Source: an uncultured Bacteroidales bacterium
Lineage (GTDB): Bacteria; Bacteroidota; Bacteroidia; Bacteroidales; B18-G4
Assembly (NCBI GenBank): GCA_964531985.1
Contig: CAZHFC010000007.1
Coordinates: forward strand, 21,194-85,193
Direction of reading: 5' to 3'
DNA: 64,000 bases
In this document: piece by piece, positions 1-64,000 of the stretch
How positions within the stretch are numbered: position 1 is the first letter of the stretch
Layout: each line of letters starts with the position of its first letter
Program-made: the position numbers and the translations under genes
Notes under the pieces: generated by a model
What the model saw: the letters and a program-made list of their open reading frames with translations, nothing else
Databases searched by the model: none
What the model was told of the DNA's origin: nothing

Positions 1-1
1 G

Positions 2-904
2 CTTGCCGAAGGATATCATGTTATTGCCCTGAAATTTCACCATTATGCTTCAACCATCCTCCGTCATAAAAATATTGAGTATCACGAATGTGATATCCGG
101 AAGGAAATAAATCCACGCTTGGCAGATGTTATTGCCGGCAAACCGGTCCATGCCCTGATCAATGCAGCCGCATTGCTCGGTAGTTCGGATTATCAGAAAA
201 ACTATGATGTTAATGCAAAAGGGGTGGAAAATCTTATCGGCTTTTGCAGGATCAACGGGATCAGGCGTTTTATACAGATCAGCAGTGTGGTGGTGCTCAA
301 GTCGTTCAAAGGCCCCTATGGAGAGACAAAGCTCCGGGGTCAGAAATTTGTGATTTCATCGGGTCTTGATTATACTGTTTTTATCCCTGCCATGATCCTG
401 GGCCCGGAAGGCCTGGGCATCAACCGCATTCTGAAAAATGTTTTCCGGTTCCCGTTTATCGTTCCACTGGTAGGTTATGGGAAACAAACCCAGCACCCGG
501 TTTTCGTAATTGACTTTGCAAAGTATATCGTAAAGTCGCTCAATTCACCTGCTGCCTCGGCGAAAGTCTATCAGATTGCAGGAAATGAAGTGATCCCTTT
601 TCGCGAACTGGTATCAATGGTCTTGAAAATACGTAAGAAAAAAAGGCTGTTTTTGCCTGTTCCACCGGCCCTTGTGAAGGTTCTTGGAAAAGGTTTCCAG
701 CGGTTTCAGAAAGTTCCTCTGTTCACAGCAGAACATGTAAAAGGTGTTTTGCAGAACTCAAAACTTGATACAAAACTGATCAGGGAAGATCTGGACTTTG
801 AGCCCACACCTCTGAAGGAAGCGCTTGAATACAGTCTTTCGGTGATCGGCCGGAACTGGGACGAATATTTGAAGCCCAGGGATGAGAAGATCATTGATAT
901 TTAG
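2..904 (+). CDS. NAD-dependent epimerase/dehydratase family protein (extended SDR), 5' end cut by window edge
   Basis: The frame of ORF 119..904 stays open back to nt 2 (LAEGYHVIALKFHH...), so the ATG at 119 is internal. YGETK matches the SDR YxxxK catalytic motif. Converges on the next gene and overlaps it by 14 nt. Confidence 0.7.
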   Translation, partial: LAEGYHVIALKFHHYASTILRHKNIEYHECDIRKEINPRLADVIAGKPVHALINAAALLGSSDYQKNYDVNAKGVENLIGFCRINGIRRFIQISSVVVLKSFKGPYGETKLRGQKFVISSGLDYTVFIPAMILGPEGLGINRILKNVFRFPFIVPLVGYGKQTQHPVFVIDFAKYIVKSLNSPAASAKVYQIAGNEVIPFRELVSMVLKIRKKKRLFLPVPPALVKVLGKGFQRFQKVPLFTAEHVKGVLQNSKLDTKLIREDLDFEPTPLKEALEYSLSVIGRNWDEYLKPRDEKIIDI

Positions 905-2747
905 GGTCGAAAAACTCAATTTTCAGGTCATCGATCCAGATGCTTTCAGTCCCTTTTTTAAACCACACATATACTTCGAGCTTATCGCCGGCGGATAAAA
1001 GTTCCGGTGTCATATAGTCGGCCCTGACCAGGTTCCACTGGTTCATCTGCAGCCCCACCGTATCGGCGTTCATGCTATAGCCTTTGTACTTATAGTTCTG
1101 GCTGCCGTGGCGGAAGGCGATAACCAGGGCGGCTTCGTTTTCCAGGGGGTCGGCAACGGGATAGATCCAGACGCTGGCCCTGACCCAGCCGTAATAGCTG
1201 TTGCTGATCTCATTGAAGGGCTCGCGGAAGGTTGGGGAGTATTCACGGCCGGGCTCCAGTCTGAACGACATCTTTCCGCTACGGGCGTAGGTGGTGTCGT
1301 AATACTGTTCCTCTCCCGGCTGAGGGGTCTCAAAAGCAAAATGCCGCAAGAGCTTCCTGTTGAAATCTTCTTCGTTTCCGAGTTTTTCCTGTGCCGTGAA
1401 CGGACGCTGCACCAGCATGTATTTCCGGTCTTCTTCGCTTATCTTCGTCTTGAAGAAAATCCGGCAGTAATAGTCTTTTGTCATTCGATAGCCGTCAAGG
1501 ATGCCGTTGTTGAGCTGCCATACCTGGAAAAGGTTGAGCACTGTGAAGAACAGCAGCAGGGCATATACCGCTATGCGGAAAGGCAGACGGCTTTTTTCCA
1601 CGGCGGCGATCAGTAGGGCAAGGGGGATGACCAGCAGGGCATAGAGCTCGATAAAGGCCCGCCAGCCATAGGCCACAAGGCTGGTAAAGCTGGCGATGAG
1701 ATAGGTATGCGCCAGGGTTACCAGCAAAACAGGCAGGAAGGCCTGCTTGTTCTTTTTATAGAGATACCAGAAGCCTGCCACAGCCAGGATCATAACCGGC
1801 GAATAGATAAACAGTCCTTTACGGAAACCGAACAACACATAATAAAAACGCGGGTTCAGCAGGTCGAGGGAGGAGCCGGGGTCATTGTAGGCATTGAAAA
1901 GCCAGCCCCCGGATGCCATCTTCCAGTATGCCAGCTGGGGCAGTACGGCAATGATGCCTGCCAGGACCAGGTACAGCAGGTGCAGGCGGTAGCGCCAAAG
2001 CAGCCCGATTTTATCAATGAGTGTTTGCCTGTTGTACACCCCCCAGAACACCGGTACGGCCAGCATGATCACCTCCGATATGCGTGAGATCACGGCCAGG
2101 CCGAGTACCAGGCCAAGCAGGATGGCGTGCACTGGCCGCCGGCTCTCATGCCAGCGCAGGCTCAGCCAGATAATGAGCACGTTCAGCGTGAAGGCATAAA
2201 CATGCGGGACATCGTTGCCGTAAGTGATGAAAAAGAAAAAGTTGGACGAAATACATAATATGGCCAGGGTGATGGCCGCCACGCGGTCGCTCACAAAACG
2301 CAGCAATACCTTCCGCAGGAAGACAAGCCCTACAATGGTGTAAAAGAGCCCGCAAAGGATGATGGCCCACTGGTAGGGATCCGAAAAGCCGTCGGCAAGG
2401 TCGATCTCGCTCAGGGAAGCATAGGCATGGCCTGCCAGGAAAAACGGCGACATCATGATGGCCATCCCGGGCGTGAAACGAATCACATTGGTGCCCATAT
2501 GGGTGGGCGCAAGCTGATAGAGCGTGGCAGTATTGTTATAGGTGGCATTGATCTCTTCGATCCAGCGCACATCCCTGATGCCCGGATCATCGTAAATGAA
2601 AGTGGCCGGAAGATAAAGGTAAAAACCAAAAGTGTCCCACGAAAGGATATTGTGCTGCGGGTTTCTGAGCTTGATCACCGAAATGGTCAGAATGATCAGC
2701 ACCAGCGTGATCAGCGATACAGGTGATTTAAACTGTTTGAAATCCAT
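891..2747 (-). CDS. Polytopic membrane protein, GT-C-like (ArnT/PMT-like) glycosyltransferase candidate with a C-terminal soluble beta-sandwich/CBM-like domain
   Basis: 618 aa with an ATG start. About 430 aa contain many hydrophobic helices, with an acidic first loop (SWDTFGFYLYLPATFIYDDPG). A roughly 190-aa hydrophilic tail ends ...ESIWIDDLKIEFF, typical of carbohydrate-binding modules. Lies 13 nt downstream of a GT2 gene. Confidence 0.5.
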   Translation of the reverse strand: MDFKQFKSPVSLITLVLIILTISVIKLRNPQHNILSWDTFGFYLYLPATFIYDDPGIRDVRWIEEINATYNNTATLYQLAPTHMGTNVIRFTPGMAIMMSPFFLAGHAYASLSEIDLADGFSDPYQWAIILCGLFYTIVGLVFLRKVLLRFVSDRVAAITLAILCISSNFFFFITYGNDVPHVYAFTLNVLIIWLSLRWHESRRPVHAILLGLVLGLAVISRISEVIMLAVPVFWGVYNRQTLIDKIGLLWRYRLHLLYLVLAGIIAVLPQLAYWKMASGGWLFNAYNDPGSSLDLLNPRFYYVLFGFRKGLFIYSPVMILAVAGFWYLYKKNKQAFLPVLLVTLAHTYLIASFTSLVAYGWRAFIELYALLVIPLALLIAAVEKSRLPFRIAVYALLLFFTVLNLFQVWQLNNGILDGYRMTKDYYCRIFFKTKISEEDRKYMLVQRPFTAQEKLGNEEDFNRKLLRHFAFETPQPGEEQYYDTTYARSGKMSFRLEPGREYSPTFREPFNEISNSYYGWVRASVWIYPVADPLENEAALVIAFRHGSQNYKYKGYSMNADTVGLQMNQWNLVRADYMTPELLSAGDKLEVYVWFKKGTESIWIDDLKIEFFDPKYQ

Positions 2748-2760
2748 GATCTGTGCTTGT

Positions 2761-3513
2761 TTATGGTTGACCGGGCTTTTTGCCGGGCTCTTTGAGGTAT
2801 TTCCTGCTCCAGATATTGTATTTCAGGATGCACCAGATGGCGCGGAAGCCGTCGCTGGCGCCAATCTTCTTGCCTTCGTCATAGGTCCTGCCGTAATAGG
2901 AAATGCCTACTTCATAGATCCGGATGCCCGGAAAACGGGAAATTTTGGCCGTAACCTCTGGCTCAAAACCGAAACGTCTTTCATGGAATCGGATCTTCTT
3001 CAGGTAATCGGCCCTGAACAGTTTATAACAGGTTTCCATATCGGACAGGTTCAGGTTGGTGAACATATTCGACAGGAAGGTGAGGAATTTGTTGCCGATG
3101 GAGTGCCAGAAGAAGAGGATACGGTGCGGTGTGCCACCCATGAAGCGTGAACCGTATACCACATCGGCCTGGCCGGCGATAACGGGCCTGAGCAGGATAT
3201 TGTATTCTTCCGGATCGTACTCCAGGTCGGCATCCTGGATGATGATATAATCGCCCGTGGCCTCTTCAATGCCCCGGTGAAGTGCAGCTCCCTTTCCCAT
3301 GTTGACAGGCTGTTCGAAAAACTTAATGTCATCTTCGGGATGCCTGCCGGTGTATTCCTTCACAACTTCCGCTGTTGCATCGGTGGAGCAGTCGTTTACG
3401 ATGATGATCTCCCGGGTGAACCCGCCGCTAAGCTTTACCGCAAGCACCTTGTCGAGGATCAGGTGGATGGTTTTTTCTTCATTGTAGGCAGGAATGATAA
3501 CAGAAAGCTTCAT
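2761..3513 (-). CDS. Glycosyltransferase family 2 (polyprenyl-phosphate sugar synthase-like, soluble type)
   Basis: [16 protein letters not shown]..., IIVNDCSTD and [15 protein letters not shown] (DxD) motifs. The track start at 3540 is a TTG; the ATG at 3513 gives the canonical GT2 N-terminus. Confidence 0.8.
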
Positions 3514-3594
3514 GGCCGCTGATTCGTGAATAAGTTTCAAATGTAAGAATTATCATGCGAATATAAGGAAGCTGCCGGGTGTTTGCCGAAAAAA

Positions 3595-5658
3595 TTATTC
3601 GGAGGGAGGGTGCTTTTTGGCTTTTAGCAGGTTGATGCCTTCTTCCACCAGCATATTCACAGTATTTTCCTTCATAAAGGATTCGATGGGCCATTCGATG
3701 CCGAATTCTTTATTCACATCCCGCTCGAGGCTTACGGCAGTGATGGAATCGAGCCCATAGGCCGATACGGCTTTGTCGGGGTCGATCTTCCCGGGGTCGA
3801 CCTTTAGTTTTTGCGATATCCAGTGGATCAGCCACTCGCGGAGGTACCCGGGCCGGAATCCTATCTCAGAGGCAAGTTCATCTGTTATGGCCGGCATCTT
3901 CCATGAAGCCACCATTTTAAGTTCATTTTCCTGCCAGGCTCTTTTCACGGCAAAGCGCTGGATCTTGCCACTGGATGTTTTTAAAATGCTGCCGGTACGG
4001 ATGAGCGACAATGCATGGGGCTGGATGCCGTATTCCGAAAAGATGGCCTGCCTGGCGGCTTCAAACACCTCATCGTGCTTGTCCGTATTCATGAAGGCGC
4101 GCTCTGTTTCCATCACCACCACGAGCTTTTCCCCCTCCCCGCTGTCGATGGAAAAGGCTGCGCTGGCATTCTTCCTGATCGCCGGGTGACAGCCCTCGGC
4201 GCAATGTTCTATGTCGTTGGGGAAGTAGTTCGCACCCCTGATGATGATCAGGTCTTTGCGGCGGCCGCTGATAAAGAGTTGACCGTGGCTGATGAAGCCC
4301 AGGTCGCCGGTGCGCAGCCAGGGCCCGTCATGGGTTCCGGCGATACGGGCATTGAAGGTTTCTTCCGTTTCCTGCGGCTTGTTCCAGTAGCCCTGGGCAA
4401 CGGAAGGGCCGCTGACCCATACCTCGCCAAGCATGCCGGCTGCTGAAGGTATTCTGGTAACGGGGTCGACAATGGCCACGCGCATGCCCAGCCAGGGGTA
4501 TCCGCAGGCGGTCAGCACACGGCTTTCCCTGCCTGAAGTGACGGAAAGCACCCTGTTCTCTTCCAGGGCCCTGGCATCGACCTCTGTGTACAGGGGTGCT
4601 GCCAGGTAATTGCCCCCGGTGACGATCAGCACCGATTCGGCCATGCCGTAACAGGGATAGAACTGTGCAGGCCTGAACCCCGAAGGCTTGAATTTTGCCG
4701 CAAACTCCTGCAGGGTTTCACGGCGTATCGGCTCGGCCCCGCAATACAGCGTACGCAACCCGCCAAGGTCAAACTGCGGGATGTCTTCATCCGCCACTTT
4801 TTCGATGCTGTAGTCGAAGGCAAAATTCGGACCGCCTCCGGTAGTGGCCCCGTAACGGCTCATGGACAGAAACCAGTTGGATGGATTTTTCAGGAAGCTG
4901 AGCGGCGGGATGATCACGTTGGAAGCACCCAGGTAGGCAGCCTGTATCAGGCAGCCGATCAGCCCCATGTCATGGAAGTTGGGGAGCCAGTTCACACCAA
5001 CCGAGTTTTCGTCAAAACCGAATGATTGCCTGATGCATTCCGAGTTATGGATGATGTTGGCATGGCTCACCATCACCCCGTTGGGGGTGCCCGTCGAACC
5101 TGAAGTGTATTGCAGCAAGGCAATATCGTTGCCCGATATGCCGGGGTCGGCCCATTTTTCCGCCAGGGATTCATCCATCTCCTCGTAAACCAGCATCTGC
5201 ATCCCTTCCGGGTAGCCTTCCGTTGAATGGTATTCCAGCAGTTCGGCATGGATGCCGGCGGTGCTGATGAGAAAGGCCGGGGATGAATCCTGAACGATCG
5301 ACCTGAAACGTTCGTTGGCCTTGTTCCTTTTTGGGGGATAGGCCGGCACGGCGATCATGCCGGCAAAGTGGCAGGCAAAAAAAGTCGTGATAAACTCAAT
5401 CCCCGTCGGGAATAACAGCAACACCCTGTCGCCCTTATTCCCCTTTTCCATGAGCACACAGGCTATGGCTTTGGCCCTGGCAACGAGGGCGGCATATGTG
5501 ATGCTGTCTTTTTCGTTCAGGCCGTCTTCAAGCAGGATGTAAACCACCTTGCCGGGCTGGTTCTTTTCGTGCTGCAGAAGCCGTTCTGCCATGGTGCCGG
5601 CCGGTAGAACGGTGCCCTCCATCGATGAGCCGAGATATTGCGGATAAGGTTTGTCCAT
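3595..5658 (-). CDS. Fatty acyl-AMP ligase (FAAL) fused to a C-terminal acyl/peptidyl carrier domain
   Basis: Adenylation motifs LQYTSGSTGTPNGV and GDLG. FAAL-type WLPNFHDMGLIG and AVPAYPPKRNK segments. The C-terminal 80 aa carries the phosphopantetheine site YGLDSITAVSL. Confidence 0.85.
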   Translation of the reverse strand: MDKPYPQYLGSSMEGTVLPAGTMAERLLQHEKNQPGKVVYILLEDGLNEKDSITYAALVARAKAIACVLMEKGNKGDRVLLLFPTGIEFITTFFACHFAGMIAVPAYPPKRNKANERFRSIVQDSSPAFLISTAGIHAELLEYHSTEGYPEGMQMLVYEEMDESLAEKWADPGISGNDIALLQYTSGSTGTPNGVMVSHANIIHNSECIRQSFGFDENSVGVNWLPNFHDMGLIGCLIQAAYLGASNVIIPPLSFLKNPSNWFLSMSRYGATTGGGPNFAFDYSIEKVADEDIPQFDLGGLRTLYCGAEPIRRETLQEFAAKFKPSGFRPAQFYPCYGMAESVLIVTGGNYLAAPLYTEVDARALEENRVLSVTSGRESRVLTACGYPWLGMRVAIVDPVTRIPSAAGMLGEVWVSGPSVAQGYWNKPQETEETFNARIAGTHDGPWLRTGDLGFISHGQLFISGRRKDLIIIRGANYFPNDIEHCAEGCHPAIRKNASAAFSIDSGEGEKLVVVMETERAFMNTDKHDEVFEAARQAIFSEYGIQPHALSLIRTGSILKTSSGKIQRFAVKRAWQENELKMVASWKMPAITDELASEIGFRPGYLREWLIHWISQKLKVDPGKIDPDKAVSAYGLDSITAVSLERDVNKEFGIEWPIESFMKENTVNMLVEEGINLLKAKKHPPSE

Positions 5659-5672
5659 GTGTTGATGTCAGA

Positions 5673-7154
5673 TTAAGTTCCCTTCCCGGCATTTCCGATA
5701 CCTGCGAATATTTCGGGGAATACACACTTCACATCCAGTATCTCGGCCCTGCCTTCGAAGCAGAAATTGCGCATATGCATGTTGGAAGAGAATGCCCAGG
5801 CGGCGGTGGTGGCATTTTGGGTGAGTTTCAGCGTATTCAGGAATTTCTTTTTCAGTGTTTTTACATTATACAATCTTTCCCAGTTCTCATATACGGCTTC
5901 CTCAAAGGTTTCGGGGCTCATTCTTTGCGGCTTGTAAACAACCTCCGCATAATTGTACCTTTCCCAGTCGGCAGGATAATTGGTATAAAGCAGCCTGCCT
6001 TCGTCCCTTAACCTGTTATACAGGGCGGTGCCGGGCAGGGGCGTAAGGATGGATGCCTGCATGATGTCGATGTCGGAATTCAGGATATAGCTGGTCCGGT
6101 TGTACAATGTTTCCGGCGTATCCCTGTCGAGACCGAAGATAAAGGCCCCGATCACGGCAAGTTCATATTTGTGTAATTTCCGGTAAACTTCTTCGTAGCG
6201 GTCTACTCCCAGCCTGAGGTTAACCTTTTTGTTCATCTGCTCAAGCTGGTCGATCAGTTCCGATTCAATGCCGAGGAAGATCGTTTTGCATCCGCTTCTG
6301 GCAGCCCATTCGAGCAGTTCCTCGTCTTCGCCGATGTTCATGGAAGCCGATCCGGCCCAATGCTTTTGCACCCCGCTCCGGGCTACGCCCTTAAAGAAAT
6401 CCAGTGCGTGCTGGCGGGCGGCCTTGCTGTAGCCCACAAAATTGTCGTCGACAATGTAAACCCGGTCTTTCTGAAGGTTTATGAAGTCATCGACCGACCT
6501 TTCGACCGAGCGCAGCCTGTATTTGCTCCCGTTAAAGGTATGCACCGAGCAAAACTCACATTTCATGGGGCATCCGCGGGTGGTTTGCATGCTGCTGAAT
6601 TCATAGCCCGGGTGGAAAAGGTCCTGCCTGGCCGAAGGCGAATCAACGATGGAGGGCAGTTTCGGACGGTAAATGTCGCGCAGCCGGTTGTTCTCAACAT
6701 CCCTGATCACCTCCTCCCATATTCCTTCGGCTTCGCCAACCACTACGGAGTCGACGTAGCGCAGGGCTTCCTGTGGCAACATGGAGGCATGGATGCCGCC
6801 GATCACCGTCGGGATCTTGTTTTTTCTGTATTCCGTGGCAATCTCATAGCACCGGTTTACCGTGGCCGTCAGTGAGGTGAAGCCAACCAGGTCGGCATCC
6901 GTATATTCGAAAGGGGTAAAATTTTCGTCGATGATCTCCACTTCCCAGTTTGGTGGCGTGAGGGCCGCAATGATGCCCAGGGCGATGGGGGGATAGATGG
7001 AGCCCTTGTCGAGCATGAGCCCTTTCCGCCGGCTATTGACGGGGTTGACCAGAAGCAGCTTATATGATCTTTTCTTTTTGTTCACGCTTATCCCGGAATT
7101 GCGGGCGTTTTTACCTGAAAGGGCTTGCCAGCAACAAATCGCGGCTGTTTTCAT
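5673..7154 (-). CDS. Cobalamin (B12)-binding domain radical SAM protein, paralog 1 (DUF4070-type C-terminus)
   Basis: N-terminal B12-binding-like Rossmann segment (DLVGFTSLTA...VIGGIHASMLPQEA). CxxxCxxC cluster motif TTRGCPMKCEFCSVHTF. C-terminal TPLPGTALYNRLRDEGRL. The ATG at 7154 overlaps the upstream gene by 44 nt; a GTG at 7085 (VNKKKRSYKLLLVNP) aligns better with the paralog N-termini. Confidence 0.85.
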   Translation of the reverse strand: MKTAAICCWQALSGKNARNSGISVNKKKRSYKLLLVNPVNSRRKGLMLDKGSIYPPIALGIIAALTPPNWEVEIIDENFTPFEYTDADLVGFTSLTATVNRCYEIATEYRKNKIPTVIGGIHASMLPQEALRYVDSVVVGEAEGIWEEVIRDVENNRLRDIYRPKLPSIVDSPSARQDLFHPGYEFSSMQTTRGCPMKCEFCSVHTFNGSKYRLRSVERSVDDFINLQKDRVYIVDDNFVGYSKAARQHALDFFKGVARSGVQKHWAGSASMNIGEDEELLEWAARSGCKTIFLGIESELIDQLEQMNKKVNLRLGVDRYEEVYRKLHKYELAVIGAFIFGLDRDTPETLYNRTSYILNSDIDIMQASILTPLPGTALYNRLRDEGRLLYTNYPADWERYNYAEVVYKPQRMSPETFEEAVYENWERLYNVKTLKKKFLNTLKLTQNATTAAWAFSSNMHMRNFCFEGRAEILDVKCVFPEIFAGIGNAGKGT

Positions 7155-8529
7155 CCAGCCCGAAAATGTCTTCTATGTTCTTCCCCGGCCTTTCGCCCTC
7201 ATACACCATGTTGTGATATTGCAGGTTGGAACCATACGACCAGATGGCCGCCAGCGGGCTGCGGGTCTGTTTCAGCGTCCGCAAAAACTTTTTCTTCAAT
7301 ATGTGGTCGTTATACAGCGCCTCCCAGTTCTTTCTCATCTCCCTGGCAAAGACTTCCGCCGTCATATTCCTGTGTGCAAACACCATTTCAACAAAGTCGT
7401 ATTTCTGCCAGTCGGAAGGGAAATCACGGTGTGCCACCTTCCCTTCTTTCATCATCCTGTTGTATAGCCCGGTGCCGGGAAGCGGGGTGAGCACGGTGGC
7501 CTGTACGGCGTCGATACTGGCATTGTTGATGTACTCAGTGCGCTGTGCCATGGTTTCGGGCGTGTCGCTCTCAAGACCGTATATGAAGGCACCCAAAACG
7601 CTGATGCCGTATTTGTGGATCTTGTCAAAAACCGCTTCGTAATGGTCAATTCCGATGCGGATGTTAAGCTTTTTATTGGTTTCTTCCAGTTGCTCGATCC
7701 TTTCAGATTCGATGCCAAGCAGTACCATCACGCAGCCGGCCCGGGCAGCCAGGCTCAGCACTTCTTCATTGTTGGCAAAGTTCATGGAAGCCGAACAGAA
7801 CCACTGCTTTTTGATGCCCCTTTCGATCATACCCCGGAACAAGGCAATGGCGCGGCGTTCCGACCGTTTTCCATAGCCAATGAGGTTGTCGTCGACAAAA
7901 TAGATCTTTTCGTGCGGGATGCTTTCAAGCTCGTCAAGGACTTCCTCAACGGGCCTTTCGCGGTATTTGTCGCCGTTAAAGGTGTGTACCGAACAAAAAT
8001 CGCACATCATCGGGCAGCCGCGCGTTGTTTGTATGCTTGCAAACTGGTAGCTTTTATGAAACAGATGACGGGCCGGGTAAACGGCATTTTTAAAAGGAAG
8101 GAGTTTGCCCTTGTAAATGCTTTTCATTTTACCCTGCTCAAAGTCGCTGATCAGCTCCGCCCATACGCTTTCCGCCTCACCCGTAACCACCGTGTCGACA
8201 TATTGCCCGGCTTCCTGCGGCATCATCGACGCATGGATGCCCCCCAGCACCGTGGCAATTCCCTTTTCACGGTATACCGCCGCCAGTTCATAGGCCCTGG
8301 CCACCCCTGATGTGAGGGCGGTGATGCCTACCAGGTCGGCTTCACGGTAAGAGAAACGATCGAAATTCTCATCCAGGATCTCTACTTCCCAGTGCTCCGG
8401 CGTGAGCGCTGCCACAATGCCAAGCCCGATCGGGGGGTAGATCACATGGCTGTGAAGGATGAGACCCTGCCGCTTCGTGCTCAGCGGGTTGATGAGCAAA
8501 AGTTTTTTCCTGTTCCCTTTAGTTGACAT
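7111..8529 (-). CDS. Cobalamin (B12)-binding domain radical SAM protein, paralog 2
   Basis: Same architecture as paralog 1: DLVGITALTS...LGGIHASMMPQEA, TTRGCPMMCDFCSVHTF, TPLPGTGLYNRMMKEGKV. The track start at 8538 is a TTG; the ATG at 8529 (MSTKGNRKKLLLINP) is preferred. Confidence 0.85.
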   Translation of the reverse strand: MSTKGNRKKLLLINPLSTKRQGLILHSHVIYPPIGLGIVAALTPEHWEVEILDENFDRFSYREADLVGITALTSGVARAYELAAVYREKGIATVLGGIHASMMPQEAGQYVDTVVTGEAESVWAELISDFEQGKMKSIYKGKLLPFKNAVYPARHLFHKSYQFASIQTTRGCPMMCDFCSVHTFNGDKYRERPVEEVLDELESIPHEKIYFVDDNLIGYGKRSERRAIALFRGMIERGIKKQWFCSASMNFANNEEVLSLAARAGCVMVLLGIESERIEQLEETNKKLNIRIGIDHYEAVFDKIHKYGISVLGAFIYGLESDTPETMAQRTEYINNASIDAVQATVLTPLPGTGLYNRMMKEGKVAHRDFPSDWQKYDFVEMVFAHRNMTAEVFAREMRKNWEALYNDHILKKKFLRTLKQTRSPLAAIWSYGSNLQYHNMVYEGERPGKNIEDIFGLDENSRDLLLASPFR

Positions 8530-8795
8530 GCCCGCCAAAGTTAATCATATTATGTTTAACAAAGCCCCCGGACCCATACAGACTGCATACTTATATCTGT
8601 TTAAACCAATCGGTCAGTTGTTTGTTCAGTTAACGGGGTTTGAAAGTTTCGCGAAGCGATGAAACTGCTGCGATGCCCGCTTTGTCATGGTTTTATCTCC
8701 GGCACCGTACATGGCTGCTCCACATCCCGAAACCGTGAGAAGCGGTCATCCTGATAATTATTTTCCACTTAAATGGCTTTCAAACAGAAAAAACG

Positions 8796-8803
8796 TAATT
8801 TTG
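8796..8803 (+). promoter_or_regulatory. Candidate Bacteroidota -7 promoter box (TAATTTTG = TAnnTTTG) for the ACP-KASIII-SDR-GT2 unit
   Basis: Exact match to TAnnTTTG, 22 nt upstream of the ATG at 8826, inside the 296-nt divergent intergenic region. Confidence 0.4.
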
Positions 8804-8825
8804 CGCTAAACTGATCAAATTGAAA

Positions 8826-9068
8826 ATGATTGGCATCGAAGAATTCATTAAAAAGGTAGAAGAGGAGTTCGAGGACATGGAACCCGGTAAGCTGAAGCCC
8901 CATAGTGTGATCAGGGAACACTTTACCTGGGATTCGATCAGCGCGCTCATATTCATCGCACACGTGAATGTTGAATATGATGTGGTGATCACCGCCGATG
9001 ACCTGGTGAACTCCGAAACGGTGCAGGACCTTTATAACCTGGTTATGTCCAGGGCACAAGCTGCATAA
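8826..9068 (+). CDS. Stand-alone acyl carrier protein-like protein
   Basis: 80 aa, acidic, four-helix-sized, with candidate phosphopantetheine serine in FTWDSISALIF (DSx motif at the start of helix II). Ends 8 nt upstream of KASIII. The track start at 8820 is a TTG; the ATG is at 8826. Confidence 0.7.
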   Translation: MIGIEEFIKKVEEEFEDMEPGKLKPHSVIREHFTWDSISALIFIAHVNVEYDVVITADDLVNSETVQDLYNLVMSRAQAA

Positions 9069-9076
9069 TCCTCTAT

Positions 9077-10135
9077 ATGGCTATTTTCAGCATTCCTGAT
9101 ATCAGGCTTGCAGGTGTTGCCGCAAGCGTTCCCCGAAAGGAATATAATAACCGGGATTACGAATGGATTACTCCGCGGGAGCGGGAAGTGCTGATCAAAA
9201 CCGTCGGGGTTGAAAGGCGCCGGGTGGCGGAAGAAGGAATGACCACTTCGGACCTCTGCTATGAGGCAGCCCGGAAACTGATTTCAGGCCTTGGCTGGCA
9301 GGCCGGTGAGATCGATCTGCTGGTCTTCGTCAGCCAGTCGCGCGATTACCTCATCCCCGCCACGGCAGGCATACTGCAGGATCGCCTCGGGCTCCCCAAA
9401 ACATGCATGGCCTTCGACATCAGCCTTGGCTGCTCGGGTTACTTGTATGGCCTGTCGGTGATGGGCAGGATGATGAGCGGAGGGGCCATCCGCAAAGGCC
9501 TCCTGCTTGTCGGGGACGTATCCACGCAAAATACTTCTTATAAGGATAAAAGTACCTTCCCCCTCTTCGGCGATGCCGGAACGGCCACGGCCCTGGAATA
9601 TCAGGAAGGTGCAGGCCCCATGGACTTTAACCTGCAAACCGACGGATCGGGCTACCGGGCCATCATCATCCCCGACGGGGGTATCAGGAACCTCGCCGCC
9701 CGCGAACGTTCATTCGAGTATGAGGAGATTGCCGAGGGCATTATCAGGAACCGCTACCATATTGCCCTTGACGGGCTCGAGGTGTTCAACTTCTCCCTGC
9801 GCGAAGTGGCAGCCAACGTCAGGAGCCTGCTGCAGCATGCCGGTGCCGGCATCGACGACATCGATTTTTTTGTGATGCACCAGGCAAACCGGCTCATGAA
9901 TGAAACCATCAGGAAGCAACTGAAGATTGTCCCGGAAAAATATCCCTATTCGCTCCGCCTATACGGAAACACCAGCTCGGCCTCCATCCCGCTTACCTTC
10001 ATCACCCAGCTGGGAGTACCTCTGGGCTCGAAACGGCTGAGGTTGCTTTTGTCGGGCTTTGGGGTTGGACTTTCATGGGGCAGCGCACTGCTCACCACCG
10101 ACCATGTTTTTTGTCCTGAAATTATAGAAATGTAA
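9077..10135 (+). CDS. 3-oxoacyl-ACP synthase III (KASIII/FabH-like) condensing enzyme
   Basis: Cys-His-Asn triad contexts DISLGCSGYLYG, FVMHQANRLMNE and LYGNTSSASIP. 352 aa. Confidence 0.85.
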   Translation: MAIFSIPDIRLAGVAASVPRKEYNNRDYEWITPREREVLIKTVGVERRRVAEEGMTTSDLCYEAARKLISGLGWQAGEIDLLVFVSQSRDYLIPATAGILQDRLGLPKTCMAFDISLGCSGYLYGLSVMGRMMSGGAIRKGLLLVGDVSTQNTSYKDKSTFPLFGDAGTATALEYQEGAGPMDFNLQTDGSGYRAIIIPDGGIRNLAARERSFEYEEIAEGIIRNRYHIALDGLEVFNFSLREVAANVRSLLQHAGAGIDDIDFFVMHQANRLMNETIRKQLKIVPEKYPYSLRLYGNTSSASIPLTFITQLGVPLGSKRLRLLLSGFGVGLSWGSALLTTDHVFCPEIIEM

Positions 10136-10141
10136 AACCAT

Positions 10142-10894
10142 ATGTTACCCTTTTGCGATCTTACCGGAAAAACCGTGCTGGTTACCGGTGCCTCCTCGGG
10201 CATCGGGATGCAGGCAGCCATCAGCATCAGCAGGCATGGCGGAAAGCTCATCATTGCCGGACGGAACCGGGAAAAACTGGAAGAAACACGATCAAAACTG
10301 CAGGGCGACGGGCATCAGCTGTTTGCCGGCGACCTGACGGTCGAAGCGGAACTGGCTTCGCTGGCGGAGATGCTTCCCGGCCTCGACGGGCTGGTACACT
10401 GTGCCGGGGTTATCGGCCCCACACCGGCCAAATTCATCAGGGATGAGCATATCGATAAGATGTTCAGCATCAACTACCGCGTGCCCGTATTGCTCACCGC
10501 CGCCATCCTCAGCAGCAAGAAGCTGAACAGGAATGCCTCCGTCGTGCTGATGTCGTCGGTGGTTACGCGCTCACCCTATTTCGGCGGCAGTCTCTATGCC
10601 GGATCCAAGGGCGCCATCGAGACCTATGCCAAAACCCTTGCCCTGGAACTGGTTGAACGGGGCATCCGCGTAAATTGCCTTTCGCCGGGGCTGGTAAACA
10701 CTCCCATGATCACCGACCCCGCAAAGGAATCGAATCCGGCCATCGTTGACGACTCGCTGAAACGCTATATTGCAAAATATCCAATGGGAGTAGGCGAAGC
10801 CGAAGATGTTGCCAATGCCGTCATATTCCTGTTGTCGGATGAGGCACGCTGGATATCCGGTGCCAATATCGATATGGGCGCAGTGATCAGGTAA
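10142..10894 (+). CDS. SDR family oxidoreductase (FabG-like 3-oxoacyl reductase)
   Basis: TGASSGIG cofactor motif, catalytic YAGSKGA (YxxxK), NCLSPGLVNTPM. Starts 6 nt after KASIII. Confidence 0.85.
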   Translation: MLPFCDLTGKTVLVTGASSGIGMQAAISISRHGGKLIIAGRNREKLEETRSKLQGDGHQLFAGDLTVEAELASLAEMLPGLDGLVHCAGVIGPTPAKFIRDEHIDKMFSINYRVPVLLTAAILSSKKLNRNASVVLMSSVVTRSPYFGGSLYAGSKGAIETYAKTLALELVERGIRVNCLSPGLVNTPMITDPAKESNPAIVDDSLKRYIAKYPMGVGEAEDVANAVIFLLSDEARWISGANIDMGAVIR

Positions 10895-11009
10895 ACATCC
10901 GGGGTCAGGCAACGGTAGTTTGCCATTCTTTACGGATGCATCAAAAGATAATATTCTTCTCCATCACCCGAAATATTCTTATTTTTGTTTTAAACAATAC
11001 ATCGCAGCG

Positions 11010-11933
11010 ATGTCAAAACCCGGCTATTCCGTAGTTGTACCCGTTTATAACAGCGAAGAAACACTCAGGGAACTCTTTGAAAGGGCGACGGCCGTTTTTC
11101 AACGGCTCAATGCCACTTTCGAAATTATTTTCGTGGAAGACTGCGGAACCGACAATAGCTGGGAAGTGTTGAAGGAACTGAAGAACGCGCATCCCGGAGA
11201 GGTTACCGCCATAAGGCTGCACCGTAATTACGGGCAGCATAACGCCACCATTTGCGGATTGGGTTTTGCCCGGGCCGACAGGGTCATCACCATGGATGAT
11301 GACCTGCAGCATCCGCCCGAAGAGATCCTGAAACTGGTTGAACGCTTTGATGAAGGCGATACCGATATCGTTTACGGCGTTTTTTCCCGGAAACGGCATT
11401 CGAAACTCCGGAACATAGGCAGCAATTCCGTAAAAAAAACCTCCCGGATGCTCCTGAAAGGTACCGGAAAAGGATCTTCCTTCAGATTGATCAAAAAGGA
11501 GATCATCGACAAGCTGCTGCAAAATATCATCCATTTTGTCTTTATCGACCAGTTGTTGCTCTGGCATACCAACGATTTTGCCTTCGTGGAGGTTGAACAT
11601 CACCCCAGGCGGATTAAAAAATCGGGATATACGGCCAAAAAGCTGTTTATGCTGGTAACCGACCTGACCTATTTCTATACGAACATCCCATTAAAGATCA
11701 TGGTATACGGCGGCCTGCTGATGTCGATGGTGTTTTTCCTGTTCGGTCTGCGTTTCTTATTGCAAAAATGGCTTTTTAATGTTACGGTGCCGGGCTATAC
11801 CTCTACCATCGTTACCATCCTTTTCAGTACGGGGATCATCGTGTTCAGCCTGGGTATCATTGGCGGTTATCTCAGCCGCATTTATATGGTGCAGAGCAAG
11901 AAACCACCTTTTACCATCAAGAAGATCTTATAA
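11010..11933 (+). CDS. Glycosyltransferase family 2, ArnC/GtrB-like polyprenyl-phosphate glycosyltransferase with two C-terminal TM helices
   Basis: YSVVVPVYNSEETL, FVEDCGTDNS, TMDDDLQHPPEE. C-terminal hydrophobic segments (IMVYGGLLMSMVFFLFGL and IVTILFSTGIIVFSLGIIGGYL). The track start at 10920 is a TTG; the ATG at 11010 gives the canonical N-terminus. Confidence 0.8.
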   Translation: MSKPGYSVVVPVYNSEETLRELFERATAVFQRLNATFEIIFVEDCGTDNSWEVLKELKNAHPGEVTAIRLHRNYGQHNATICGLGFARADRVITMDDDLQHPPEEILKLVERFDEGDTDIVYGVFSRKRHSKLRNIGSNSVKKTSRMLLKGTGKGSSFRLIKKEIIDKLLQNIIHFVFIDQLLLWHTNDFAFVEVEHHPRRIKKSGYTAKKLFMLVTDLTYFYTNIPLKIMVYGGLLMSMVFFLFGLRFLLQKWLFNVTVPGYTSTIVTILFSTGIIVFSLGIIGGYLSRIYMVQSKKPPFTIKKIL

Positions 11934-13136
11934 TTCTTTTTTATACACCGGTTTCCATCCCGTTCGGCAGCTGTTGCCGCTTTTTTGCGACATTTGTTTC
12001 ATCCGTCCGTCGAGTTCACGTAGTTTTTTCCTGTTGAAAATGCCCAGGTAGAAGCGGCCTACCGCCAGGGGTGCTTTGCTGAGGATGGTCATGCGCAGGC
12101 GATAGGGGAATTTGTCGATCATCCATGTAGCCATGTAGAGAATGCCCGCAAAGGCTTTGCCGGGCAGGCAACGGATATGGGCCCGGACCCCCGGTTTTGG
12201 ATATGCTTTTTCATGCCCGGTAAGGGCTGCATAGGGTCCGGCACAGGCATCGGCCACCCGGATCTCCGAAGGTTTCAGCTCTTTCTTCCATAAGCCGGTC
12301 CTGCCGGTATTGATCTTCTTTAACAGGCTGGAATGGTATTTCAGGATGAGTTCGTTCGGGTAGATCTTCAGCACTTCGCTGCTTTTTTTGTAGAAATCGA
12401 AAGGAACGGGGCTGAAAGGGATGCCGATAAACCTGCAGAGTTCCGAAAATACCTCCTCCGGCCTGGAAACAAGGTCTTCGTAACGGATTTCCTTATGCGT
12501 GCCCGGATACCTGCCGGCAGCCTGCCTGAATTTTTTGACAAAATAACGCCATTTGCTGGTGGTAACGGAAATAAATGGCAATTCAAAGTCGACGTTCCTG
12601 ATCGAAACAAAATTATCGCGGTAGTCTCTGACGATATGTATGAACCTGGCTTCGGGGAAGATTTTCAGCAGCCTTTCCGTATAGATCGTGTAACCGGGAT
12701 TTTTATCACCCAGTGCCAGGATTACTCCGTGTCTGAATATTGACCGGTATTCATGATAGACAAGCTTGCAAAGTGTTCCGTAACTATAATCTCCCCGGCA
12801 TTGCATAAGGCTGTGATAAAGCTTGTTCCGGTCGAGGGGCCAAAGGTCGAAACGCCATTGGCGGAAAAGGTCTTCATAAAATGATTGCAGTTGTTTTTTC
12901 GACCAGTTGGTGATTTTCCCGTATTTTGGATAAAGGTTGATGATCAGCTGGCATTCGGGGGGTACCATCACGTTGGGATGTGCATCGAAGAGGGTACGAA
13001 GCAGGGTTGTTCCTGAACGCGGCCTGCCAACTACAAAAAACATTGGGATTTCCTTCAGTTGCCTGGCACTGAGATGCCGCTGCCGTTGCAGCAGAAGGAT
13101 TTTATTCTGGTCTTTTTCTGTAAAGAAATGATTCAT
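11928..13136 (-). CDS. Sulfotransferase family protein (PAPS-dependent type)
   Basis: 5'-PSB loop FFVVGRPRSGTTLLRTLF, 3'-PB-like IHIVRDYRDNFVS. The track start at 13187 is a TTG inside a hairpin; the ATG at 13136 (MNHFFTEKDQ) is preferred. Converges on the GT2 gene with a 6-nt overlap. Confidence 0.75.
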   Translation of the reverse strand: MNHFFTEKDQNKILLLQRQRHLSARQLKEIPMFFVVGRPRSGTTLLRTLFDAHPNVMVPPECQLIINLYPKYGKITNWSKKQLQSFYEDLFRQWRFDLWPLDRNKLYHSLMQCRGDYSYGTLCKLVYHEYRSIFRHGVILALGDKNPGYTIYTERLLKIFPEARFIHIVRDYRDNFVSIRNVDFELPFISVTTSKWRYFVKKFRQAAGRYPGTHKEIRYEDLVSRPEEVFSELCRFIGIPFSPVPFDFYKKSSEVLKIYPNELILKYHSSLLKKINTGRTGLWKKELKPSEIRVADACAGPYAALTGHEKAYPKPGVRAHIRCLPGKAFAGILYMATWMIDKFPYRLRMTILSKAPLAVGRFYLGIFNRKKLRELDGRMKQMSQKSGNSCRTGWKPVYKKEL

Positions 13137-13154
13137 GAATGTGCAAAAATAGGG

Positions 13155-13195
13155 AAAAAGGGTTGCCAGCCTTATTAGGGTTGGCAACCCTTTTT
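13155..13195 (-). other. Strong stem-loop at the flippase/sulfotransferase junction, with the flippase stop codon in its loop
   Basis: AAAAAGGGTTGCCA (13155-13168) is perfectly complementary to TGGCAACCCTTTTT (13182-13195). Three further pairs extend the stem (gcc/ggt), leaving a 7-nt loop that contains the TAA stop (13175-13177). Confidence 0.6.
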
Positions 13196-14488
13196 TAAAA
13201 CCCTGTCAACCAACAGTTTAATTTCTTTAAAATCGCCCCGTTTTACCAGGAGAATATCCCGTACCGGAACTTTGAGAATACGGGAATACATGGCCAGGTA
13301 GCCGATGGATCCGGCCGTATAGCTCACGTTGGTGGCCATGGCGGCCCCAGCACCTCCGTAGGAGGGTATCCACCAAAGGTTCAGCAGGATGTTCAGGACC
13401 AGGGCAGGCAAAAAAACGTAGAGGGTTATCTCCGGTCTCCCCAGCCCGGCCAGGTGGCCGCTGAGGATGCGGAACATCACCACCATGATGATGCCGGGCA
13501 GGATCAGTTGTATGATGCGGATGCTTTCGTGATAAGCCTGCCCGAAGATGAGGGGAACCAGAAAGGGTACCAGGAAGAACATGGCAACGGCCAGGAGGAG
13601 GCTGAAAAGGAACGACAGCCTCAGCAATACCCCCGTTGTTTCTTTCATCTCGGCCTGGTCGCGCGCATTCGCCGTGCGGCTGAAAACCACGATGCCCACT
13701 GCCAGCGGTAGTTGCCAAAGTTGTTCCGCCACCGATGCCCCGATGGAATAGATACCCACCTCGGCCGTGTCGCGCAGCTTTTCGATAAGCAGGATGTCGA
13801 TACGGTAGTTCAGTTGCAGGATGAAAAACGAAACAGAGAACAAAATGCCCAGCCTCAGCAGGCTGATGATGATCTTTTTATGGAAGCGGAGACGGATACG
13901 GAACGACTTCCCGAGAAGGAACAGTCCGTACACGGCTACCATTGCCGCTGAAGCAAGAAAGGCGACAACCGCACCGATGATCCCCGCTTTGAGCACCCAA
14001 ACCAGTAAAATGATGAGCAGCAGGTTGAGGGCGTTGGTGATCCAGTTCATCTGATTGGCTTTGCTGATCTCATCATTTCCGAGAAAAACGCCGCCGAAAT
14101 AGATAATGGCCAGCCGTCCGGGAATGACCATCAGCACCAGCCCGATCATCAGGGGAGTAAACGAAGGGCCGTCGTAGATCCAGTAGGCGAGGGCTGAGAT
14201 AACGATGCCTAATGCCGATGCAATGAGCAGCAATACGATCACGGAAGACACAAGCTGGTCGTGGTTGTGTTTTTTCTTGCCCACATGAAAAATGGCCGAT
14301 CCCCTGATGCCGAGGTTGGTCAGGCTGACCACGATCATTGGAATGATCACCAGTGCCATGAAGATACCGTACTCCTCAGGGCCCAGCAGGCGTGCCAGCA
14401 CTATGCTGGCCGCAAATCCCGCCAGGATAGAAAAAACATTGCTGTTAAAAACACCGATCACATCGCGCGAAAAGCGTCGTTTGGCCAT
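13175..14488 (-). CDS. MOP-superfamily polysaccharide/oligosaccharide flippase (Wzx-like)
   Basis: 437 aa with about 12 hydrophobic helices. The N-terminus FNSNVFSILAGFAASIVLARLLGPEEYG is typical of polysaccharide biosynthesis (Polysacc_synt) exporters. ATG start. Confidence 0.75.
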   Translation of the reverse strand: MAKRRFSRDVIGVFNSNVFSILAGFAASIVLARLLGPEEYGIFMALVIIPMIVVSLTNLGIRGSAIFHVGKKKHNHDQLVSSVIVLLLIASALGIVISALAYWIYDGPSFTPLMIGLVLMVIPGRLAIIYFGGVFLGNDEISKANQMNWITNALNLLLIILLVWVLKAGIIGAVVAFLASAAMVAVYGLFLLGKSFRIRLRFHKKIIISLLRLGILFSVSFFILQLNYRIDILLIEKLRDTAEVGIYSIGASVAEQLWQLPLAVGIVVFSRTANARDQAEMKETTGVLLRLSFLFSLLLAVAMFFLVPFLVPLIFGQAYHESIRIIQLILPGIIMVVMFRILSGHLAGLGRPEITLYVFLPALVLNILLNLWWIPSYGGAGAAMATNVSYTAGSIGYLAMYSRILKVPVRDILLVKRGDFKEIKLLVDRVLKKGCQP

Positions 14489-14619
14489 GGCATCAGGGTT
14501 AAATTGTTGATTGCGGCATCAATCTGTTTTTCGGCCGGTAAACGGCCCTTTTGCCGAATAAGCGGAACTGTACGGGCATCCTTGCATTGTTTTAATTATC
14601 CTTATTTACGTTCCTTTAT

Positions 14620-16002
14620 TTATTTTTTTAATTCCTGCAGGCTTTTCAGCAGACGGTTCGGGTCGAGGGGTTCCTTTTTGTTCCCGAAGCAAACATTGTG
14701 TCTTTCCACGTTCGAGAGATAAGCCCATGCGGCAGCCCTGGCATTTCGTGTTTCCTTCAGGCTCCTCAGCATTTTTTTCTGAAGCAGCTTGTCATCGTAC
14801 ATGATCGACCAGTTCTGGTACATGGCATCCATGAATTCCTGCGGATCCATCTTCAGGGGTTGGTGTACCACCTCGAGGAAATGGTAATGCTGCCAGTCGG
14901 CGGGATAGTTTGTATAAAGCAGGCGTTTTTCGGCTTCCATACGCTTGTAGAGCCCGGTCCCCGGCAAGGGTGTAACGATGGTGGCCTGCATGGCGTCCAT
15001 GCCGCTATCGATGGCAAAGCGGGTTCGTGCAAAAAGATCATCCCTGCTGTCGCTGTCGAGGCCATAGATCAACGCTCCCAGCACGCTGATGCCATGCCTG
15101 TGGATACGGTCGAATACCTCCTGGTATTTATCAATGCCCATCCGCAGGTTCAGCTTTTTGTTGGCTTCTTTCAGTTGTTCTTCCTTTTCCGATTCGATGC
15201 CGATGAGGATCATGCGGCAACCGCTTTCGGCGGCAAGCCTCAGCACCTCTTCATTGTCGGCAACGTTCAGGGAGGCCTGGCAGTACCAGTCTTTTTTGAT
15301 CCCCCGCCTGATCATGCCCCTGAAGAGGCTGATGGCGCGTTCCGACGACTCCCGGGAATATCCGATGATGTTGTCGTCTACAAAGTACACCATCTCCTGG
15401 GGTATGCTTTCCAGTTCGTCGAGGACTTCTTCAACGGGGCGTTGCCGGTATTGTGATCCGTTAAAGGTATGCACCGAACAAAAGTCGCAGTTCATGGGGC
15501 ATCCCCGCGAGGTTTGTATGTTGGCATAGGTATAGGCAGGATGAAAGAGGTCGCGGCGCGGCATAACGGCATTGTTCATGGGTAGAAGCCTGCCTTGATA
15601 CAGTTTCTGAAGGTTTTTGGCTTCAAAGTCGCTGATGACTTTCCCCCAGATGCTCTCCGCCTCACCGCTCACCACGGCGTCGGCATGCAGTGACGCTTCC
15701 CCGGGAAGCATGGAGGCATGGATGCCGCCGATCACCACCGGGATGCCTTCGGCACGGTAGATGGAAGCAATCTCGTAAGCGCGGTTAACATTGGCCGTCA
15801 TGGCAGTGATGCCAACAAGATCGGCTTTGCGAAATTCGAAATCGTCGAAGTTCTCGTCGATGATCTCTGTATCCCAGCCGGCAGGCGTCAGCCCGGCAAT
15901 AATCCCCAGCGCAAGCGGTGGCGACATGGCATGGGTGTCGTAAAACCCGTCGCGGGTATGCCTGTTGAAAGGATTGACCAGTATCAGTTTTTTCCTGCGC
16001 AT
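14620..16002 (-). CDS. Cobalamin (B12)-binding domain radical SAM protein, paralog 3
   Basis: DLVGITAMTA...VIGGIHASMLPGEA, TSRGCPMNCDFCSVHTF, TPLPGTGLYKRMEAEKRL. Shares the run RPVEEVLDELESIP with paralog 2. The track start at 16008 is a GTG; the ATG at 16002 (MRRKKLILVNP) is preferred. Confidence 0.85.
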   Translation of the reverse strand: MRRKKLILVNPFNRHTRDGFYDTHAMSPPLALGIIAGLTPAGWDTEIIDENFDDFEFRKADLVGITAMTANVNRAYEIASIYRAEGIPVVIGGIHASMLPGEASLHADAVVSGEAESIWGKVISDFEAKNLQKLYQGRLLPMNNAVMPRRDLFHPAYTYANIQTSRGCPMNCDFCSVHTFNGSQYRQRPVEEVLDELESIPQEMVYFVDDNIIGYSRESSERAISLFRGMIRRGIKKDWYCQASLNVADNEEVLRLAAESGCRMILIGIESEKEEQLKEANKKLNLRMGIDKYQEVFDRIHRHGISVLGALIYGLDSDSRDDLFARTRFAIDSGMDAMQATIVTPLPGTGLYKRMEAEKRLLYTNYPADWQHYHFLEVVHQPLKMDPQEFMDAMYQNWSIMYDDKLLQKKMLRSLKETRNARAAAWAYLSNVERHNVCFGNKKEPLDPNRLLKSLQELKK

Positions 16003-16024
16003 CTGCACCTGTGCTGAAGTATTG

Positions 16025-16032
16025 CAAAGATA
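16025..16032 (-). promoter_or_regulatory. Candidate -7 promoter box (TATCTTTG on the minus strand) for the rSAM3-flippase-sulfotransferase unit
   Basis: Plus-strand CAAAGATA is the reverse complement of TAnnTTTG. Lies 22 nt upstream of the ATG at 16002. Confidence 0.4.
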
Positions 16033-16081
16033 TTATTTTTAAGCAAGCAGGTGGCGCGGAAGCTTGCACGCAAGGAATGCT

Positions 16082-16089
16082 TACTTTTG
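16082..16089 (+). promoter_or_regulatory. Candidate -7 promoter box (TACTTTTG) for the GNAT gene
   Basis: Exact TAnnTTTG, 24 nt upstream of the ATG at 16114. Sits back-to-back with the minus-strand box 49 nt away. Confidence 0.4.
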
Positions 16090-16113
16090 CAGCACCATCC
16101 ACCTTTTAGTGTT

Positions 16114-16779
16114 ATGATCATATCAAAATACAATATCCGCTTTACGCGTCTCAGCGAAGACGACATCGAGCTTGTCAGGAAGTGGCGCAACCACCCGAGC
16201 ATCAAAAAGTATATGGTCTACCGCGAATACATCAGCCCTGAGATGCAGGAAGCCTGGTTCAGGTCGGTAAATAATAACGATAACCTGTATTTTATTATCG
16301 AGTATAAGGGTAAAAAGATAGGTCTGATCAATGGCAAGGACATCAACTGGGAAGAAAAATCGATGGAAACCGGCATCTTCATCTGGGACAGGTATTACCG
16401 CAAAACCCATATCCCGACCTTGTGTACCATCATATTTGCCGAGCTTGGCGTTGCAATCTGGGGTTTGAAGCCGCGTGCCACCATCCTGCGAAGCAATGAA
16501 CGGGCTTTAAAATACAATAAGATGCTTGGTTTTAAGGTGATTGAAGACGATCCTACCAAGGAGTACGTCAGGCTGTCGATGGAGAAGGACAGCATGGGCT
16601 TCATTGCCAGGAAGCTGAAAGCGGCCATCAACCTTTTTGCCGGGGATGAACCCATTCAGCTGATGATTGAAAAGGAAGACATGGAGAGCGGCATCTATGA
16701 TATCATCAGGCAGGGCATTGACCCGTCTCTGGTAAAGAGCGTAAAAGATGAAGGAGACCGCATTATATACCATTTCTGA
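16114..16779 (+). CDS. GNAT family N-acetyltransferase (PseH/RimL-like) with an extra roughly 75-aa C-terminal extension
   Basis: IRFTRLSEDDIELVRKWRNHPSIKKYM N-terminus, typical of sugar-nucleotide N-acetyltransferases of the GNAT fold; RSNERALKYNKMLGFK acetyl-CoA region. The ATG at 16114 is preferred over the upstream start at 16051. Confidence 0.7.
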   Translation: MIISKYNIRFTRLSEDDIELVRKWRNHPSIKKYMVYREYISPEMQEAWFRSVNNNDNLYFIIEYKGKKIGLINGKDINWEEKSMETGIFIWDRYYRKTHIPTLCTIIFAELGVAIWGLKPRATILRSNERALKYNKMLGFKVIEDDPTKEYVRLSMEKDSMGFIARKLKAAINLFAGDEPIQLMIEKEDMESGIYDIIRQGIDPSLVKSVKDEGDRIIYHF

Positions 16780-16794
16780 CCTGCCGGTTGCCGG

Positions 16795-17382
16795 CTATAT
16801 TCCGTAAAGGCGGTTTTCACGGATGTATCCCCATACCCCCGGAGGCAGCATATGGCTGACATCTTCTCCCTGCCTGATTGCATGCCTGATAAAGCTGGCC
16901 GAAATATTGAGTAGCGGTGCCTTGAAAAACCTTATGCCGGGATGGTCTTTATATTCGCCGGCTTCGTAATGGGGGCGGTTATAAATGTAGATTGGGCAGC
17001 ATGCCAGCAATTGGCGGTAATTTTTCCACAGGTGGAGAGAGGGAAGGATATCGGTGCCCGCGATCAGCACAAAGTCACGGCCGGGATATTCTTTCTCCAG
17101 GAACTCCAGGGTGTCGATGGTGTAGGAGGGCTGGGGCAGTTTAAATTCCGCATCGCAGGAGCGGAAACGGGCATCGCCGCGGATGGCGATGTTGACCATG
17201 GCCAGCCGGTGATATTCATCCAGCAATTCCTGCTCATCCTTGAGCGGGTTTTTGGGCGAAACGACGAACCAGACCTCTTCCAGGCCGGTATGCCCGGCCA
17301 TGTATGATGCCACTGTGAGGTGTCCCGTATGGACAGGGTTAAAGGATCCGAAAAACAACCCGGTTTTTGATTTTTCAGGCAT
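16795..17382 (-). CDS. nadD: Nicotinate-nucleotide adenylyltransferase
   Basis: GLFFGSFNPVHTGH (HxGH nucleotidyltransferase motif), ISASFIR C-terminal motif, 195 aa. Confidence 0.9.
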   Translation of the reverse strand: MPEKSKTGLFFGSFNPVHTGHLTVASYMAGHTGLEEVWFVVSPKNPLKDEQELLDEYHRLAMVNIAIRGDARFRSCDAEFKLPQPSYTIDTLEFLEKEYPGRDFVLIAGTDILPSLHLWKNYRQLLACCPIYIYNRPHYEAGEYKDHPGIRFFKAPLLNISASFIRHAIRQGEDVSHMLPPGVWGYIRENRLYGI

Positions 17383-17947
17383 GTTGGGTCAAAAATTCCG
17401 AAACCACACGGATGGCTTCTGCTGTTGCTTTTTTTATATCATCATTAACGATGATCAGGTCGAAATCACGGGCCAGTTCCATCTCCTGTTTTGCCTTTCC
17501 GATGCGCCTGGCGATGTTCTCTTCCGAGTCGGTCATCCGCTTGCGCAACCTTTCTTCGAGCACTTCAAGCGAGGGGGGCATCACGAAGATAGCCAGCGAT
17601 TCCTCAGGATACTGCCTTTTGATATTGAGCCCCCCGTAAACATCCACGTCGAAGATCACATGCCGGCCTGACCGGCGGATGCGTTCCACTTCAGGTTTGA
17701 GTGTGCCGTAGAAATGATCCTTGTAAACTTCTTCCCACTCGAGGAATGCCCCTTCGGCAATTTTCCGGCGAAAGCCATCAATCCCCAGAAAATAGTAATC
17801 ACGTCCGTCAACTTCCTTATTTCTTTTGGGCCGGCTGCATGCCGAAACCGAAAACTCCAGTCCGAGCCCCGCAGCCAGCAGGGCATGAACCAGGGTGGTC
17901 TTGCCTGCCCCCGAAGGAGCCGATATGATCAGCAGTTTGCCTTTCAT
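17375..17947 (-). CDS. gmk: Guanylate kinase
   Basis: P-loop SAPSGAGKTTL, SCSRPKRNKEVDGRDYYF, 190 aa. Overlaps nadD by 8 nt. Confidence 0.9.
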   Translation of the reverse strand: MKGKLLIISAPSGAGKTTLVHALLAAGLGLEFSVSACSRPKRNKEVDGRDYYFLGIDGFRRKIAEGAFLEWEEVYKDHFYGTLKPEVERIRRSGRHVIFDVDVYGGLNIKRQYPEESLAIFVMPPSLEVLEERLRKRMTDSEENIARRIGKAKQEMELARDFDLIIVNDDIKKATAEAIRVVSEFLTQHA

Positions 17948-18822
17948 CAGAGAATATTGAACAATTGTTCCTTTATCTTTTCAAGCTCGTCTTTCATCAA
18001 TACCACGATGTGCTGGATGTGGGCATCATTGGCCTTCGATCCCAGGGTGTTGATCTCCCTACCCATTTCCTGTGAAATGAACGACAACTTTTTCCCGTTC
18101 GATCCGTTTTCCTGCATGGTTTCCAGAAAATAGGCGCAGTGTTTCTCCAACCTGACCTTTTCCTCGTTGATGTCAAATTTCTCAAGGTAATAGATGATCT
18201 CCTGTTCGAAACGGTTGGCATCGATACTGTTTTGTTTCTGCAAATCCTCGAATTGTCTGTTGAGCCGTTCCCGAAGCCTGCCGATGCGTTCATCTTCGAA
18301 AGGCTTGATCTCACCGAGTAAACGCTGGATGGTATTTACCCGGTTGATCAGGTCTTTTTCGAGGGCGCCCCCTTCATGCTCCCTGAAGATGTTCAGGCTT
18401 TCGATGGCACCATTTACGGCTGTCCGGAGCTTTTCCCATTCCTCTTCGCTCAGTTCGGGCTGTCCGGCTTTGAGAACATCCGGCATCCTCACCAGCGTAC
18501 CGATCACTTCTGCATTGATCGCCAGCCCCAGTTCTCCGGCCAGGGTTTTGATCTCTTTATAATAGGCACGGGCAATGTCGCGGTTGAAGGTATATTGCGG
18601 GGCTTCTTCATCGGTGTCGACACTTACGCTGAGTTCAACCTTTCCCCTTTCCAGGCCTGAAATCAATATGAGCCTGATCTCCGATTCCTTTTCACGATAC
18701 AGATGTGGCAGGCGGAAACCGGCATCAAACTGCTTGCTGTTCAGTGACCGTATTTCAACCGTGATGCGCTTCCCGGGCATCTCCACATTACATTTGCCAT
18801 AACCTGTCATGGATCTGATCAT
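17947..18822 (-). CDS. yicC: YicC family stress-induced protein
   Basis: MIRSMTGYG N-terminus and EMGREINTLGSKAND C-terminal signature of YicC/DUF1732. 291 aa. Confidence 0.85.
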   Translation of the reverse strand: MIRSMTGYGKCNVEMPGKRITVEIRSLNSKQFDAGFRLPHLYREKESEIRLILISGLERGKVELSVSVDTDEEAPQYTFNRDIARAYYKEIKTLAGELGLAINAEVIGTLVRMPDVLKAGQPELSEEEWEKLRTAVNGAIESLNIFREHEGGALEKDLINRVNTIQRLLGEIKPFEDERIGRLRERLNRQFEDLQKQNSIDANRFEQEIIYYLEKFDINEEKVRLEKHCAYFLETMQENGSNGKKLSFISQEMGREINTLGSKANDAHIQHIVVLMKDELEKIKEQLFNIL

Positions 18823-18937
18823 AAGGCGTTATTTTTTACCAAAGATACAGAGTCTCCGCCGTAATCCCAAAACTTTTACACATGAAGACTTTTGGCAATT
18901 ACCGGAAATTGATTAATTTGCGGTGTAATTAAACCCT

Positions 18938-21877
18938 ATGAATCGCCCGGTGAAATACTTTTTCATCCTTATAATGCTATGCCTTGTTTCCCTGATCCTG
19001 CCGGCGCAGGAACCCGTATTTACAAATTTTTCGGAAGAGGAAGGCCTGCCGGGGAGAGATGTTTATGATATCCTCAATGCCAGAAACGGATATTTATGGT
19101 TTGCCACCGACAATGGCGTGTGCCGCTACGATGGGAATGAATTTGTAAATTACAGCGTTTCGGAAGGCCTGCCGGTCAATGCCATTCTTAAGCTGAGCGA
19201 AGATTCCCTTGGCCGCATCTGGTTCCTGGGTTACAATGGCTCATTGAGCTATTATAATGAGTGTGAAGGGATCACTGCCTGTGCCTTTAACGATACCATC
19301 GTGAAATACTTTACCGATAATTACCTCGATAATATTGATATTTATCCAGGTGATGGTATGCTCATAGCACCCAGGCGGGGAGGTGCCGCATTTATTGATC
19401 AGTCAGGAAAGATCTACCTGAAGTCTGACATAACGGATCCGCTGAAGATCGACTCCTGTTATTTGTATTTTACTGACCGTGGCGACCAGCACTTTATTAC
19501 CCTGGTAACCGGCAAGCCCGGGGGCCTTCATTCGGATGGGTTACTGGCATATGCGCCCAGTGGTTATTACCTGAAGGTGGAATACAGCAGCCGGCAGTTT
19601 CACAGGAACTATCTTCGTGCCGGCAACGACGAATATGTGGTCAGCTATCGCGACATGGCATATTATATCAGGGACCGGAAGATCGTGTCGAAACGTAAGT
19701 TCAGCCATGAGGTGGTTTCACTGTACCTGGATACCCGGAGACACCTGTGGGTGAGCCTGAAATCCGATCAAGGCGTGTATGTATTTGACCACATTTCCAT
19801 GCTGGGCCCTAAAAAACAATATATGCAAGGGCATGCTGTTACCAGGGTGATGCAGGACAGGGAGGGCAATTACTGGTTCAGCACCGAGGGCGACGGGCTT
19901 TTTTTTGTCCCCGACTTCAATTTTAAGCGTTATACCCCTGCAGATAAAGAGCGCCAGCTGAAAGTGATGGCCATGGCCATTTCGGGGCAGCGACTGTTTT
20001 TTACCACACGCAATAAAATGCTTTTTTCCGGACGATTGCACTTCGGGGAGATCTCAAAAATACGACCCATCGATATCGGTGAACCACTGAACTGGATCAA
20101 ATATATCGCCCTTGACGGGCAGGGATATTTATGGTTGTCGTCGACCGAATATCTCAGATATGATCCTGCCGGTTTTCCGCGTCCGCCCGACACGGTTTTG
20201 GATGCCATTTGTATTGCACGGGGCCGCGATAATACAATCATTGTCGGCAGCAGGAATCTGGGTTTTTATAAAGATGGCCGGCTGGTGGATCTCAGCGAAA
20301 CAGACCATCGGAAAAGGATATATGCCATCTGTGAGGACCATGACGAAACCATATGGCTCGGAACCTTATATGGTTTATATGCATTCGGGAATGGTGAATT
20401 CCTGTCGAAAACACATCTGCATTCCCGCTTGAATGAAAGGATCAGTTGTATTGAGAGGACAGGCGATATGCTCCTTGTGGGTACAGCGGCGCACGGGTTG
20501 ACAGGAGTGAGGAATGATATGCCGGTCATGCACTTAAACAGCCGGAATGGTCTGACCGGTGACGAGATCCGTTCCCTCTTTGTGCAAAACGATTCGGTTT
20601 TTTGGGTAGGCACACGGAAAGGCCTGAACAGATGCTGTATCAAATCCGCTACGGACAGTATTGCCATTGAACGTTTCTGGCAAAGCGACGGCCTGCCTTC
20701 CGACGAGATCAATGCCATTGGTATGCATGGGGGGCATATGTGGCTGGCAACCGGCAACGGGCTGGTGTCATTTGACCCCCTCCGGCTTACGTCAAACCTG
20801 GTGGCACCCCTCATCCAGATTAACAGCATCAGGATCATGGGCAGGGATGTTGAAATAAAAGATCAGTATGTGCTTGAACACGACCAGAACGATATCAGGA
20901 TCTCATTCAGCGGGATCGGTTTTCGCTCCGCGGGTAAAATGATGTTTCGCTATTGTATGTTCAACCTGAATGACGAGATCATAGAAACCAGGAACCAGTG
21001 GGTCAATTTTTCAAACCTTGCTCCCGGCGATTACAATTTTTTTCTGAATGTGGCCAATGCAAACGGCGTCTGGAATGAAAAACCACGGAGCATCCGCTTC
21101 ACCATTAAAAAGCATTATACCGGTACAGTCTGGTTCATAATCCTGCTCATCCTCGTTACTTCATCCATATTTGTCGCGGCAGCCTTGTTTTTCCAGCGGC
21201 AGAGAAAAATGAAGGAAATGGTCAGACACGATCTCACCCTGATGGAACAGAAGCTGTTCAGGCTGCAAATGAATCCGCATTTTGTGTTCAATGCCCTGCT
21301 GGCCATACAGGGCTTCATGTACCAGAATCAGGCCAGGGAGGCCGCACGTTATCTGACCAGCTTTGCCAAACTGATCAGGCACACACTGTATGGATCAAGC
21401 GAGGAATATATTCCGCTCAACCAGGAGATCGAAGCGCTTACCTATTACATCGAATTGCAGCAACTGCGCTTCAACGAATACTTTTCATTCAAGATCGAAA
21501 CAGATCCGGAATTGATCGCCGAATCAGTTCGCGTCCCGTCACTCATGATACAGCCCTTTATCGAAAATGCCATTGAACATGGCCTGCAGCACAGGGAAAG
21601 CAAAGGGATGCTTTATCTTCGCTTTAAGATGTCCGGCTATGATTTAATGGTTGAGGTAGAGGATAACGGGATCGGACGGGAGGAAGCCGCCAAAAGGCAA
21701 AATGAAAAGGGCGCACTGCATAAGTCGCTGGGACTTGAAATCCTTTCGAAAAGGATCAGGTCACTTAACCTTATACAGACCGGCAAGATCCTGCTCGAGA
21801 TCATTGACCTGAAAGACGTGCAGGGAAAGGCTTCCGGGACACTGGTACGGATCATCATGCCCGTAAAGGAAAACTGA
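18938..21877 (+). CDS. Sensor histidine kinase: periplasmic two-component-regulator propeller repeats plus Y_Y_Y domain, TM helix, LytS/YehU-type His_kinase and HATPase domains
   Basis: Signal/TM N-terminus. Repeated GLPxxxV/I...D..G.LW..T..GL propeller motifs. TM WFIILLILVTSSIFVAAALFF. MNPHFVFNALLAIQGFM (LytS-type H-box region). DNGIGREE ATPase motif. Confidence 0.85.
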   Translation: MNRPVKYFFILIMLCLVSLILPAQEPVFTNFSEEEGLPGRDVYDILNARNGYLWFATDNGVCRYDGNEFVNYSVSEGLPVNAILKLSEDSLGRIWFLGYNGSLSYYNECEGITACAFNDTIVKYFTDNYLDNIDIYPGDGMLIAPRRGGAAFIDQSGKIYLKSDITDPLKIDSCYLYFTDRGDQHFITLVTGKPGGLHSDGLLAYAPSGYYLKVEYSSRQFHRNYLRAGNDEYVVSYRDMAYYIRDRKIVSKRKFSHEVVSLYLDTRRHLWVSLKSDQGVYVFDHISMLGPKKQYMQGHAVTRVMQDREGNYWFSTEGDGLFFVPDFNFKRYTPADKERQLKVMAMAISGQRLFFTTRNKMLFSGRLHFGEISKIRPIDIGEPLNWIKYIALDGQGYLWLSSTEYLRYDPAGFPRPPDTVLDAICIARGRDNTIIVGSRNLGFYKDGRLVDLSETDHRKRIYAICEDHDETIWLGTLYGLYAFGNGEFLSKTHLHSRLNERISCIERTGDMLLVGTAAHGLTGVRNDMPVMHLNSRNGLTGDEIRSLFVQNDSVFWVGTRKGLNRCCIKSATDSIAIERFWQSDGLPSDEINAIGMHGGHMWLATGNGLVSFDPLRLTSNLVAPLIQINSIRIMGRDVEIKDQYVLEHDQNDIRISFSGIGFRSAGKMMFRYCMFNLNDEIIETRNQWVNFSNLAPGDYNFFLNVANANGVWNEKPRSIRFTIKKHYTGTVWFIILLILVTSSIFVAAALFFQRQRKMKEMVRHDLTLMEQKLFRLQMNPHFVFNALLAIQGFMYQNQAREAARYLTSFAKLIRHTLYGSSEEYIPLNQEIEALTYYIELQQLRFNEYFSFKIETDPELIAESVRVPSLMIQPFIENAIEHGLQHRESKGMLYLRFKMSGYDLMVEVEDNGIGREEAAKRQNEKGALHKSLGLEILSKRIRSLNLIQTGKILLEIIDLKDVQGKASGTLVRIIMPVKEN

Positions 21878-21989
21878 AAAGTTTATGGCATGATAAAGCA
21901 GGATTACGGGCGGAAAGAGGAATAATGATCCCGATATTGATTATATTTATCAACCGAATATATCATTACAAAACAAAAAGTCCTGAAAA

Positions 21990-22739
21990 ATGATAAAGAC
22001 TGTGATCATCGACGATGAAGAAAAGGCGCGTGAATCGATAAGGAATATGCTAAAGACCTATTGCCCGGAAGTGAGCGTGATCGCTACTGCCGGAAGCGTG
22101 AAGGAAGGGGTTGAGGTTTTACGTACCCATAAACCGGATCTGCTGTTGCTGGATATTAAAATGGGCGATGGCACCGGTTTCGACCTGCTGAAAAAAATAC
22201 GGAACAATAACTTTTTTCTGATCTTCATCACTGCCTTCGAAGAATTTGCCATCAGGGCCATCAAGTTCAGTGCCCTGGATTATATCCTCAAACCCATCGA
22301 CCCGGACGAGCTGATAAACGCCGTTGAAAAGGTTGGCGCCAGGATCGAAAAGGAAAATATCGGCCTGCGCCTCAAAGCCCTGTACGAAAACCTCGATGCC
22401 CTGCAGAACCATTCGAAAAAGATCGTTTTAAAGGCGGCCGACAGCGTTCATGTGATGCCTGTGAGTGATATTGTGCGTTGCGAATCGGAAAAGAATACCA
22501 CACATTTCTTTACCGGCGGCGGAGATATGATCACGGTGCCGAAAAGCCTGAAAGAATACAGCGAATTGCTGCAGGAATACAACTTTCTTAGGGTGCACCA
22601 GTCGCACCTTGTCAACCTTTTGCATGTCAGGCGCTATGAAAAGGCCGGCAGCGGATCCCTCGTTATGGTTGATGGCTCACGCGTGCCGGTTTCCTTCAGG
22701 AAAAAGGAGGAACTGATGAAGTTGTTCAAAAGCCTGTAA
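21990..22739 (+). CDS. LytR/AlgR family response regulator (receiver plus LytTR DNA-binding domain)
   Basis: VIIDDEE...PDLLLLDIKMGDGTGFDL receiver. C-terminal FLRVHQSHLVNL LytTR signature. Confidence 0.9.
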   Translation: MIKTVIIDDEEKARESIRNMLKTYCPEVSVIATAGSVKEGVEVLRTHKPDLLLLDIKMGDGTGFDLLKKIRNNNFFLIFITAFEEFAIRAIKFSALDYILKPIDPDELINAVEKVGARIEKENIGLRLKALYENLDALQNHSKKIVLKAADSVHVMPVSDIVRCESEKNTTHFFTGGGDMITVPKSLKEYSELLQEYNFLRVHQSHLVNLLHVRRYEKAGSGSLVMVDGSRVPVSFRKKEELMKLFKSL

Positions 22740-22745
22740 AACTTA

Positions 22746-23843
22746 ATGCCGGATGTGATGGAACACGCTCAGTATAAAACGGAACGACCGGTATTTTTCG
22801 ACGACCCGTGGCGGTTTTATAATGCCATGCTCGACGATCTGGCTTTGGCAAAAACAAGTATTTGCCTCGAAACCTATAAGTTTGGCAACGACAACATCGG
22901 CGAACGCTTCAGGGATGTGCTTACACGAAAGGCCAGGGAAGGGGTAAAAGTAAAAATTCTGATCGACTCATGGGGAGCCGGACCATCGCATTCCTTTTTC
23001 CGGGAATTGCTGCAGCATGGCGGGGAAGTACGCTTTTTTATGAAAATTAAGTTTTTCTGGGATTTTTTTACCCGGAACCACCGGCGTAACCACCGCAAGC
23101 TGCTGCTGATCGACAATAACATTTCTTACATTGGTTCGGCCAACATTACCGGATACTCGCTGAACTGGTGCGAATCGGTACTGCGCATTGCCGATGCCGA
23201 CCTGAACAAGCATTTCACAAGGATCTTTATGACCGACTTCAGGATGTACAAGCGTTATGTGTTTAACAGGCCTGAGCTGACCCGTCTGATCCGTTGCGGG
23301 GATTACGAGATCCTGCGCGATGTGCCTTCCATCACCCGGCAAAGGATTAAAAAACGCTATGAAAAACTGATCCGTAACGCCAAACAAAGGGTGGTGATAG
23401 AAACTCCCTATTTCCTGCCCGGCTTCCTGCTCAGAAAAGCCATGAGCGATGCCGTAAAAAGGGGCGTCGACATCACGGTGATCATCCCCCTGAATTCCGA
23501 TGTGCAGCTTGTCGACATCGTGCGCGGACGATACCTGGGGATGCTGCATAAGAATGGCGTAAATTTCCGCCTTTTCTACCCGAATAACCTGCATGCGAAA
23601 ATGATGATGGTCGATAATAAAGTGTATTCGGTAGGTTCGCCGAATTTCGACTATCGCAGTTTCAGGTACCAGCATGAAATAATTCTGGTGGGCAGGGATG
23701 AAGAAACCGTCAGCCAGGTGAAAGAACATATTGCGCGCTGTCTTGATAACAGCGCACCCTTCGACTATGAAGGGTGGAAAAACCGTCCTTTCATGCAACG
23801 GGTCTTCGAATGGGTATTTCTCCCCTTCAGGCATCTTCTTTGA
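22746..23843 (+). CDS. Phospholipase D / cardiolipin synthase-like protein (two HKD motifs)
   Basis: HRKLLLIDNNISYIGSANI and HAKMMMVDNKVYSVGSPNFD (HxK(x)4D). Starts 6 nt after the response regulator stop. Confidence 0.8.
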   Translation: MPDVMEHAQYKTERPVFFDDPWRFYNAMLDDLALAKTSICLETYKFGNDNIGERFRDVLTRKAREGVKVKILIDSWGAGPSHSFFRELLQHGGEVRFFMKIKFFWDFFTRNHRRNHRKLLLIDNNISYIGSANITGYSLNWCESVLRIADADLNKHFTRIFMTDFRMYKRYVFNRPELTRLIRCGDYEILRDVPSITRQRIKKRYEKLIRNAKQRVVIETPYFLPGFLLRKAMSDAVKRGVDITVIIPLNSDVQLVDIVRGRYLGMLHKNGVNFRLFYPNNLHAKMMMVDNKVYSVGSPNFDYRSFRYQHEIILVGRDEETVSQVKEHIARCLDNSAPFDYEGWKNRPFMQRVFEWVFLPFRHLL

Positions 23844-23971
23844 ATGTGCAGCCTGCCTGACCCTGCCAGGTTTTTTTATTGAACTTTGCTGCATTTATAC
23901 CGGTCCTAAAGTGGTTCGTCCCCAAAATATCATTACCTTTGCAGGGAGTAAAACCATTAAAAACTAAAGTG

Positions 23972-25204
23972 ATGCGTGAACAAAAAGCTGAAATTATGAC
24001 ATCTGCAAAAGCCATTGAACTTGAAGATAAATACGGTGCCCATAACTATCATCCGCTCCCTGTGGTGCTGGCCCGTGGCGAAGGTATTTTTGTATGGGAC
24101 GTTGAGGGGAAGAGGTATTTCGATTTTCTGTCGGCCTACTCGGCCGTGAACCAGGGTCACTGCCACCCGAAGATCGTTGATGCCCTTGCAGAACAGGCCC
24201 GCACGCTCACACTTACCTCAAGGGCATTCTACAATGATGTGCTGGGGGTTTATGAAAAGTATATCTGTGAGTATTTTGGGTATGATAAGGTGCTTCCGAT
24301 GAACACGGGCGCCGAAGGCGATGAAACCGCACTCAAACTTGCCCGCCGCTGGGGATACGATAAAAAAGGCATTCCCGAAAACCAGGCCAGGATCATTGTT
24401 TGTGAAAATAATTTCCATGGCAGAACCATCACGGTCATCTCCATGTCAACCGATCCCGATGCACGCGGCGGCTTCGGGCCCTACACGCCCGGATTCGTTA
24501 CGGTACCATACAATGACCTTAAGGCACTTGAAAAGGAACTTGCCCATCCTCATGTGGCCGGCTTTCTGGTCGAACCCATACAGGGGGAGGCAGGGGTTTA
24601 CGTACCTGACGACGGCTATCTTTCAAAGGCCTACCGGCTGTGTAAAGAAAACAATGTGTTGTTTATCGCAGATGAAGTACAGACCGGTATTGCCCGTACC
24701 GGTAAGCTCCTTGCATGTGATCATGAGGATGTTCGCCCCGATATTCTAATTCTGGGAAAAGCCCTTTCAGGCGGCGTGTATCCCGTCAGCGCCGTTTTGG
24801 CCGATGATGAGGTGATGCTGTGTATCAAGCCCGGTCAGCACGGATCCACTTTCGGCGGTAACCCGCTGGCCTCAAAAGTCGCTGTGGCAGCACTGGAAGT
24901 GGTCAGGGAGGAAAAGCTGGCCGAAAACGCCACACGACTGGGTGAGGTCTTCAGGAATGAAATGAAAAAGATACAGTCGGATATGATCGAGACCGTACGC
25001 GGGAAAGGCCTGCTGAATGCCATCGTTATCAGGCCCAAAGGCGATAAAACCGCCTGGGACGTTTGCCTGAAGATGAAAGAAAACGGCCTGCTGGCAAAAC
25101 CCACCCATAACCATATCATCAGATTCGCTCCTCCACTGGTCATCACCGAAGAACAATTGCGCGAAGCGATCGGACTGATCAGGGATTCTATCCTTTCTTT
25201 CTGA
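23972..25204 (+). CDS. rocD: Ornithine--oxo-acid aminotransferase
   Basis: [50 protein letters not shown] and class-III aminotransferase motif [12 protein letters not shown]. The ATG at 23972 is preferred over the extended track start at 23879. Confidence 0.85.
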
Positions 25205-25261
25205 CAACGAAGGCCTGGAACCGCCCTTCGTCCTCAGCAGCCATTGTAGATTGTACCAAAA

Positions 25262-25301
25262 TAAAAAAAAAGCCCTCCGGAAGGATCCGGAAGGGCTTTT
25301 T
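25262..25301. terminator. Bidirectional rho-independent terminator between convergent rocD and SOD genes
   Basis: AGCCCTCCGG (25271-25280) pairs with CCGGAAGGGCT (25287-25297): 10 bp with one bulged A and a 6-nt loop. Flanked by an A-run (25263-25270) and a T-run (25297-25301). Confidence 0.65.
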
Positions 25302-25367
25302 GCAATTAACCCAAATCAAAATTGCTATTAAAAAATAGCATCGCCTATGAAAATAGAGACGCTCTTA

Positions 25368-25976
25368 TCACGCTTTTTCAAGGTTTTTGGCAACGGCCTC
25401 CCAGTTCACTACATTCCAGAAAGCATCAATATACTCGGGCCTGCGGTTCTGATATTTCAGATAATATGCATGTTCCCATACATCAAGCCCCAGAATGGGA
25501 GTCCCCTTGCAGTCGGTTACGTTCATCAGCGGGTTATCCTGGTTGGGCGTGGAACAAACCTCCAGTTTGCCCGAGCTGTTCAGGCATAACCAGGCCCAAC
25601 CGCTGCCAAAACGGTTTGCGGCCGCATCGCTGAATGACTCTTTGAAAATGGTGAAGGATCCGAATGCCTGGTCGATCTCTTCCATCAACCTGCCGGCAGG
25701 TTCCCCGCCACCATTGCCGCTCATCACGCTCCAGAAAAGCTCATGATTGAAGTATCCGCCACCGTTGTTTCTTACAGCAGCAGACTGATTGCCGATGTCG
25801 GCAAATATGCTTTTCAGGTCTTTGTCGGACAGGGGAGTGCCATCAATGGCCGCCATGAACTTATCATAATATGCCCTGTGGTGTTTGGTGTAATGGATCT
25901 CCATCGTCCTGGCATCAATATAGGGCTCCAGGGCGTTGAAATCGTATGGTAAATCTTTAAAATCAAACTTGCTCAT
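25368..25976 (-). CDS. Fe/Mn superoxide dismutase
   Basis: [26 protein letters not shown]-terminus, [19 protein letters not shown]-terminal signature. 202 aa. Confidence 0.9.
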
Positions 25977-26119
25977 TGTTCCTTGAATTTATTAATTTGT
26001 AATCAGTCTAAATAACAACAAGTGTCTTGAAATGTTCAATCAGGAAGTTTGTTTTTTTTAGGAAATTTACCCTGAGGGGCCTGCACCGGCTTGCGCAGGC
26101 CGGATGCTTTGCAGGTGGC

Positions 26120-28660
26120 TCAGAAATTCACTGCCAGGCGCAGGTTGATCAGCCTTGGCGTGAGGTAGTTCGGAACGGCATACTCGCGGCCGTCCTTGTC
26201 TTTTACCCAGATATACGAAATGGTGTTTGATATCTGGAAGAGGTTGAATACTTCGAGGCTGATCCAGGCCGTTTCAATAAAACGCAGCGGGTTTTTAGGC
26301 CCGATGTTCGTGTATCCGCCGATCAGCTGTTTCGAAAATCCGATATCAACACGGCGGTATGGTGGAATGCGGTATACATGTTCATGTTTGGGAGAGTTGG
26401 GAGGGCCAAAGGGAATGCGGCTGCCAAAGATCAGTTTTAGCTGCATCTTCCAGGTAGGATTGCCGGGGATGTAATCCTGGAAGAACAGGGCAAAGTGGAC
26501 ATGCTGGTCGGTGGGGCGCGGAATATACCCCGGATATACCACACTGCTGTCGACGGCTGTCTGGTCTTCGGTGTAGCCGGGAATGATCTTTTCGCCCGAC
26601 TCATTGTAATATTCCCGGAAAAAGTCGTTTTCGATGTCTTCCATGGTCTTCAGTAACGACAGGCTGGCCCATGATTCGATGCCTTTGATGAATTCGCCGT
26701 TCACCTTCAGGTCGAGCCCGTAAGCAAAACCCTTCGACAGGTTATCACCGTAATACCTGATCCGGACATTGTCGACGGTATAGGGAACCAGCTCGTCCAG
26801 TATCTTGTAATATGCTTCTGCAATGAACTTAAAGGGCCGGTCCCATGCCTTGAAATCCCAGTCGAGCCCGGCCACAAAATGGATGGATTTTTGTGCCCGC
26901 ACATTGGGGTTGATGCGTCCCTGCAGATCTCTCAGTTCCCTGTAAAAGGGAGGCTGCTGGTAATAGCCGGCCGAAAACCGGAAAAGGATGTCCTTTTCCC
27001 ATTGCGGGCGCAGCGACAGGCTGGCCCTGGGACTGAAAACAAACTGATTGTTCACATCCCAGTATGTGGCCCGCATGCCTGCCACCACAAATGCCGTGGC
27101 GCGTGTGAAACGGATGTTCCAGGTGTTTTGAAGGAAGGCCGAATAGCGGTTCGACTGAAAGCTGGTATCGGTGCGGTAAGCCGAGAAAAGCTCCAGTTGG
27201 GGATTATACACGGGTGCCGGATCTCCGGTGGTGAAAGGCGGCTCGGGGATGGAATACCCGGCCGAATCGATGAGTTCCCATTCGTTGAGCCGGTCATATA
27301 TGATCTCGTGCTGGTATTTGGCGCCCCATTGCAGGTAATGATTGCCCAGATCGAAATGCCCTTTGTGTTCGGCATTGTAAACACTGGCTTGCAGGTAATT
27401 TCTGGCATGGTCGAGGAAACCGCCAACACCCTGGGCTTCTACAACCTCCCCGAACTGCTCGTCACCGATTTGGTTTTCAAGCCTTCCGATATAATACTCG
27501 CCAAGTATGTCGAAGGTCTCGCTTTCGCGCGTCTGGAAGGCCGAAGCGATGAACTGCAGCTTCAGCTTGTCCTGGGGGTAATGGTTAAGGCTCAGGGCCC
27601 CCATATAATTTTCAAAACGGTTAAGTTCCTGTCCTTCAAAATAAATATTCAGACGGTATGCTTCCTGTATCGTTCCGAATTCTGTTTGTCTGCTCGAGGG
27701 GATGACCTTATAGGAATTCCGGGCGTAATTCCCGAGCAGGGAAAGCTCCGTTTTCGGGTTGATCCGGTAGGCGAACAATGCCTGGGCATCCATGAAGTTG
27801 GGCTTGTAGTTGCCCTGGGTCTCAAGCCCGCGAAGTATATATGAGTTTGATTTGTACCGCAGGCCGGTCAGGTATGTGAATTTCCGGTTTTTCGACAAGC
27901 CTTCGATATGGGCTTCCGCTCCGAGGAGGCTGGCCTGGAAGGAGCCGGCGTTTGTCGTGGGCTTTTTGTATTGGATGTCGAGTACCGACGACATCTTGTC
28001 GCCGTATTTTGCTTCAAATCCGCCGGCCGAAAAGAGGATGGACCCGACCAGGGCGGAATTGATGAAGCTCAGCCCTTCCTGCTGCCCTGCCCTAATCAGG
28101 AAAGGCCTGTAAATTTCAATGCCGTTGACATAAACGAGGTTTTCGTCGAAATTGCCGCCGCGCACAGAATATTGCGAACTCAGTTCATTTCGCGAAGCCA
28201 CGCCGGGAAGCGTTTTGATCATGTCCTCGATACCGCCCGCCAGGGTTGGTATCTCGGTGGCCACCTTGGGATCGAGGCGTTGCAGGTTGGTGTGCCTGAT
28301 CTGCTTATCAGTGATCTCCACGTCGGGCAGCTCTTCGGCTGTTCTCTTCAGCGTGATGTTGAGCTCCCGCCTTTGTCCAGGCTGGAGAAAGACCCTGAAC
28401 AACTGCCTTTCGAAACCAACAAAGGATATGACCAGTTCGAGTTCGGTTGAAGCGGGCACCGATAATTCAAAGCTGCCATCATCACCGGTAGCCACGCCGC
28501 CGGCGTAACCGGTCACGGCAAGGTTGGCATATTCAACCGCCTTGCCCTGCTCATCGGTCACCCTGCCGTAAATGACGGACTTTTCCTGCGCAAAGGCCAG
28601 TGCCGGAAGCAGTATGAAAAAAAAGGCAGCAATGGTTTTCAGCATATATGATGTCATCAT
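26120..28660 (-). CDS. TonB-dependent receptor with N-terminal carboxypeptidase-regulatory-like domain
   Basis: Signal peptide, YGRVTDEQGKAVEYANLAV (CarboxypepD_reg), plug region, long beta-barrel ending in ...LRLAVNF with terminal Phe. The start is more likely the ATG at 28645 (MLKTIAAFFF). Confidence 0.85.
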   Translation of the reverse strand: MMTSYMLKTIAAFFFILLPALAFAQEKSVIYGRVTDEQGKAVEYANLAVTGYAGGVATGDDGSFELSVPASTELELVISFVGFERQLFRVFLQPGQRRELNITLKRTAEELPDVEITDKQIRHTNLQRLDPKVATEIPTLAGGIEDMIKTLPGVASRNELSSQYSVRGGNFDENLVYVNGIEIYRPFLIRAGQQEGLSFINSALVGSILFSAGGFEAKYGDKMSSVLDIQYKKPTTNAGSFQASLLGAEAHIEGLSKNRKFTYLTGLRYKSNSYILRGLETQGNYKPNFMDAQALFAYRINPKTELSLLGNYARNSYKVIPSSRQTEFGTIQEAYRLNIYFEGQELNRFENYMGALSLNHYPQDKLKLQFIASAFQTRESETFDILGEYYIGRLENQIGDEQFGEVVEAQGVGGFLDHARNYLQASVYNAEHKGHFDLGNHYLQWGAKYQHEIIYDRLNEWELIDSAGYSIPEPPFTTGDPAPVYNPQLELFSAYRTDTSFQSNRYSAFLQNTWNIRFTRATAFVVAGMRATYWDVNNQFVFSPRASLSLRPQWEKDILFRFSAGYYQQPPFYRELRDLQGRINPNVRAQKSIHFVAGLDWDFKAWDRPFKFIAEAYYKILDELVPYTVDNVRIRYYGDNLSKGFAYGLDLKVNGEFIKGIESWASLSLLKTMEDIENDFFREYYNESGEKIIPGYTEDQTAVDSSVVYPGYIPRPTDQHVHFALFFQDYIPGNPTWKMQLKLIFGSRIPFGPPNSPKHEHVYRIPPYRRVDIGFSKQLIGGYTNIGPKNPLRFIETAWISLEVFNLFQISNTISYIWVKDKDGREYAVPNYLTPRLINLRLAVNF

Positions 28661-28677
28661 TGGCGGCTGTGTCTGTC

Positions 28678-29337
28678 TCAGTCTTTATCTTTTCGTTTGA
28701 AGTCACCATTTTCCCATGCCTGTATGAACTTGGCCCAGGCAAAGGGGTTCAGTATGGTTATGGGTTGCGTTTGCCCGTTATAATAAAGTTTTTCCACCTG
28801 CCGGTCGACCAGGTACTTGAAGTTGATGCTTCCCATGGCCGGAAGGTTTTCGGCCTTTGCCATCAGCTTGCGTGCTTCCAGGTTTTTTCGTGCAATTTCC
28901 AGATCGTCATCGGGGATCTCGAGGGTCAGGAATGCTTCTTTGAACTGCTGCCGTGTGGGCCAGGGGTATATGACGGTTTCGCTCAGAAAGATGGTATCGG
29001 CGGTCATGAGCTGGATCATGGAGTAGCGGTTGTTGTTTATGGTATCGGGGATGACGAAACGGCCGGTTTTAAACCCTACTGCACTGAACTCAACCGTATC
29101 GCGTTTTTTGGCTACAAAAGAAAAATACCCGCTGAAATCGCTCACGGTTCCCCGCATCGAATTCACCACGATGATATGTGCCAGGGGGATGGCCCTGAGG
29201 CTGTCGGAAGTAAGTATGACTCCCGAAAACTGCACGAGTTCACGTTGCTCCGTATCTTCAGCCTGCTGGGCCTGTACGATGCCTGCAAGAAAAAAGAGAA
29301 AGGCCAATAGCGGGATGTGTCCTGCGGAATATCTCAT
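28678..29337 (-). CDS. Carboxypeptidase-regulatory-like domain protein (secreted)
   Basis: Signal peptide MRYSAGHIPLLAFLFFLAGIVQA, FSGVILTSDSLRAIPLAHIIVVNSMRGTVSDFSGYFSF. The ATG at 29337 is preferred. Lies 17 nt downstream of the TonB receptor gene. Confidence 0.6.
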   Translation of the reverse strand: MRYSAGHIPLLAFLFFLAGIVQAQQAEDTEQRELVQFSGVILTSDSLRAIPLAHIIVVNSMRGTVSDFSGYFSFVAKKRDTVEFSAVGFKTGRFVIPDTINNNRYSMIQLMTADTIFLSETVIYPWPTRQQFKEAFLTLEIPDDDLEIARKNLEARKLMAKAENLPAMGSINFKYLVDRQVEKLYYNGQTQPITILNPFAWAKFIQAWENGDFKRKDKD

Positions 29338-29440
29338 GATGTGCAAAAATAAGCTAATTCGCCGTGATAGAAATAATGAACGTTTTTGGATGGCCATTAT
29401 TTTGAATTTCACCGCTTCGCGGGATTTTTAAGTCTGCGGT

Positions 29441-29471
29441 AAATAAAAAAGGCTGCCATAAAATGACAGCC
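29441..29471 (-). terminator. Rho-independent terminator of rpmB
   Basis: On the minus strand: GGCTGTC-ATTTTAT-GGCAGCC (7 bp including one G-U pair) followed by TTTTTTATTT. Lies 25 nt after the rpmB stop. Confidence 0.55.
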
Positions 29472-29495
29472 CCGTTGAATATGTTTTCCGGAAAA

Positions 29496-29735
29496 TCAGC
29501 CTTTGTAGAAGCCTTTTTCCCTGGCATCCTTCAATGCCTGGCTGATGCCTTTCTTGCTGATGGTGCGTATGCCCGCTGCAGAAACCTTCAGCGTAACCCA
29601 ACGGTCTTCTTCTTCAATGTAAAAACGCTTGGTTTGAAGGTTGGGATAAAATTTCCTTTTGGTTTTTATGTTTGAATGGGAAACGTGGTTCCCCACCATC
29701 ATCTTCTTGCCTGTAATTTCACAAATTCTTGACAT
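29496..29735 (-). CDS. rpmB: 50S ribosomal protein L28
   Basis: [34 protein letters not shown]... is a canonical L28 sequence. The ATG at 29735 gives 79 aa; the longer track ORF adds a non-L28 extension. Confidence 0.9.
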
Positions 29736-29823
29736 TTTTCTATGTTTTTCAGGGTTGCGCTCAAAAAACGGAGTGCAAAGAACGTCATTTTTTTTGATAT
29801 TTTCAAATGAAAAATAAAAAACT

Positions 29824-31068
29824 TTAGGCAATCATCATCAGCCTGAGGTGGTTCAGGGCATGAACGGCAGCCAGCCGGATATTCCGTTGTCTGTTGATGC
29901 CAAAGTTATGTTTTTGTGCAATACTGCCTTTTGGTCCTGCAATCGCGATCCATACGGTGCCAACGGGTTTTTCTGCTGTTCCGCCCCCGGGCCCGGCAAT
30001 GCCGGATACGGCAATGGCATAGTCGGTACTGAACTTTTTTCTGGCTCCGGCTGCCATCTCCAGCACACATTCCCTGCTCACGGCCCCGTGGAGGCTGAGG
30101 GTTTCTTCTTTCAACCCTGGTAATTCCAGTTTTACCTCGTTCGAATAGGCGATGATCGAGCCTTTATAATATGCTGAACTGCCGGGGACAGAAGTGACGA
30201 GGTGTGCAATGTAGCCGCCCGTGCAGCTTTCGGCCGTTGCCAGGGTGCTGTTCCTTTCCTTCAGCAGCCTGCCGGCCACTTCTTCAAGCGTTTCCTCGTC
30301 ATAACCATAAATAAGGTCAGGGATGATGGAATGCAGCGCCTTCACCTTTTCATCCATCTCTTTGGCCAGTAATTCTTCGTCTGTGCCGCTTCCGCTCAGG
30401 CGAAGCCGCACAATGCCCGGTTGCGGGAGGTAGGCCAGCCTGATGTGGGGCGGGAGGTTGTCTTCCCAGCCGCTGATCGTTTCGGCCAGCATTGACTCTC
30501 CCATTCCCTGGGTGTTTACTTTTCGGTGAATGATGTATTGCCCGTTTCTCCTGCCAGCCAGCAAGGGCAGCACATGATCCAGCATCATGGCCTGCATCTC
30601 ATAAGGTACCCCCGGTAGTGAGATACAGATAAGGTTTTTGCGTTCAAACCACATGCCGGGTGCCGTACCGTTTTCATTCAAAATGACCTTACAGTTATCG
30701 GGTACTTCGGCTTGCCTGCGGTTTACCTCCAGCAGGGGCAGCCCTCTCCCGGCAAAAAGCATTTCCACGTTCCTGAGCGAAGCTTCGTGAAGCACAAGCC
30801 TGCCATTGAAATATTCGCAAAGACTGTGTTTGGTGATGTCGTCTTTGGTGGGGCCCAGGCCGCCGGTGAGAAGGACCAGTTCCGCCCGCGAAAAGGCATC
30901 GTCCAGCGCTGCGATGACGTCTTCCCTGCAGTCGGGGATGGCCGTGATACGGCCAACTGTAATGCCTGCAAGGCTAAGTTGCTCCGCCAACCAGGCAGCG
31001 TTGGTGTTGATGACCTGCCCGATCAGCAATTCATCTCCGATGTTGATGATCTCTGCTTTCAAGATCAA
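29824..31068 (-). CDS. cinA: CinA family protein (MoCF-binding domain plus nicotinamide-nucleotide amidohydrolase PncC domain)
   Basis: [26 protein letters not shown]-terminus, TAESCTGG in the C-terminal deamidase domain. TTG start in a TTGA overlap with the upstream stop codon. Confidence 0.85.
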
Positions 31069-31961
31069 CTCATTATGTAGGTAAAGCCGAGCTGTTTCGG
31101 GATGATGGTCATGACGGGAACCTTCGACTCGGTAATGATGTCCTGTGCCGAAGAGGTGAGAAAGAGATCGAACAAACCGGATTCTTTCTGGGTCATGATG
31201 ATGATGAGGTCAATGTCGTCATGCTTTTCCGAAAATTGTAAAAGCATGGGCGTGAGGCTCCTGGCCGTGCCTTTCTTTTCAATGATCTCGCCTGAGCAAC
31301 TGATCCCCGCCTTTTTGATAAATGTGGTTACCTGTTTCATCTGGGTTTCGAGCTGGTTCAGCACGGTTTTGCTACCGGTCGACCAGTAAACGGAAACCAC
31401 TTTGATGGTGGAGCCGAATATCTTTGCCATTTCAATACCGTGGCTTACCTTTTGCCGGGTTTCCTCGGTCAGGTCGAGCGGGAGCAGAATGCTGCGGCAC
31501 CCGTTGTAGGAATGCGGGTTTTTAACGGTGATCACCGGGCATTCGGCCTTGTTGATCACCCGCAGGGCATTGGACCCGATATGGTTTTTCCCCGAGCCCG
31601 GCTTTTCATTGTTGATGCCCTGCACAATGAACCTCGATTGCAGCAGGTGTGAACTCTTGAGTATCTTGTCATAGGCTTTCCCTCGCGAAATGACGGCATT
31701 TACCCTGGTTCCCGAGCGGTTTGTGGCATCGGCGGCAATCTCCTGTAACTGGCTGCGCAGCTGCGACTCATATTCCTTTTTCATGCTTTTCGAACGTTCT
31801 CCGCCGAAGGCAGAGAACAGGTTTTGATTATCGCGGATCACATGCAGAAGCGTGATCTCCAGCCCGGTGATCTTGGACAGGTTAAAAGATTCTTCGAGAG
31901 CGATCAGCGAGCGTTCGCCAAAATCTGTCGGAACAAGAATGGTATTATAGATATTCTTCAT
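31065..31961 (-). CDS. Universal stress protein family protein (tandem Usp domains)
   Basis: ILVPTDFGERSLIALEE and ILLPLDLTEETRQKV repeat starts. 298 aa. Confidence 0.8.
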   Translation of the reverse strand: MKNIYNTILVPTDFGERSLIALEESFNLSKITGLEITLLHVIRDNQNLFSAFGGERSKSMKKEYESQLRSQLQEIAADATNRSGTRVNAVISRGKAYDKILKSSHLLQSRFIVQGINNEKPGSGKNHIGSNALRVINKAECPVITVKNPHSYNGCRSILLPLDLTEETRQKVSHGIEMAKIFGSTIKVVSVYWSTGSKTVLNQLETQMKQVTTFIKKAGISCSGEIIEKKGTARSLTPMLLQFSEKHDDIDLIIIMTQKESGLFDLFLTSSAQDIITESKVPVMTIIPKQLGFTYIMS

Positions 31962-32006
31962 AGCGATTTCCTTTTAAAGTGGGCAAAGTTATTTAATTTT
32001 GTTTGT

Positions 32007-32879
32007 ATGGAGAAGATTAAAGAATCGGAATTGATCATTAATCCCGACGGAAGCCTGTATCATGTAAGCCTGCGCCCTGAGCATCTTGCGGGTAAGGTTA
32101 TTCTGGTTGGTGATCCGCAGCGGGTGCCGATGGTCTCTTCCTGTTTCGACAAGATCGAATTCATGTTTGAGAACAGGGAGATCGTCACGCACACAGGATA
32201 CCTGAACAAGGTGAGGCTTACGGTGATGTCGACAGGCATGGGCACCGACAATATCGACATTGTGATGAATGAACTTGATGCCCTGGTGAATGTCGACCTG
32301 GTCAACCGTACCCTTAAGCCTCAGCATACAAGCCTGGAGATCATCCGGCTGGGTACTTCCGGTGCCATGCAGCCAGATATTCCGGTCGATAGCTTTGCCA
32401 TGGCCACGCATGGGATTGGAATGGACGGCCTGTTGCATTTTTATAAGCACAGCCGTGTCTGCGACAGGAAGATGGCCCGTGCCTTTGCAGCCCATACCCG
32501 TTGGCCCGGCGTTTTACCCGGGCCTTATGCTGTCAGAGGTTCGGAAGAACTGGCCCGCCGCCTGGGAGAAGGAATGATACATGGCATCACCATTACGGCT
32601 CCCGGCTTTTACGGGCCCCAGGGCCGGGAGATCCGCCTGGCGGCAGCCTATCCCCGAATGAACGAACGGATCAGCTCATTCCGGTACAACGATTTACGCA
32701 TCATCAACTTTGAAATGGAAACCTCGGCCCTGTATGCTCTTGGCAAACTGCTGGGCCATCATACCCTCACGCTTTGTGCGGTCATTGCCAACCGAATAAA
32801 GGAAAGCTATTCGCATAAGCCCAAAGAAACGGTCAAACGCCTGATCAGTTTGTTGCTCGAAAGGCTGACCCTTGCCTGA
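32007..32879 (+). CDS. Nucleoside phosphorylase (PNP/UDP family, uridine phosphorylase-like)
   Basis: YHVSLRPEHLAGKVILVGDPQRV, MSTGMGTDNIDIVMNEL, FEMETSALY. The ATG at 32007 is preferred; the track start at 31824 overlaps the divergent usp gene. Confidence 0.75.
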   Translation: MEKIKESELIINPDGSLYHVSLRPEHLAGKVILVGDPQRVPMVSSCFDKIEFMFENREIVTHTGYLNKVRLTVMSTGMGTDNIDIVMNELDALVNVDLVNRTLKPQHTSLEIIRLGTSGAMQPDIPVDSFAMATHGIGMDGLLHFYKHSRVCDRKMARAFAAHTRWPGVLPGPYAVRGSEELARRLGEGMIHGITITAPGFYGPQGREIRLAAAYPRMNERISSFRYNDLRIINFEMETSALYALGKLLGHHTLTLCAVIANRIKESYSHKPKETVKRLISLLLERLTLA

Positions 32880-32905
32880 TATGATCCCGCCTCCGCCGGC
32901 CCGGA

Positions 32906-33724
32906 CTATTGCTTTTTCCCCTTCAGCAGTTCACCCGTGTTTTCGGGAAGATATTCCTTAATGATGTTGTTGACCATTTCAGTGTATTCCTCTCCGCGTG
33001 AGGAATAGGAGGTGAGGCCTGCAGCCAGTTCCACCGGGTCGAGCGGCTTTTTCTTTTCCCTCATTGCGGCCCGGCTGCTGCGCAGGTCGCGATAGGCATA
33101 TCCTGTATTCAGGTTCCATAGGTAATCCCTGATGCAGGCCGCTTCACTCGGATAGCTTTTTACATAAAACCCGGCGCTGTCAGCACCTGTTGGGCTCATC
33201 CCGCAGCCTTCACGGTAACAGCGGATACCATAATAATTATTGGCTTCGCGGGCAAATTTCGAACTTCCCCAACCCGACTCGATGATGGCCTGCGCCATGG
33301 CCAGCCGGGCAGGTATGATATCGACCCGCCTCAGAAGTCTCGAAAATGTGCTGTCGGGAAAAGAGGGCGCCAGTACTGCAGAAGTATCAATCACTTCGAG
33401 CCTGTATTGCCGCAGGTAAGCGTTCAGTTCCCGGGCCATGGCCGCCGGGATGTGCGTGGCATCCCCTATGCTGTCGCGAATGTCAAGGATACGGTTCCTC
33501 TGCCGCAGTATGTCATTGTTGGCCTTTTGTATCGCAGGCAGGAAACGTGCAATAAAGGCCTTGTGCCCGTTGGGAACGTTTCGCGGCGTAATGATGTCAC
33601 TGGCATGGAGTACCGGTGGATCCGTAATGGGATGGCGTTCGGCCGTACGACGGCAAAAACACAGCGACAGCGACAGCATGGTTAAGATTAAAACCCTGAA
33701 ATATGGCCGGTCAATCATTTTCAT
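32906..33724 (-). CDS. Glucosaminidase (mannosyl-glycoprotein endo-beta-N-acetylglucosaminidase) domain protein, secreted
   Basis: LAMAQAIIESGWGSSKFAREANNYYGIRC matches the glucosaminidase-domain signature. N-terminal hydrophobic signal MKMIDRPYFRVLILTMLSLSLCFC. Confidence 0.7.
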   Translation of the reverse strand: MKMIDRPYFRVLILTMLSLSLCFCRRTAERHPITDPPVLHASDIITPRNVPNGHKAFIARFLPAIQKANNDILRQRNRILDIRDSIGDATHIPAAMARELNAYLRQYRLEVIDTSAVLAPSFPDSTFSRLLRRVDIIPARLAMAQAIIESGWGSSKFAREANNYYGIRCYREGCGMSPTGADSAGFYVKSYPSEAACIRDYLWNLNTGYAYRDLRSSRAAMREKKKPLDPVELAAGLTSYSSRGEEYTEMVNNIIKEYLPENTGELLKGKKQ

Positions 33725-33847
33725 TTGACGGGAAGTGTTTTTAATAGTAATTTTGATTTTGATAACAAACATAACGTTTCATCTGAGTGTTTGGTATCCG
33801 GAGGTGCCCGGCATGATGCGGAATCCTGCCTCAAATGGCTGAAAAAT

Positions 33848-34726
33848 ATGGCGGAAGATCAGAAACTTAAGGAGCTTAAGGCTTTACTGAGCCTGCTTGA
33901 TGAACCCGATCCCGAGGTATTTGAAAGGATCAGGAGCAGGGTGCAGGCCTATGGCACCGATGCCGTTACCCTGCTTGAGGCAAAGTGGGAGGAGTCGTTC
34001 GATCCTTTCCTGCAGGATCGTATCGAAGATATCATTCATTCAATTCAACTCGACGATCTGTATGCTGCCATATGCAGTTGGGCTCAGCTGGGAAGCGATG
34101 ACCTGCTCAAGGGTTTTATCCTGGCGGCACGTTACCAGTATCCCGATCTCGACACCGAAAAGATATTCAAGGAAGTGGGTGCCCTGGTGCAGGATGTGTG
34201 GCTGGAGCTTAACGACAGGCTTACGGCCCTTGAAAAGATCAAGGTGGTGAATCATATTTTATTCGATGTACATAAGTTCAGGGGGAATAAGAGTAATATC
34301 AGGAGCCCCGAAAACCTTTACCTGAATACCCTGCTGGAAAGCAGGAAAGGCAATCCTCTCTCCATAGGCATCCTCTACATGATCATTGCCAACAGCCTGA
34401 AGATGCCTGTTTACGGTGTGGACCTGCCAAACCATTTCGTGCTTGTTTACATGGACCTTAAAGGCAGCAGCGATGCCCCGGCAACCGGTAATCCCTTGTT
34501 CTACATCAACCCCTTTAACAGGGGTGCGCTCTTCACCCACCACGAAATTGAAGTATACCTTCGGCAGATAAAACTGCCTCCTGACGAAGTCTATTACCGG
34601 CCTTGCAACAACATCACCATCATCCGGCGACTGTTCGAAGAATTGATCAGCCTGCATGCCGGGCAGGGGAACCGGGAGCGGGCGGAAGAACTGAAGAAGC
34701 TTGCTTCGGCTTTGTCAGTGGACTGA
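33848..34726 (+). CDS. Transglutaminase-like (SirB1-type) family protein
   Basis: NLYLNTLLESRKGNPLSIGILYMIIANSLKMPVYGVDLPNHFVLVY matches the Transglut_core2/SirB1 pattern. The ATG at 33848 is preferred. Confidence 0.65.
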   Translation: MAEDQKLKELKALLSLLDEPDPEVFERIRSRVQAYGTDAVTLLEAKWEESFDPFLQDRIEDIIHSIQLDDLYAAICSWAQLGSDDLLKGFILAARYQYPDLDTEKIFKEVGALVQDVWLELNDRLTALEKIKVVNHILFDVHKFRGNKSNIRSPENLYLNTLLESRKGNPLSIGILYMIIANSLKMPVYGVDLPNHFVLVYMDLKGSSDAPATGNPLFYINPFNRGALFTHHEIEVYLRQIKLPPDEVYYRPCNNITIIRRLFEELISLHAGQGNRERAEELKKLASALSVD

Positions 34727-34758
34727 CCACATACGGCAAACCTATCCTGAAATTGGAT

Positions 34759-35361
34759 TTATTTTTTTCTGCGGGCAATCCCTGCTGCTGTCCGGAACAG
34801 GATCACAATGTCGCCCCAAAAGGATCTTTCGCGCATGTAGCGACGGTTAAGTAAAAGCTTTGCCGGCATGATCTCACTGATATATGTATTTTCGGGGTTG
34901 TTGCTGTTCCCGAGGAGTTCTTCCTCATTGATGTATTCGAGTGAGGCATAATCGGTCAGTCCCGGCCTGATGCTGAGTACCTGCAACTGCTCTTCATTGT
35001 AGGCTGCAACAAATTTTTCGACTTCCGGCCTGGGTCCTACAAAGCTCATATGTCCTGCCAGGATGTTGAACAGTTGGGGAAGTTCGTCGAGTTTTGACTT
35101 TCTCAGGAAATAACCGGCCCGGGTCACCCGGCCGTCGCGCCTGCCAATGGTGAGAAAGCCCCCGGCGTCGGCACCGGGCCGCATGCTCCTGAATTTATAT
35201 ATGCTGAAAGGTTTCTTATTTTTCCCCACCCGGGTCTGTGTGTAGAAAACGCCGCCACGCGAATCAAAAACGATCCATAGCGAAAGAATAATAAAAACCG
35301 GGCTCAGCAGGATGAGCAGGAATATGGCCAGGCATATGTCGAAAAGACGTTTGAGTATCAT
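34759..35361 (-). CDS. Small initiating phosphoglycosyl (sugar) transferase, PglC/WbaP C-terminal type
   Basis: KRLFDICLAIFLLILLSPVFIILSLWIVFDSRGGVFYTQTRVGKNKKPFSIYKFRSM, DELPQLFNIL, PGLTDYASL. The ATG at 35361 overlaps the upstream TGA (TGATG). Confidence 0.85.
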   Translation of the reverse strand: MILKRLFDICLAIFLLILLSPVFIILSLWIVFDSRGGVFYTQTRVGKNKKPFSIYKFRSMRPGADAGGFLTIGRRDGRVTRAGYFLRKSKLDELPQLFNILAGHMSFVGPRPEVEKFVAAYNEEQLQVLSIRPGLTDYASLEYINEEELLGNSNNPENTYISEIMPAKLLLNRRYMRERSFWGDIVILFRTAAGIARRKK

Positions 35362-36569
35362 CACAATTCCTCTTCAACAGCAGCGGTTACTGCACGGATC
35401 ACCATTCCGGCCTTCTCATCGTCGAGGTCGTAATATACCGGCAGGGAGATCACCCTGCTGTACTGGTGATAACTCGACGGATAGGCGTCAATGTCGTATC
35501 CCTGGTTTTTATAGTAACTGAGCATGGGCAGCGGAATGAAATGCACATTCACCGACACTCCTTTTTCGAAGATCTTTGTGATGATCCTGTTGCGTTTGTC
35601 TTCGCTGATGCCTTTGACCCGGAGCAGGTAAACGTGGCAGGAGCTTTTCCGGGTATCATCTTCAAAGGGGGGCAGCAGGGCCCAGTCCTTTTCTGAAAAG
35701 GCCTGGTTGTATTGGCCGAAGATCGCATTTCTTCGCGGCAGCATATCATCATCGTAGCGTGGCAGTTCAACGATGCCCATGGCTGCCTGTATGTCGGTCA
35801 TATTGTATTTGTAGCCGGCTTCTATCACGTCGTATTCCCAGTTTCCGCCCTGGCTCTTGGCCAGGGCGTCCCTGGTTTGCCCGTGAAGTGATTTGATACA
35901 AAGATACCGGTAGAGTTCCCCGTTGTCGAAAGGGGGTGGCATGTTCAGGCAAACGGCGCCGCCTTCAGCCGTGGTGAGGTTTTTCACGGCATGGAATGAA
36001 AATACCGTAATGTCGGTAAGTGCGCCTGTTTTTTTCCCTTTAAAAACGGCTCCCAGCGAATGGGCTGCGTCTGACAGCACCAGTATCCTTCCCAGCATTT
36101 CCTGTTCGGGGGTGTCGGCCCTGAACAACTTTCTGATGTCATCGTCTTCCACCATCTTCATAATGCCTTCATAGTTGCAGGGAAGCCCAGCCAGGTCTAC
36201 GGGCATGATCACCCGTGTAGCGGGGCTGATGGCATTGCGCAGTTTTCGCAGATCGATATTGAAATCGTTGCCGATGTCGACCATCACCGGCCTGGCTCCG
36301 CAGTGCACCACCACGTTTGCCGTGGCCGAATAGGTATAGGCGGGTATGATCACCTCGTGTCCGGGCCCTACGCCATACCAGCGCAACATCAGCTCCAGCC
36401 CCGAAGATGCCGAATTTACGCAAAGTGTGGCGGCATGCCCGCAATAGTCGCTGATCATCTTTTCGAACTGCTTGGTCCGCGGCCCGGTGGTGATCCAGCC
36501 CGAGCGCAGGGCGGCTGTCACTTCGTCAACGATCTTCTGGTCGATCCGGGGCGGTGAGAAGGGGATCAT
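35361..36569 (-). CDS. DegT/DnrJ/EryC1/StrS family sugar aminotransferase
   Basis: MIPFSPPRIDQKIVDEVTAALRSGWITTGPRTKQFE, FSFHAVKNLTTAEGG (PLP lysine context). Confidence 0.85.
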   Translation of the reverse strand: MIPFSPPRIDQKIVDEVTAALRSGWITTGPRTKQFEKMISDYCGHAATLCVNSASSGLELMLRWYGVGPGHEVIIPAYTYSATANVVVHCGARPVMVDIGNDFNIDLRKLRNAISPATRVIMPVDLAGLPCNYEGIMKMVEDDDIRKLFRADTPEQEMLGRILVLSDAAHSLGAVFKGKKTGALTDITVFSFHAVKNLTTAEGGAVCLNMPPPFDNGELYRYLCIKSLHGQTRDALAKSQGGNWEYDVIEAGYKYNMTDIQAAMGIVELPRYDDDMLPRRNAIFGQYNQAFSEKDWALLPPFEDDTRKSSCHVYLLRVKGISEDKRNRIITKIFEKGVSVNVHFIPLPMLSYYKNQGYDIDAYPSSYHQYSRVISLPVYYDLDDEKAGMVIRAVTAAVEEEL

Positions 36570-36580
36570 GGTATTTGTTT

Positions 36581-37534
36581 CTATGATGAGTGGGCCGAAA
36601 GAAATTCACGGATGTTCTTTTCCACACGTCCGGTCACATTGGTGTTATCGGCCCTGACAAACTTCTCGCCGGTGATGTTCTCATACAGCTCTATGTAGCG
36701 TTCCGAAACCGAACGGACAAAGTCGTCGGGCATGAACGGCATCTCCTGGCCTTCGTTCCCCATGAAGCCCTGTTCCATAAGCCATTGGCGGACGAATTCC
36801 TTGCTGAGCTGTTTCTGTGGTTCGCCCCCGGCCTGTCTTTCTTCGTAACCATCGCGGTAAAAGTACCTGGAGGAATCAGGCGTATGGATCTCGTCGATGA
36901 GGTATATCTGGTCGCCGATCTTGCCAAATTCGTACTTGGTGTCGACAAGGATCAGCCCCATTTCGGCGGCAATTTCGGATCCCCGCCTGAAAAGCTCGCG
37001 CGTGTATTTATCGAGCAGGCGGTAGTCCTCTTCCGTAACCAGTCCCTGGCGGATGATCTCCGCTGCCGATATGTCTTCATCGTGTGCACCGCCCTGGGCT
37101 TTTGTGGTGGGGGTAACGATGGGCTCGGCAAAGGCCTGGTGTTCCTTCATTCCGTCGGGGATGGGAACCCCGCAGATCTCCCTGGCGCCTTTCTGGTAAT
37201 TCCTCCATGAACTGCCGGTAAGGTAGCCTCGGATGATCATCTCCACCGGGAAGGGCTTGCAGAAACGCCCGATGGTGACCATGGGGTCGGGCAGGGCGAT
37301 CTTCCAGTTGGGGACAATGTCGGCCGTGGCATCAAGGAATTTGGCTGCGATCTGGTTCAAAACCTGCCCTTTATAGGGGATGCCCTTGGGCAGCACCACA
37401 TCGAAAGCAGAGATGCGATCGGTGACCACCATCACCATCCATTTGTCGTCAATGTTGTACACATCACGTACTTTCCCCTTATAGAAGCTTTTTTGCCCGG
37501 GGAAATGAAAATCTGTTGCGGTTAATGTATTCAT
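36581..37534 (-). CDS. purC: Phosphoribosylaminoimidazole-succinocarboxamide (SAICAR) synthase, long form
   Basis: [41 protein letters not shown]. The ATG at 37534 is preferred (37561 is a TTG). Confidence 0.9.
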
Positions 37535-37630
37535 GTTTTTGCATTTTTTGTTTGAATGCAAAAATAATCAGAAAAAGTTAACCGCCAGGATGTAAAAAAA
37601 AGAAGTTAGTCCAATGTGCCGGATGCCTTC

Positions 37631-38023
37631 CTATTCCTGCAGTTCCAGCTCCTGGAGGCGTTTTTCAAGCTTGTCGGAGATCTCGTCGTACCTGGCCTGG
37701 TACATCTCTTCCTGTGTACAGATCACAAATTCCGTCCAGGATGCATACCAGTTGGCTGCTGATTCTGCCAGTGTAAGATATTCCTGGCTCAACTGGATAT
37801 TGGTGGGGTCTTTCTTGTAGGCTTCCACCACGGCAATGTAATCTTCCGTCCATTTTTCAAATTCATCCAGGAATTCATCACAGCTCATTTCTTCTTCGCC
37901 GGCGGTAGCTTCTTGTTCTACGGCCACGGCTTCATCGGTGCCTTCTTCGGCTTGCTGGGTGCTTCCCCCGCATGAAAACAGGAAAAAGCCCAGCATGATC
38001 AATACATAAAACAGTTTGTTCAT
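37631..38023 (-). CDS. Hypothetical acidic lipoprotein
   Basis: Lipobox MNKLFYVLIMLGFFLFSCGG, then a Glu-rich linker and a helical roughly 80-aa domain. I recognise no family. Confidence 0.5.
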   Translation of the reverse strand: MNKLFYVLIMLGFFLFSCGGSTQQAEEGTDEAVAVEQEATAGEEEMSCDEFLDEFEKWTEDYIAVVEAYKKDPTNIQLSQEYLTLAESAANWYASWTEFVICTQEEMYQARYDEISDKLEKRLQELELQE

Positions 38024-38117
38024 AGGACGCAATAATTAGGGTTAATGGTTCGAAAAGTTTTTAATGGATCGGTATAAAGATAAATGTTTTTTATATGTGA
38101 ATCAAGGGAGTTAATAA

Positions 38118-38564
38118 TTATTTTATTTCCAGCAGGCTGTTCTCGGTAGTGAGGAACAGGAAAACTTTATGGAAACGGGTTTCAAAGCCCCAATTGCCGG
38201 TATTCTGGTGTAATGCCGGGTGCCTGTCACCATCCTTACCCAGCAGGATGAGCAGCCAGAAACGGTCGATCAGTTTTTTCCGGTACAAATCCAGCTTGCT
38301 GTCTTTGCGGGCAATGCAGCCTGCAATCAGCTCCCGGCTGAGGTGCTTGTCGTTCTTTCCGGCTTCCGGGATGAGCCAGGTCAGCTCTATGCCGATGGAT
38401 TTCTTGCGGCCGGTCTTCAGGATGAAGTCGGGCGATTCAGCGGGGATGAGCCTGCCCGCAGGTTTTTCATCCAGCAGTCCGAAAAAGCGGTCGAGATATT
38501 CCCTTTCTCCGGTCTTTTTCTGATCATCATTTTTCGTCACCGGGATTATCCTTTTTAGCGCCAT
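38118..38564 (-). CDS. Hypothetical protein
   Basis: 148 aa from the ATG at 38564, overlapping the phoH 3' end by 38 nt. No motif recognised with confidence; SPDFIL...IGIELTWL faintly resembles a PD-(D/E)xK core. Confidence 0.4.
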   Translation of the reverse strand: MALKRIIPVTKNDDQKKTGEREYLDRFFGLLDEKPAGRLIPAESPDFILKTGRKKSIGIELTWLIPEAGKNDKHLSRELIAGCIARKDSKLDLYRKKLIDRFWLLILLGKDGDRHPALHQNTGNWGFETRFHKVFLFLTTENSLLEIK

Positions 38565-39498
38565 ATGCTGCAATTATTTTACTTACGAGCCTGTGGCGTA
38601 TGATGTCGGTTTCGTCGAGGTAGATGAACTCTATGTCGCTGGTGTTCTTCAGTATCCGGGCGGCATGGATGAGCCCCGATTCCTGTTTTGGCGGGAGGTC
38701 GATCTGGGTTATGTCGCCGGTAACGATAAATTTTGATGAACGCCCCATGCGTGTGAGGAACATTTTTAACTGGTTGGGTGTGGTGTTCTGCGCTTCGTCG
38801 AGGATGGCAAAGGCATGGTCGAGGGTGCGGCCTCGCATAAAGGCCAGCGGGGCCACTTCGATGGTGCCGTCTTCGAGGTACGACAAGAGTTTTTGCATGG
38901 GCAGCATGTCGCGGAGGGCATCGTAGAGCGGCTGCAGATATGGATCGAGCTTGTCCTTGAGGTCGCCGGGAAGAAAGCCGAGGTTCTCGCCTGCTTCAAC
39001 AGCCGGCCGGGTTAGAATGATGCGCCTGACTTCCTTGTTCTTCAATGCCCTTACGGCGAGTGCAACAGCGGTATATGTCTTGCCCGTACCCGCCGGACCG
39101 ATGGCAAAAATGAGGTCGTGCGCGTCGCTTCCGCTGACCATCCTGCGCTGGTTGTGTGTACGTGCCTTTACCAGCAGGCCGTCGCGGCCGTATACCAGGA
39201 TATCGTCGCTTTTGCCGTTAACCGCAGGCTCGGGCTTGTCGTTCTCCTTTTCCCCCATGACCTGCACCACATCATTCTCGGTAATCCTGCCGAATTGTTC
39301 ATAGGAAGTGAGCAGCAGGGAAAAGCGGCGCTCAAAAACCAGCAGTTCCGCATCAGGACCGGCTACCTTGATAAGGTCGCCGCGGGCAATGATCTTTAAC
39401 TGGGGAAATAGCTTCCTGATGAGCTCAAGGTTTTTATCGCTTACCCCGTAAATATCCAAAGGGCTGTACCCTTCAATGGAAATACTGATCTCGTTCAT
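38527..39498 (-). CDS. phoH: PhoH family ATPase (phosphate starvation-inducible protein)
   Basis: Walker A GPAGTGKTYTAVALAV, ILDEAQN, VTGDITQIDLP. 323 aa. Confidence 0.9.
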   Translation of the reverse strand: MNEISISIEGYSPLDIYGVSDKNLELIRKLFPQLKIIARGDLIKVAGPDAELLVFERRFSLLLTSYEQFGRITENDVVQVMGEKENDKPEPAVNGKSDDILVYGRDGLLVKARTHNQRRMVSGSDAHDLIFAIGPAGTGKTYTAVALAVRALKNKEVRRIILTRPAVEAGENLGFLPGDLKDKLDPYLQPLYDALRDMLPMQKLLSYLEDGTIEVAPLAFMRGRTLDHAFAILDEAQNTTPNQLKMFLTRMGRSSKFIVTGDITQIDLPPKQESGLIHAARILKNTSDIEFIYLDETDIIRHRLVSKIIAAYGAKKDNPGDEK

Positions 39499-39579
39499 GC
39501 CATACGTGCTTTATTGTTTCACCGTCGCTTAGGAATACCCAAAACTAATGAAAAAAAACGATGATTTGAACGAAATGAT

Positions 39580-39587
39580 TACTTTTG
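39580..39587 (+). promoter_or_regulatory. Candidate -7 promoter box (TACTTTTG) upstream of the SAM hydrolase gene
   Basis: Exact TAnnTTTG, 47 nt upstream of the ATG at 39635. Confidence 0.3.
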
Positions 39588-39634
39588 ATGATGGTTTAAG
39601 GGATGTGATTTTTATAAACCTTTGAGGATTGACT

Positions 39635-40411
39635 ATGGCGCTTATTACACTGACCAGCGACTGGGGAATGAAGGACCATTACCTGGCTTCTGTTAAAGGA
39701 GCCATACTGAATCAGATACCCGATGCCCGCATTATTGACATATCCCATTCAATTCCTCCGCATAACCTCACCCAGGCCGCATTTATTATCAGGAACTGCT
39801 ATCGCGATTTTCCGCCGGGTACGATCCACCTGATCGGAATCAGTACCGAGGAATCGGAAACCCGGCCGCATACAGCCATATCGGCCGAAGGCCAGTATTT
39901 CATCGGTTGCGACAATGGTATTTTTTCGCTGATCTTCGACAAGCCCCCCGACAAGATCGTTGAGATCGGGCTGATGCAGGACTCGGAATTCTTTACTTTT
40001 TCCACCCGCCACCGTTTCATCAAGGCAGCCGCGATGCTGGCCGGCGGTGGCAGCATTGAGGAACTGGGAAACATACGCGAACAGCTCCACGAAAAGATCC
40101 TTTTCGCCCCCGTAATCGAAAAGGATGTGATCAAGGGCATGGTCATTTACATCGATAACTACCAGAATGTGATCACCAATATCAGCCGTGAAAAATTCAG
40201 GGAGGTGGGAAAAAACAGGAAGTTCACCATTTATATGCGCGGTGAGGAGATCAGCCGGATCTCCGAATCCTATTCTGATGTGCCGCTTGGCGAAGTGCTG
40301 GCATTGTTCGGCTGTCACGGCAACCTTGAGATCGCCATGAACAACGCCAATGCAAGCAACCTGCTGGGCCTTGGCATTGATGACCCGGTGCGGGTGGAGT
40401 TTACGGGATAA
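39635..40411 (+). CDS. S-adenosyl-L-methionine hydroxide adenosyltransferase (SAM hydrolase, DUF62 family)
   Basis: MALITLTSDWGMKDHYLASVKGAIL matches the DUF62 N-terminal signature (TDFG..D.YV..MKG). 258 aa. Confidence 0.8.
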   Translation: MALITLTSDWGMKDHYLASVKGAILNQIPDARIIDISHSIPPHNLTQAAFIIRNCYRDFPPGTIHLIGISTEESETRPHTAISAEGQYFIGCDNGIFSLIFDKPPDKIVEIGLMQDSEFFTFSTRHRFIKAAAMLAGGGSIEELGNIREQLHEKILFAPVIEKDVIKGMVIYIDNYQNVITNISREKFREVGKNRKFTIYMRGEEISRISESYSDVPLGEVLALFGCHGNLEIAMNNANASNLLGLGIDDPVRVEFTG

Positions 40412-40644
40412 GGCCCGTCCATTCCTCTGATTATCCTTCAAAATACTGATCCCCCGCATGGCCGGCAATACTGATTGTGAACGTTCAGTGCAGGGAAAAT
40501 CCCGGGATTGTTATTTTGAAGTTACCGGCATATTCCGGCTAAAGTATCATACTAATTGACCGTCCCCGCCGTTTTCATAAAAATACGTAATTTAGCCCCT
40601 GTTTTCCGCCCATCATGCGGGCCGGATATAAGATACTGTAAAAC

Positions 40645-41391
40645 ATGCTGGCATTACTGAAGAAAGAGATCAACGGTTTTTTGAGCACGCTCACCGCCTA
40701 TATCGCCATGGTGGTGTTCCTGCTGGTGCTGAGCTTTTTCCTTTGGATGCTGAATGTTGACCTTTTCCTGGGGTTGCATGATATCATATCCAACCGGTCG
40801 GCAAGCCTTTTTGGACTGTTTGCCGTGGCTCCTTATGTTTTCATGTTCCTGATACCGGCCATCACCATGCGGATGTTTGCAGAGGAAAAACGCACCGGTA
40901 CCTATGAGCTTCTGCTTACACAACCCCTGTCGGACATGCAGATCGTACTGGCCAAGTTCCTGGCCGGGGTTCTGCTGGTCATCTTCTCACTGCTGCCCAC
41001 CCTGCTGTACTTTTATTCCATATACCAGCTTGGCGATACGGTCGGTAACATCGATGCCGGTGCCACCTGGGCCTCCTATCTGGGGTTACTGCTGGTTGGT
41101 GCATGTTTTGTGGCCATTGGTATTTTTGCCTCCTCGCTTACCGGCAGCCAGATACTTTCTTTCATTTTTGCGGCACTGATATGCGTCTTTATGTTTATCG
41201 GCTTCAGCACACTTTGGAAAATGCAGGTTTTTGGCGGGGTGGCATTGTTCATCCATTCACTGGGCATGCTGGCACATTACGACTCTATCATGCGCGGTGT
41301 GATCGATGTGAGGGATGTGGTGTATTTTCTGAGTGTGATCGTCCTTTTCCTTATGATGACAAAGTTTGTCCTGGCGGGAAGGAAATGGTAA
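40645..41391 (+). CDS. gldF: Gliding-motility-associated ABC transporter permease GldF-like
   Basis: MLALLKKEINGFLSTLTAYIAMVVFLL N-terminus, six hydrophobic segments, EEKRTGTYELLLTQPLS (ABC-2 permease motif). Followed by gldG. Confidence 0.7.
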   Translation: MLALLKKEINGFLSTLTAYIAMVVFLLVLSFFLWMLNVDLFLGLHDIISNRSASLFGLFAVAPYVFMFLIPAITMRMFAEEKRTGTYELLLTQPLSDMQIVLAKFLAGVLLVIFSLLPTLLYFYSIYQLGDTVGNIDAGATWASYLGLLLVGACFVAIGIFASSLTGSQILSFIFAALICVFMFIGFSTLWKMQVFGGVALFIHSLGMLAHYDSIMRGVIDVRDVVYFLSVIVLFLMMTKFVLAGRKW

Positions 41392-41482
41392 TGCGTACAT
41401 ACAGTAACGGCCCGGGTAAAAACCTCTGAGGGTACAGGAACAGACGGATCGGGGCCAAAGAACAGGATTGAATAAAAAGATT

Positions 41483-43228
41483 ATGAGTAAAACAAGAAGA
41501 AATCAAAAACGAAGTGCCTGGGTACAGTTTCTGCTGATCCTGGTGGTCATCGTTTTTGTGAACCTCATTGTTTCTTTCCTGCCCCTTCGCTTCGATCTGA
41601 CGGCAAACAGGCTTTATTCCGTGTCGGACGAAACGCGCCAGATGCTCAAAAGCCTCGATGATATTGTGTATTTCCAGATCTATCTCGATGGTCAGCTTCC
41701 TCCCGATTACCGCAGGCTGAAGAAAGCTGCCAAGGAGATGCTGGATGAATTCCACGTGATCAGCGACAAGGTACAGTACGAGTTTATCAATCCTTCGGCC
41801 AGCGATGATCCGCGCGACCGTATGCTCACCCAGCAGAATATCGAGGAAAGAGGGCTGGTGGCCGACCAGCACCGCGAGGATGGCAGCGAAGGAGTGAAAT
41901 TCCGAAAGATATTTCCGGGGGCCATCGTCACCTATAAATCGCGCGAACTGCCGCTGCAGTTCCTCCAGCCCGAGCGTTTTCCGATGCGACTTGAACAACG
42001 CATCAACCGTGCCATTAACGAGATAGAATTCAGCCTTGCATATACAATCGGCATCCTGAGCAGGGAAACCAAGCCCAACATTGCCTTTATCGAAGGTCAC
42101 GGTGAACTGGGGCGGCTTGAAACGGCCGATATCAGTAAGGCACTTGCCGATAATTATATCGTGGAAAGGATTCGCCTCAATGAGCAGGTGAATATCCTCA
42201 CCGAAAGGGTCGAGACCGATTCGGGCAATTTTGTTGTCAGGAACAAGTACCGGGCCATCATCATTGCCGGGCCCGATTCGGTATTCAGTGAAAAGGACAA
42301 ATTTATCATCGACCAGTATGTGATGTACGGAGGAAGCGTGCTTTGGCTGATCGACCCGGTTTTTGCCCGTATGGACAGTCTGCAGTTCACGGGGGTAAGC
42401 ATGGGCATCACCAACGACATCCACCTCGATGATATGCTTTTCAACTATGGGGTGAGGCTAAATACCGATCTGGTCATGGACCTGATCGCACTGCCCATTG
42501 CCATGGTTTCGGGCTCTACGGCCGGCCAGCCCAACATCGAGTTTTTCCCCTGGTATTTCTTTCCGCTGGTGGCTTCCGACACCAGCCATCCGGTGGTGAA
42601 CAACGTGGGAGCTTTGAAAACCGAGTTTGTCAGCAGCATCGACACCATCGGCGTGCGCGGCATCAAAAAGACCTTCCTGCTCAGGACCTCACCTTATTCA
42701 AGGCGGCTGAATGCCCCTGTTTATATAAATTTGAACATCGTTAACGAGGAACCCGACCGCAGCCTGTATAACCTGAAGAATCTTCCTGTGGCCGTTTTGC
42801 TCGAAGGGGAATTCAACTCACTCTATAAAAACAGGATCCCGCCCGCCCTGGCCGGCAGCAGGGAAATCGCCTTTGCGGAAAGCAGCCGTCCCACAGCCAT
42901 GATCATCGTTTCCGACGGAGATGTGATAAAGAACCAGTTTCACTATTCACAGGGATATCCGCTGCCCCTGGGGTACGACCAGTATACCGGCGAAACCTTT
43001 GGCAATAAACGTTTCATCCTGAATGCCATCGACTACCTGGTGTCGGGATCGGAATTAAACACCATCAGGCAAAAAAACTTCAGCATCCCCTCACTCGACG
43101 ATGCATACCTGAAAGATCACGGCTTTTCGTGGCGCCTGGCCAACTCGGCCATCCCGCCCCTGGTGGTGATCATCTTTGGCATTGCATATGCCATCATCCG
43201 CAGAAAAAGATATGCTTCCACCAAATAG
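41483..43228 (+). CDS. gldG: GldG-like ABC-transporter auxiliary component
   Basis: N-terminal TM (WVQFLLILVVIVFVNLIV), DLTANRLYSVSDETRQML, large periplasmic domain, C-terminal TM (PPLVVIIFGIAYAIIRRK). The ATG at 41483 is preferred over the TTG at 41468. Confidence 0.7.
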   Translation: MSKTRRNQKRSAWVQFLLILVVIVFVNLIVSFLPLRFDLTANRLYSVSDETRQMLKSLDDIVYFQIYLDGQLPPDYRRLKKAAKEMLDEFHVISDKVQYEFINPSASDDPRDRMLTQQNIEERGLVADQHREDGSEGVKFRKIFPGAIVTYKSRELPLQFLQPERFPMRLEQRINRAINEIEFSLAYTIGILSRETKPNIAFIEGHGELGRLETADISKALADNYIVERIRLNEQVNILTERVETDSGNFVVRNKYRAIIIAGPDSVFSEKDKFIIDQYVMYGGSVLWLIDPVFARMDSLQFTGVSMGITNDIHLDDMLFNYGVRLNTDLVMDLIALPIAMVSGSTAGQPNIEFFPWYFFPLVASDTSHPVVNNVGALKTEFVSSIDTIGVRGIKKTFLLRTSPYSRRLNAPVYINLNIVNEEPDRSLYNLKNLPVAVLLEGEFNSLYKNRIPPALAGSREIAFAESSRPTAMIIVSDGDVIKNQFHYSQGYPLPLGYDQYTGETFGNKRFILNAIDYLVSGSELNTIRQKNFSIPSLDDAYLKDHGFSWRLANSAIPPLVVIIFGIAYAIIRRKRYASTK

Positions 43229-43329
43229 GAACCCCATGAAATATTTACCGGTAGAAATTCGCAAACACAGCCATGTCATGAACATCCGCAGAGAGGTTCC
43301 GTCATATCGCTAAAAAAAAGATATTAACG

Positions 43330-44388
43330 ATGAAAAAAAACAAATTACTGCTCATACTTGCCATCATCCTGGTTATTGCCGGGAGCCTGTTTGTGGTTAA
43401 CCACAGCTATACCACGCTGAGCCACTCCGAAAGCGGGTTTGCCATTGCCGATACGGCAACGGTCACCAAAATTTTCATGGCCGACATGAACAACAGGACC
43501 GTTAAGCTGGTAAAGCAGGAACCGGGTGTGTGGATACTGAACGATCAGTATCTTGCCAACAGTTATAATGTGGCCATGCTGCTCAGGACCGTGAAAGAAC
43601 TTACGGTGCGCTACCCGGTACCCCTTGTGGCCCGCGACAATGTGATCAGCAGGCTGGCAACCATCGCCAGGAAGGTTGAGATCTATCAGATGGAATATGC
43701 CGTGAACCTGTTCAACTACATCAGGCTTTTTCCACGCGAAAAACTCACGCGCACTTATTATGTTGGTGATGCTACAGCCGACAACCGCGGTACATACATG
43801 CAGATGGAGGGTGCCGACCAGCCCTACGTTGTATTCCTGCCCATGCTCAGGGGGTATATCTATCCGCGTTACAGCACGGATGAGGACGACTGGCGTGATC
43901 ACAGCATTTTTCAGACACCCATCAATGAGTTTGCTTCGGTCAGGATTGAATATCTCGAAGAACCCGAAGAGTCGTTTATCGTTGAGAGCGACGGATTCGG
44001 CGATTTTACGCTGACCACCCTCCACGACGGCCTGCAAAAGGATTATGACACGCTCAGGATGCTGCAGTTTGTGTCGGCCTTCAAAGACATCCGCTATGAG
44101 GCAGTCCTGAACAACAAGCTGGAGCAGCACTATATTGATTCCATCACGGCCGGCTCCGAAGCTCATCGCATCACCCTGGAAGATATTGAAGGGGAAAAAT
44201 ATTTTGTGAAGACATACCGGAAAAGAGGGTTTGCAGAGTTATTTGAGCATGACGGTGCCGCCCTTGAACCCTTCGACCTCGACCGCCTGTATGCGTACGT
44301 CAATGACGACAGGGATTTTGTGCTGATACAGTATTTTGTTTTCGACAAAGTATTACGGACGGCCTCTTACCTGCAGAAAAAGGAATGA
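43330..44388 (+). CDS. DUF4340-like protein (commonly follows gldG)
   Basis: N-terminal TM MKKNKLLLILAIILVIAGSLFVV, 352 aa, positioned directly after gldG. The family call rests on gene order and general resemblance only. Confidence 0.55.
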   Translation: MKKNKLLLILAIILVIAGSLFVVNHSYTTLSHSESGFAIADTATVTKIFMADMNNRTVKLVKQEPGVWILNDQYLANSYNVAMLLRTVKELTVRYPVPLVARDNVISRLATIARKVEIYQMEYAVNLFNYIRLFPREKLTRTYYVGDATADNRGTYMQMEGADQPYVVFLPMLRGYIYPRYSTDEDDWRDHSIFQTPINEFASVRIEYLEEPEESFIVESDGFGDFTLTTLHDGLQKDYDTLRMLQFVSAFKDIRYEAVLNNKLEQHYIDSITAGSEAHRITLEDIEGEKYFVKTYRKRGFAELFEHDGAALEPFDLDRLYAYVNDDRDFVLIQYFVFDKVLRTASYLQKKE

Positions 44389-44422
44389 TCCCGGGATGGT
44401 TTTTACAAAATGATCAGGAACA

Positions 44423-45694
44423 TTGAAACTGCTCATTCTTACACAGTATTATCCGCCTGAGACAGGTGCAGCGCAAAACCGCCTGCATGAGATGGCCCTC
44501 AGGCTCAAAAGCAGGGGTGTGGATATTACCGTGCTCACGGCTATGCCCAATTATCCGCAAATGAAAGTATATGATGGATATCGCCGTAGATGTTATAAGA
44601 GGGAGGAGGTCGACGGCATCGTGGTGCATCGCTCGTGGATCTTCGCTGGAAGAAGCAAATCCGTTTTCCTGAGATTGCTGAACTATTTCTCTTTCGTGAT
44701 CACTTCCTTTTTTGCCGGCTGGTTCAGGACCCCGAAATGTGATTATGTTTTTTGCGAATCGCCGCCGCTCTTTCTGGGGATCTCTGCCTGGCTGCTGTCG
44801 GTCATCAAAAGGGCCGGGCTGATACTGAACGTGTCGGACCTCTGGCCTGAAAGTGCAGAAAAGCTGGGCCTGGTCAGGTCGCGGTTGCTGCTGGGGATCA
44901 GCCGGCGGCTCGAGGAATTCCTGTACCGGAGATCGGTACTGGTTACAGGACAAACGCAGGGGATCGTAAACAATATATCAGGCCGTTTTCCTTTAAAAAA
45001 AGTATACTGGTTTCCCAACGGGGCCAGGCTTGAAAATTTCTCGCCGGACGGGATCAATATCTCCTGGCGTATCAAACATGGTTTCGCCCCCGGCGATTTT
45101 CTGGTGTTTTACGGAGGCATACTGGGACATGCACAGGGGCTCGAAGTGATATTGCATGCCGCCGCACGACTCACCGGGCTCCCCGATATCAAATTTGTGA
45201 TCATGGGCAGCGGCCCCCGCAGGGATGAACTGCTTAAGCTGAAGGAGGAGATGAAACTCCGGAGGCTGCATTTTTTCGATACCGTTGGCAAGGCTGAGAT
45301 GCCCGCCGTGATCGCCGCCATGGATGTGAGCGTGATCCCCCTTAAAAGACTGGAACTGTTCAAAGGGGCCATCCCTTCCAAAATATTTGAAAGCCTGGCC
45401 ATGAAAAAGCCTGTCCTGCTTGGGGTGGAAGGCGAAGCAAAGGAATTGTTCATCGATGAGGGCGGATGCGGACTGGCATTTGTACCGGAAGATGCCGCCG
45501 ACCTGGAAGCAAAGATCAGGCAGTTATATGAAGACAGGGAATTGCTTAAAAAACTCGGGGAAAATGCCAGGGCCTGTGTTGAGAAAAAGTTCAACCGCGA
45601 CATCATCACGGATGAGCTTCTCAGTCAATTTCTTCAGTTGTACGAAGAAGGGAAGGAAGGCAAAAAGGCTGGCAGTAAAACCCTTAAACAATGA
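44423..45694 (+). CDS. Glycosyltransferase family 4 (WcaI/WbuB-like)
   Basis: (TTG)KLLILTQYYPPETGAAQNRLHEMA N-terminus typical of WcaI-type GT4; C-terminal E...E region (FESLAMKKPVLLGVEGEA). There is no in-frame ATG upstream, so a TTG start is inferred. Confidence 0.8.
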   Translation: MKLLILTQYYPPETGAAQNRLHEMALRLKSRGVDITVLTAMPNYPQMKVYDGYRRRCYKREEVDGIVVHRSWIFAGRSKSVFLRLLNYFSFVITSFFAGWFRTPKCDYVFCESPPLFLGISAWLLSVIKRAGLILNVSDLWPESAEKLGLVRSRLLLGISRRLEEFLYRRSVLVTGQTQGIVNNISGRFPLKKVYWFPNGARLENFSPDGINISWRIKHGFAPGDFLVFYGGILGHAQGLEVILHAAARLTGLPDIKFVIMGSGPRRDELLKLKEEMKLRRLHFFDTVGKAEMPAVIAAMDVSVIPLKRLELFKGAIPSKIFESLAMKKPVLLGVEGEAKELFIDEGGCGLAFVPEDAADLEAKIRQLYEDRELLKKLGENARACVEKKFNRDIITDELLSQFLQLYEEGKEGKKAGSKTLKQ

Positions 45695-45750
45695 TATCAT
45701 GAAAGCCAATATGCTATCTTTAACGCGCCTGCAGCCATAAAGCCGAGCAA

Positions 45751-47034
45751 ATGACGAACATCCGCCAACACATATTTCGCCTGTACCGCATTGAATTCCT
45801 GCTGATGGCATTCATGCTGCCGATATACCGGAAGGTGATCCCGTATATTATTGCTTTGTTGGTATTGACCTGGCTGGCGGAGTTATTGCTGTGGCTTGCT
45901 GAAAGGGATTTTGCCGCCAGGATCCGAAAGCTGTTTACCGATCGGCACCGTCTGTATACGCTGCTCTTCGGGACTTTTTATGTTTATTACCTGTTCGGGA
46001 TGCTCTACACGAATAACTTTCATTACGGCTTGTTTGACCTGGAGGTAAAGCTATCGCTGCTTATCTTTCCGGTCATTTTTTTCACCATGGATACCGCCTT
46101 GTTGACGGCCAGAATGGCCCGGCAGCTAATGCTTTCATTTACCGGAGGGGTCGCGGCGGCCATGCTGCTGTGTTATGGCGTTGCACTGGCCGACTACCTT
46201 GGCAGCGGCTCAGGAATGGCGTTTTATTACAACCGCCTGTCGGTGCTTATCCATCCCTCATACCTGGCCATGTACGTTTGTTTTGCCATTTCCATCATCC
46301 TGTATTTTCTTGCCAACGGCATAATAAAGAAAGGTTCTGTGCGTGCAGCACTGTATGCACTGGTATTTTTGTTCGGTATTTTTATTGTCATGCTGAGTTC
46401 CAAGGCCGGCATCCTCAGCCTGGGGCTGGTTATTGCGCTTTACGCTTCATACCTGGTCATCATCAAAAGGCGTGTGGTGTACGGACTGATGCAGGGTACC
46501 GTGATGGCTGTGGTATTTGTCTTCCTGCTGGTTTTGTTCCCGGCTTCCGCGCAACGTTTTGAGCAATCGCGGGAAGACCTCGGCCAGGCCGATCTGAAGG
46601 CATCGGAAGTGGTGGGAAGCACGAGCGAACGGATCATGATATGGTGGTATTCGCTGGAGATCACAAACGAGCATTTCCTGGGCGGGGTCGGTACGGGCGA
46701 CGTAAAGGATAAGTTACTCGATAAGTATCGCGAAAAGAAGATGACACATGCCCTTGAGCTTGAGCTGAACGCCCACAACCAGTATTTGCAGACCATGATC
46801 GCACTGGGAATGGGCGGTTTGATCCTGCTGTTGCTATGCCTGGTTATTCCGGCCATGTACAGCATCGAACGGCGCCAATATCTCTACCTGGTTTTCCTGC
46901 TGCTCCTGGGGATGAACCTCCTGTTCGAATCCATGCTTGAAACCCAGGCCGGGGTGGTATTTTACGCCTTCTTCAATGCCTATCTTTTTGCCATAAAAAA
47001 AGATCCCGCCTCTGTGGAAGCGGGATCTCCTTGA
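45751..47034 (+). CDS. O-antigen ligase / O-antigen polymerase family membrane protein (Wzy_C)
   Basis: About 11 hydrophobic helices. Periplasmic loop with ...GVGTGDVKDKL...ELNAHNQYLQTMIALGMGGLILL, typical of Wzy_C proteins. Confidence 0.75.
   Translation: MTNIRQHIFRLYRIEFLLMAFMLPIYRKVIPYIIALLVLTWLAELLLWLAERDFAARIRKLFTDRHRLYTLLFGTFYVYYLFGMLYTNNFHYGLFDLEVKLSLLIFPVIFFTMDTALLTARMARQLMLSFTGGVAAAMLLCYGVALADYLGSGSGMAFYYNRLSVLIHPSYLAMYVCFAISIILYFLANGIIKKGSVRAALYALVFLFGIFIVMLSSKAGILSLGLVIALYASYLVIIKRRVVYGLMQGTVMAVVFVFLLVLFPASAQRFEQSREDLGQADLKASEVVGSTSERIMIWWYSLEITNEHFLGGVGTGDVKDKLLDKYREKKMTHALELELNAHNQYLQTMIALGMGGLILLLLCLVIPAMYSIERRQYLYLVFLLLLGMNLLFESMLETQAGVVFYAFFNAYLFAIKKDPASVEAGSP
46995..47028 (-). 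terminator. Rho-independent terminator of gdhA, embedded in the 3' end of the convergent ligase ORF
   Basis: AGATCCCGC (47001-47009) pairs with GCGGGATCT (47020-47028), 9 bp with a 10-nt loop. On the minus strand it is followed by a T-run (plus-strand A-run 46995-47000). Confidence 0.5.
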
Positions 47035-47052
47035 CAGATACAAGCCTGAATA

Positions 47053-48408
47053 CTATACGAATCCCTGTGCCATCATGGCATCGGCCACTTTAACAAACCC
47101 GCCGATGTTGGCTCCTGTAACATAGTCGATGTAGTCGCCTTCTTTGGGGCCGTACTTCACACAGGTAGCATGAATGTCTTTCATGATCTGGTGCAGCCGT
47201 GCATCCACTTCTTCCCTTGTCCAGGAAAGCCTGAGCGAGTTCTGGCTCATTTCCAGTCCGGATGTTGCAACACCGCCTGCATTGGCAGCCTTACCGGGTC
47301 CATAAAGGATTTTGGTATTCTGGTATACTTCGATGGCGCCCGGAGTGGATGGCATGTTGGCACCTTCCGACACCAGGAAGCAACCGTTTGAGATCAGTGT
47401 TTTTGCATCGTCTTCGTCGATCTCGTTCTGTGTAGCACTGGGCAGGGCCACATCGCATTTGATGCCCCAGGGGCGTTTCCCTTCATAGTACTCGCAACCG
47501 TACTTTTCGGCATATTCCTTGATGCGTCCGCGCTTTACGTTCTTGAGCTGCATAACGTAAGCCAGTTTCTCTTCATCAATGCCATTGGGATCATAAATGA
47601 ATCCCGCCGAATCGGAAAGCGTAACCACTTTGGCTCCCAGCATGGTGGCCTTCTGAGTGGCAAACTGGGCCACGTTGCCCGACCCCGATACCGTACAGAT
47701 CTTTCCCTTCATGCTGTCGCCGCGCACATTGAGCATTTCCTCGGCAAAGTATACCTGTCCGTAACCGGTAGCTTCGGGACGGATGAGGCTGCCTCCCCAT
47801 TCAATGCCCTTGCCGGTGAGTACGCCGGTAAATTCATTTTTTAACCTCTTGTATTGCCCGAAAAGATAGCCGATCTCGCGACCGCCCACCCCGATGTCGC
47901 CGGCAGGTACGTCGGTGTTGGGACCAATGTGGCGGAAGAGTTCGGTCATGAAGCTCTGGCAAAACGACATCACCTCGCTGTCGGATTTTCCTTTGGGATC
48001 GAAATCAGATCCCCCCTTGCCACCGCCCATGGGCAGGGTGGTGAGGCTGTTCTTGAAAACCTGTTCGTAAGCAAGGAATTTCAAAATGCCCAGGTTCACC
48101 GTGGGGTGGAAACGCAGGCCGCCCTTGTAAGGGCCGATCGCACTGTTCATCTCAATGCGGTAACCCTTGTTGATCTGTATTTCACCTTTGTCGTCTTTCC
48201 ACGGAACCCTGAAAAGGATTACGCGCTCAGGCTCGGCAAGCCTTTCAAGGATCTTGGCTGCCTTGTATTTGGGGTTTTCCTCAACATAGGGGATAATGGT
48301 CGAAACCACCTCCTCAACAGCCTGGTGAAATTCAACTTCGCCGGGATTCCTGGCAATAATCCTGGCCATGAAATCCTTTAATAAAGAATCATAAGCGGTG
48401 TTTGTCAT
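47053..48408 (-). CDS. gdhA: NADP-specific glutamate dehydrogenase
   Basis: FRVPWKDDKGEIQINKGYRIEMNSAIGPYKGGLRFHP and LPMGGGKGGSDFDPKGKS Glu/Leu/Phe/Val dehydrogenase signatures. 451 aa. Confidence 0.92.
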   Translation of the reverse strand: MTNTAYDSLLKDFMARIIARNPGEVEFHQAVEEVVSTIIPYVEENPKYKAAKILERLAEPERVILFRVPWKDDKGEIQINKGYRIEMNSAIGPYKGGLRFHPTVNLGILKFLAYEQVFKNSLTTLPMGGGKGGSDFDPKGKSDSEVMSFCQSFMTELFRHIGPNTDVPAGDIGVGGREIGYLFGQYKRLKNEFTGVLTGKGIEWGGSLIRPEATGYGQVYFAEEMLNVRGDSMKGKICTVSGSGNVAQFATQKATMLGAKVVTLSDSAGFIYDPNGIDEEKLAYVMQLKNVKRGRIKEYAEKYGCEYYEGKRPWGIKCDVALPSATQNEIDEDDAKTLISNGCFLVSEGANMPSTPGAIEVYQNTKILYGPGKAANAGGVATSGLEMSQNSLRLSWTREEVDARLHQIMKDIHATCVKYGPKEGDYIDYVTGANIGGFVKVADAMMAQGFV

Positions 48409-48442
48409 AATAAATATTTGTTGGTTGGTAAAAAAACGGTTT

Positions 48443-48460
48443 TTGTGAAAACGTTCACAA
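48443..48460. promoter_or_regulatory. CRP/FNR-family-type palindrome TTGTGAA-N4-TTCACAA (contains TGTGA-N6-TCACA)
   Basis: Perfect 7-bp inverted repeat in the gdhA / PPDK_N-gene divergent intergenic region. Its centre is about 43 nt upstream of the gdhA ATG. Confidence 0.4.
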
Positions 48461-48592
48461 TATTAAATAAAAAAAATTAAGTATTGCAAGAATTCGATAT
48501 TATTTTGATTCTAAATTGTTATTGCGGCCCTGATGCCTGTAATAAGCGAAATGATTACCTTTACCATCATTTATCATTAGCCCGTATCAGAT

Positions 48593-51500
48593 ATGGAGGG
48601 AAGCAAGAAATCACCAAAAGACCTGCAAAAACTTGAATTCGAAGTACGTGAGCGGCTGAAGGAACTGGCTGCCATCAACCAGACCACGCAAATTCTTCGC
48701 GAAGGAAAAAGCATCGAGGAAACCCTGCACCGCCTGGTCGATATCCTGCCCCCGGCCTGGCAATACCCCGATTATACGGTTGCCAGGATAAAATTTGGCG
48801 AAATGGAGTTTGCAAGCCATGATTTTATGCCCAGCAGCTGGATGCAGAAGCAAAGTTTTGAGACCATCGATGGTTTGCAGGGCTGCGTGGAAGTATTTTA
48901 CCTGAGGGAATTTCCCGAACTTGACGAGGGGCCCTTCCTGAGAGAGGAACGTCACCTGATCGATAACATCGCCGGCCTGATCGAAGGCTACCTGAACAGT
49001 GTAAAGGGAAAAACACTTTTGCGAAGGGAAAGGCCGCTCATCACAGGGGTGGATGCGGGGGCGGAAAAAGAGAAGGAAGCGGGCCACAGCCGGCAATTGC
49101 TGCAGAAATTCCTGAACAAAAGCAATTACGACCGCGACATATACCACGATCTGATGCCATTCAAGGTTAAGGAGATCCTGCTTGTGGCCAACCTCTATGA
49201 TGCATACAGTATAGAAAAAGAGGGTCGCTTTTCGGAACATGTGCTGGGCGAATATCATCAGTTGAACCTTACCTCCATCCCCCGTATTACGGGAGTTTCA
49301 AACGAAAAGGAAGCCATGGCGCAATTGCACAGCAAGCATTTCGACCTGGTCATCCTGATGATGGGGGCCGATAAAAAATCACCCATCGGGCTGAGCTGCA
49401 TGATCAAGAACGAATTCCCTTATATTCCGGTTTTTCTGCTGCTGAACAACAACAGCGATATGGAATATGTGGCAGGGCACAAGGCTTCGGTAAAGCACAT
49501 CGACAAGGTTTTCGTATGGAATGGGGAATCACAGGTGTTCTTTGCCATGATCAAGCATGTGGAAGACATGATCAACGCCGAGAACGACACGCGTGTTGGC
49601 ATGGTCAGGGTGATATTGCTGGTGGAGGACTCGCCCCAGTATTATTCGCGCTACCTGCCCATGCTCTATAATACCGTTCTTGAACAAACCAAAAGGATCA
49701 TCGACGATGTGAGCACCGACGACCTGTACAAGGTGCTGAAACTTCGTGCCAGGCCCAAGATACTCCTGGCTTCCGACTTTGAGCAGGCTACCGGCATCAT
49801 CGATAAGTACGGCGAATATCTGCTGTGCCTCATCACCGATGTGAAATTTAAAAAAGAAGGCAAGGATGACGAAGAAGCAGGCTTTGAACTGGTAAAGTAT
49901 GCCCGGCAACAGATCAGGGACCTCCCCATCATCATACAGTCATCAGACGAAAATAACGCCTCAAAGGCCTATAAGTACAAATCCACTTTCATCAACAAGA
50001 ATTCTGAAAGCCTCTCTCAGGATTTCAGGAGCTTCATCACGCACTATCTCGGGTTTGGCAATTTCATCTATCGCGACGAAAAGGGGAAGATCATCAGTGT
50101 GGCCCGCTCGCTCAAGGAATTTGAGAAACAGCTCAAGACCATTCCCGATGAATCGCTCATGCACCATGCCCGCAAAGACCATTTTTCGCTATGGCTCATG
50201 GCCAGGGGCGAAATTCAGGCTGCCAAGATCCTGAACCCCTACAAGGTGACCGACTTCGAAAGTCCCGGCAGGGTCAGGGAATATTTGCTCGATATCATTT
50301 CCAAATTCAGGAATGAACAGGAAAAAGGAAAGATCATTCCATTCGAGAAGGCCGCCATTGCCGACGAATCGAATATCGTTTCCCTTTCGGAAGGCAGCCT
50401 GGGAGGCAAGGGGAGGGGCGTTGCGTTTATCAATACGCTCATCTACAATTACGAATTCAGCCAGTATATCCCGAATATCCATGTAAAATCGCCCAAGACA
50501 CTGCTCATCGGCACCGAAGAGTTCGAATATTTTATCAGGCGTAACAACCTGCTCGACCTGGTGCTGAACGAAAAAGACTACCTGAAGATCAGGAAGGCCT
50601 TTCTTCAGGCCACGCTCACGGGCACCCTCATCAAACGGTTGAAAATGGTGCTGGATGAAATAAAAAAGCCCATCGCCATCAGGTCTTCCGGCCTGTTCGA
50701 AGACTCGCTGATCCAGCCCTTTGCCGGAATTTTCGAAACTTACCTGCTTCCCAACAACCATCCCGACCCCAAAGTGCGGCTCGAACAGGCCATGGATGCC
50801 ATCAAGCTGGTATATGCCAGCGTATATTCGTCAACGGCGCGCGGGTATGTGGAAGCCATCAACTATAAGCTTGAAGAGGAAAAGATGGCCGTGGTTATCC
50901 AGGAGGTGGTAGGCAACCAATACGGCCGTTACTTTTACCCGCACATCAGCGGGGTGGCCCAATCATATAATTATTATCCTGTTTCGCATATGAAGCCTGA
51001 AGAAGGCTTCGTGGTGGCCGCCGTGGGTTTGGGAAAATATGTGGTGGAAGGGGAAAAAGCCTACCGTTTTTCGCCCAGATACCCCGAAATTGAGATCAAC
51101 AGCGCCAGGGACCAGTACAGGAACTCGCAGGTCAAATTTTTTGCCGTCGACCTCGAAAAGAAAGAACCCAACCTGCTGGAGGGTGACACGGCCGGCCTTG
51201 CCCGCCTCGACATCGATGATGCAGAAATGCACGGAACGCTCAATCACTGCGCTTCGGTATACAATCCCGATAACGACCAGATCATTCCCGGCCTGACACA
51301 TGCCGGGCCCCGTATCGTTAATTTCGCCAACATCCTTAAGTATAACTATATCCCCCTGGCCCAGACCATCGAAGTGGTCCTCGACGTGGTGAAGGAAGCC
51401 CTTGGCTCGCCTGTGGAAGTTGAGTTTGCCGTTGACCTGAACAAGGACCGCAACGGCATGGCATCCTTCTACCTGCTGCAGATCAAGCCTCTCATCGGCA

Positions 51501-52051
51501 ATGCCTCGGACTATACCATCGACCTGGCGAAGATCAAAAAGGAAAGCATTTTATTGTTTTCGGAAAAAGGCATGGGCAACGGAATCATCGAGAATATCAG
51601 TGATGTGGTTTATGTCGACCCGAAAACCTTTGATAAGGCCGAAACGGAAACCATCGCCGCAGAGATCAACCGGATCAACACAAAAATGGTGTCGGAAAAG
51701 CGCAAATATGTCCTGATCGGACCCGGCCGCTGGGGAACCCGCGACCGCTGGATCGGCATACCCGTGACCTGGCCGCAGATCTCGAACGCCGGTGTCATCA
51801 TCGAAACCAGCCTGGAAGACTATCCGCTTGATGCTTCTTCCGGATCGCACTTCTTCCACAATGTCACATCCATGAATGTCGGCTATTTCTCGGTGCAACC
51901 CGAAATGTCGGAAAGCTACATCCGCTACGACATGCTGGAGGCCGGCAAGCTGGTCGAAAAAACCGCCTTTGTCAGACATGTCAGGTTCAAAAAACCCCTG
52001 AAGGTACGCATGGACGGCAAGAAACGGATCTCGCTCATCACCCTTGAATAG
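48593..52051 (+). CDS. Multidomain regulator-like protein: N-terminal sensor-like domain, two CheY-like (receiver/pseudo-receiver) segments, and a PEP/pyruvate-binding PPDK_N (ATP-grasp) domain
   Basis: VRVILLVEDSP...CLITDVKF...IIIQSSD is receiver-like. SLGGKGRGVAFIN and IAIRSSGLFEDSLIQPFAGIFETY resemble PpsA/PPDK N-terminal nucleotide-binding motifs. I found no TSHAA-type phosphohistidine motif. Confidence 0.65.
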   Translation: MEGSKKSPKDLQKLEFEVRERLKELAAINQTTQILREGKSIEETLHRLVDILPPAWQYPDYTVARIKFGEMEFASHDFMPSSWMQKQSFETIDGLQGCVEVFYLREFPELDEGPFLREERHLIDNIAGLIEGYLNSVKGKTLLRRERPLITGVDAGAEKEKEAGHSRQLLQKFLNKSNYDRDIYHDLMPFKVKEILLVANLYDAYSIEKEGRFSEHVLGEYHQLNLTSIPRITGVSNEKEAMAQLHSKHFDLVILMMGADKKSPIGLSCMIKNEFPYIPVFLLLNNNSDMEYVAGHKASVKHIDKVFVWNGESQVFFAMIKHVEDMINAENDTRVGMVRVILLVEDSPQYYSRYLPMLYNTVLEQTKRIIDDVSTDDLYKVLKLRARPKILLASDFEQATGIIDKYGEYLLCLITDVKFKKEGKDDEEAGFELVKYARQQIRDLPIIIQSSDENNASKAYKYKSTFINKNSESLSQDFRSFITHYLGFGNFIYRDEKGKIISVARSLKEFEKQLKTIPDESLMHHARKDHFSLWLMARGEIQAAKILNPYKVTDFESPGRVREYLLDIISKFRNEQEKGKIIPFEKAAIADESNIVSLSEGSLGGKGRGVAFINTLIYNYEFSQYIPNIHVKSPKTLLIGTEEFEYFIRRNNLLDLVLNEKDYLKIRKAFLQATLTGTLIKRLKMVLDEIKKPIAIRSSGLFEDSLIQPFAGIFETYLLPNNHPDPKVRLEQAMDAIKLVYASVYSSTARGYVEAINYKLEEEKMAVVIQEVVGNQYGRYFYPHISGVAQSYNYYPVSHMKPEEGFVVAAVGLGKYVVEGEKAYRFSPRYPEIEINSARDQYRNSQVKFFAVDLEKKEPNLLEGDTAGLARLDIDDAEMHGTLNHCASVYNPDNDQIIPGLTHAGPRIVNFANILKYNYIPLAQTIEVVLDVVKEALGSPVEVEFAVDLNKDRNGMASFYLLQIKPLIGNASDYTIDLAKIKKESILLFSEKGMGNGIIENISDVVYVDPKTFDKAETETIAAEINRINTKMVSEKRKYVLIGPGRWGTRDRWIGIPVTWPQISNAGVIIETSLEDYPLDASSGSHFFHNVTSMNVGYFSVQPEMSESYIRYDMLEAGKLVEKTAFVRHVRFKKPLKVRMDGKKRISLITLE

Positions 52052-52100
52052 CATATCGGCACAATGAACATTCTGCTTTCCGGACTTGTTAAGTTGCCGG

Positions 52101-52667
52101 ATGAAGCATGCAATGATAATATCTTTTATCAGGCCGCTGGCAGTCGTTGGCCTGCTTTTGCTGTTGTTTTCCTGCCGGGATGGCAGGGAGCCTGCACAAA
52201 AAAATGCCCGGGCTCTACCGCTGAAAGTGGCCGAAGCGGATGGCATCAGCGTGCCGGTTTATGATTTTGCCTCCATCAGCCCCCTTTTCGATGAACAGGG
52301 CGATACACTCTTCATTTTTAATTTCTGGGCTACCTGGTGCAAACCCTGTGTAAAGGAATTGCCTTATTTTGAGCGGGCAGCCAAACATTTTTACGGGGAA
52401 CCCGTGAAGATTACCCTGGTCAGCCTCGACTTTTCGGAGAACATTGAAGAGGTGCTGATCCCTTTCATGCTTGCAAATGGGCTGAAACTGGAAGTGGTCA
52501 ACCTTGACGACCCCGACGCCAATGCCTGGATACCCAAAGTCAGCAGTGAGTGGGATGGTGCCATCCCCGCAACCCTTTTCATGCGAAAGGGTGAAAAGAC
52601 CTTCTTTGCGCATGCCTTCACCTATGAGGAACTGATTGATGAAATTGAAAAACAACTTAAACGATAA
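52101..52667 (+). CDS. TlpA-like thiol:disulfide oxidoreductase lipoprotein (thioredoxin fold)
   Basis: Lipobox MKHAMIISFIRPLAVVGLLLLLFSC. Active site FNFWATWCKPCVKELP (WCxxC). Confidence 0.75.
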   Translation: MKHAMIISFIRPLAVVGLLLLLFSCRDGREPAQKNARALPLKVAEADGISVPVYDFASISPLFDEQGDTLFIFNFWATWCKPCVKELPYFERAAKHFYGEPVKITLVSLDFSENIEEVLIPFMLANGLKLEVVNLDDPDANAWIPKVSSEWDGAIPATLFMRKGEKTFFAHAFTYEELIDEIEKQLKR

Positions 52668-52671
52668 AACA

Positions 52672-53274
52672 ATGAAAAAAACAAGTCTGACCATCATCGC
52701 GCTGCTTATGTCAGTGGCATATGTTATTGCCGGCGGATACCGGCCGGGCGACAAAGCCGCCGGCTTTTCGCTGAAAAACGTGGACGGAACCATGGTTTCC
52801 ATGTCCGATTATGAAGATGTCAAAGGATTTATCCTGATATTTACCTGCAATCACTGCCCCTATTCGGTAAAATATGAAGACCGAATCATCGCCCTCGACA
52901 AAAAATACAAGGAACAGGGTTACCCGGTAATTGCCATTAACCCGAACGATCCGGCCAAACAGCCCGAGGACAGCTTTCCGCTGATGCAGGAGCGGGCACG
53001 CAACAAGGGTTTTACTTTTCCTTACCTCTTTGATGAAAGCCAGGAAACAGCGCGTACATACGGTGCAACACGCACGCCCCATGTATTTCTTCTGCAAAAG
53101 GATGAAGGTGATCTACTGGTAAAATACATCGGTGCCATCGACAACAATGTGAAAAGCGAGCAGCTTGCCGATATAAAATATGTTGAAGATGCCATTGCTG
53201 CCCTGGCTGAGGGCAGGGATCCCGATCCCGCCTTTACGACTGCAGTTGGCTGCACCATCAAGTGGAAGGATTAA
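52672..53274 (+). CDS. Thioredoxin-fold redoxin (AhpC/TSA-like) protein, secreted
   Basis: Signal MKKTSLTIIALLMSVAYVIA. FTCNHCPYS CxxC-type site. ARTYGATRTPHVFLL is typical of this redoxin family. Confidence 0.75.
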   Translation: MKKTSLTIIALLMSVAYVIAGGYRPGDKAAGFSLKNVDGTMVSMSDYEDVKGFILIFTCNHCPYSVKYEDRIIALDKKYKEQGYPVIAINPNDPAKQPEDSFPLMQERARNKGFTFPYLFDESQETARTYGATRTPHVFLLQKDEGDLLVKYIGAIDNNVKSEQLADIKYVEDAIAALAEGRDPDPAFTTAVGCTIKWKD

Positions 53275-53415
53275 ACGGGGAGTGTTCAATCCCGTGTGTC
53301 CGGTGCAGTTAAAGAGGAAAAGAATAACCAGGCTGAACATTTGGATCGCCGGATGCGGAATCCTGCCTGAGAATTTTCCCGCCCCCTTCCGATCTCTCCC
53401 AAAAGGGGAGGCCGA

Positions 53416-53436
53416 TATGATTGCGCGATTGAACGA
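53416..53436 (+). repeat. Left copy of a 21-nt direct repeat TATGATTGCGCGATTGAACGA (octamer-periodic GATTGNNC units)
   Basis: Identical 21-mer at 55081-55101. Looser homology continues for about 25 nt (GAAATTCAAAAATGG versus GATAATCAAAATCTGG). Confidence 0.75.
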
Positions 53437-53871
53437 AATTCAAAAATGGTCATCCCGATGGAGCGAAGCGAGGAGGGATGGTTTAAGGAGCCGGGTGGTG
53501 GCCCCGGGGGAAAGGGGCTGTAAGGCCGCTGGCTGGTCTGTACGCCTTCTTTCAACCAATAAGCACAAAAATCATGAAAGACTTTACAGAACCCTGAACC
53601 TGTTTATCTCCGAAAAATTAAAAAGCCTTCGTTAAGTGCATGGATCGTTATAGGATGGATGCGCAGCACAGAAGCTGTCGGGATGTGGTTCAATAACAAC
53701 TCCTTGCCCGGTTCCAGGAGTTTCATCGGGTTTACAGACCGCCCGGCTTTCCGTTTTTTGCGCATCATTGCTTTATTATCTCCATTATATCAGTCAATTA
53801 ATAATCTAATTGAAAAATATTTCCGTTTTTTTGTAATAAATTCCAATCAAGGAATACTTTATTAGAAACAG

Positions 53872-54387
53872 ATGTCAGGAAATATGAAAGCATTGAAAGA
53901 AGAATTCCTTGAAATACTTGCAAATTATCAAGGAATACTGCACAAAGTCAGCCTGGTTTACTTTAAAAATAAAATTGACCGGGAAGATAATATTCAGGAA
54001 ATCATATATCAGCTCTGGAAGTCGTACCCAACACTTAAAAACCGTAACAGCATTGGTTCATGGATTTATGCAGTATCAATAAATACATCTTTATCAAGGA
54101 TCAAAAAAGAGTTGCGGGTAGAATACAGGGAGGCAATACCCGAATTATCTGATAAATCAGATTTTATTGAGAATCTATCAATGAATGAATCATTAAACCT
54201 GCTTTTGAATGCAATATATCATCTTGATGAGCTTGACAAATCAATCATGCTGCTTTATCTGGAAGAAAAAAGCTATGATGAAATTGCCGGGATTATTGGT
54301 ATATCAAAGTCGAATGTGGGTGTTAGAATCAATCGGGCAAAAGAAACGTTAAAACATACCTTTAAAGTACAAAGCCATGGAAAATAA
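53872..54387 (+). CDS. ECF-subfamily RNA polymerase sigma-70 factor
   Basis: Region 2 EDNIQEIIYQLWKSY...WIYAVSIN. Region 4 SYDEIAGIIGISKSNVGVRINRAKETLK. 171 aa, in an AT-rich context. Confidence 0.85.
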   Translation: MSGNMKALKEEFLEILANYQGILHKVSLVYFKNKIDREDNIQEIIYQLWKSYPTLKNRNSIGSWIYAVSINTSLSRIKKELRVEYREAIPELSDKSDFIENLSMNESLNLLLNAIYHLDELDKSIMLLYLEEKSYDEIAGIIGISKSNVGVRINRAKETLKHTFKVQSHGK

Positions 54388-55006
54388 TGAATTACAATTA
54401 ATATGGAGAACCGTGAACGCCGATATTAAACAAAAATCCAGGGATGAACTAAACCTGTTGTTGACATCAAAGGCCAGGCAGGTATTTGCCGAATTTTTGA
54501 TCTTTAATATTACTGCTATTCCGGTTTGTATAGGGTTAATGGTTTGGCTGATCATTTCTACGGCAAATAGTATAGACGATAAACTATATGTTGCAAACAA
54601 TGTCTTGCTGGGGTCAATCGGGTTATTCACCTTATTTCACGTAATCCGGGGATGGCATCGGTATAAACGGAGCAAAATGGACAAACCAGTCAAAGAGTGG
54701 CTGGGAATAGAAATCGACCTGTTGTCTAAATGGATAATTGGTAAATACAAAAGAATTGACCTTTATCTAATCCCCATATTATTTATCCTTTCTTTTCTAT
54801 CAATTCACGTATACCATTCAGACCTTTATTTAATTGAAGTGTTTCGCTCGGATAAATTCATAAGTGAAGATATGTGGGGGTTAATAATTTTCACACCGAT
54901 AATCTTTGCTGCTTCTTTTTATGGTTTGATAAAACTCCGCAAGTATCAGGTGAAAAAACTGCAATTTCTCAAAGATCTGTATGGTCGCATTTGTCAGGTA
55001 TGCTAA
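54377..55006 (+). CDS. Membrane protein, probable cognate anti-sigma/partner of the ECF sigma
   Basis: Overlaps the sigma gene by 11 nt. Four hydrophobic helices. No recognisable anti-sigma zinc motif, so the role is inferred from position only. Confidence 0.45.
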   Translation: MENNELQLIWRTVNADIKQKSRDELNLLLTSKARQVFAEFLIFNITAIPVCIGLMVWLIISTANSIDDKLYVANNVLLGSIGLFTLFHVIRGWHRYKRSKMDKPVKEWLGIEIDLLSKWIIGKYKRIDLYLIPILFILSFLSIHVYHSDLYLIEVFRSDKFISEDMWGLIIFTPIIFAASFYGLIKLRKYQVKKLQFLKDLYGRICQVC

Positions 55007-55080
55007 GGGTATCACGGCATGGCACGGGCCTGAACAAGCAGAAGCCCGGGCCTGCCCGCTTGCTGCGGCCATCATCCCGG

Positions 55081-55101
55081 TATGATTGCGCGATTGAACG
55101 A
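55081..55101 (+). repeat. Right copy of the 21-nt direct repeat, with one extra GATTGAGC octamer unit
   Basis: TATGATTGCGCGATTGAACGA followed by TTGAGCGAT, giving GATTGCGC-GATTGAAC-GATTGAGC-GAT. Confidence 0.75.
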
Positions 55102-55196
55102 TTGAGCGATAATCAAAATCTGGAGGAAACTTGTTTTGTTTGTGAAGAGAGGTTAGAGGGGGTGAGCCATGGCATATCCCGCTTGTTGGAAAAGCA

Positions 55197-55223
55197 CCGG
55201 CGGATGAAAATGCCGGTTTTTTT
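55197..55223 (+). terminator. Weak candidate rho-independent terminator downstream of the sigma/membrane-protein pair
   Basis: CCGGC (55197-55201) pairs with GCCGG (55212-55216), 10-nt loop, followed by T7 (55217-55223). The stem is short and lies 190 nt from the stop. Confidence 0.35.
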
Positions 55224-55385
55224 CCTTGCCTGGTCTGCTTTTGTTAACTGCACCGATCAGCTATTCAGGCCGGTGTTTGCCTTCAGATGGTTTATCATGC
55301 CCAACTATATAGAGATGCAACTTTTCTGTTGTTGCCTTGAACCGGCTTTTTACCGGTTTATCAGAAGATCCCTCCTGATCCTGTT

Positions 55386-56342
55386 TTATTCCTTCAGTGA
55401 GAGCGTAAAAGAACGGGCATGTGCATGGAGGGGAATCGTGTCCCCGATCGCATATGTGTCAATATAAGCTTTTCCGTTTTTGGCAATTGTCATAACACGG
55501 AACATTGGCGTGTGGTTTGTTTCATCGGGAATTTTGGTGCGTTCCAGGGCGGGAATATGAAGATATTGGACATGGTCAATTTTTTTGGAGTGGTTTACCC
55601 GGTCCATATCCATGTGAAGATCGCCTGAAACAACCACGGCAAGATTGTTTTGTGAAATCACCTTTTCTCTGAACAGTTCGTTACTGATGCCTTTATCAGG
55701 GTTTTCGGGGTATACGCCCTGTTGGGCCCCGTGTACAACCAGCACCACCGGTTTGGGAGCGAGCCGTTGCAGTTGTTCAAGAATCCACCTGGCACCGCTG
55801 TCGTCGAAATCCCGGCTATAATCAGGCGAAGCACATATAAAGGCGATCTGGTCATATTCCAGTACATACTTTGTGCTTTCAATCTGGCTGTTCCATTGTC
55901 GGGCATAGTACAGATACCGTTCTACTGTACTGCCATGCTCCTCGTTGCCCATTATTGGATAAAACGGTAACGAAAGTTTTTGTAAAACCCGGGTTGCAGC
56001 TTCGTACTGGATTTCAGTTCCTTTATGCGCTATGTCGCCAACACCGATAACAAGATCGATATGCTTTGACCGGGCAAGGGCGTTGATCTGTTCAACAGCC
56101 GCATCCATATGAGGGAATTCAGCCAATGGCTTGGGTTCAGCATCGCCCAGAAAGGCTACGCGAAGAAGCGTGGTATCATTTTCGGCATGCACTCCGGTAA
56201 GGTTAAACACGGATGCCTCCGGATGATTTGCTTCTGATTTTGTGCCGGTATTGCCGGCGGACCCGCTTTTACCGGGGTTTCCCTGACATCCTGCCAATAC
56301 GATGGCGAGAAGAATAAATGAAAGTTTCAAAAATCGTGTCAT
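55386..56342 (-). CDS. Calcineurin-like metallophosphoesterase lipoprotein
   Basis: Lipobox MTRFLKLSFILLAIVLAGCQG. Metallophosphoesterase motifs FLGDAEP, GVGDIAHKG, MGNEEH, VVHG, GDLH. Confidence 0.8.
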   Translation of the reverse strand: MTRFLKLSFILLAIVLAGCQGNPGKSGSAGNTGTKSEANHPEASVFNLTGVHAENDTTLLRVAFLGDAEPKPLAEFPHMDAAVEQINALARSKHIDLVIGVGDIAHKGTEIQYEAATRVLQKLSLPFYPIMGNEEHGSTVERYLYYARQWNSQIESTKYVLEYDQIAFICASPDYSRDFDDSGARWILEQLQRLAPKPVVLVVHGAQQGVYPENPDKGISNELFREKVISQNNLAVVVSGDLHMDMDRVNHSKKIDHVQYLHIPALERTKIPDETNHTPMFRVMTIAKNGKAYIDTYAIGDTIPLHAHARSFTLSLKE

Positions 56343-56348
56343 AGTTTT

Positions 56349-56993
56349 TTATCTGGTATTATGGTCAATATAATTGCGGTGCGCTTTTTTCAAATAACGA
56401 AGCGCCTCTGTTTCATCGTTTACTGATAGGATATTAATTTTACCGGGCCCTTTGTAGTTTGAGAGCCAAATCCTGATAATTTCAATAATGCCGGGATACT
56501 TATTCTTTAACATTTCATATGAGTTTATATCAAGCCCCGCTTCATCAGTATTCACAGCCAAAAGCTTGGGGTCTGATTCCTCGTTATCGAGCAGATGGAT
56601 TATTCCGACAATCCTGGCGGTAATAATTCTTTCACGGGCAATGGCTGAACCCAGGACAAGAACATCCACCGGATCGCCGTCGCCACCGGTGGTTTCTGGT
56701 AACAATGTCTGTGGCACAAAACCATAATTGGCCGGATACGCCAGATAATCAATTACGCGGAACGACCCTGGGGTAAGCTGCTCCCATTCCAGGCGGCCAC
56801 TTTCTTTGTTCAGTTCCCATTTTTCGCTCGTACCTGCAGGGATTTCAATAACGACATTCACCAGTGAGTCAGATGCGAATGCAGCAATGTCGCGCAGGTA
56901 GTCAGTTGTTTTAACAGCTGTATTTTCAACCCTGTCATGATTGCTGCAGGCAAAGAGTATGACGAGTGCAAATCCTGTTAATAGTGTTTTCAT
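56349..56993 (-). CDS. ppa: Family I inorganic pyrophosphatase with a lipoprotein signal peptide
   Basis: VVIEIPAGTSEKWELNKESG and GGDGDPVDVLVLG (DxDPxD) PPase signatures. The ATG at 56993 gives MKTLLTGFALVILFACSNHD (lipobox). The longer track ORF adds an Arg/Pro-rich non-protein-like extension. Confidence 0.8.
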   Translation of the reverse strand: MKTLLTGFALVILFACSNHDRVENTAVKTTDYLRDIAAFASDSLVNVVIEIPAGTSEKWELNKESGRLEWEQLTPGSFRVIDYLAYPANYGFVPQTLLPETTGGDGDPVDVLVLGSAIARERIITARIVGIIHLLDNEESDPKLLAVNTDEAGLDINSYEMLKNKYPGIIEIIRIWLSNYKGPGKINILSVNDETEALRYLKKAHRNYIDHNTR

Positions 56994-57153
56994 TTTATGT
57001 GATATGAAGGGATGGTGTTGTACGTGATTACGAGGCGATTTCCTGTCAGTTTGGCTGCCGGCAGATTTGTTGACCCTCCGGTTACCGGCGAACAGACCGG
57101 GGGGGCGGCAAAGATAAACCCGCATGCATTTAAGCTTGTTTTATGTGGCGTTT

Positions 57154-58218
57154 TTACTTTTCATATTCATTTAATTTTTCCATCAGATTATATTTAGCCT
57201 GTCTCGTTTTCCACCTTTCCCGTGCAAATTTCTGCATATCTGTTATTGTATCTTTTTCGTCAACGATTTCAAGTCCCAGCAGCGTTTCAATGATATCCTC
57301 CATTGTTACGATCCCGTCTACTCCTCCGTATTCGTCAACGATCAGTGCTATATGCTCCTTTTTTTCCAGCAGCTTTTCCCATAAAGAGAACAATACCATC
57401 GTTTCGGGAACAACGATGATCTCGCGTTTTATTTCCTTTAGTTTCAGTTTTTGGTTGTTTTCAGCTAATTTTTCAAATACCTGCTGCCTGAAGACGTATC
57501 CGGTAATGTTTTCATTGTTCCCCGAGTATACAGGTATTCTTGAAAATTTCAGGTATTCCTTGTTTTTCAGAAAGTCTTCCAGGGGCAGATTCTCATCAGC
57601 AACTGCAACAACAACTCTTGGCGTCATTATCTCGGTTACTTTAACATTTTTCAGTCGTAGTATATTTTGAATTATTTTGTTTTCCTTCTCCGAGAACAAA
57701 CCTTCATCCGACCCGATGCTTGCCAAAGCTGCAATCTCTTCTCTGCTGGTAGTTTGTTCGTTTGTTCGTTTCGAAAAAACCCGTGTAATCACAGACGACA
57801 TCACAACCAAAGGATAGGTGAAAAAGATCATAAATTTGATTGTAAAAAACGAGGTCCTTGTTAAGCTTTTCCAATATCTGGCCCCAATCGTTTTCGGAAT
57901 TATTTCAGTAAATACTAAAATCAGAATTGTAAGTATGGCAGAGACTATCCCGAAATATACTTCGCCAAACACCTTTACAGCCTGGGCTCCAACACCGGCA
58001 GCTCCAATCGTATGAGCAACGGTGTTTAAAGATAATATTGCAGATAAAGGTTTATCTATATTGATTTTTAAATTTAAAAATGACTCTGCCCATTTATGCC
58101 CCTTGTTTTGCTTTACAATCAGAAATGACTGAGGGGTGGAAAGAAGCACGGATTCCATTATTGAACAAAGAAATGAAACGAATAGGGCAAGGAATAAATA
58201 TGCAATCAGGGTTACCAT
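57154..58218 (-). CDS. CNNM/DUF21 transmembrane domain plus CBS-pair protein (CorB/hemolysin-family divalent-cation transport protein)
   Basis: N-terminal DUF21-type helices (MVTLIAYLFLALFVSFLCSIMESVLLS). CBS-pair region (VTEIMTPRVVVAV...IALIVDEYGGVDGIVTMEDIIE). No CorC_HlyC C-terminal domain is evident. Confidence 0.8.
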   Translation of the reverse strand: MVTLIAYLFLALFVSFLCSIMESVLLSTPQSFLIVKQNKGHKWAESFLNLKINIDKPLSAILSLNTVAHTIGAAGVGAQAVKVFGEVYFGIVSAILTILILVFTEIIPKTIGARYWKSLTRTSFFTIKFMIFFTYPLVVMSSVITRVFSKRTNEQTTSREEIAALASIGSDEGLFSEKENKIIQNILRLKNVKVTEIMTPRVVVAVADENLPLEDFLKNKEYLKFSRIPVYSGNNENITGYVFRQQVFEKLAENNQKLKLKEIKREIIVVPETMVLFSLWEKLLEKKEHIALIVDEYGGVDGIVTMEDIIETLLGLEIVDEKDTITDMQKFARERWKTRQAKYNLMEKLNEYEK

Positions 58219-58964
58219 TTTTCTTTCAAATATACAATTTTGTTTATTGTTTTGTTTATTTCGTGCAGTTTTTGGGGTAGTGTTACATTCGGTTTGTTTG
58301 CGGGGAGTCTTGCCCGTTGAGCGAAGCGAAGAAGAAACCTGCTGTATTCGTGGCCTGTAAGTTTACCCCGGGAAGAGCCGAAGGGCAGAGTGGTTTACCT
58401 TCATTCCATTCCGGTGGATAAATGTGAGAGGCGCACTCCGGGCGGTTTTTACTGACGAAGCCGCTTACCCGATCATAAGGGCGTAGGCCCGGGTGCTGCG
58501 GTCCAGGTATTGGCGCAGAATTTGACATCGGCTCAAAATGGGCAAAATGCCGTGTCAGCCCACGCACAAATGCCAATAAACAACCCCCGGTCATCCCGAC
58601 CCCGGGTAACCGGGGGAGGGAGCCCCCGGTCGTTCGGATTTAAACCATCAGATTCCACCCGCCGGCCTTCCTTCGGTTCGGATTCATTGCCGGCTTATGC
58701 TGATCCCCTATTCTGTTAATACCAAAAGGCGTGAAAAGCCGCCCCCGCCATGATGTTTTTCCGGTCCTTTCAGTTTGCCCGGCACGGCGGAAACATAAAC
58801 CCCTGTTCAGGTTACTTCTGTTGCATTCACCATCAAACATCCCCTGTATCTGGTAATCCGGCCATGGCTCCCACCTGCACCGATGCTGTGTTTCCGGCGC
58901 CGGAGGCGATAATTTAGACCTCATATAAATTATGGCCATCGCAAAGGGGGCACAAATCATTTGC

Positions 58965-58972
58965 TAAATTTG
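58965..58972 (+). promoter_or_regulatory. Candidate -7 promoter box (TAAATTTG) for the NuoE/NuoF-like operon
   Basis: Exact TAnnTTTG, 23 nt upstream of the ATG at 58996. Confidence 0.35.
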
Positions 58973-58995
58973 TCATCGCCTAAAACCATTGTAAT

Positions 58996-59514
58996 ATGCG
59001 GATTCAAAGAATTGAGGTAAAACACGAAACAACAGCGCAGGAAGCCGTTGATATCGAACTGCTCAACCCGCTGATCGGGAAATATAAAAACCGCAAGGGA
59101 AACCTTATCCCCCTGCTGCAGGGTACACAGGATATCTACGGTTTTATCCCGCGGGTGGCATTCGAAAAGATCGCCGCCGAAACAGGCTTGTCGCTCAGCA
59201 ATATGTATGGCGTAGCCACTTTCTATGCGCAGTTCCGGCTCAGCCCGGTGGGCCGTCATATCATCAAGGTGTGCCACGGTACCGCCTGCCATGTGCAGAA
59301 TGCCAAGTCGATCACCACGGCTCTCAGGGAATCGCTCAAGGTGGAAGACGGGGGCACCACCGACGACGGCCTCTTCACGCTCGAATCGGTTGCATGCCTC
59401 GGCTGTTGCTCGCTGGCACCGGTCATGATGATCGGCGACGAAACCTATGGCAAGCTCACGGGTGCCCAGGCCATCAGGATCGTGAAGAACATCCGCATCG
59501 CAGAAAACAATTGA
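58996..59514 (+). CDS. NuoE/HndA-like thioredoxin-fold [2Fe-2S] subunit of an NAD(P)H-linked oxidoreductase
   Basis: VATFYAQFRLSPVGRHIIKVCHGTACH and CLGCCSLAPVMMI cysteine motifs of the NuoE family. Confidence 0.85.
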   Translation: MRIQRIEVKHETTAQEAVDIELLNPLIGKYKNRKGNLIPLLQGTQDIYGFIPRVAFEKIAAETGLSLSNMYGVATFYAQFRLSPVGRHIIKVCHGTACHVQNAKSITTALRESLKVEDGGTTDDGLFTLESVACLGCCSLAPVMMIGDETYGKLTGAQAIRIVKNIRIAENN

Positions 59515-59542
59515 TCATCGAACCACCCTTTGAATTGAAAAT

Positions 59543-61318
59543 ATGGAAACAAAAGTTATTGTAGGACTGGGAAGTTGCGGCATCGCCGCCGGCGCCGGGA
59601 AAGTCTATGAGAAGATCAGGGCCGTAAAAAATGCGGAAAACCTCAGCTTCGAACTCAAAAAGACATCCTGCGTGGGCATGTGCTACCGCGAACCCCTCGT
59701 TGAGATCATCGACGAAAGCGGAAAGTATCTCTACGGCGACATCGACGAGGAAAAGATACTGGAAGTGCTCGAAAAACATATCAACCAGCATAACCCGGTT
59801 AAGGAATATATCGTACAGTCGGATCTTTTCGAAACAACCGACAATGAGTTTACCGAAAACCAGGTAAAGATCGCCCTGCGCAACTGCGGACATATCGATC
59901 CCGAAAATATTGACGAGTACGAAGCCGGCAAAGGTTACGAGGCCCTGCGCATGATCGCCGCTAAGGGCATCTCACGGGAGGAGATCATCCAAACGGTCAT
60001 CGATTCCGGCCTCAGGGGCAGGGGCGGCGGCGGATTTCCCACCGGCCTGAAGTGGAAGTTTGCCAATAACAACAAGTCTGACGAAAAATACATCATTTGT
60101 AATGCCGACGAAGGTGACCCCGGCGCTTTCATGGACCGCTCGGTGCTCGAAGGCGACCCCCATTCGGTGCTTGAAGGGATGATCATCGGCGCCTATGCCA
60201 TTGAAGCCTGCCAGGGCGTGATCTATTGCAGGGCCGAATACCCGCTGGCCATCAAACGCCTGCAGATCGCCATCGAACAGGCCCGTGCCAAAGGATACCT
60301 TGGCAAAGAAATACTCGGGATACCGGGTTTTGATTTCGACATCTACATCAAGGAAGGAGCCGGCGCCTTTGTATGCGGAGAAGAGACAGCCCTGATCGCC
60401 TCGGTGGAAGGACAAAGGGGCATGCCGCGCAAACGCCCGCCATTTCCCGCTGCCTCCGGCCTGTGGAAAAAACCCACAAATATCAACAATGTTGAAACTT
60501 TTGCCAATATCCCCTGGATCGTGATGAACGGGGCCGCAGCCTACGCAAAATACGGTACCGAAAAAAGCAAAGGCACCAAGGTGTTCGCACTGGCCGGCAA
60601 GATCCGGCGCTCGGGACTGGTAGAGGTGCCCATGGGCATCAGCATCAGGGATGTGATCTTTAAACTGGGAGGAGGCATAAAGGACGACAAGGAATTCAAG
60701 GCGGTGCAGATGGGAGGCCCCTCTGGCGGATGCATCCCCGCCTACCTCTCCGATACCATCGTCGACTATGACTCGGTGAACGCCACGGGAGCCATTATGG
60801 GCTCGGGCGGTATGGTGGTGATGGACGAAACAACCTGCATGATCGATGTGGCAAAGTTCTTCCTCGACTTTACACAGAAGGAATCATGCGGAAAATGTAC
60901 CTTCTGCCGCATCGGCACCAAAAGGATGCTCGAGATCCTTACCCGCATCACCGAAGGAAAAGGCGAAGAAGCGGACATTGAAAGGCTTGAGGAACTGGCA
61001 TACCAGATCAAGGATAACTCGCTGTGCGGGCTCGGACAAACAGCCCCCAACCCGGTTCTTACCACCATCAAGTATTTCAGGGATGAATACGAAGCCCATA
61101 TCCGCGACAAGAAATGCCCTGCCAAGGTGTGCGTGAACCTGCTTACCTACGAGGTGGACGAGGAAAAATGTACGGGTTGTACGGTCTGTGCAAAAAACTG
61201 TCCCGTTGATGCCATCAGCGGCGAACGGAAGGAAATACACCACATAAACCAGGAAGTCTGTATCAAATGCGGGGTTTGCTTTACCAAATGCAAATTCGAA
61301 GCCATTAAATTATCTTAA
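59543..61318 (+). CDS. NuoF/HndC/HydB-like flavoprotein subunit (N-terminal 2Fe-2S domain, FMN/NADH site, 4Fe-4S, C-terminal 2x[4Fe-4S] ferredoxin)
   Basis: GLRGRGGGGFPTGLKWKF (FMN site), ESCGKCTFCRIG (N3 cluster), CTGCTVCAKNCP and CIKCGVCFTKC ferredoxin motifs. Confidence 0.85.
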   Translation: METKVIVGLGSCGIAAGAGKVYEKIRAVKNAENLSFELKKTSCVGMCYREPLVEIIDESGKYLYGDIDEEKILEVLEKHINQHNPVKEYIVQSDLFETTDNEFTENQVKIALRNCGHIDPENIDEYEAGKGYEALRMIAAKGISREEIIQTVIDSGLRGRGGGGFPTGLKWKFANNNKSDEKYIICNADEGDPGAFMDRSVLEGDPHSVLEGMIIGAYAIEACQGVIYCRAEYPLAIKRLQIAIEQARAKGYLGKEILGIPGFDFDIYIKEGAGAFVCGEETALIASVEGQRGMPRKRPPFPAASGLWKKPTNINNVETFANIPWIVMNGAAAYAKYGTEKSKGTKVFALAGKIRRSGLVEVPMGISIRDVIFKLGGGIKDDKEFKAVQMGGPSGGCIPAYLSDTIVDYDSVNATGAIMGSGGMVVMDETTCMIDVAKFFLDFTQKESCGKCTFCRIGTKRMLEILTRITEGKGEEADIERLEELAYQIKDNSLCGLGQTAPNPVLTTIKYFRDEYEAHIRDKKCPAKVCVNLLTYEVDEEKCTGCTVCAKNCPVDAISGERKEIHHINQEVCIKCGVCFTKCKFEAIKLS

Positions 61319-61338
61319 TCATAATCAAAAGACCTTTC

Positions 61339-64000
61339 ATGATGAGTGAAAAGCTGAATGTGATCCTGAATGGGAATATCGTTTCCGGAAATAGCGGGGA
61401 ATCCATCCTGCAACTGGCACAGCGGCACGGGATACAGATCCCCACCCTGTGCAACGATCCGCGCCTTGAACCCTACAGTTCGTGCTACGTTTGCGTAGTG
61501 GAAGTGGAAGGGCTGCGTGGATTGCAGCCTTCCTGTTCCACCAGGATCACGGAGGGTATGCGCATAAAAACCGACAACGACAAGATCGCAAAAGCCAGGA
61601 AAACGGCCCTGGAGCTGATCCTTGGCAACCACTATGCCGACTGTACCGGCCCCTGCAAACAGACGTGTCCTGCCGGCGTGGATGTACAGGGCTATATTTC
61701 CCACATTGAGAAAAGGCAATACCATGAGGCCGTTGCGCTGATCAAGGAAACAAACCCCCTGCCGGCCATCTGCGGCCGCGTATGTGTGCGCCCCTGCGAG
61801 GTAGCCTGCCGGCGAAACCTGCTCGACGAAGGCGCCCCGGTGGGCATCGACTATCTGAAAAGGTTTGCCAGCGATATCGATCTGGCTTCGGCCAATAAAT
61901 ACAGACCTGCCGTTAAGCCCGAAACCGGAAAAAAGGTGGCCGTGATCGGGGCGGGACCCGGAGGCCTCTCGGCAGCCTTCTTCATGCGAAAGGAAGGACA
62001 TGCCGTCGACATCTACGAAGCCGCCCCCAAAGCCGGTGGCTGGCTCAGATACGGGATCCCCGAATACCGCCTGCCCAACGACATCCTGCAGAAAGAGGTG
62101 GATAACATCTCCGAAATGGGCGTGCGGATATTCTATAATAAACGGCTCGGCGAAGAGATCAGCTTTGCCGGTATCAAGGATGCCTACGATGCAGTGATCC
62201 TGGCAATAGGTTCGCAGAAAGGTACCGGCATCGGCTGCGAAGGCGATGATGCCATCAATGTGTTCTCGGGCATCGACTTCCTCAAAGAGATGGAGATGAC
62301 AGGAAAAAAATACGATTTCTCGGGAAAAACGGTGGCCGTGGTCGGAGGCGGAAATACAGCCATGGACTGCTGCCGCACATCCATGCGCTGCGGCGCCGAA
62401 AAGGTGTATGTGATCTACCGGCGTACCGAAAAGGAGATGCCGGCCAACCCCATCGAAATACATGAATCGAAACTCGAAGGCATCGAATACCTCTTCCTCA
62501 CCAACCCGGTGAAGATCAGCAAGGATGATGAAGGAAAGGTGAAGTCGGTCACCTGCCTGAAGATGGAACTGGGCGAGCCGGATGCTTCCGGAAGGCGGCG
62601 CCCGGTGCCCGTGGCGGGATCGGAATTCGACATCGAGGTTGACTATATGCTGGCAGCCATCGGCCAGAAGACCGATGTGCATTTCCTCGATGATGTAAAT
62701 AAGTTTTCCATTAACGGAGAGCTGAAGGTGAACCGCTGGGGCGACATCGACGCGGACCCGGCCACGCTGCAAACCGGCATCGGAAACGTTTTTGCCGCCG
62801 GCGACGGGGTTACGGGCCCGGCAACGCTCATACAGGCCATCGCACAGGCAAAAGTGGCCGCGCATAGCTGTGATCAATTCCTCCGCGGTGAAGAAGTGAA
62901 ACCCCTGCCCGAAGAGTTCCTCAGTAAAAAAGACAACTTCAGGGAACAGGAACCCGCCGCCTATAAAGGACGCTACGCCGGACAGCAGCGGGAAGAAATG
63001 CCAACCCTCGACCCAGCCGACAGAAAGAATTTCAGGGAGGTGGAACTGGGATACGCCGGTGAGGAAGTGGCCCTGCATGAGTCGCAGCGCTGCATGGAAT
63101 GCGGATGTACGGCCCTCTATACCTGCGACCTGAAAAAATATGCCACTGAATACCAGGCACGCCAGGATGGTTTCCCGGGCAGCTTCAATGAATACGAGGT
63201 CGATTTCAGGCACCCCTATGTTGAGATCGACAACAACAAGTGTGTGCTCTGTTCCCGTTGTGTCAGGATATGCTCCGAGCTGGTGGGCGCCAACGCCCTC
63301 GGGCTCGTCAACCGCGGGTTCGACACCTATGTGGCCCCCAGCATGGGGAATTCCCTGCAGCAAACCTATTGCGAGAGCTGCGGCATGTGTATCTCGACAT
63401 GCCCCACCGGCGCGCTCACCGAAAATGTTCCCTTCAAGCCGGGACCCGTCAAACTCGAAAAGGTCCATACCATCTGCAATTATTGTTCTATCGGCTGTGA
63501 AACGGTACTGGGCCACAACAGGCAATTCTTTATGGAGGCGGAAGGAAGCATGGGCGGAGATAAACCCGGAAACCTTTGTAAATACGGTAAATTCGGGTAC
63601 CGATACCTGAATGGCCCCGGCCGGATCACCAAACCCATGCGCAGGCTGAACGGGAAATTTGAGGAGATCGGCCTTGAAGAGGCCCTCGCCACCATCGCCG
63701 GAAAGATCAAAGAGGCCGGTTCGGGCGAAAATGCCTTCTTTGCCGGGGCCCGGATGAGCAATGAGGAGCTTTACCTGCTGCAGAAACTGGCCCGGGCCGG
63801 CGCAGGAACCAACAACGTGGGCAGCTTCCACTACCTGGGAAGAGAAAAGGCCTGTGAGAACAATGTTATCGCCAACGTGCCATTCGAACAACTGAAAGAG
63901 GCCGGGAAAATATACCTCTTAGGCGCCGAACTGAGCCGCGACAACGGCGTGGCGGGATTCATGGTGAACGAGGCAAGGGTGAAAAACAAGGTGCCGGTCG
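61339..64000 (+). CDS. Fusion oxidoreductase, 3' end cut by window edge: NuoG-type [2Fe-2S] domain, GltD/NfnB-like FAD-NAD(P)H module, 4Fe-4S domains and a molybdopterin-oxidoreductase (formate dehydrogenase alpha-like) domain
   Basis: Not in the supplied ORF track because it has no stop in the window. My translation from ATG 61339 in frame 1 reads MMSEKLNVILNG...CNDPRLEPYSSCYVCVVEVEG, CTGPCKQTCPAG, KVAVIGAGPGGLSAAFF, VVGGGNTAMDCCRT, NNKCVLCSRCVRIC, CESCGMCISTCPTGA, HTICNYCSIGCETVL. The frame was still open at every point I checked up to nt 63999. Confidence 0.8.
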   Translation, partial: MMSEKLNVILNGNIVSGNSGESILQLAQRHGIQIPTLCNDPRLEPYSSCYVCVVEVEGLRGLQPSCSTRITEGMRIKTDNDKIAKARKTALELILGNHYADCTGPCKQTCPAGVDVQGYISHIEKRQYHEAVALIKETNPLPAICGRVCVRPCEVACRRNLLDEGAPVGIDYLKRFASDIDLASANKYRPAVKPETGKKVAVIGAGPGGLSAAFFMRKEGHAVDIYEAAPKAGGWLRYGIPEYRLPNDILQKEVDNISEMGVRIFYNKRLGEEISFAGIKDAYDAVILAIGSQKGTGIGCEGDDAINVFSGIDFLKEMEMTGKKYDFSGKTVAVVGGGNTAMDCCRTSMRCGAEKVYVIYRRTEKEMPANPIEIHESKLEGIEYLFLTNPVKISKDDEGKVKSVTCLKMELGEPDASGRRRPVPVAGSEFDIEVDYMLAAIGQKTDVHFLDDVNKFSINGELKVNRWGDIDADPATLQTGIGNVFAAGDGVTGPATLIQAIAQAKVAAHSCDQFLRGEEVKPLPEEFLSKKDNFREQEPAAYKGRYAGQQREEMPTLDPADRKNFREVELGYAGEEVALHESQRCMECGCTALYTCDLKKYATEYQARQDGFPGSFNEYEVDFRHPYVEIDNNKCVLCSRCVRICSELVGANALGLVNRGFDTYVAPSMGNSLQQTYCESCGMCISTCPTGALTENVPFKPGPVKLEKVHTICNYCSIGCETVLGHNRQFFMEAEGSMGGDKPGNLCKYGKFGYRYLNGPGRITKPMRRLNGKFEEIGLEEALATIAGKIKEAGSGENAFFAGARMSNEELYLLQKLARAGAGTNNVGSFHYLGREKACENNVIANVPFEQLKEAGKIYLLGAELSRDNGVAGFMVNEARVKNKVPV

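Follow-up and report, generated by a model that had tools for sequence, protein, structure and literature searches.

A fatty acyl-AMP ligase with its own carrier domain and a separate acyl carrier protein in a predicted envelope glycolipid-type gene cluster of an uncultured Bacteroidales bacterium

We analysed a 64 kb stretch of DNA (hereafter, the window) from an uncultured Bacteroidales bacterium, and identified an uncharacterised gene cluster which, judged from its predicted products, is of the envelope glycolipid type. Five genes form one tight minus-strand operon, consisting of two B12-binding radical-SAM enzymes (rSAM_B, 7111..8529, the first gene, and rSAM_A, 5673..7154), a didomain protein of 687 aa (FAAL-ACP, 3595..5658), a GT2 glycosyltransferase (2761..3540; Glycos_transf_2, E 2.9e-35) and, as last gene, a multi-pass membrane protein of 618 aa (891..2747). 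The latter is a candidate GT-C enzyme (PMT_2/ArnT-like), with a score against PMT_2 of 22.6 bits, under the cutoff of 26.1, and about 9-11 hydrophobic segments in residues 1-410, followed by a soluble C-terminal part. [quoted passage not shown] This GT2 has two C-terminal hydrophobic segments, its orthologues are annotated with a later start (307 aa), and its position beside the SDR is kept in related loci.

Beyond these genes we identified, on the minus strand, a sulfotransferase of the Sulfotransfer_3 family (11928..13187; Pfam E 1e-31), a Wzx/MurJ-type flippase-like membrane protein with multiple hydrophobic segments (13175..14488; Polysacc_synt, Polysacc_synt_3 and MatE) and a third B12-binding radical-SAM paralogue (rSAM_C, 14620..16008). 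The sulfotransferase matches both TPST1 (E 1.1e-12) and the CurM sulfotransferase (4gbm, E 2.6e-12, residues 49-266), and shares the PRSGxTLLR and PPE motifs with the latter. A GNAT N-acyltransferase on the plus strand (16051..16779; Acetyltransf_3), whose best solved structure is PseH (4xpk, E 8e-10), is a candidate off-loading enzyme, and its association with the ACP/KASIII module is conserved across 11 loci from metagenomes. At the left edge, the window cuts an NAD-dependent epimerase/dehydratase (1..904, plus strand; Epimerase Pfam), the frame of which is open from base 2; in three loci of 96% identity (L003-L005), where the cluster extends leftwards, this protein has 322 aa. None of the cluster proteins reached a curated NCBIfam cutoff.

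The divergent intergenic region (8530..8825, 296 bp, GC 0.43) contains, in a motif scan, one TAnnTTTG motif of the Bacteroidetes -7 type in each direction, against a window average of 0.6 per kb, and the motif at 8796 lies 22 nt ahead of the free-ACP ATG. There was no Rfam match in this region, and Rfam and tRNA scans of the window gave no matches. The earlier note had placed a second, free-standing ACP across the divergent promoter from the FAAL-ACP gene; the ACP and the intergenic region are as described, but the region adjoins the end of the rSAM-rSAM-FAAL-ACP operon and not FAAL-ACP itself.

For the FAAL-ACP protein, Pfam searches identified an AMP-binding domain (residues 31-425, E 2.5e-65) and a DIP2-like C-terminal subdomain (residues 469-583). 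[quoted passage not shown] FAALs carry a specific insertion of some 20 or more residues in the N-terminal domain that is absent from acyl-CoA ligases (PMC11837247, PMC8460268). We found this insertion at approximately residues 356-383 (4510..4593, minus strand), the spacing from YGMAE337 to GEVW411 (motifs A5 to A6) being 69 residues, against 43 in E. coli FadD, 68-70 in three FAAL structures (Ols FAAL, LpFAAL and 7wua) and 67-74 in 119 of 119 homologues. The extra residues, about 26 in number, coincide exactly with the gaps in the FadD alignment, and are predicted to form a strand (357-361), a helix (362-366) and a second strand (379-384) in an AlphaFold2 model of mean pLDDT 87.4.

In Foldseek searches of this model against the PDB, the best 29 matches were all FAALs, headed by the FAAL domain of an olefin synthase (7r7e, TM 0.95, rmsd 2.2 A), and the closest solved structures by sequence search were likewise all FAALs. 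The CoA pocket of FAALs is blocked by the bulky residues W224, M231 and F279 (EcFAAL) and by a FAAL-specific helix (252-258), and an alternative pocket is lined by prolines (PMC8460268). Residues W224, P226, M231, F255, P259 and F279 were invariant in 70 of 70 homologues, their match to the EcFAAL positions being putative, and the model predicts a short helix at 252-257. The residue mutated in 7r7g, the A229I structure of the Ols FAAL, corresponds in the alignment to Ala245.

At the C-terminal end, a carrier domain with the motif YGLDSITAVSL spans residues 603-682 (3613..3852, minus strand), and was recognised by the PP-binding model over residues 609-672 (42.4 bits against a gathering score of 20.8, E 8.6e-11). 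Its Asp637-Ser638 pair is invariant in all 70 homologues (Ser638 codon 3745-3747), and the model contains four helices (603-618, 638-652, 658-662 and 667-682), with Ser638 opening helix II. From sequence and model together, the protein is predicted to be a genuine FAAL fused to its own carrier domain, as had been proposed for it, and is one more member of a well-described enzyme type. It is scarcely credible that it should instead be an ordinary acyl-CoA synthetase whose C-terminal domain is not a functional carrier: homologues are annotated by JGI as acyl-CoA synthetase/AMP-acid ligase II/acyl carrier protein, but the insertion, the model scores, the top structural matches and an invariant carrier serine in the structurally correct position all stand against this.

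The free-standing ACP (80 aa) was also recognised above threshold by PP-binding, although more weakly than the fused carrier (26.0 bits against 20.8, covering residues 37-75 only), and was below the cutoff of PP-binding_2. The serine of its WDSIS motif (Ser37, codon 8934-8936) aligns with AcpP Ser36, and the Asp36-Ser37 pair is invariant in 50 of 50 homologues. The AlphaFold2 model is a helical bundle (pLDDT 80.3), for which the best 50 Foldseek matches in the PDB were all carrier proteins (TM 0.61-0.78). The alignments and the model thus identify it as a divergent but real second ACP. The FAAL insertion and the two HMM-recognised carrier serines run against both of the findings that the earlier note had named as refuting its proposal. 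Of the window ORFs that we scanned, none was recognised as encoding a malonyl transferase, a phosphopantetheinyl transferase or a thioesterase.

The KASIII (352 aa) contains the Pfam domains ACP_syn_III and ACP_syn_III_C, and falls just short of the PRK09352 cutoff (229 bits against 249), with 4efi as its best solved structure (E 5e-70). The window protein and seven related KASIII sequences all have Cys112, His244 and Asn274 (E. coli numbering). FabH-type enzymes usually accept acyl-CoA primers. Relative to EcFabH, the window protein carries the changes W32 to V, R36 to T and R151 to K, at residues that we take to be CoA-contact residues; this may weakly hint at an acyl-ACP primer. DpsC-like acyltransferases of KASIII type use a Ser-His-Asp triad (PMC12308425), and we rejected a DpsC/CerJ-type acyltransferase on account of the condensing Cys-His-Asn triad. 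The SDR (250 aa; adh_short and KR Pfam domains) is 30% identical to E. coli FabG, and contains the TGASSGIG and YxxxK motifs. Thus, the description of the locus as PKS-like logic without any PKS is misleading, as a discrete ketosynthase and a ketoreductase are encoded. We found no KS-AT protein, no condensing enzyme other than the KASIII in the cluster (Pfam), and no second KAS of the KASIIIb type of related loci in the 64 kb (tblastn). We additionally considered an analogy to OleABCD (thiolase, SDR, AMP-ligase and alpha/beta hydrolase), and rejected it: the AMP-ligase here is the FAAL-ACP and not an OleC-type beta-lactone synthetase, OleA structures are much poorer matches to the KASIII than FabH-like structures are (E 1e-22 against 5e-70), and no hydrolase was recognised in the window.

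The three radical-SAM proteins each contain Pfam B12-binding and Radical_SAM domains, and rSAM_A is 50% identical to rSAM_B and 51% identical to rSAM_C. The start of rSAM_A is ambiguous (ATG 7154 or GTG 7085), its stop lies 14 nt upstream of FAAL-ACP, it contains the motif CPMKCEFC, and its orthologues in Bacteroidales MAGs are 70-82% identical. Read from the ATG at 8529, rSAM_B has 472 aa, the length seen in L003. Assignment to the ladderane-type family TIGR04072 was rejected (71.5 and 78.7 bits, the cutoff being 360), as were the HpnJ, HpnR and BchE equivalogs; among named families, BchE, HpnJ, HpnR and AprD4 come nearest, with scores far under cutoff. The neighbourhoods of distant homologues (L095, L109, L114 and L164) are unrelated, or uninformative on substrate.

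We investigated the distribution of these genes in related loci. The window gene order is kept in L002, L003-5, L089 and L093, at 48-96% FAAL-ACP identity, and the order rSAM_B, rSAM_A, FAAL-ACP in L002, L007, L089, L091, L093 and L094. We additionally identified three loci (L107, L124 and L158) with the ACP, KASIII, SDR, GT2, GNAT, sulfotransferase and radical-SAM genes and without FAAL-ACP; in L107 and L124 there is none within 10 kb of the free-ACP module, and in L158 a plain AMP-binding ligase adjoins the KASIII module. Conversely, FAAL-ACP occurs without the free-ACP module in L087, accompanied only by KASIIIb, a hydrolase and a TPR protein, and in L064, a lone same-MAG paralogue. In L103 and L088, a distinct FAAL-ACP clade is encoded directly divergent from KASIII-SDR-GT2, with no free ACP detected in L103. 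In these neighbourhoods the two carriers therefore belong to separable modules, and coupling between FAAL-ACP and the free ACP is not obligatory. Radical-SAM paralogues are found with only the sulfotransferase and flippase in L095 and L097, and as singletons of about 50% identity in unrelated contexts in L109, L114 and L164.

Within the FAAL-ACP clade of the window, all loci except the window lineage have a second KASIII-like gene directly after FAAL-ACP, along with a TPR/PMT_2 membrane protein and an alpha/beta hydrolase, a set that may be the ancestral partner of this FAAL-ACP. The KASIII paired with FAAL-ACP in related Bacteroidota loci also matches type III PKS Pfam models. Identity did not place the window FAAL-ACP in either of two candidate subfamilies ("module 1" and "module 2"), as out-clade copies are all 40-45% identical.

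The Ftp system of Myxococcus xanthus combines a FAAL, an ACP and a type III PKS to make alkylresorcinols and alkylpyrones, the FAAL-loaded acyl-ACP being the direct starter for a small thiolase-fold condensing enzyme, with no CoA intermediate. It is among the FAAL systems listed in PMC11837247. The window, in contrast, has no second KAS, and its FabH-like KASIII followed by a ketoreductase would imply a single reduced extension rather than cyclisation. Mycobacterial (FadD32-Pks13, FAAL28/FadD28 and FadD23), E. coli and Legionella FAALs share with FAAL-ACP the ANL fold, the FAAL insertion, the WLPxxHDMGL and PNF motifs and the predicted short helix 252-257, but are single-domain proteins, 27-36% identical to it, whose carrier is loaded in trans. 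Stand-alone FAAL-ACP didomains are known as HapA (hapalosin), NocH (nocuolin A) and AmbG (ambruticin) (PMC11837247). These have the same two-domain architecture and the same presumed role of presenting acyl-S-ACP to a downstream ketosynthase, which for NocH is a discrete KS, NocG. Their chains go to type I PKS/NRPS lines or to a head-to-head KS, whereas the window locus, which is of glycolipid/polysaccharide type, offers as sole candidate partner a FabH-like KASIII that has an ACP of its own.

The closest comparison is the olefin synthase (Ols), in which FAAL-ACP feeds KS-AT-KR-ACP-ST-TE, and is a separate ORF in some strains (PMC11837247, PMC11730487). The Ols FAAL of Picosynechococcus/Synechococcus PCC 7002 (7r7e-g) is the closest structure (phmmer E 1e-149, TM 0.95, 43% identity), and the window locus shares with Ols and CurM a FAAL fused to a loading ACP, a second ACP, which here would serve one round of KS/KR extension, and a Sulfotransfer_3-type sulfotransferase. 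Unlike in Ols, the KS is a discrete FabH-like KASIII rather than a type I KS-AT, all parts are separate and type II-like, and a TE is lacking; glycosyltransferases, a flippase, a GNAT and the three B12 radical-SAM enzymes are additions of this locus, and the host is an anaerobic Bacteroidales rather than a cyanobacterium, the product probably not being an alkene. By analogy, the two-carrier logic is likeliest that of the Ols loading and extension modules, built here from discrete enzymes. FAAL-ACP didomains with a second carrier in one pathway are established and not unusual.

Our preferred reading, which we hold with about even confidence, is that FAAL-ACP is a self-loading starter for the KASIII. 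The FAAL domain would adenylate a free, probably long-chain, fatty acid, and transfer the acyl group to the phosphopantetheine of its own fused ACP (Ser638), bypassing CoA. The KASIII, whose gene lies on the other side of the divergent promoter, would then accept the acyl chain from this ACP on its active-site cysteine, an acyl-ACP primer being assumed, for decarboxylative condensation with malonyl on the free ACP (Ser37), which would presumably be loaded by the housekeeping FabD. The SDR would reduce the product to 3-hydroxyacyl-ACP. For off-loading and tailoring, the other conserved genes supply candidates: the PseH-like GNAT, which might N-acylate an amino sugar, the sulfotransferase, the three radical-SAM paralogues, the ArnC-like GT2 and two membrane proteins, the Wzx-like flippase and the GT-C-like protein. 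The pathway would end in a modified envelope glycolipid that may be sulfated. The hand-off, malonyl as the extender on the free ACP and the length of the chain are inferred, as is all that concerns the final product and the substrates of the radical-SAM enzymes. The earlier note had likewise proposed a primer on FAAL-ACP and an extender or acceptor on the free ACP; this is the most economical arrangement, because the free ACP is directly followed by KASIII (Cys-His-Asn) and SDR, because KASIII is the sole condensing enzyme found in the cluster, and because an acyl-activating enzyme again lies beside the KASIII module in L103, L088 and L158, but two carriers do not of themselves establish coupling.

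As the free-ACP module occurs without FAAL-ACP, and FAAL-ACP without the module, it is possible, if somewhat unlikely, that the carriers serve independent branches of one envelope-glycolipid pathway with no hand-off between them. The free ACP, KASIII and SDR would make a short 3-hydroxyacyl chain from an acyl-CoA primer, such as acetyl-CoA, which the GNAT, a conserved module member resembling nucleotide-amino-sugar N-acetyltransferases, would place on an amino sugar, and FAAL-ACP would give a long chain to another acceptor. The window, however, has no other acyltransferase or condensing enzyme to unload FAAL-ACP, which is co-operonic with rSAM_A and rSAM_B, themselves genes of the free-ACP module, and in L103 lies directly beside KASIII where the free ACP went undetected. 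A strict dissociated pathway of olefin-synthase/CurM type, in which a sulfated beta-hydroxyacyl-ACP undergoes decarboxylative elimination to a terminal alkene, is highly improbable. FAAL-ACP, KS, KR, second ACP and a sulfotransferase of the CurM/Ols Pfam family are all encoded, and the FAAL domain is closest to that of Ols, but we recognised no thioesterase or alpha/beta hydrolase in the cluster, and a tblastn search of the 64 kb gave no match to the hydrolase of the related loci. A sulfotransferase without TE predicts sulfated products and not olefins (PMC11730487), the enzyme here is as similar to tyrosylprotein sulfotransferases as to that of CurM, it accompanies the flippase and radical-SAM genes where the carrier genes are absent (L095 and L097), and the glycosyltransferases and flippase point to a glycoconjugate.

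The radical-SAM paralogues suggest further chemistry. We think it quite improbable that the fused ACP is mainly a scaffold, on which the two co-operonic radical-SAM enzymes modify the tethered acyl chain, for example by C-methylation at unactivated carbons before further steps, with the free ACP carrying malonyl only; this would be compatible with the preferred starter reading, moving the key chemistry onto the fused carrier. B12 radical-SAM enzymes can act on pantetheine-linked substrates (ThnK/TokK), and the conserved rSAM_B-rSAM_A-FAAL-ACP order, with 14 nt between the last two, fits such a role. Against it, the same paralogues occur with the free-ACP module in the three loci that lack FAAL-ACP, with only sulfotransferase and flippase, or as singletons, and sugar substrates are equally plausible from the distant named families. 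Somewhat more broadly, it is unlikely, though a little less so, that the cassette produces a (ketoacyl) lipid derived from a fatty acid, the chain of which the radical-SAM paralogues remodel while it is tethered to a carrier, with sulfation and glycosylation of the lipid to follow; remodelling may include methylation or C-C bond formation at unactivated carbons, and the chain may be presented on the fused ACP, the free ACP or both. Were this so, uncultured anaerobic Bacteroidales would have a new class of radical-SAM lipid chemistry.

The value of the find is in its genomic context and not in FAAL-ACP itself, what is unusual being that a conserved cassette of Bacteroidota, so far uncharacterised, contains paralogous B12 radical-SAM enzymes. 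Tightly conserved in many MAGs of uncultured anaerobic Bacteroidota, it is predicted to combine CoA-independent fatty-acid entry and a single round of extension by discrete KASIII and KR enzymes, for which it has a dedicated ACP, with two to four radical-SAM paralogues, a sulfotransferase, a PseH-like acyltransferase, a polyprenyl-phosphate glycosyltransferase, a flippase and a GT-C export route. No paper in the literature searched matched this gene combination. If the hand-off is true, the cassette would be a simple dissociated model of olefin-synthase loading logic, reconstitutable from small proteins; if the radical-SAM enzymes act on the tethered chain, a new area of lipid radical chemistry would open up. 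Bacteroidales of soda lakes and sediments could also owe to it sulfated or branched lipids that have gone unrecognised. Finally, in a genome-collection scan with the FAAL-ACP alignment, the patterns of which were back-translated generic FAAL motifs and so uninformative on cassette co-occurrence, the matches listed were FAAL(-ACP)s mostly from cyanobacteria, acidobacteria, planctomycetes and myxobacteria, with the same-MAG paralogue L064 among them, and the FAAL-ACP architecture appears from these sequences to be widespread.

The gene at 3595-5658(-) encodes a protein of 687 residues (FAAL-ACP), in which Pfam searches identified an AMP-binding domain (residues 31-425, E 2.5e-65) and a DIP2-like C-terminal adenylation subdomain (residues 469-583). 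FAAL families ranked first among the NCBIfam models (PRK05850, 405 bits; PRK12476 and FadD32, 362 bits each; FadD21, 345 bits), and FadD-type CoA-ligase families gave 110-181 bits, none of the curated NCBIfam cutoffs being reached; the N-terminal ~640 profile positions of PRK05691, a 4334-position NRPS/PKS family model, matched at 510 bits. Among solved structures searched by sequence, the top matches were three entries of one 572-aa FAAL domain (E ~1e-149), followed by Legionella FAAL, FadD23, FadD32, E. coli FAAL and FAAL28, with acyl-CoA ligases such as FadD13 found only from E 1e-21.

The insertion characteristic of FAALs, for which the earlier note had asked for an alignment, is present. 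Measured as the segment from the A5 motif (YGxxE) to the A6 motif (GExx), it comprises 69 residues, versus 43 in our CoA-ligase reference, FadD of E. coli MG1655; the same segment has 70, 68 and 69 residues in the structures of the cyanobacterial olefin synthase (Ols) FAAL, Legionella FAAL and 7wua, and 67-74 in all 119 homologues having both motifs. The extra ~26 residues (about 356-383) lie opposite gaps in FadD, and when the C-terminal 260 residues were used as a query, FAALs aligned from the first residues, and CoA ligases and NRPS A-domains only past the insertion. For an AlphaFold2 model made with 70 homologues as input (mean pLDDT 87.4), the 29 best PDB matches in Foldseek were all FAALs, led by 7r7e, "Synechococcus Olefin Synthase FAAL domain" (TM 0.95 on target, rmsd 2.2 Å, 43% identity). 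Together with the HMM ranking, these matches bear out the earlier reading of the protein as a FAAL-type adenylating enzyme and not a CoA ligase. A blocked CoA pocket is a feature reported for FAALs (PMC8460268); a short helix in the model (252-257) and the residues W224, P226, M231, F255, P259 and F279, invariant in 70/70 homologues, are consistent with such a pocket, if not proof of it, presuming their equivalence to E. coli FAAL residues.

FAAL-ACP ends in its own carrier domain, as had been proposed from the motif YGLDSITAVSL. A PP-binding domain was identified in Pfam at residues 609-672 (42.4 bits, gathering score 20.8), Asp637-Ser638 is invariant in 70/70 homologues, and in the AlphaFold2 model a low-confidence linker (592-599) leads into a helical bundle in which Ser638 starts helix 638-652; given the motif, the invariant pair and this placement, the fused carrier domain is real. 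The separate, 80-residue ACP (8826-9068(+)) passed the same model just above threshold (26.0 vs 20.8 bits, C-terminal half only) and failed PP-binding_2, so that the carrier serines of both proteins are recognised by HMM. In alignment, the serine of its WDSIS motif corresponds to Ser36 of E. coli AcpP, the motif aligns likewise in orthologous small genes of three related loci (L001, L002 and L089), and Asp36-Ser37 is invariant in 50 homologues (61-86% identical). In its model (pLDDT 80.3) Ser37 lies just ahead of helix 38-50, and the 50 best PDB matches were all acyl or peptidyl carrier proteins (TM 0.61-0.78), confirming a second, free-standing carrier.

The two carriers are encoded in divergent operons. 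The minus-strand operon consists of two B12-binding radical SAM genes, rSAM_B (7111-8529(-)) and rSAM_A (5673-7154(-)), followed by FAAL-ACP, a GT2 (2761-3540(-)) and a GT-C-like multi-pass membrane protein of 618 aa (891-2747(-)), with intergenic gaps of 13-55 nt. rSAM_A could start at either of two codons: from ATG 7154 it has 493 aa and a 44-nt overlap with rSAM_B, and the alternative GTG 7085 is favoured because homologues have a length of ~464 aa and their alignments begin at residue ~26. On the plus strand the free ACP is followed by a FabH-like KASIII (9077-10135(+)), a FabG-like SDR (10142-10894(+)) and an ArnC-like GT2 with two C-terminal membrane segments (10920-11933(+)). The ACP had been placed across a divergent promoter, which holds with respect to rSAM_B, the first operon gene (start 8529), but not to FAAL-ACP itself. 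The 296-bp spacer between the ACP and rSAM_B carries one Bacteroidetes-type TAnnTTTG motif per direction, that at 8796 lying 22 nt ahead of the free-ACP start.

Beyond the plus-strand operon, we identified a Sulfotransfer_3 sulfotransferase, a Wzx/MurJ-like flippase, a third B12-binding radical SAM enzyme (rSAM_C, 14620-16008(-)) and a GNAT, the closest structural relative of which is PseH, a nucleotide-amino-sugar N-acetyltransferase. The sulfotransferase was matched about equally by tyrosylprotein sulfotransferases and by CurM/Ols sulfotransferase domains, and shares PRSGxTLLR and PPE motifs with that of CurM. The KASIII retains Cys112, His244 and Asn274. These residues form the condensing triad and differ from the Ser-His-Asp of DpsC-like acyltransferases (PMC12308425), on which ground the KASIII was rejected as an enzyme of that type.

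The three radical SAM proteins are ~50% identical paralogues with a CxxxCxxC motif, for which we found no close named family or solved structure; the nearest named families (BchE, HpnJ, HpnR, ApyD, AprD4 and ladderane-type) all scored far below cutoff. Many Bacteroidales MAGs encode orthologues with 70-82% identity, indicating that they are better conserved than FAAL-ACP. Paralogues were found with just a sulfotransferase and flippase in two loci (L095, L097), and relatives at ~50% identity occurred as singletons in unrelated contexts (L109, L114, L164).

All close homologues came from Bacteroidales or Bacteroidota MAGs, with no cultured strains seen among them. FAAL-ACPs of 96% identity occur, in the gene order of the window, on contigs of the uncultured Bacteroidales MAG GCA_964404735.1 and of other metagenomes, one labelled MLSed; these clusters run left past the window edge into an epimerase, two LPG_synthase_TM proteins, an FrhB-like protein, a methyltransferase and more GT2s. 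Contigs encoding homologues, together with 79 metagenome loci collected by means of the rSAM alignment, were scored by tblastn with the window proteins, and two separable modules emerged. The first consists of ACP, KASIII, SDR, ArnC-like GT2, GNAT, sulfotransferase and flippase, with one to four rSAM paralogues. The second, which the window lacks, combines FAAL-ACP with a TPR/PMT_2 membrane protein, an alpha/beta hydrolase and a second KASIII that is also matched by type III PKS models of Pfam.

In L002, L089 and L093 a single FAAL-ACP is flanked by the two modules, as it is in L001, where ACP and rSAMs are present without the KASIII or SDR of the first module. On two shorter contigs (L007, L091), rSAM_B, rSAM_A and FAAL-ACP are followed by the second module without the ACP/KASIII part; L088 has two FAAL-ACPs, each beside one module, and in L087 the second module with its FAAL-ACP stands by itself. 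FAAL-ACP is missing beside the first module in L107 and L124, and in L158 it is replaced by a plain AMP-binding ligase; this ligase (12745-14523(-), 592 aa, no carrier domain) is the last gene of the rSAM operon, suggesting that acyl-activating enzymes are swapped beside the same KASIII module. In L103 and L088 the FAAL-ACP immediately divergent from KASIII-SDR-GT2 belongs to a different clade; tblastn with the window proteins did not detect the free ACP in L103. Alone in its clade, the window lineage has the second module replaced by the GT2 and GT-C-like genes. The trio of second KASIII, ~670-aa TPR/PMT_2 protein and hydrolase, which adjoins FAAL-ACP in L001, L002, L007, L087, L088, L089, L091 and L093, resembles a second module in its own right; at this site the window lineage has its GT2 and 618-aa protein.

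From the parts list, active-site residues and gene linkage, which are what was observed, we infer each transfer step. The FAAL domain would adenylate a free fatty acid and load it onto Ser638; a long chain is probable, given that in the alignment Ala245 falls at the position altered in 7r7g, the A229I structure of the Ols FAAL. The one condensing enzyme of the locus, the KASIII, would take this primer from FAAL-ACP for condensation with malonyl carried by the free ACP, and the SDR would give a 3-hydroxyacyl-ACP. The GNAT, sulfotransferase, ArnC-like GT2, flippase, GT-C-like protein and rSAMs might then build an envelope glycoconjugate. This hand-off from FAAL-ACP to free ACP is the most economical reading, in which we place about even confidence, held there by the separability of the modules. 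That the two carriers instead serve independent branches is a weaker prospect, which we consider rather unlikely.

A variant in which the rSAMs act on the fused carrier, two of them being encoded in its operon, appears more doubtful again. The present evidence does not favour remodelling of a carrier-tethered chain over sugar modification. Such chemistry on a carrier-tethered lipid chain would be interesting, if true. Olefin synthase follows the same two-carrier logic as the proposed hand-off, with FAAL-ACP, which can be a separate ORF, preceding KS-AT-KR-ACP-ST-TE; where the sulfotransferase (ST) occurs without thioesterase (TE), sulfated products are expected (PMC11837247, PMC11730487). The window yielded no thioesterase, malonyl transferase or phosphopantetheinyl transferase. 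A genuine alkene pathway seems very improbable.

FAAL-ACP didomains (HapA, NocH, AmbG, Ols) and pathways combining a loading with an extension carrier are established (PMC11837247). The best 120 database matches to FAAL-ACP (451-726 aa) nearly all have the same two-domain architecture, and a separate scan of a genome collection gave, among the matches listed, FAAL(-ACP) relatives in Cyanobacteria, Acidobacteriota, Planctomycetota and Myxococcota. Thus, FAAL-ACP with a second carrier, as originally noted, is of a known kind. Literature searches found no published description of a discrete KASIII/SDR/ACP extension coupled to FAAL-ACP within a conserved B12-rSAM/sulfotransferase/glycosyltransferase cassette in uncultured Bacteroidota.

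The MAG of L004, a locus with 96%-identical FAAL-ACP, additionally encodes a second paralogue of this protein (41% identity), by itself at 9956-12004 of L064. The genes immediately upstream of it encode a histidine kinase and a LytTR response regulator, with ComEC and LpxB nearby; in the window, a Y_Y_Y histidine kinase and LytTR regulator (18938-22739) lie close to the cluster, a possible recurring regulatory link.

Glycan genes outside the cluster comprise a Bac_transf initiating sugar transferase with a DegT-type aminotransferase (34759-36569(-)) and a GT1 with a Wzy_C/O-antigen-ligase-like protein (44423-47034(+)), adjoined by an ABC_transp_aux/DUF4340 group (40645-44388). A SAM hydroxide adenosyltransferase (SAM_HAT_N and SAM_HAT_C; 39629-40411(+)) belongs to a family related to fluorinase and chlorinase enzymes. 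Two long ORFs are poorly explained: one of 1152 aa (48593-52051(+)), with PPDK_N in its second half as sole domain, and one of 858 aa with no Pfam match (61315-63891(-)), where the GC content of the window peaks (0.55-0.56). The stretch 54001-58000, adjoining an ECF-type sigma factor (53872-54387), is low in GC (0.42-0.43 vs ~0.50 elsewhere) and contains an ORF without Pfam match (54377-55006) and metallophosphoesterase, pyrophosphatase and CNNM/CBS genes.

Follow-up and report, generated by a model that had tools for sequence, protein, structure and literature searches.

What chiefly emerges from this analysis is the recurrent genomic context of a sulfotransferase gene, observed over 94 related loci, in which the pairing of that gene with a flippase gene stands foremost. 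The gene lies at 11928..13136 on the minus strand of the window (the whole 64-kb stretch of DNA that was analysed), and its 402-aa product belongs to the TPST/CurM-like clade of the Pfam family Sulfotransfer_3. The outcome is the definition of a coherent, widespread and uncharacterised Bacteroidota gene cluster, the product of which is probably a sulfated surface glycolipid or glycan. The sulfotransferase would serve this conserved envelope-glycoconjugate pathway as a cytoplasmic PAPS-dependent tailoring enzyme.

The reading frame opens with an ATG at 13136 and closes with a stop codon at 11928-11930; this start was preferred over an upstream TTG at 13187 because homologue alignments begin at the Met of the ATG. 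A preliminary description of this DNA had placed the gene between a flippase and an ArnC-like GT2, and both flanking genes indeed match by profile. The MOP (Wzx/Polysacc_synt) flippase gene (13175..14488, minus strand; Pfam Polysacc_synt 4.8e-19) lies 38 nt upstream, and the GT2 gene is convergent, with a stop codon that overlaps the final sulfotransferase codon. The assignment to the PAPS-type sulfotransferases also holds, as both Sulfotransfer_3 (PF13469; E=9.3e-32, 111.5 bits, cut-off 27) and Sulfotransfer_1 (PF00685; E=1.1e-11, 45.1 bits, cut-off 22) score above their Pfam cut-offs. Conservation was scored over 82 homologue sequences with identity down to 28%. The segment GRPRSGTTLL (aa 37-46) had been named as a 5'-phosphosulfate-binding (PSB) loop, and its core GRPRSGTT (aa 37-44; 13005..13028, minus strand) aligns with the PSB loop of the TPSTs and is conserved among the 82 sequences, with R40 and G42 invariant and G37, R38, S41, T43 and T44 at least 90% conserved. 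Glu61 (12954..12956, minus strand), likewise conserved in at least 90% of the homologues, aligns in TPST1 alignments with the Glu of the TPST GEET motif, which we take from the TPST2 structure to be the catalytic base. Lys145, within a GDKNP motif (12696..12710, minus strand) aligned with TPST1, is invariant and occupies the position of the catalytic Lys of the TPSTs. The 3'-phosphate-binding motif RDYRDNFVS (aa 170-178; 12603..12629, minus strand) aligns with TPST 'RDGRASVHS', and its R170 and S178 are invariant.

Structural comparison leads to the same enzyme class. The AF2 model of the protein (pLDDT 91.9, pTM 0.89) retrieved 50 PDB matches at E <= 0.001 in Foldseek, every one of them a sulfotransferase-fold protein (best E about 1e-11). 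The best of these were TPST1/2 and the CurM and Ols sulfotransferases, at E values of 1e-11 to 1e-9 (1.7e-9 for CurM and 2.5e-9 for Ols), and a family profile searched against solved structures ranked them in the same way (TPST1 8e-36, CurM ST 2e-29, Ols ST 4e-28). Together with the conserved active-site positions, the model and its matches rule out a non-catalytic P-loop fold, which had been raised as a possible objection. By sequence and model, the active site is intact and the protein is a true O-sulfotransferase of the PAPS type. Its nearest relatives by sequence and fold act on peptides (TPST) or on 3-hydroxyacyl-ACP (CurM/Ols) and are not known carbohydrate sulfotransferases.

Beyond the catalytic core lies a C-terminal helical module (11982..12188, minus strand; helices at aa 317-340, 345-367 and 369-385), delimited by the AF2 model, conservation and the hydrophobicity pattern. 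The extension is shorter than the roughly 130 aa first proposed, amounting to about 95 aa past the core that can be aligned with TPST and Sulfotransfer_1, which ends at about aa 305-310. Model pLDDT stays at or above 90 up to about aa 380, and disorder is predicted for aa 390-402. Family-wide conservation of this part is limited to aa 317-372 and takes in the first two helices. Alignments with TPST and CurM contain no counterpart of the module. The stretch FAGILYMATWMIDKF (aa 329-343) had been characterized as amphipathic or hydrophobic; hydropathy and moment scans upheld its amphipathic character but not hydrophobicity of a transmembrane type, and a Kyte-Doolittle scan of the protein found no transmembrane-grade segment (best 19-residue mean 1.16). 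A transmembrane anchor was accordingly rejected, as Kyte-Doolittle, hydrophobic-moment and family-wide column-hydrophobicity scans all show amphipathic helices. Judged from the sequence, it is plausible that these helices associate the sulfotransferase with the membrane; a role in packing against the catalytic core or in an oligomer interface is just as conceivable.

The genes that surround the sulfotransferase are predominantly those of acyl-chain and sugar metabolism. The rSAM-flippase-sulfotransferase unit begins with a B12-binding radical SAM (rSAM) enzyme identified by profile matches (14620..16008, minus strand), the third of three paralogues in the window; the other two (5673-7154 and 7111-8538, together 5673..8538, minus strand) were identified in the same way. 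Next to this unit lies a PseH-like GNAT N-acyltransferase (16051..16779, plus strand), which scores 66.9 bits against the NCBIfam PseH model, below the cut-off of 93.1, and has PseH as its best PDB match (8e-10). On the other side, the ArnC/GtrB-type polyprenyl-phosphate GT2 (10920..11933, plus strand; Glycos_transf_2 3.8e-30) has C-terminal hydrophobic segments and a likely start at a Met at about 11010; it scores 157 bits against the ArnC model, below the cut-off of 529, and 133 bits against PgfS. It follows, on the same strand, a FabG-like SDR ketoreductase (10142..10894) and a KAS III (FabH-like) condensing enzyme (9077..10135), both recognized by profile, and a stand-alone acyl carrier protein of 80 aa (8826..9068; PP-binding 26.1 bits, cut-off 20.8). 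This ACP is an annotated gene on the source contig and is kept in five related loci (L001, L002, L006, L017 and L021); the preliminary description had not included it. Farther along are a fatty acyl-AMP ligase fused to an ACP (FAAL-ACP; 3595..5658, minus strand; AMP-binding 2.5e-65 plus PP-binding, and 340-405 bits against FAAL models), a second GT2 of soluble type found by profile match (2761..3540, minus strand), and a 618-aa protein (891..2747, minus strand) that is possibly a GT-C glycosyltransferase, its PMT_2 match being weak (22.6 bits, below the cut-off of 26.1) and its PDB sequence matches zero. An NAD-dependent sugar epimerase/dehydratase, again a profile match, is truncated by the start of the window (1..904, plus strand), and the locus extends about 9 kb upstream of it with two GT2 genes, two LPG_synthase_TM genes, a methyltransferase and an FrhB-like protein. 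The FAAL-ACP, stand-alone ACP, KAS III and FabG-like SDR thus make up, within one cluster, a predicted 3-hydroxyacyl-ACP-producing set. No aminotransferase occurs in the window cluster; such genes are present only in related loci. Compared with an Arn-type pathway, the GT2 lies below equivalog cut-offs, the flippase is of the MOP rather than the ArnE/F type, the GNAT is PseH-like, and the GT-C match is weak.

That this acyl/glycosyl setting is no local accident is evident from a survey of 94 related loci (51 of them at least 10 kb long), over which the synteny is kept down to 32% sulfotransferase identity. A same-strand flippase gene lies within 300 bp of the sulfotransferase gene in 49 of the 94 loci, and in 32 of the 51 longer ones. 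The two genes overlap in one locus (L014), and in two assemblies they are represented by a single 770-aa protein (P0185), with Polysacc_synt at aa 8-410 and Sulfotransfer_3 at aa 439-647, which adjoins another sulfotransferase and a DegT aminotransferase. The fusion may reflect a frameshift artefact where two genes overlap, and one sample may have given rise to both assemblies. The sulfotransferase also recurs with PseH-like GNAT (35/94 loci), ArnC-like GT2, ACP-KASIII-SDR, FAAL-ACP and B12 radical-SAM genes, and at least two of the acyl/sugar genes are found in 28 of the 51 longer loci. GNAT, GT2, SDR and KAS3 genes adjoin sulfotransferases only 25-32% identical to the window enzyme (L012 and L013), and FAAL-ACP adjoins homologues of 37-48% identity (L011, L050 and L091). 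A DegT/WecE-type aminotransferase accompanies 23 related loci. At least two sulfotransferase paralogues are encoded in 22 of the 94 loci; some carry two to four paralogues or tandem domains, and in some a pair of sulfotransferases flanks the flippase. In variant clusters, the partner of MBOAT gave a non-significant match to DltD (E=0.12). The ArnC-like GT2 is missing from six variants (L055-L057, L078, L082 and L092), which implies that the pathway can proceed without a polyprenyl-phosphate sugar as intermediate. Conservation of the acyl/glycosyl linkage across the 94 loci supports a sulfate ester as the product of the locus.

The supply of PAPS was traced by Pfam scans of the larger ORFs of the window and by tblastn searches of the window, the 94 related loci and the contig extensions with the E. 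coli proteins CysC, CysD and CysN. Neither cysC nor cysDN was found in the 64-kb window or in the stretches read of the source contig (about 77 of its 94 kb). The only match in the whole search was APS kinase, in five related loci: in four (L008, L023, L024 and L025) its gene (Pfam 3e-59) immediately follows that of the sulfotransferase orthologue, and in the fifth (L039) it lies inside the cluster. Another locus (L014) carries a sulfate symporter and a gene of the CysQ-type phosphatase family 6-9 kb away.

We judge the chances to be even that the sulfotransferase works on the cytoplasmic side, where it would O-sulfate an acyl-aminosugar or glycan intermediate bound to the membrane immediately before this intermediate is flipped. 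The order of steps that we infer would begin with FAAL-ACP, which may prime the ACP-KASIII-SDR set to yield a 3-hydroxyacyl thioester, and the PseH-like GNAT would then attach the 3-hydroxyacyl group to an amino sugar. The ArnC-like GT2 and other glycosyltransferases would build the intermediate on a membrane carrier, at which point the C-terminal amphipathic helices, contact with the flippase, or both might hold the sulfotransferase at the inner membrane face. Sulfate from PAPS would pass to a hydroxyl of the sugar or of the 3-hydroxyacyl chain, and the putatively co-transcribed MOP flippase would carry the product, sulfated and anchored in the membrane, across to the outer face.

Two characterized pathways resemble this scheme in part. 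In Halobacterium salinarum, two sulfotransferases (VNG1056C and VNG1057C, one a membrane protein and the other predicted to be cytoplasmic) modify a glycan built on dolichol phosphate; sulfated dolichyl-phosphate tetrasaccharides have been isolated, and the pathway in which these dolichol-phosphate-bound glycans are sulfated includes a flippase (PMC11980604). As likened by pathway description, this pair mirrors the paired sulfotransferases flanking the flippase in related loci, whereas the archaeal system is one of N-glycosylation without acyl-chain machinery. The second is the Nod-factor pathway of rhizobia, where NodH, also a Sulfotransfer_3 enzyme, sulfates a lipo-oligosaccharide (PMC11625862). 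In overall logic the two agree: both combine a GT2 and an N-acyltransferase with an ACP and ketosynthase dedicated to a special fatty acid, and add a PAPS-dependent sulfotransferase and an exporter; in some loci PAPS-supply genes lie nearby. The sulfotransferases themselves are not orthologous to NodH/NoeE (NoeE NF052394 gives 34.8 bits against a cut-off of 500, with the PSB loop at aa 30-68 alone matching), and the glycosyltransferase, acyltransferase and exporter belong to other families. On a broader and more tentative view, many uncultured anaerobic and environmental Bacteroidota might, by a Nod-factor-like logic, make an envelope molecule of a class not seen before, a sulfated, perhaps multiply sulfated, N-(3-hydroxyacyl)-aminosugar glycolipid, possibly with rSAM-methylated chains, with the sulfotransferase docked on or even fused to a dedicated MOP flippase such that sulfation and export would be physically coupled.

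Among the alternatives, the one that survives best, although we think it unlikely, is a sulfated lipid: the 3-hydroxyl of the acyl chain made by FAAL-ACP and ACP-KASIII-SDR would be sulfated and the sulfate kept, the acceptor being a free acid, an N-acyl amide or an acyl-sugar, and the flippase would export the (amino)lipid with no sulfation of sugar. The cluster contains the full 3-hydroxyacyl-producing set, the CurM/Ols sulfotransferases, whose substrates are 3-hydroxyacyl thioesters, score nearly as high as the TPSTs, and several variants drop the GT2 while retaining KAS3, SDR and GNAT. There is also a precedent in gut bacteria: ErSULT acts on hydroxy fatty acids, and sulfated acyl chains, probably borne by N-acyl amides, were detected in mice (PMC13449962). 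Against it, the wider locus is rich in glycosyltransferase and sugar-modifying genes, a sugar aminotransferase is encoded in 23 related loci, and in four loci (L008, L014, L024 and L026) only the flippase and sulfotransferase are present, accompanied or not by cysC, and no acyl gene lies within 10 kb. This explanation overlaps the preferred one of a sulfated acyl-aminosugar or glycan, the sole difference being which hydroxyl receives the sulfate.

The same clade relationship raises the less probable case that sulfate is only an activating group, as in CurM and Ols: a 3-hydroxyacyl-ACP would be sulfated and the sulfate would leave by decarboxylative elimination, giving a terminal alkene or rearranged chain and a sulfate-free product. 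The CurM and Ols sulfotransferase domains (PDB 4gbm and 4gox) fall in the clade of the window enzyme, as the profile and Foldseek values above indicate, and the FAAL-ACP, ketosynthase, ketoreductase and sulfotransferase alongside one another equal the olefin-synthase domain set minus AT and TE (PMC11837247). Those enzymes are domains within ACP-ST-TE modules for which sulfate is a leaving group, whereas the window enzyme stands alone, outside any such module, and a search of the window cluster, the adjoining 9 kb upstream and the gene families that recur over the 94 loci yielded no thioesterase or alpha/beta-hydrolase. A hydrocarbon would have no need of an MOP flippase, yet the flippase is the tightest partner, its adjacency and fusion being the strongest associations observed, and where paralogues or tandem domains bring the number of sulfotransferases to between two and four, multiple retained sulfates are a better fit than one leaving group.

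TPST1 and TPST2 (PDB 5wrj and 3ap1) are the top matches by both sequence and fold, and have in common with the window enzyme the PSB loop PRSGTTL, the positions of the catalytic Glu and Lys, and the 3'-phosphate motif RDxR..S. In eukaryotes, TPSTs reside in the Golgi as type II membrane proteins and have peptide substrates. B12-rSAMs and GNAT acyltransferases occur in RiPP lipopeptide pathways. One could conceive of a TPST/RaxST-like enzyme that sulfates a ribosomal lipopeptide, itself also modified by the B12 rSAMs and GNAT and exported by the MOP/MATE-type protein, and we regard this as very improbable. The TPSTs lack the C-terminal module at aa 317-385, their TM-scores (on target) are only 0.65-0.68, and no peptide substrate is evident at the window locus. 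No precursor-peptide gene was found there: the sole conserved small ORF of the one intergenic region of appreciable size (540 bp) is the ACP, and a Cys-rich 31-aa ORF in that region (8659-8754) is not conserved, even in a 97%-identical relative. The locus holds no leader peptidase or ABC exporter and is dominated by sugar genes, and the rSAMs match the RiPP enzyme ApyD weakly (73-90 bits, cut-off 750), no better than they match BchE, HpnJ or HpnR.

Equally far-fetched is a scavenging or xenobiotic enzyme with an external sterol or small-molecule substrate and an incidental position in the locus: BtSULT (BT0416), of the same Pfam family and the only characterised sulfotransferase that we found for the phylum (PMC13449962), would be the model. 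Against this stand the fusion protein and the synteny with biosynthetic genes and the flippase, which holds at identities as low as 32%. BtSULT and Eubacterium ErSULT are, like the window enzyme, bacterial and PAPS-dependent, and they make sulfate esters; the likeness of BtSULT, a Sulfotransfer_3 enzyme from Bacteroidota, is one of Pfam membership as given by that source rather than of sequence alignment. Their substrates are host steroids and culture-supplied hydroxy fatty acids, respectively, and the accessible text describes no flippase/acyl/glycosyl cluster for either (PMC13449962). All 13 related loci that bear organism titles are Bacteroidota MAGs, at least one with AnMBR (anaerobic membrane bioreactor) in its isolate name, so that a supply of host sterols is not evident.

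To our knowledge, two kinds of sulfur-containing lipid have been ascribed to Bacteroidota: sulfonolipids, and steroid sulfates derived from the host. The earlier premise that sulfur lipids of the phylum are sulfonates and not sulfate esters is incomplete, since the Bacteroides enzyme BtSULT makes cholesterol and steroid sulfate esters (PMC13449962), and sulfate esters are thus not unprecedented in the phylum. Our literature searches found no endogenous pathway to a sulfated lipid or glycolipid described in the phylum, and neither the gene cluster nor sulfated glycolipids described in Bacteroidota. Should the locus make a sulfated glycolipid or glycan endogenous to the cell, a large uncultured group of Bacteroidota would gain a strongly anionic surface component, which would matter for the charge of the envelope, for resistance to phages and antimicrobials, and for sulfur cycling. 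The conserved pairing of sulfotransferase and flippase, with its occasional fusion, would exemplify tailoring coupled to membrane translocation and could serve as a simple genomic marker for such pathways. Recent horizontal transfer of the locus was considered and rejected, as GC content is about 0.50 and flat along its whole length.

The sulfotransferase (ST) gene lies on the minus strand at 11928-13136, running from an ATG at 13136 to a stop codon at 11928-11930 and encoding 402 residues; an alternative TTG start at 13187 would add 17 residues upstream, and homologue alignments begin at the ATG methionine. Both motifs singled out in the preliminary description occur in this ORF (GRPRSGTTLL at residues 37-46 and FAGILYMATWMIDKF at residues 329-343), and its placement between a flippase and an ArnC-like GT2 was borne out: the ST gene begins 38 nt downstream of a same-strand MOP/Wzx-type flippase gene (13175-14488), and the GT2 gene (10920-11933) is convergent on it, with its stop codon overlapping the final ST codon. 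The protein matches both Pfam models that had been put forward for it, Sulfotransfer_3 (E=9.3e-32) and Sulfotransfer_1 (E=1.1e-11). In an 82-sequence alignment reaching down to 28% identity, R40, G42, K145, R170, S178, W196 and E220 are invariant, and E61, conserved in at least 90%, is aligned to TPST's catalytic-base Glu. The family profile matches TPST1 (8e-36), TPST2 (3e-31), the CurM ST (2e-29) and the Ols ST (4e-28), and the cytosolic SULTs at only about 1e-7. An AlphaFold2 model from the same alignment has a mean pLDDT of 91.9 and a pTM of 0.89, and every PDB match found with it by Foldseek at E <= 0.001 is a sulfotransferase-fold protein, with TPST1/2 at the top followed by the CurM/Ols ST. 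Profile matches, invariant residues, model and Foldseek matches together rule out a non-catalytic P-loop fold, the outcome that would have undone the proposed PAPS-type assignment. The enzyme belongs to the TPST/CurM clade of the PAPS-dependent sulfotransferase superfamily and displays all of the defining features that could be tested. As judged from its sequence, it is predicted to be catalytically competent and cytoplasmic, with neither a signal peptide nor a transmembrane segment.

The C-terminal extension, previously put at roughly 130 residues, measures about 95, because the region alignable with TPST/Sulfotransfer_1 stops near residues 300-310. AlphaFold2 predicts three helices here (317-340, 345-367 and 369-385) followed by a disordered tail, with pLDDT at or above 90 up to about residue 380. 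Helices 1 and 2 are kept family-wide; P325, G326, T337, P344, R348, L352 and P356 are invariant among the closer homologues, and of these P344 still reaches at least 90% conservation in the wide homologue set. Some 23 residues at the N-terminus and 25 at the C-terminus are peculiar to the subclade whose proteins have around 400 residues. These two helices are the most hydrophobic parts of the protein, yet reach just 1.16 and 0.97 in a 19-residue Kyte-Doolittle window, and throughout the family they follow an i, i+3/4 hydrophobic pattern whose intervening positions are often charged. Such modest values and such a pattern indicate amphipathic helices and rule out a transmembrane segment. As modeled, helices 1 and 2 could serve as an interfacial anchor to the membrane, cover the core as a lid, or provide an oligomer or partner interface.

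The ST gene closes a minus-strand unit of B12-rSAM (14620-16008), flippase and ST, from which the gene of a PseH-like GNAT (16051-16779; best PDB match PseH) diverges. Convergent on the ST is an operon that gains a gene absent from the preliminary list, a stand-alone ACP of 80 residues (8826-9068, plus strand; PP-binding, 26.1 bits) directly upstream of KAS III, which yields the order ACP-KASIII-SDR-GT2 with a FabG-like SDR and the ArnC-like GT2; the ACP core 'HFTWDSI(N/S)ALIFIAHVNVEYDVVI' is kept in five related loci. Two more B12-rSAM genes (5673-7154 and 7111-8538) lie on the minus strand, as do, beyond this pair, genes for a FAAL-ACP fusion, a soluble GT2 and a 618-aa protein (PMT_2 below threshold), and a sugar epimerase/dehydratase gene is truncated by the edge at the window start. 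The three B12-rSAMs are paralogues (50-59% identical by tblastn) with counterparts in 27 of the 94 related loci. The models that fit them best (HpnJ, HpnR, BchE and 'lipid biosynthesis B12/rSAM') all score far below threshold, and their substrate may be an acyl chain or a sugar. The window sits in JGI metagenome contig Ga0334899_1000184 (94,365 bp), and in the 9.1 kb that precede window position 1 (extension locus L097, 12748-21857) are the remainder of the epimerase gene and genes for two GT2s, an FrhB/FdhB-like protein, a methyltransferase, two LPG_synthase_TM proteins and two further proteins, some 550-590 residues long, that have no annotation. The ST is therefore located inside a large glycoconjugate locus with acyl-chain machinery, whose GC content is even at about 0.50 and so gives no sign of recent acquisition. 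None of cysC, cysD and cysN was found in the window or the further contig stretches read, about 77 kb in all out of 94 kb. Among related loci, L008, L023, L024 (11261-11749) and L025 have an APS kinase gene (Pfam 3.4e-59) directly after the ST orthologue, L039 carries cysC inside the cluster, and L014 has a Na+/sulfate symporter gene and an inositol-monophosphatase/CysQ-family gene 6-9 kb upstream. Such neighbours make a good, if indirect, case for PAPS use in the family.

The ST has 2,284 word-index homologues, and a full scan at E <= 1e-30 gave 351 representatives (50% clustering). We compared 94 loci with the window proteins by tblastn (13 genome, 2 genome-scale-contig and 79 metagenome loci), the genome loci all deriving from MAGs labelled Bacteroidota, Bacteroidales or Lentimicrobiaceae. 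A flippase gene lies on the same strand within 300 bp of an ST gene in 49 of the 94 loci; among the 51 that span at least 10 kb, 32 have this arrangement and 28 carry at least two of GNAT, KAS III, SDR, ArnC-like GT2 and FAAL-ACP. The genes typically run [ST]-flippase-ST-GNAT-(GT2)-SDR-KASIII-FAAL-ACP; B12-rSAMs are optional, and some variants lack the GT2. GNAT, GT2, SDR and KAS III accompany ST homologues just 25-32% identical to the window enzyme in L012 and L013. At least two ST paralogues are present in 22 loci, and the paralogues sort into context-specific clades; in that of the window enzyme, the flippase lies upstream and a convergent GT2 downstream. On contig Ga0209417_1000158, some 25 kb separate two parts of the cluster (L029 and L042), with one ST paralogue in each: three rSAMs-flippase-ST, and GNAT-rSAM-ST-GT2-SDR-KASIII. 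All-against-all ORF clustering added recurrent partners that the window cluster lacks: a DegT/WecE-type sugar aminotransferase in 23 loci, an MBOAT in 16, its 324-aa partner in 15, and a GT-C-like TPR protein in 8. The MBOAT variants (L011, L045, L050-L057, L078, L082, L083, L088 and L092), with their 324-aa partner (a non-significant DltD hint, E=0.12) and FAAL-ACP, resemble a Dlt-like trans-membrane acylation system, which is absent from the window. A second glycan gene set in the window comprises a small phosphoglycosyl transferase (Bac_transf) and a DegT aminotransferase (34759-36569), and a GT1 and a Wzy_C/O-antigen-ligase-like protein (44423-47034); its aminotransferase could in principle serve the ST cluster, which itself has none.

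In one 770-aa protein, P0185, a MOP flippase (residues 8-410) and an ST of this family (residues 431-755) are joined. It is encoded in two assemblies, GCA_002754885.1 and that of SRR6011892 (L100 3293-5605 and L101 41-2353), adjoins another ST and a DegT aminotransferase, and may be either a true fusion or the product of a frameshift where two genes overlap. P0041, P0195, P0259, P0261 and P0264 each have two ST domains and P0122 has four, and in many loci two ST paralogues flank the flippase, which suggests multiply sulfated products in other lineages. The ST is coupled genetically, and apparently sometimes physically, to a MOP flippase among genes for sugar and 3-hydroxyacyl biosynthesis.

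We propose that ACP, KAS III, SDR and FAAL-ACP would produce a 3-hydroxyacyl donor, that the PseH-like GNAT would N-acylate an amino sugar, and that glycosyltransferases would build a membrane-bound intermediate, to a hydroxyl of which the ST would add sulfate at the cytoplasmic face before the flippase moves the anionic product out. Sulfation has to come before flipping, since PAPS is cytoplasmic; the ST domain of P0185 is C-terminal to its flippase domain, and the flippase C-terminus is cytoplasmic in known MOP topologies. Alternatively, it might be the acyl 3-hydroxyl and not the sugar that receives the sulfate, which we regard as rather unlikely. The FAAL-ACP/KS/KR/ST parallel (PMC11837247) also recalls CurM/Ols-like activating sulfation, in which the sulfate is then lost, but the missing thioesterase, the flippase coupling and the multiple STs make this decidedly improbable; the ST is not a CurM/Ols-type module, as it lacks the module context and no thioesterase was found in the cluster, in the 9 kb upstream or among the gene families recurrent in the 94 loci. 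TPST/RaxST-like sulfation of a peptide in a lipopeptide pathway is barely credible, as no gene for a precursor turned up and the ACP is the sole conserved small ORF of the one sizeable intergenic region, and a BtSULT-like scavenging enzyme, contradicted by the conserved synteny, is just as implausible. Orthology to NodH or NoeE is likewise rejected: the ST scores 34.8 bits on the NoeE model, whose cut-off is 500.

In its proposed function, the locus comes closest to the Nod-factor pathway, where a GT2 and an N-acyltransferase work alongside an ACP and a ketosynthase of their own, the Sulfotransfer_3 enzyme NodH, genes for PAPS and an exporter (PMC11625862), and to Halobacterium, where a dolichol-phosphate-linked glycan is sulfated in a pathway that likewise includes a flippase (PMC11980604). 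The view that Bacteroidota sulfur lipids are sulfonates only is incomplete, as BtSULT, a Bacteroides Sulfotransfer_3 enzyme, produces steroid sulfate esters (PMC13449962); the literature searched describes neither this cluster nor an endogenous sulfated glycolipid for Bacteroidota. The original observation is confirmed and its interpretation partly supported. The ST represents a new uncharacterised subfamily within a known enzyme class, its hallmarks being the conserved C-terminal amphipathic module and the conserved MOP flippase partnership in a widespread Bacteroidota acyl/glycosyl cluster. As an enzyme class this is nothing unusual; what merits experimental study is the conserved cluster with its flippase coupling and the putative sulfated product.

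Elsewhere in the window, an 858-aa minus-strand ORF at 61315-63891 has no Pfam match and is probably spurious, because a 1,234-aa Fe-S/molybdopterin oxidoreductase is called on the plus strand at the same place on the near-identical ENA contig k141_211628. A 1,152-aa protein (48593-52051, plus strand) and a 987-aa protein of L099 (16186-19149) have PPDK_N (PEP-utilising, ATP-grasp-like) as their sole annotated domain.

Follow-up and report, generated by a model that had tools for sequence, protein, structure and literature searches.

A strain-specific insertion/deletion polymorphism at an intergenic octamer array in an uncultured Bacteroidales bacterium

In the 64,000-nucleotide stretch of Bacteroidales DNA analysed here (the window), a gene for an ECF sigma factor and a gene for a membrane protein lie side by side between two identical 21-nt direct repeats. 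We asked if these repeats mark the ends of an inserted or recombined cassette, of a phase-variable or excisable module, both of which the original prediction had offered, or of neither. The features on which the answer depends are as follows.

52636-53274, + strand: AhpC/TSA-type thiol peroxidase-like gene of the left flank (Pfam AhpC-TSA, E = 7e-19), syntenic in relatives
53412-53451, + strand: left target copy (attL-like), made of CCGATAT, two octamer units (GATTGCGC GATTGAAC) and GAAATTCAAAAATGG; core 53416-53436
53450-53459, + strand: TCATCCCGAT, one half of a second, short pair of direct repeats, just inside the left end of the insert
53452-53759, no strand assigned: left orphan segment, of host-like GC, absent from empty-site relatives, without detectable gene, RNA family or homologue
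53760-53883, + strand: conserved upstream block, with a box of TTTG (53830-53833), a 21-nt spacer and TACTTTAT (53855-53862)
53884-54387, + strand: ECF sigma factor gene, 167 aa from a conserved ATGAAA; GC 0.335
54377-55006, + strand: partner membrane protein gene, 209 aa, all-helical, four predicted transmembrane (TM) segments
55007-55076, + strand: right orphan segment, GC-rich, with a G+C-rich hairpin at ~55016-55056 directly 3' of the partner gene stop
55072-55081, + strand: TCATCCCGGT, which pairs with the short repeat at 53450-53459; it lies just inside the right end of the insert and runs into the start of the right target copy
55077-55124, + strand: right target copy (attR-like), made of CCGGTAT, three octamer units (GATTGCGC GATTGAAC GATTGAGC) and GATAATCAAAATCTGG; core 55081-55101
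55196-55227, + strand: native terminator-like hairpin and T-run, 3' of the insert in the convergent intergenic region, conserved in empty-site relatives
55386-56342, - strand: metallophosphoesterase gene of the right flank (Pfam Metallophos), 97% identical in empty-site relatives and convergent with the AhpC-like gene

Filled and empty alleles of one intergenic site

The 21-mer TATGATTGCGCGATTGAACGA occupies exactly 53416-53436 and 55081-55101, as originally reported, with no third copy on either strand of the 64 kb at up to 3 mismatches; none of 100 shuffles gave a match. Identity between the copies reaches 4 nt further upstream, producing the 25-mer CCG[A/G]TATGATTGCGCGATTGAACGA with one mismatch. 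The octamer periodicity of the repeat and the extra unit GATTGAGC of its right copy, both described in the original prediction, can be seen directly in the sequence. Looser homology beyond the core is also real, although shorter than the ~25 nt first proposed: it covers 12 of 16 positions (GAAATTCAAAAATGG on the left, GATAATCAAAATCTGG on the right) and appears only when the extra right-hand octamer unit is gapped out. A MAFFT alignment of the sequence around the two repeats was shifted by one octamer and did not show it. The duplicated segment spans 40 nt on the left (53412-53451) and 48 nt on the right (55077-55124), and outside it the two sides are unrelated. The 21-nt core is free of differences between the copies; the five substitutions and the 8-nt indel all lie elsewhere (about p = 0.04 under a uniform spread). 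An identical crossover core with diverged arms fits this pattern better than a fresh staggered-cut duplication.

Relatives of this strain carry the site without the module. Three close relative haplotypes, found in more than 20 independent assemblies, have an empty site; this set comprises L002-L005 and L222-L229 (20 contigs with both look-up proteins, 12 places read), L221 and L220. All keep the order PPDK-Trx-AhpC | metallophosphoesterase-PPase-CNNM, with flanks 90-97% identical to the window at the nucleotide level. Their AhpC-metallophosphoesterase spacer is 443 nt long vs 2111 nt here, and in all empty haplotypes it holds a single three-unit GATTGNNC array and no module. Left-flank homology to the empty sites ends at 53436 (L002) or 53445 (L220) and right-flank homology begins at 55077 in both, such that the flanking blocks 47718-53436 (left) and 55077-58441 (right) overlap on the same 25 nt of L002, and both window flanks claim the same 42 nt of L220. 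Since both flanks align on the same empty-site bases, the repeats are a duplicated native target around the insert, and the empty site has a single counterpart of the two end repeats, as in att-bounded elements. These alignments mark the 21-nt repeats as apparent junction scars of the attL/attR type, not as members of a dispersed repeat family. Had the 21-mer been a common dispersed repeat, the cassette proposal would have lost its footing; no exact copy was found elsewhere in the window, in 185,579 GTDB representative genomes or in IMG/VR, and none of the relatives examined carries the module without repeats at this site. The locus is an insertion/deletion polymorphism in the convergent AhpC-like | metallophosphoesterase spacer, located exactly at the native GATTGNNC array, and the proposal of an inserted or recombined cassette is thereby supported.

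Seventeen contigs or assemblies of this strain, identified by an identical AhpC protein, have the filled site. Three of these places were read, from three JGI and ENA samples; over 8.6 kb, including the arrays, they do not differ at a single base, which disfavours an assembly artefact. Spelled out, the empty junction of the site would read ...GGGGAGGCCGATATGATTGCGCGATTGAACGATTGAGCGATAATCAAAATCTGG... and a circle junction of the insert ...GGCCATCATCCCGGTATGATTGCGCGATTGAACGAAATTCAAAAATGGTCATCCCGATGG....

A composite insert with a sigma/partner cassette

The insert is 1.63-1.64 kb long and composite, consisting of the left orphan segment, an AT-rich block and the right orphan segment. The hand-counted GC values of the original prediction (30, 27, 47 and 54 per 100 nt) were exactly right on recomputation. 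Its description of a low-GC module bracketed by the repeats stands in part: the low-GC block is real (GC 0.342) but extends only over 53760-55006, short of both repeats. Between the left repeat and this block lie 323 nt (53437-53759) of host-like GC (0.495), and between the block and the right repeat lie 74 nt (55007-55080) with a GC of 0.69. The silent-site composition of the two genes is foreign, with GC3 at 0.32 in the sigma gene and 0.40 in the partner gene vs 0.62 ± 0.07 in 39 host ORFs, or ~3-4 SD under the host mean. The cassette has a GC 0.06-0.16 below that of every host in which it was found; low GC alone is thus no proof of recent arrival.

No source was found for either orphan segment. 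The left orphan matched nothing in the window, in the loci that were fetched or in the plasmid and phage collections, and the insert ends have no second copy in the window or in any fetched locus. A 54-aa ORF in the left orphan (53604-53768, - strand) has no homologue besides itself among 5.8 billion proteins. Scanned against Rfam at E ≤ 1, 52900-55700 gave a single sub-threshold chance match. The orphan segments and junctions, folded as DNA or as RNA, did no better than shuffles, and the hairpin of the right orphan was not significant (z = -0.38 vs shuffles). The whole insert matched nothing in the plasmid collection, and in the phage collection only ~60 nt were matched, in the conserved sigma region 4. 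The short repeats TCATCCCGAT and TCATCCCGGT are the only two matches of their kind in the window on either strand, with modest significance (about 0.02 for placement).

The AT-rich block is found elsewhere: the cassette recurs in five unrelated Bacteroidota neighbourhoods at 76-85% nucleotide identity, with homology that starts at 53760 and spans 53760-54993. None of these five other genomic contexts has flanking direct repeats of ≥11 nt, and the repeats therefore belong to the site and not to the cassette. Within the conserved upstream block, TTTTGTAA-AAA and TACTTTAT-AG-AA do not vary across 5 genomes, a conservation from which we infer that the box may be a promoter. A regulon search with this promoter-like motif found its own copy as the sole match in the window. 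With no terminator predicted between the AhpC-like and sigma genes, transcription of the thioredoxin/peroxidase genes may read through and contribute to sigma expression.

The first gene of the cassette encodes a group IV (ECF) sigma-70 factor, having only regions 2 and 4, both above family cut-offs (Pfam Sigma70_r2, 30.4 with a cut-off of 24; Sigma70_r4_2, 45.6 with a cut-off of 25.7); TIGR02937 sigma70-ECF scored 73.8 bits (cut-off 42.9). Its ORF is also open from 53872, giving a 171-aa alternative. All NCBIfam subfamily and equivalog models scored below cut-off, the best being NF058625 (GFO_1088/PG0214 family; 71.8, cut-off 130) and TIGR02985 (63.1, cut-off 126.4), and the protein was assigned to no named ECF subfamily.

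The partner gene starts 11 nt before the end of the sigma gene. Its product has four hydrophobic segments, an all-helical AlphaFold model (pLDDT 79.8) and a conserved N-terminus, with ~35 N-terminal residues predicted to be cytoplasmic. There are 178 homologues, and the gene directly follows a sigma gene in 5/5 of the other neighbourhoods examined. Anti-sigma factors are usually encoded at position +1 (PMC7826278), and the pair resembles known Bacteroidota ECF/membrane anti-sigma pairs in its two-domain sigma factor with regions 2 and 4 and in a TM-helix partner encoded at +1 with an overlapping start and always with a sigma gene. It differs from them in three respects. The partner has no Pfam or NCBIfam match, anti-sigma domains included (ASDI/ZAS, RskA, FecR and similar), and no PDB fold match to its model (none at E ≤ 0.001, nothing under E = 1); its four TM helices are rare, being known from three ECF groups (PMC7826278), and its cytoplasmic N-terminus is short at ~35 residues; and the sigma factor reaches the cut-off of no specific NCBIfam subfamily. 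From gene order and predicted topology, the partner is probably a putative anti-sigma factor or a sensor of the sigma factor, from an uncharacterised family.

Gain, loss and other origins

Our preferred reading, which we consider likely, is insertion at the native array, with the ~40-nt target duplicated around a composite insert that carries the sigma/partner cassette. The cassette would first have resided in a donor genome of ~50% GC, and cassette and orphan ends would then have integrated as one piece, possibly by way of a circular intermediate that underwent one crossover within a short stretch of shared sequence. Such a crossover could have been driven by a trans-acting recombinase, or could have arisen within the 40-48 nt target by short-homology recombination. 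As the insert encodes no mobility function, it would now be a fixed, immobile islet. Its effect on the strain would be one added, membrane-signal-controlled ECF regulator, brought by what appears to be a self-contained cassette of promoter-like box, ECF sigma gene and translationally coupled 4-TM partner gene.

The mobility searches bear on how such an integration might have proceeded. Neither the insert nor the 10 kb on each side of it contains a recombinase gene, intI included, and no transposase was detected in or near the insert; the window holds no tRNA or tmRNA, and the insert has no terminal inverted repeats above shuffles. Thus, no gene supports a particular integration chemistry. Nor is there an integrase gene in the insert or the 10 kb on each side, and no cognate element sharing its att specificity came to light, the 21-mer having no further occurrence in the window, the GTDB representatives or IMG/VR. 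Several element classes were rejected on these and related grounds. A tRNA or tmRNA was ruled out as integration target, none being present in the window. An insertion sequence or MITE was rejected by the lack of terminal inverted repeats, by a duplication of 25-48 nt vs 2-14 bp and by insert ends that are unique in the window and fetched loci. A REP/BIME-like dispersed repeat was rejected with only two copies in 64 kb and a fold that is not significant.

The most serious competitor to insertion is the reverse polarity, in which a repeat-flanked segment is ancestral and was precisely deleted in the empty clade by recombination or slippage between the 25-48 nt repeats. Direct repeats of this length are adequate substrates for deletion. 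The empty haplotypes are 98.5-99.9% identical among themselves and 95.8-96.8% identical to the window, forming one clade vs the window, and the cluster variants P0245, P0248 and P0249 are all empty and nearer to each other than to the window, so that a single deletion would suffice. None of 80 metagenome loci found through the metallophosphoesterase, all <80% identical, retains the AhpC | metallophosphoesterase junction. With no more distant relative keeping the junction, the tree is unrooted as to gain vs precise loss, and gain here and precise loss in the empty clade need one event each. The orphan end segments are of host-like GC, as a deleted ancestral segment could be, and the two copies differ outside the core (3 substitutions in 16 nt and the 8-nt indel) about as much as the lineages do (4-10% flank divergence). 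Against this, a loss would still require an earlier target-duplicating event, which moves the problem without solving it, and the GC3 of the two genes, at its ~3-4 SD below the host mean, does not suit an ancestral resident. Moreover, both window copies share TAT, GCGC and a GAAC second unit, whereas the three empty haplotypes have TGT; GAGC or GAAC; and GAGC. Duplication after changes on the window branch explains these shared states more simply than parallel change or gene conversion, and on balance we consider the reverse polarity unlikely.

We also considered if the octamer arrays are a dispersed family of recombination sites, either attI-like or acting as portable homology, between which cassettes are repeatedly shuffled. 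Arrays of at least three GATTGNNC units gave at least 120 matches in representative genomes for a 20-base pattern with ~1 expected by chance, although this count was made without a control octamer and includes any perfect 8-nt tandem repeat that fits the pattern. Bacteroidota intergenic arrays with the same units occur in L137, L185, L190 and L194; that of L137 consists of GATTGAGC/GATTGAAC x6, preceded by GGGGAGG. The conservation of GATTG--C, with NN positions that vary between haplotypes, is also in keeping with a family of sites. Yet the window has no GATTGNNC array besides the two repeat copies, the five other cassette contexts have neither arrays nor repeats alongside, and no associated recombinase was seen, which makes this explanation doubtful in the extreme. 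A bolder version, in which an undescribed trans-acting system would use the GATTGNNC arrays for recognition or crossover, capturing promoter-bearing, recombinase-less cassettes and duplicating the whole ~40-nt target, is a long shot, further from probable still. If true, its ~40-nt target duplication would be more like Cas1/casposase-type staggered integration than classical transposition.

Two further proposals fare worse. If the repeats were independent cis-regulatory operator arrays bracketing the operon, with no origin as insertion scars, the conserved GATTG--C and variable NN positions would reflect regulatory constraint; we find this highly improbable, given that empty-site homology breaks exactly at the repeats with both flanks claiming the same target bases, that relatives have the array without the operon and other genomes the operon without such arrays, and that 470 nt separate the left copy from the sigma start, which puts it upstream even of the conserved promoter block. 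The operator reading can coexist with the insertion reading. As for a phase-variable or actively excisable module, with filled-empty switching or octamer copy-number change within the population, the direct repeats could support excision and array length does differ between the copies (2 vs 3 units), but we give this part of the original prediction next to no credence: each of the 17 contigs that share the identical AhpC has the filled site, no difference separates the three places that were read, every empty site lies in a lineage with 3-10% diverged flanks, and neither recombinase nor inverted repeats were found. A phase-variable contingency locus was likewise rejected, with no variation among assemblies of the strain, three units in all empty haplotypes, and arrays that lie outside any gene and outside the promoter-like box.

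Relation to known elements

Insertion at the array places the locus closest to genomic islets and CIMEs, cis-mobilizable elements that are integrated and keep attL and attR while having lost their integration and transfer genes (PMC5704250). Like these, the segment is strain-specific, atypical in composition and without a recombinase of its own, its end direct repeats match a single copy in the empty site, and the repeats have an identical core with less similar arms. Unlike these, it is very small (1.6 kb), its AT-rich cargo stops short of the repeats, and its target is an intergenic octamer array and not the 3' end of a gene, be it for a tRNA or for a protein. It has no known cognate ICE, IME or integrase and bears no signs of decay from a larger element, and no excision was detected in the 17 assemblies.

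A Campbell-type integration, or homology-facilitated illegitimate recombination, would likewise yield a repeat-insert-repeat structure from a single short-homology crossover, and a similarity of 40-48 nt is near the minimum length for RecA-dependent exchange. The differences are that no circular or donor form of the insert was observed and that this route does not account for how the incoming DNA came by a copy of the target. With integron cassettes, the insert shares a small one- or two-gene unit at a specific short site and the lack of its own recombinase. It departs from them in having its own promoter-like box and in long direct repeats where integrons have 7-bp core sites. No attC-type imperfect palindrome was recognised at the cassette 3' end (the hairpin there is the non-significant one), and no intI or other recombinase lies within 10 kb on each side; an integron cassette was rejected on these grounds.

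The locus is a real yet fairly ordinary strain-specific gene insertion that does not overturn current understanding. Bacteroidetes have about 22 ECFs per genome (PMC7826278), and the gain of another is therefore normal. Its value is as a base-resolved case of a Bacteroidota genome gaining or losing a single regulatory module, with filled and empty alleles both available, and as an indication that sigma/partner pairs of the ECF type, of which the phylum has a great many, move as compact cassettes with their own promoter-like box. The family of 4-TM sigma partners, conserved and uncharacterised, may merit its own study, as may the octamer micro-arrays, whose invariant GATTG--C positions suggest function or constraint. 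Arrays of GATTGNNC occur in intergenic DNA of many Bacteroidota and of other phyla.

Repeats and composition of the insert region

The segment lies in a conserved run of genes, in the order PPDK_N-domain protein, thioredoxin-like protein, AhpC/TSA-like protein, insert, metallophosphoesterase, inorganic pyrophosphatase and CNNM/CBS protein. Judged by the names that homologues of the metallophosphoesterase bear, the host is one of the Prolixibacteraceae-like Bacteroidales.

Features at the site
52636-53274, + strand: AhpC/TSA-like protein gene, left neighbour of the insert
53412-53451: left duplicated segment (core and continued similarity)
53884-54387, + strand: ECF sigma gene
54377-55006, + strand: partner gene
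55077-55124: right duplicated segment (core and continued similarity)
55386-56342, - strand: metallophosphoesterase gene, right neighbour of the insert

As originally predicted, an identical 21-mer, TATGATTGCGCGATTGAACGA, occurs at 53416-53436 and 55081-55101. The copies are built of GATTGNNC octamers, of which the left copy has two and the right copy three. A third copy is absent from both strands of the window at up to 3 mismatches, and 0 of 100 dinucleotide-preserving shuffles contained a match. The lack of any further copy in the window, among GTDB representatives and in IMG/VR speaks against a dispersed repeat. Four nucleotides of upstream identity extend the 21-mer to a 25-mer with one mismatch. 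The looser homology claimed beyond the core is real once the extra unit is gapped out (left GAAATTCAAAAATGG, right GATAATCAAAATCTGG), but it runs for ~15 nt rather than the ~25 nt claimed, and on this basis we delimit the duplicated segments as 53412-53451 and 55077-55124. Outside them, alignment of the left and right neighbourhoods revealed no relation. The two copies have 0 differences within the 21-nt core, and 5 substitutions and an 8-nt indel in the surrounding ~20 nt (clustering outside the core, p about 0.04 under uniformity).

Recomputation reproduced exactly the four hand counts of G+C made earlier. GC of 0.28-0.39 is confined to about 53760-55006, in a window of ~0.50. The low GC attributed to the bracketed module is thus real, but the low-GC block stops short of both repeats, separated from the left one by 323 nt (GC 0.495) and from the right one by 74 nt (GC 0.69). 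GC3 is 0.32 in the sigma gene and 0.40 in its partner, compared with 0.62 ± 0.07 in 39 host ORFs of the window. The CNNM/CBS gene (57154-58218, - strand) also has low GC (0.38; GC3 0.40), yet is conserved and syntenic in relatives, and therefore low GC alone is no marker of recent insertion here. No recombinase or transposase was found inside the insert or within 10 kb, and no tRNA anywhere in the window.

Empty and filled sites

A protein search identified a relative with a 97%-identical metallophosphoesterase on four contigs (L002-L005). Gene order is kept on both sides, and the distance from the AhpC-like gene to the metallophosphoesterase gene is 443 nt, as against 2111 nt in the window. 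This spacer holds one array, GTGT GATTGAGC GATTGAGC GATTGAAC GATATTCAAAATCTGG, so that the search for empty sites proposed in the original prediction found a site with a single array and no module. By blastn, the window matches L002 in two blocks (47718-53436 at 90.5% identity and 55077-58441 at 93.9%) that both cover one and the same 25-nt stretch of L002; on L220 the stretch covered by both blocks is 42 nt long. Additional empty haplotypes were drawn from variants in the same 90% protein cluster: L222-L229 carry the L002-type haplotype, whose look-up protein is on 16 contigs, and L220 and L221 are further, distinct ones. The filled site stands beside the gene for the identical AhpC protein on 17 contigs, and in the three places read (JGI and ENA samples) every base equals the window over 8.6 kb, which rules out an assembly artefact for the filled allele. 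Since both flanks claim the same bases in the relatives and the filled allele is genuine, comparison of the sequences indicates that the repeats are duplicate copies of a native target, one on each side of a segment that was either inserted or deleted.

The empty haplotypes share 98.5-99.9% mutual identity and 95.8-96.8% identity with the window across CNNM-PPase-metallophosphoesterase; among more distant relatives, none keeps the AhpC-like/metallophosphoesterase junction. On the tree, one gain or one precise loss would fit equally well. Gain on the window branch is probable, because the silent-site composition of the two insert genes is atypical and because TAT, the GCGC unit and the GAAC second unit are common to both window copies, unlike all empty sites. 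Precise loss of the segment in the empty-site lineage, for all its equal fit to the tree, is correspondingly improbable. Under both histories, the repeats are linked to the placing of the segment.

Two other differences were seen around the locus. L221:4081-4871 (- strand), corresponding to window 53176-53230, carries a ~100-155 nt duplication or insertion within the 3'-terminal part of the AhpC-like gene, which is uncalled there. Measured against the window's AhpC protein, identity is 97-100% in L220/L221 and only 89% in L002; together these differences indicate mosaic recombination around the locus. Gene order shared with the empty-site relatives ends upstream of the CNNM gene, from window position about 58441 onward. 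Beyond it the relatives have a ParD/ParE toxin-antitoxin pair and small ORFs (L002:1-2800, L003:1-2030, L222-L229) and the window has NuoE/NuoF-like genes (58996 onward). This is another junction that varies between strains, 3 kb from that of the insert.

The cassette and its probable integration

The first insert gene codes for a sigma factor of the ECF type, which has Pfam regions 2 and 4, scores over the TIGR02937 cut-off and reached the cut-off of no specific subfamily model. The second encodes a 209-aa protein; the two genes overlap by 11 nt, between the start of the second and the sigma stop codon. All 178 partner homologues are in Bacteroidota metagenomes or MAGs, and the partner directly follows a sigma gene in 5/5 other neighbourhoods examined, whose surrounding genes differ (Reg_prop and ArsP; NmrA; peptidase S9 and NYN; alpha/beta hydrolase). 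Nucleotide homology of the window to the modules found there covers exactly 53760-54993 at 76-85% identity, beginning at a conserved upstream box and ending at the partner stop codon. Module GC is below host GC in every context (0.30-0.37 vs 0.38-0.53), and in none of the other five is the module flanked by direct repeats of at least 11 nt. The box, TTTTGTAA-AAA, ~14 nt, TACTTTAT-AG-AA, is invariant in 5 genomes. Bacteroidetes promoters have the layout -33 TTTG / -7 TAnnTTTG, and the box, similar in layout, is a putative promoter of this kind. Transcription may run on from the AhpC-like gene into the cassette, since terminator-like sites in 53200-55500 are limited to a native hairpin downstream of the insert (55196-55217) and one inside the partner gene.

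The AlphaFold model of the partner is all-helical (pLDDT 79.8). The protein has four hydrophobic segments; its first ~35 residues (MENNELQKIW...ELNLLLTSKA) are strongly conserved, and conservation is also seen in the C-terminal tail. Its family (the window protein and P0121-P0240) is well conserved and unannotated; its members are about 205-213 aa long and have four TM segments, an invariant N-terminal M-E-x3-LQ-x2-W ... ELNLLL-x2-K and a conserved C-terminal L-x-FLKDL-x2-R. Anti-sigma factors usually occupy the +1 gene position, and four-TM ones exist in a few ECF groups (PMC7826278); on this basis we read the pair as a putative sigma/anti-sigma or sensor unit. The family may represent a new class of anti-sigma factor. 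Searches of Pfam, NCBIfam and PDB gave neither a domain nor a fold match for such a role.

The end segments (323 nt and ~75 nt) matched nothing in the window, any fetched locus, plasmids or phages, and have no Rfam family, significant fold or protein homologue. As they are orphan and at or above host GC, we read the insert as the cassette plus DNA of host-level or higher GC, presumably from the cassette's prior location.

The inserted-cassette reading of the original prediction is supported by the relatives' single-array empty site and by both flanks falling on the same target bases; its phase-variable or excisable alternative found no support in within-strain variation, a recombinase or inverted repeats. 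The object is a small strain-specific islet without a recombinase, carrying an ECF sigma/partner cassette. Defining features of an IS or MITE, an integron cassette and a tRNA-targeted island were each looked for and were lacking. The insert has no terminal inverted repeats, and a target duplication of 25-48 nt far exceeds the transposase type. Such a layout, an identical core between arms that are similar yet diverged, is what attL/attR sites show, or what a single crossover within a short stretch of homology leaves. In the best model, a circular intermediate with a copy of the ~40-nt target would integrate by crossover, the work either of a trans-acting recombinase, as with CIMEs (defined in PMC5704250), or of short-homology recombination.

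As a separate observation, the only two occurrences of TCATCCCGRT in the window are at the insert's inner edges (53450-53459 and 55072-55081); were the insert circularised, they would lie 43 nt apart on either side of the 21-nt core, a configuration of modest significance.

Octamer arrays in other genomes

Arrays of three or more GATTGNNC units number at least 120 in representative genomes of many phyla (L097-L216), with ~1 expected by chance, a count to be read as a lead only, the scan having used this pattern alone and the chance figure being for a 20-base pattern. Among the matches listed, most are perfect 8-nt tandem repeats in intergenic positions, and the commonest units are GATTGGGC and GATTGAGC. 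Several Bacteroidota arrays (L137, L185, L190, L194) have GAGC/GAAC units as in the window. That the arrays are recurrent recombination sites has a low probability, and the scan contributes to that reading as a lead. Inverted array pairs 60-530 nt apart also occur, in several Gemmatimonadota loci and some other MAGs; no described family is known to us that fits them, and they look like the termini of some small element, or like a hairpin of great length.

Octamer arrays in representative genomes
Examples of arrays: L137:2726-2773; L185:4886-4909; L190:125-148; L194 (- strand); L186 (- strand)
Inverted pairs: L104:7558-7589(+)/7648-7671(-); L176:3464-3495(+)/3609-3640(-); L171:4041-4088(+)/4621-4644(-); L186
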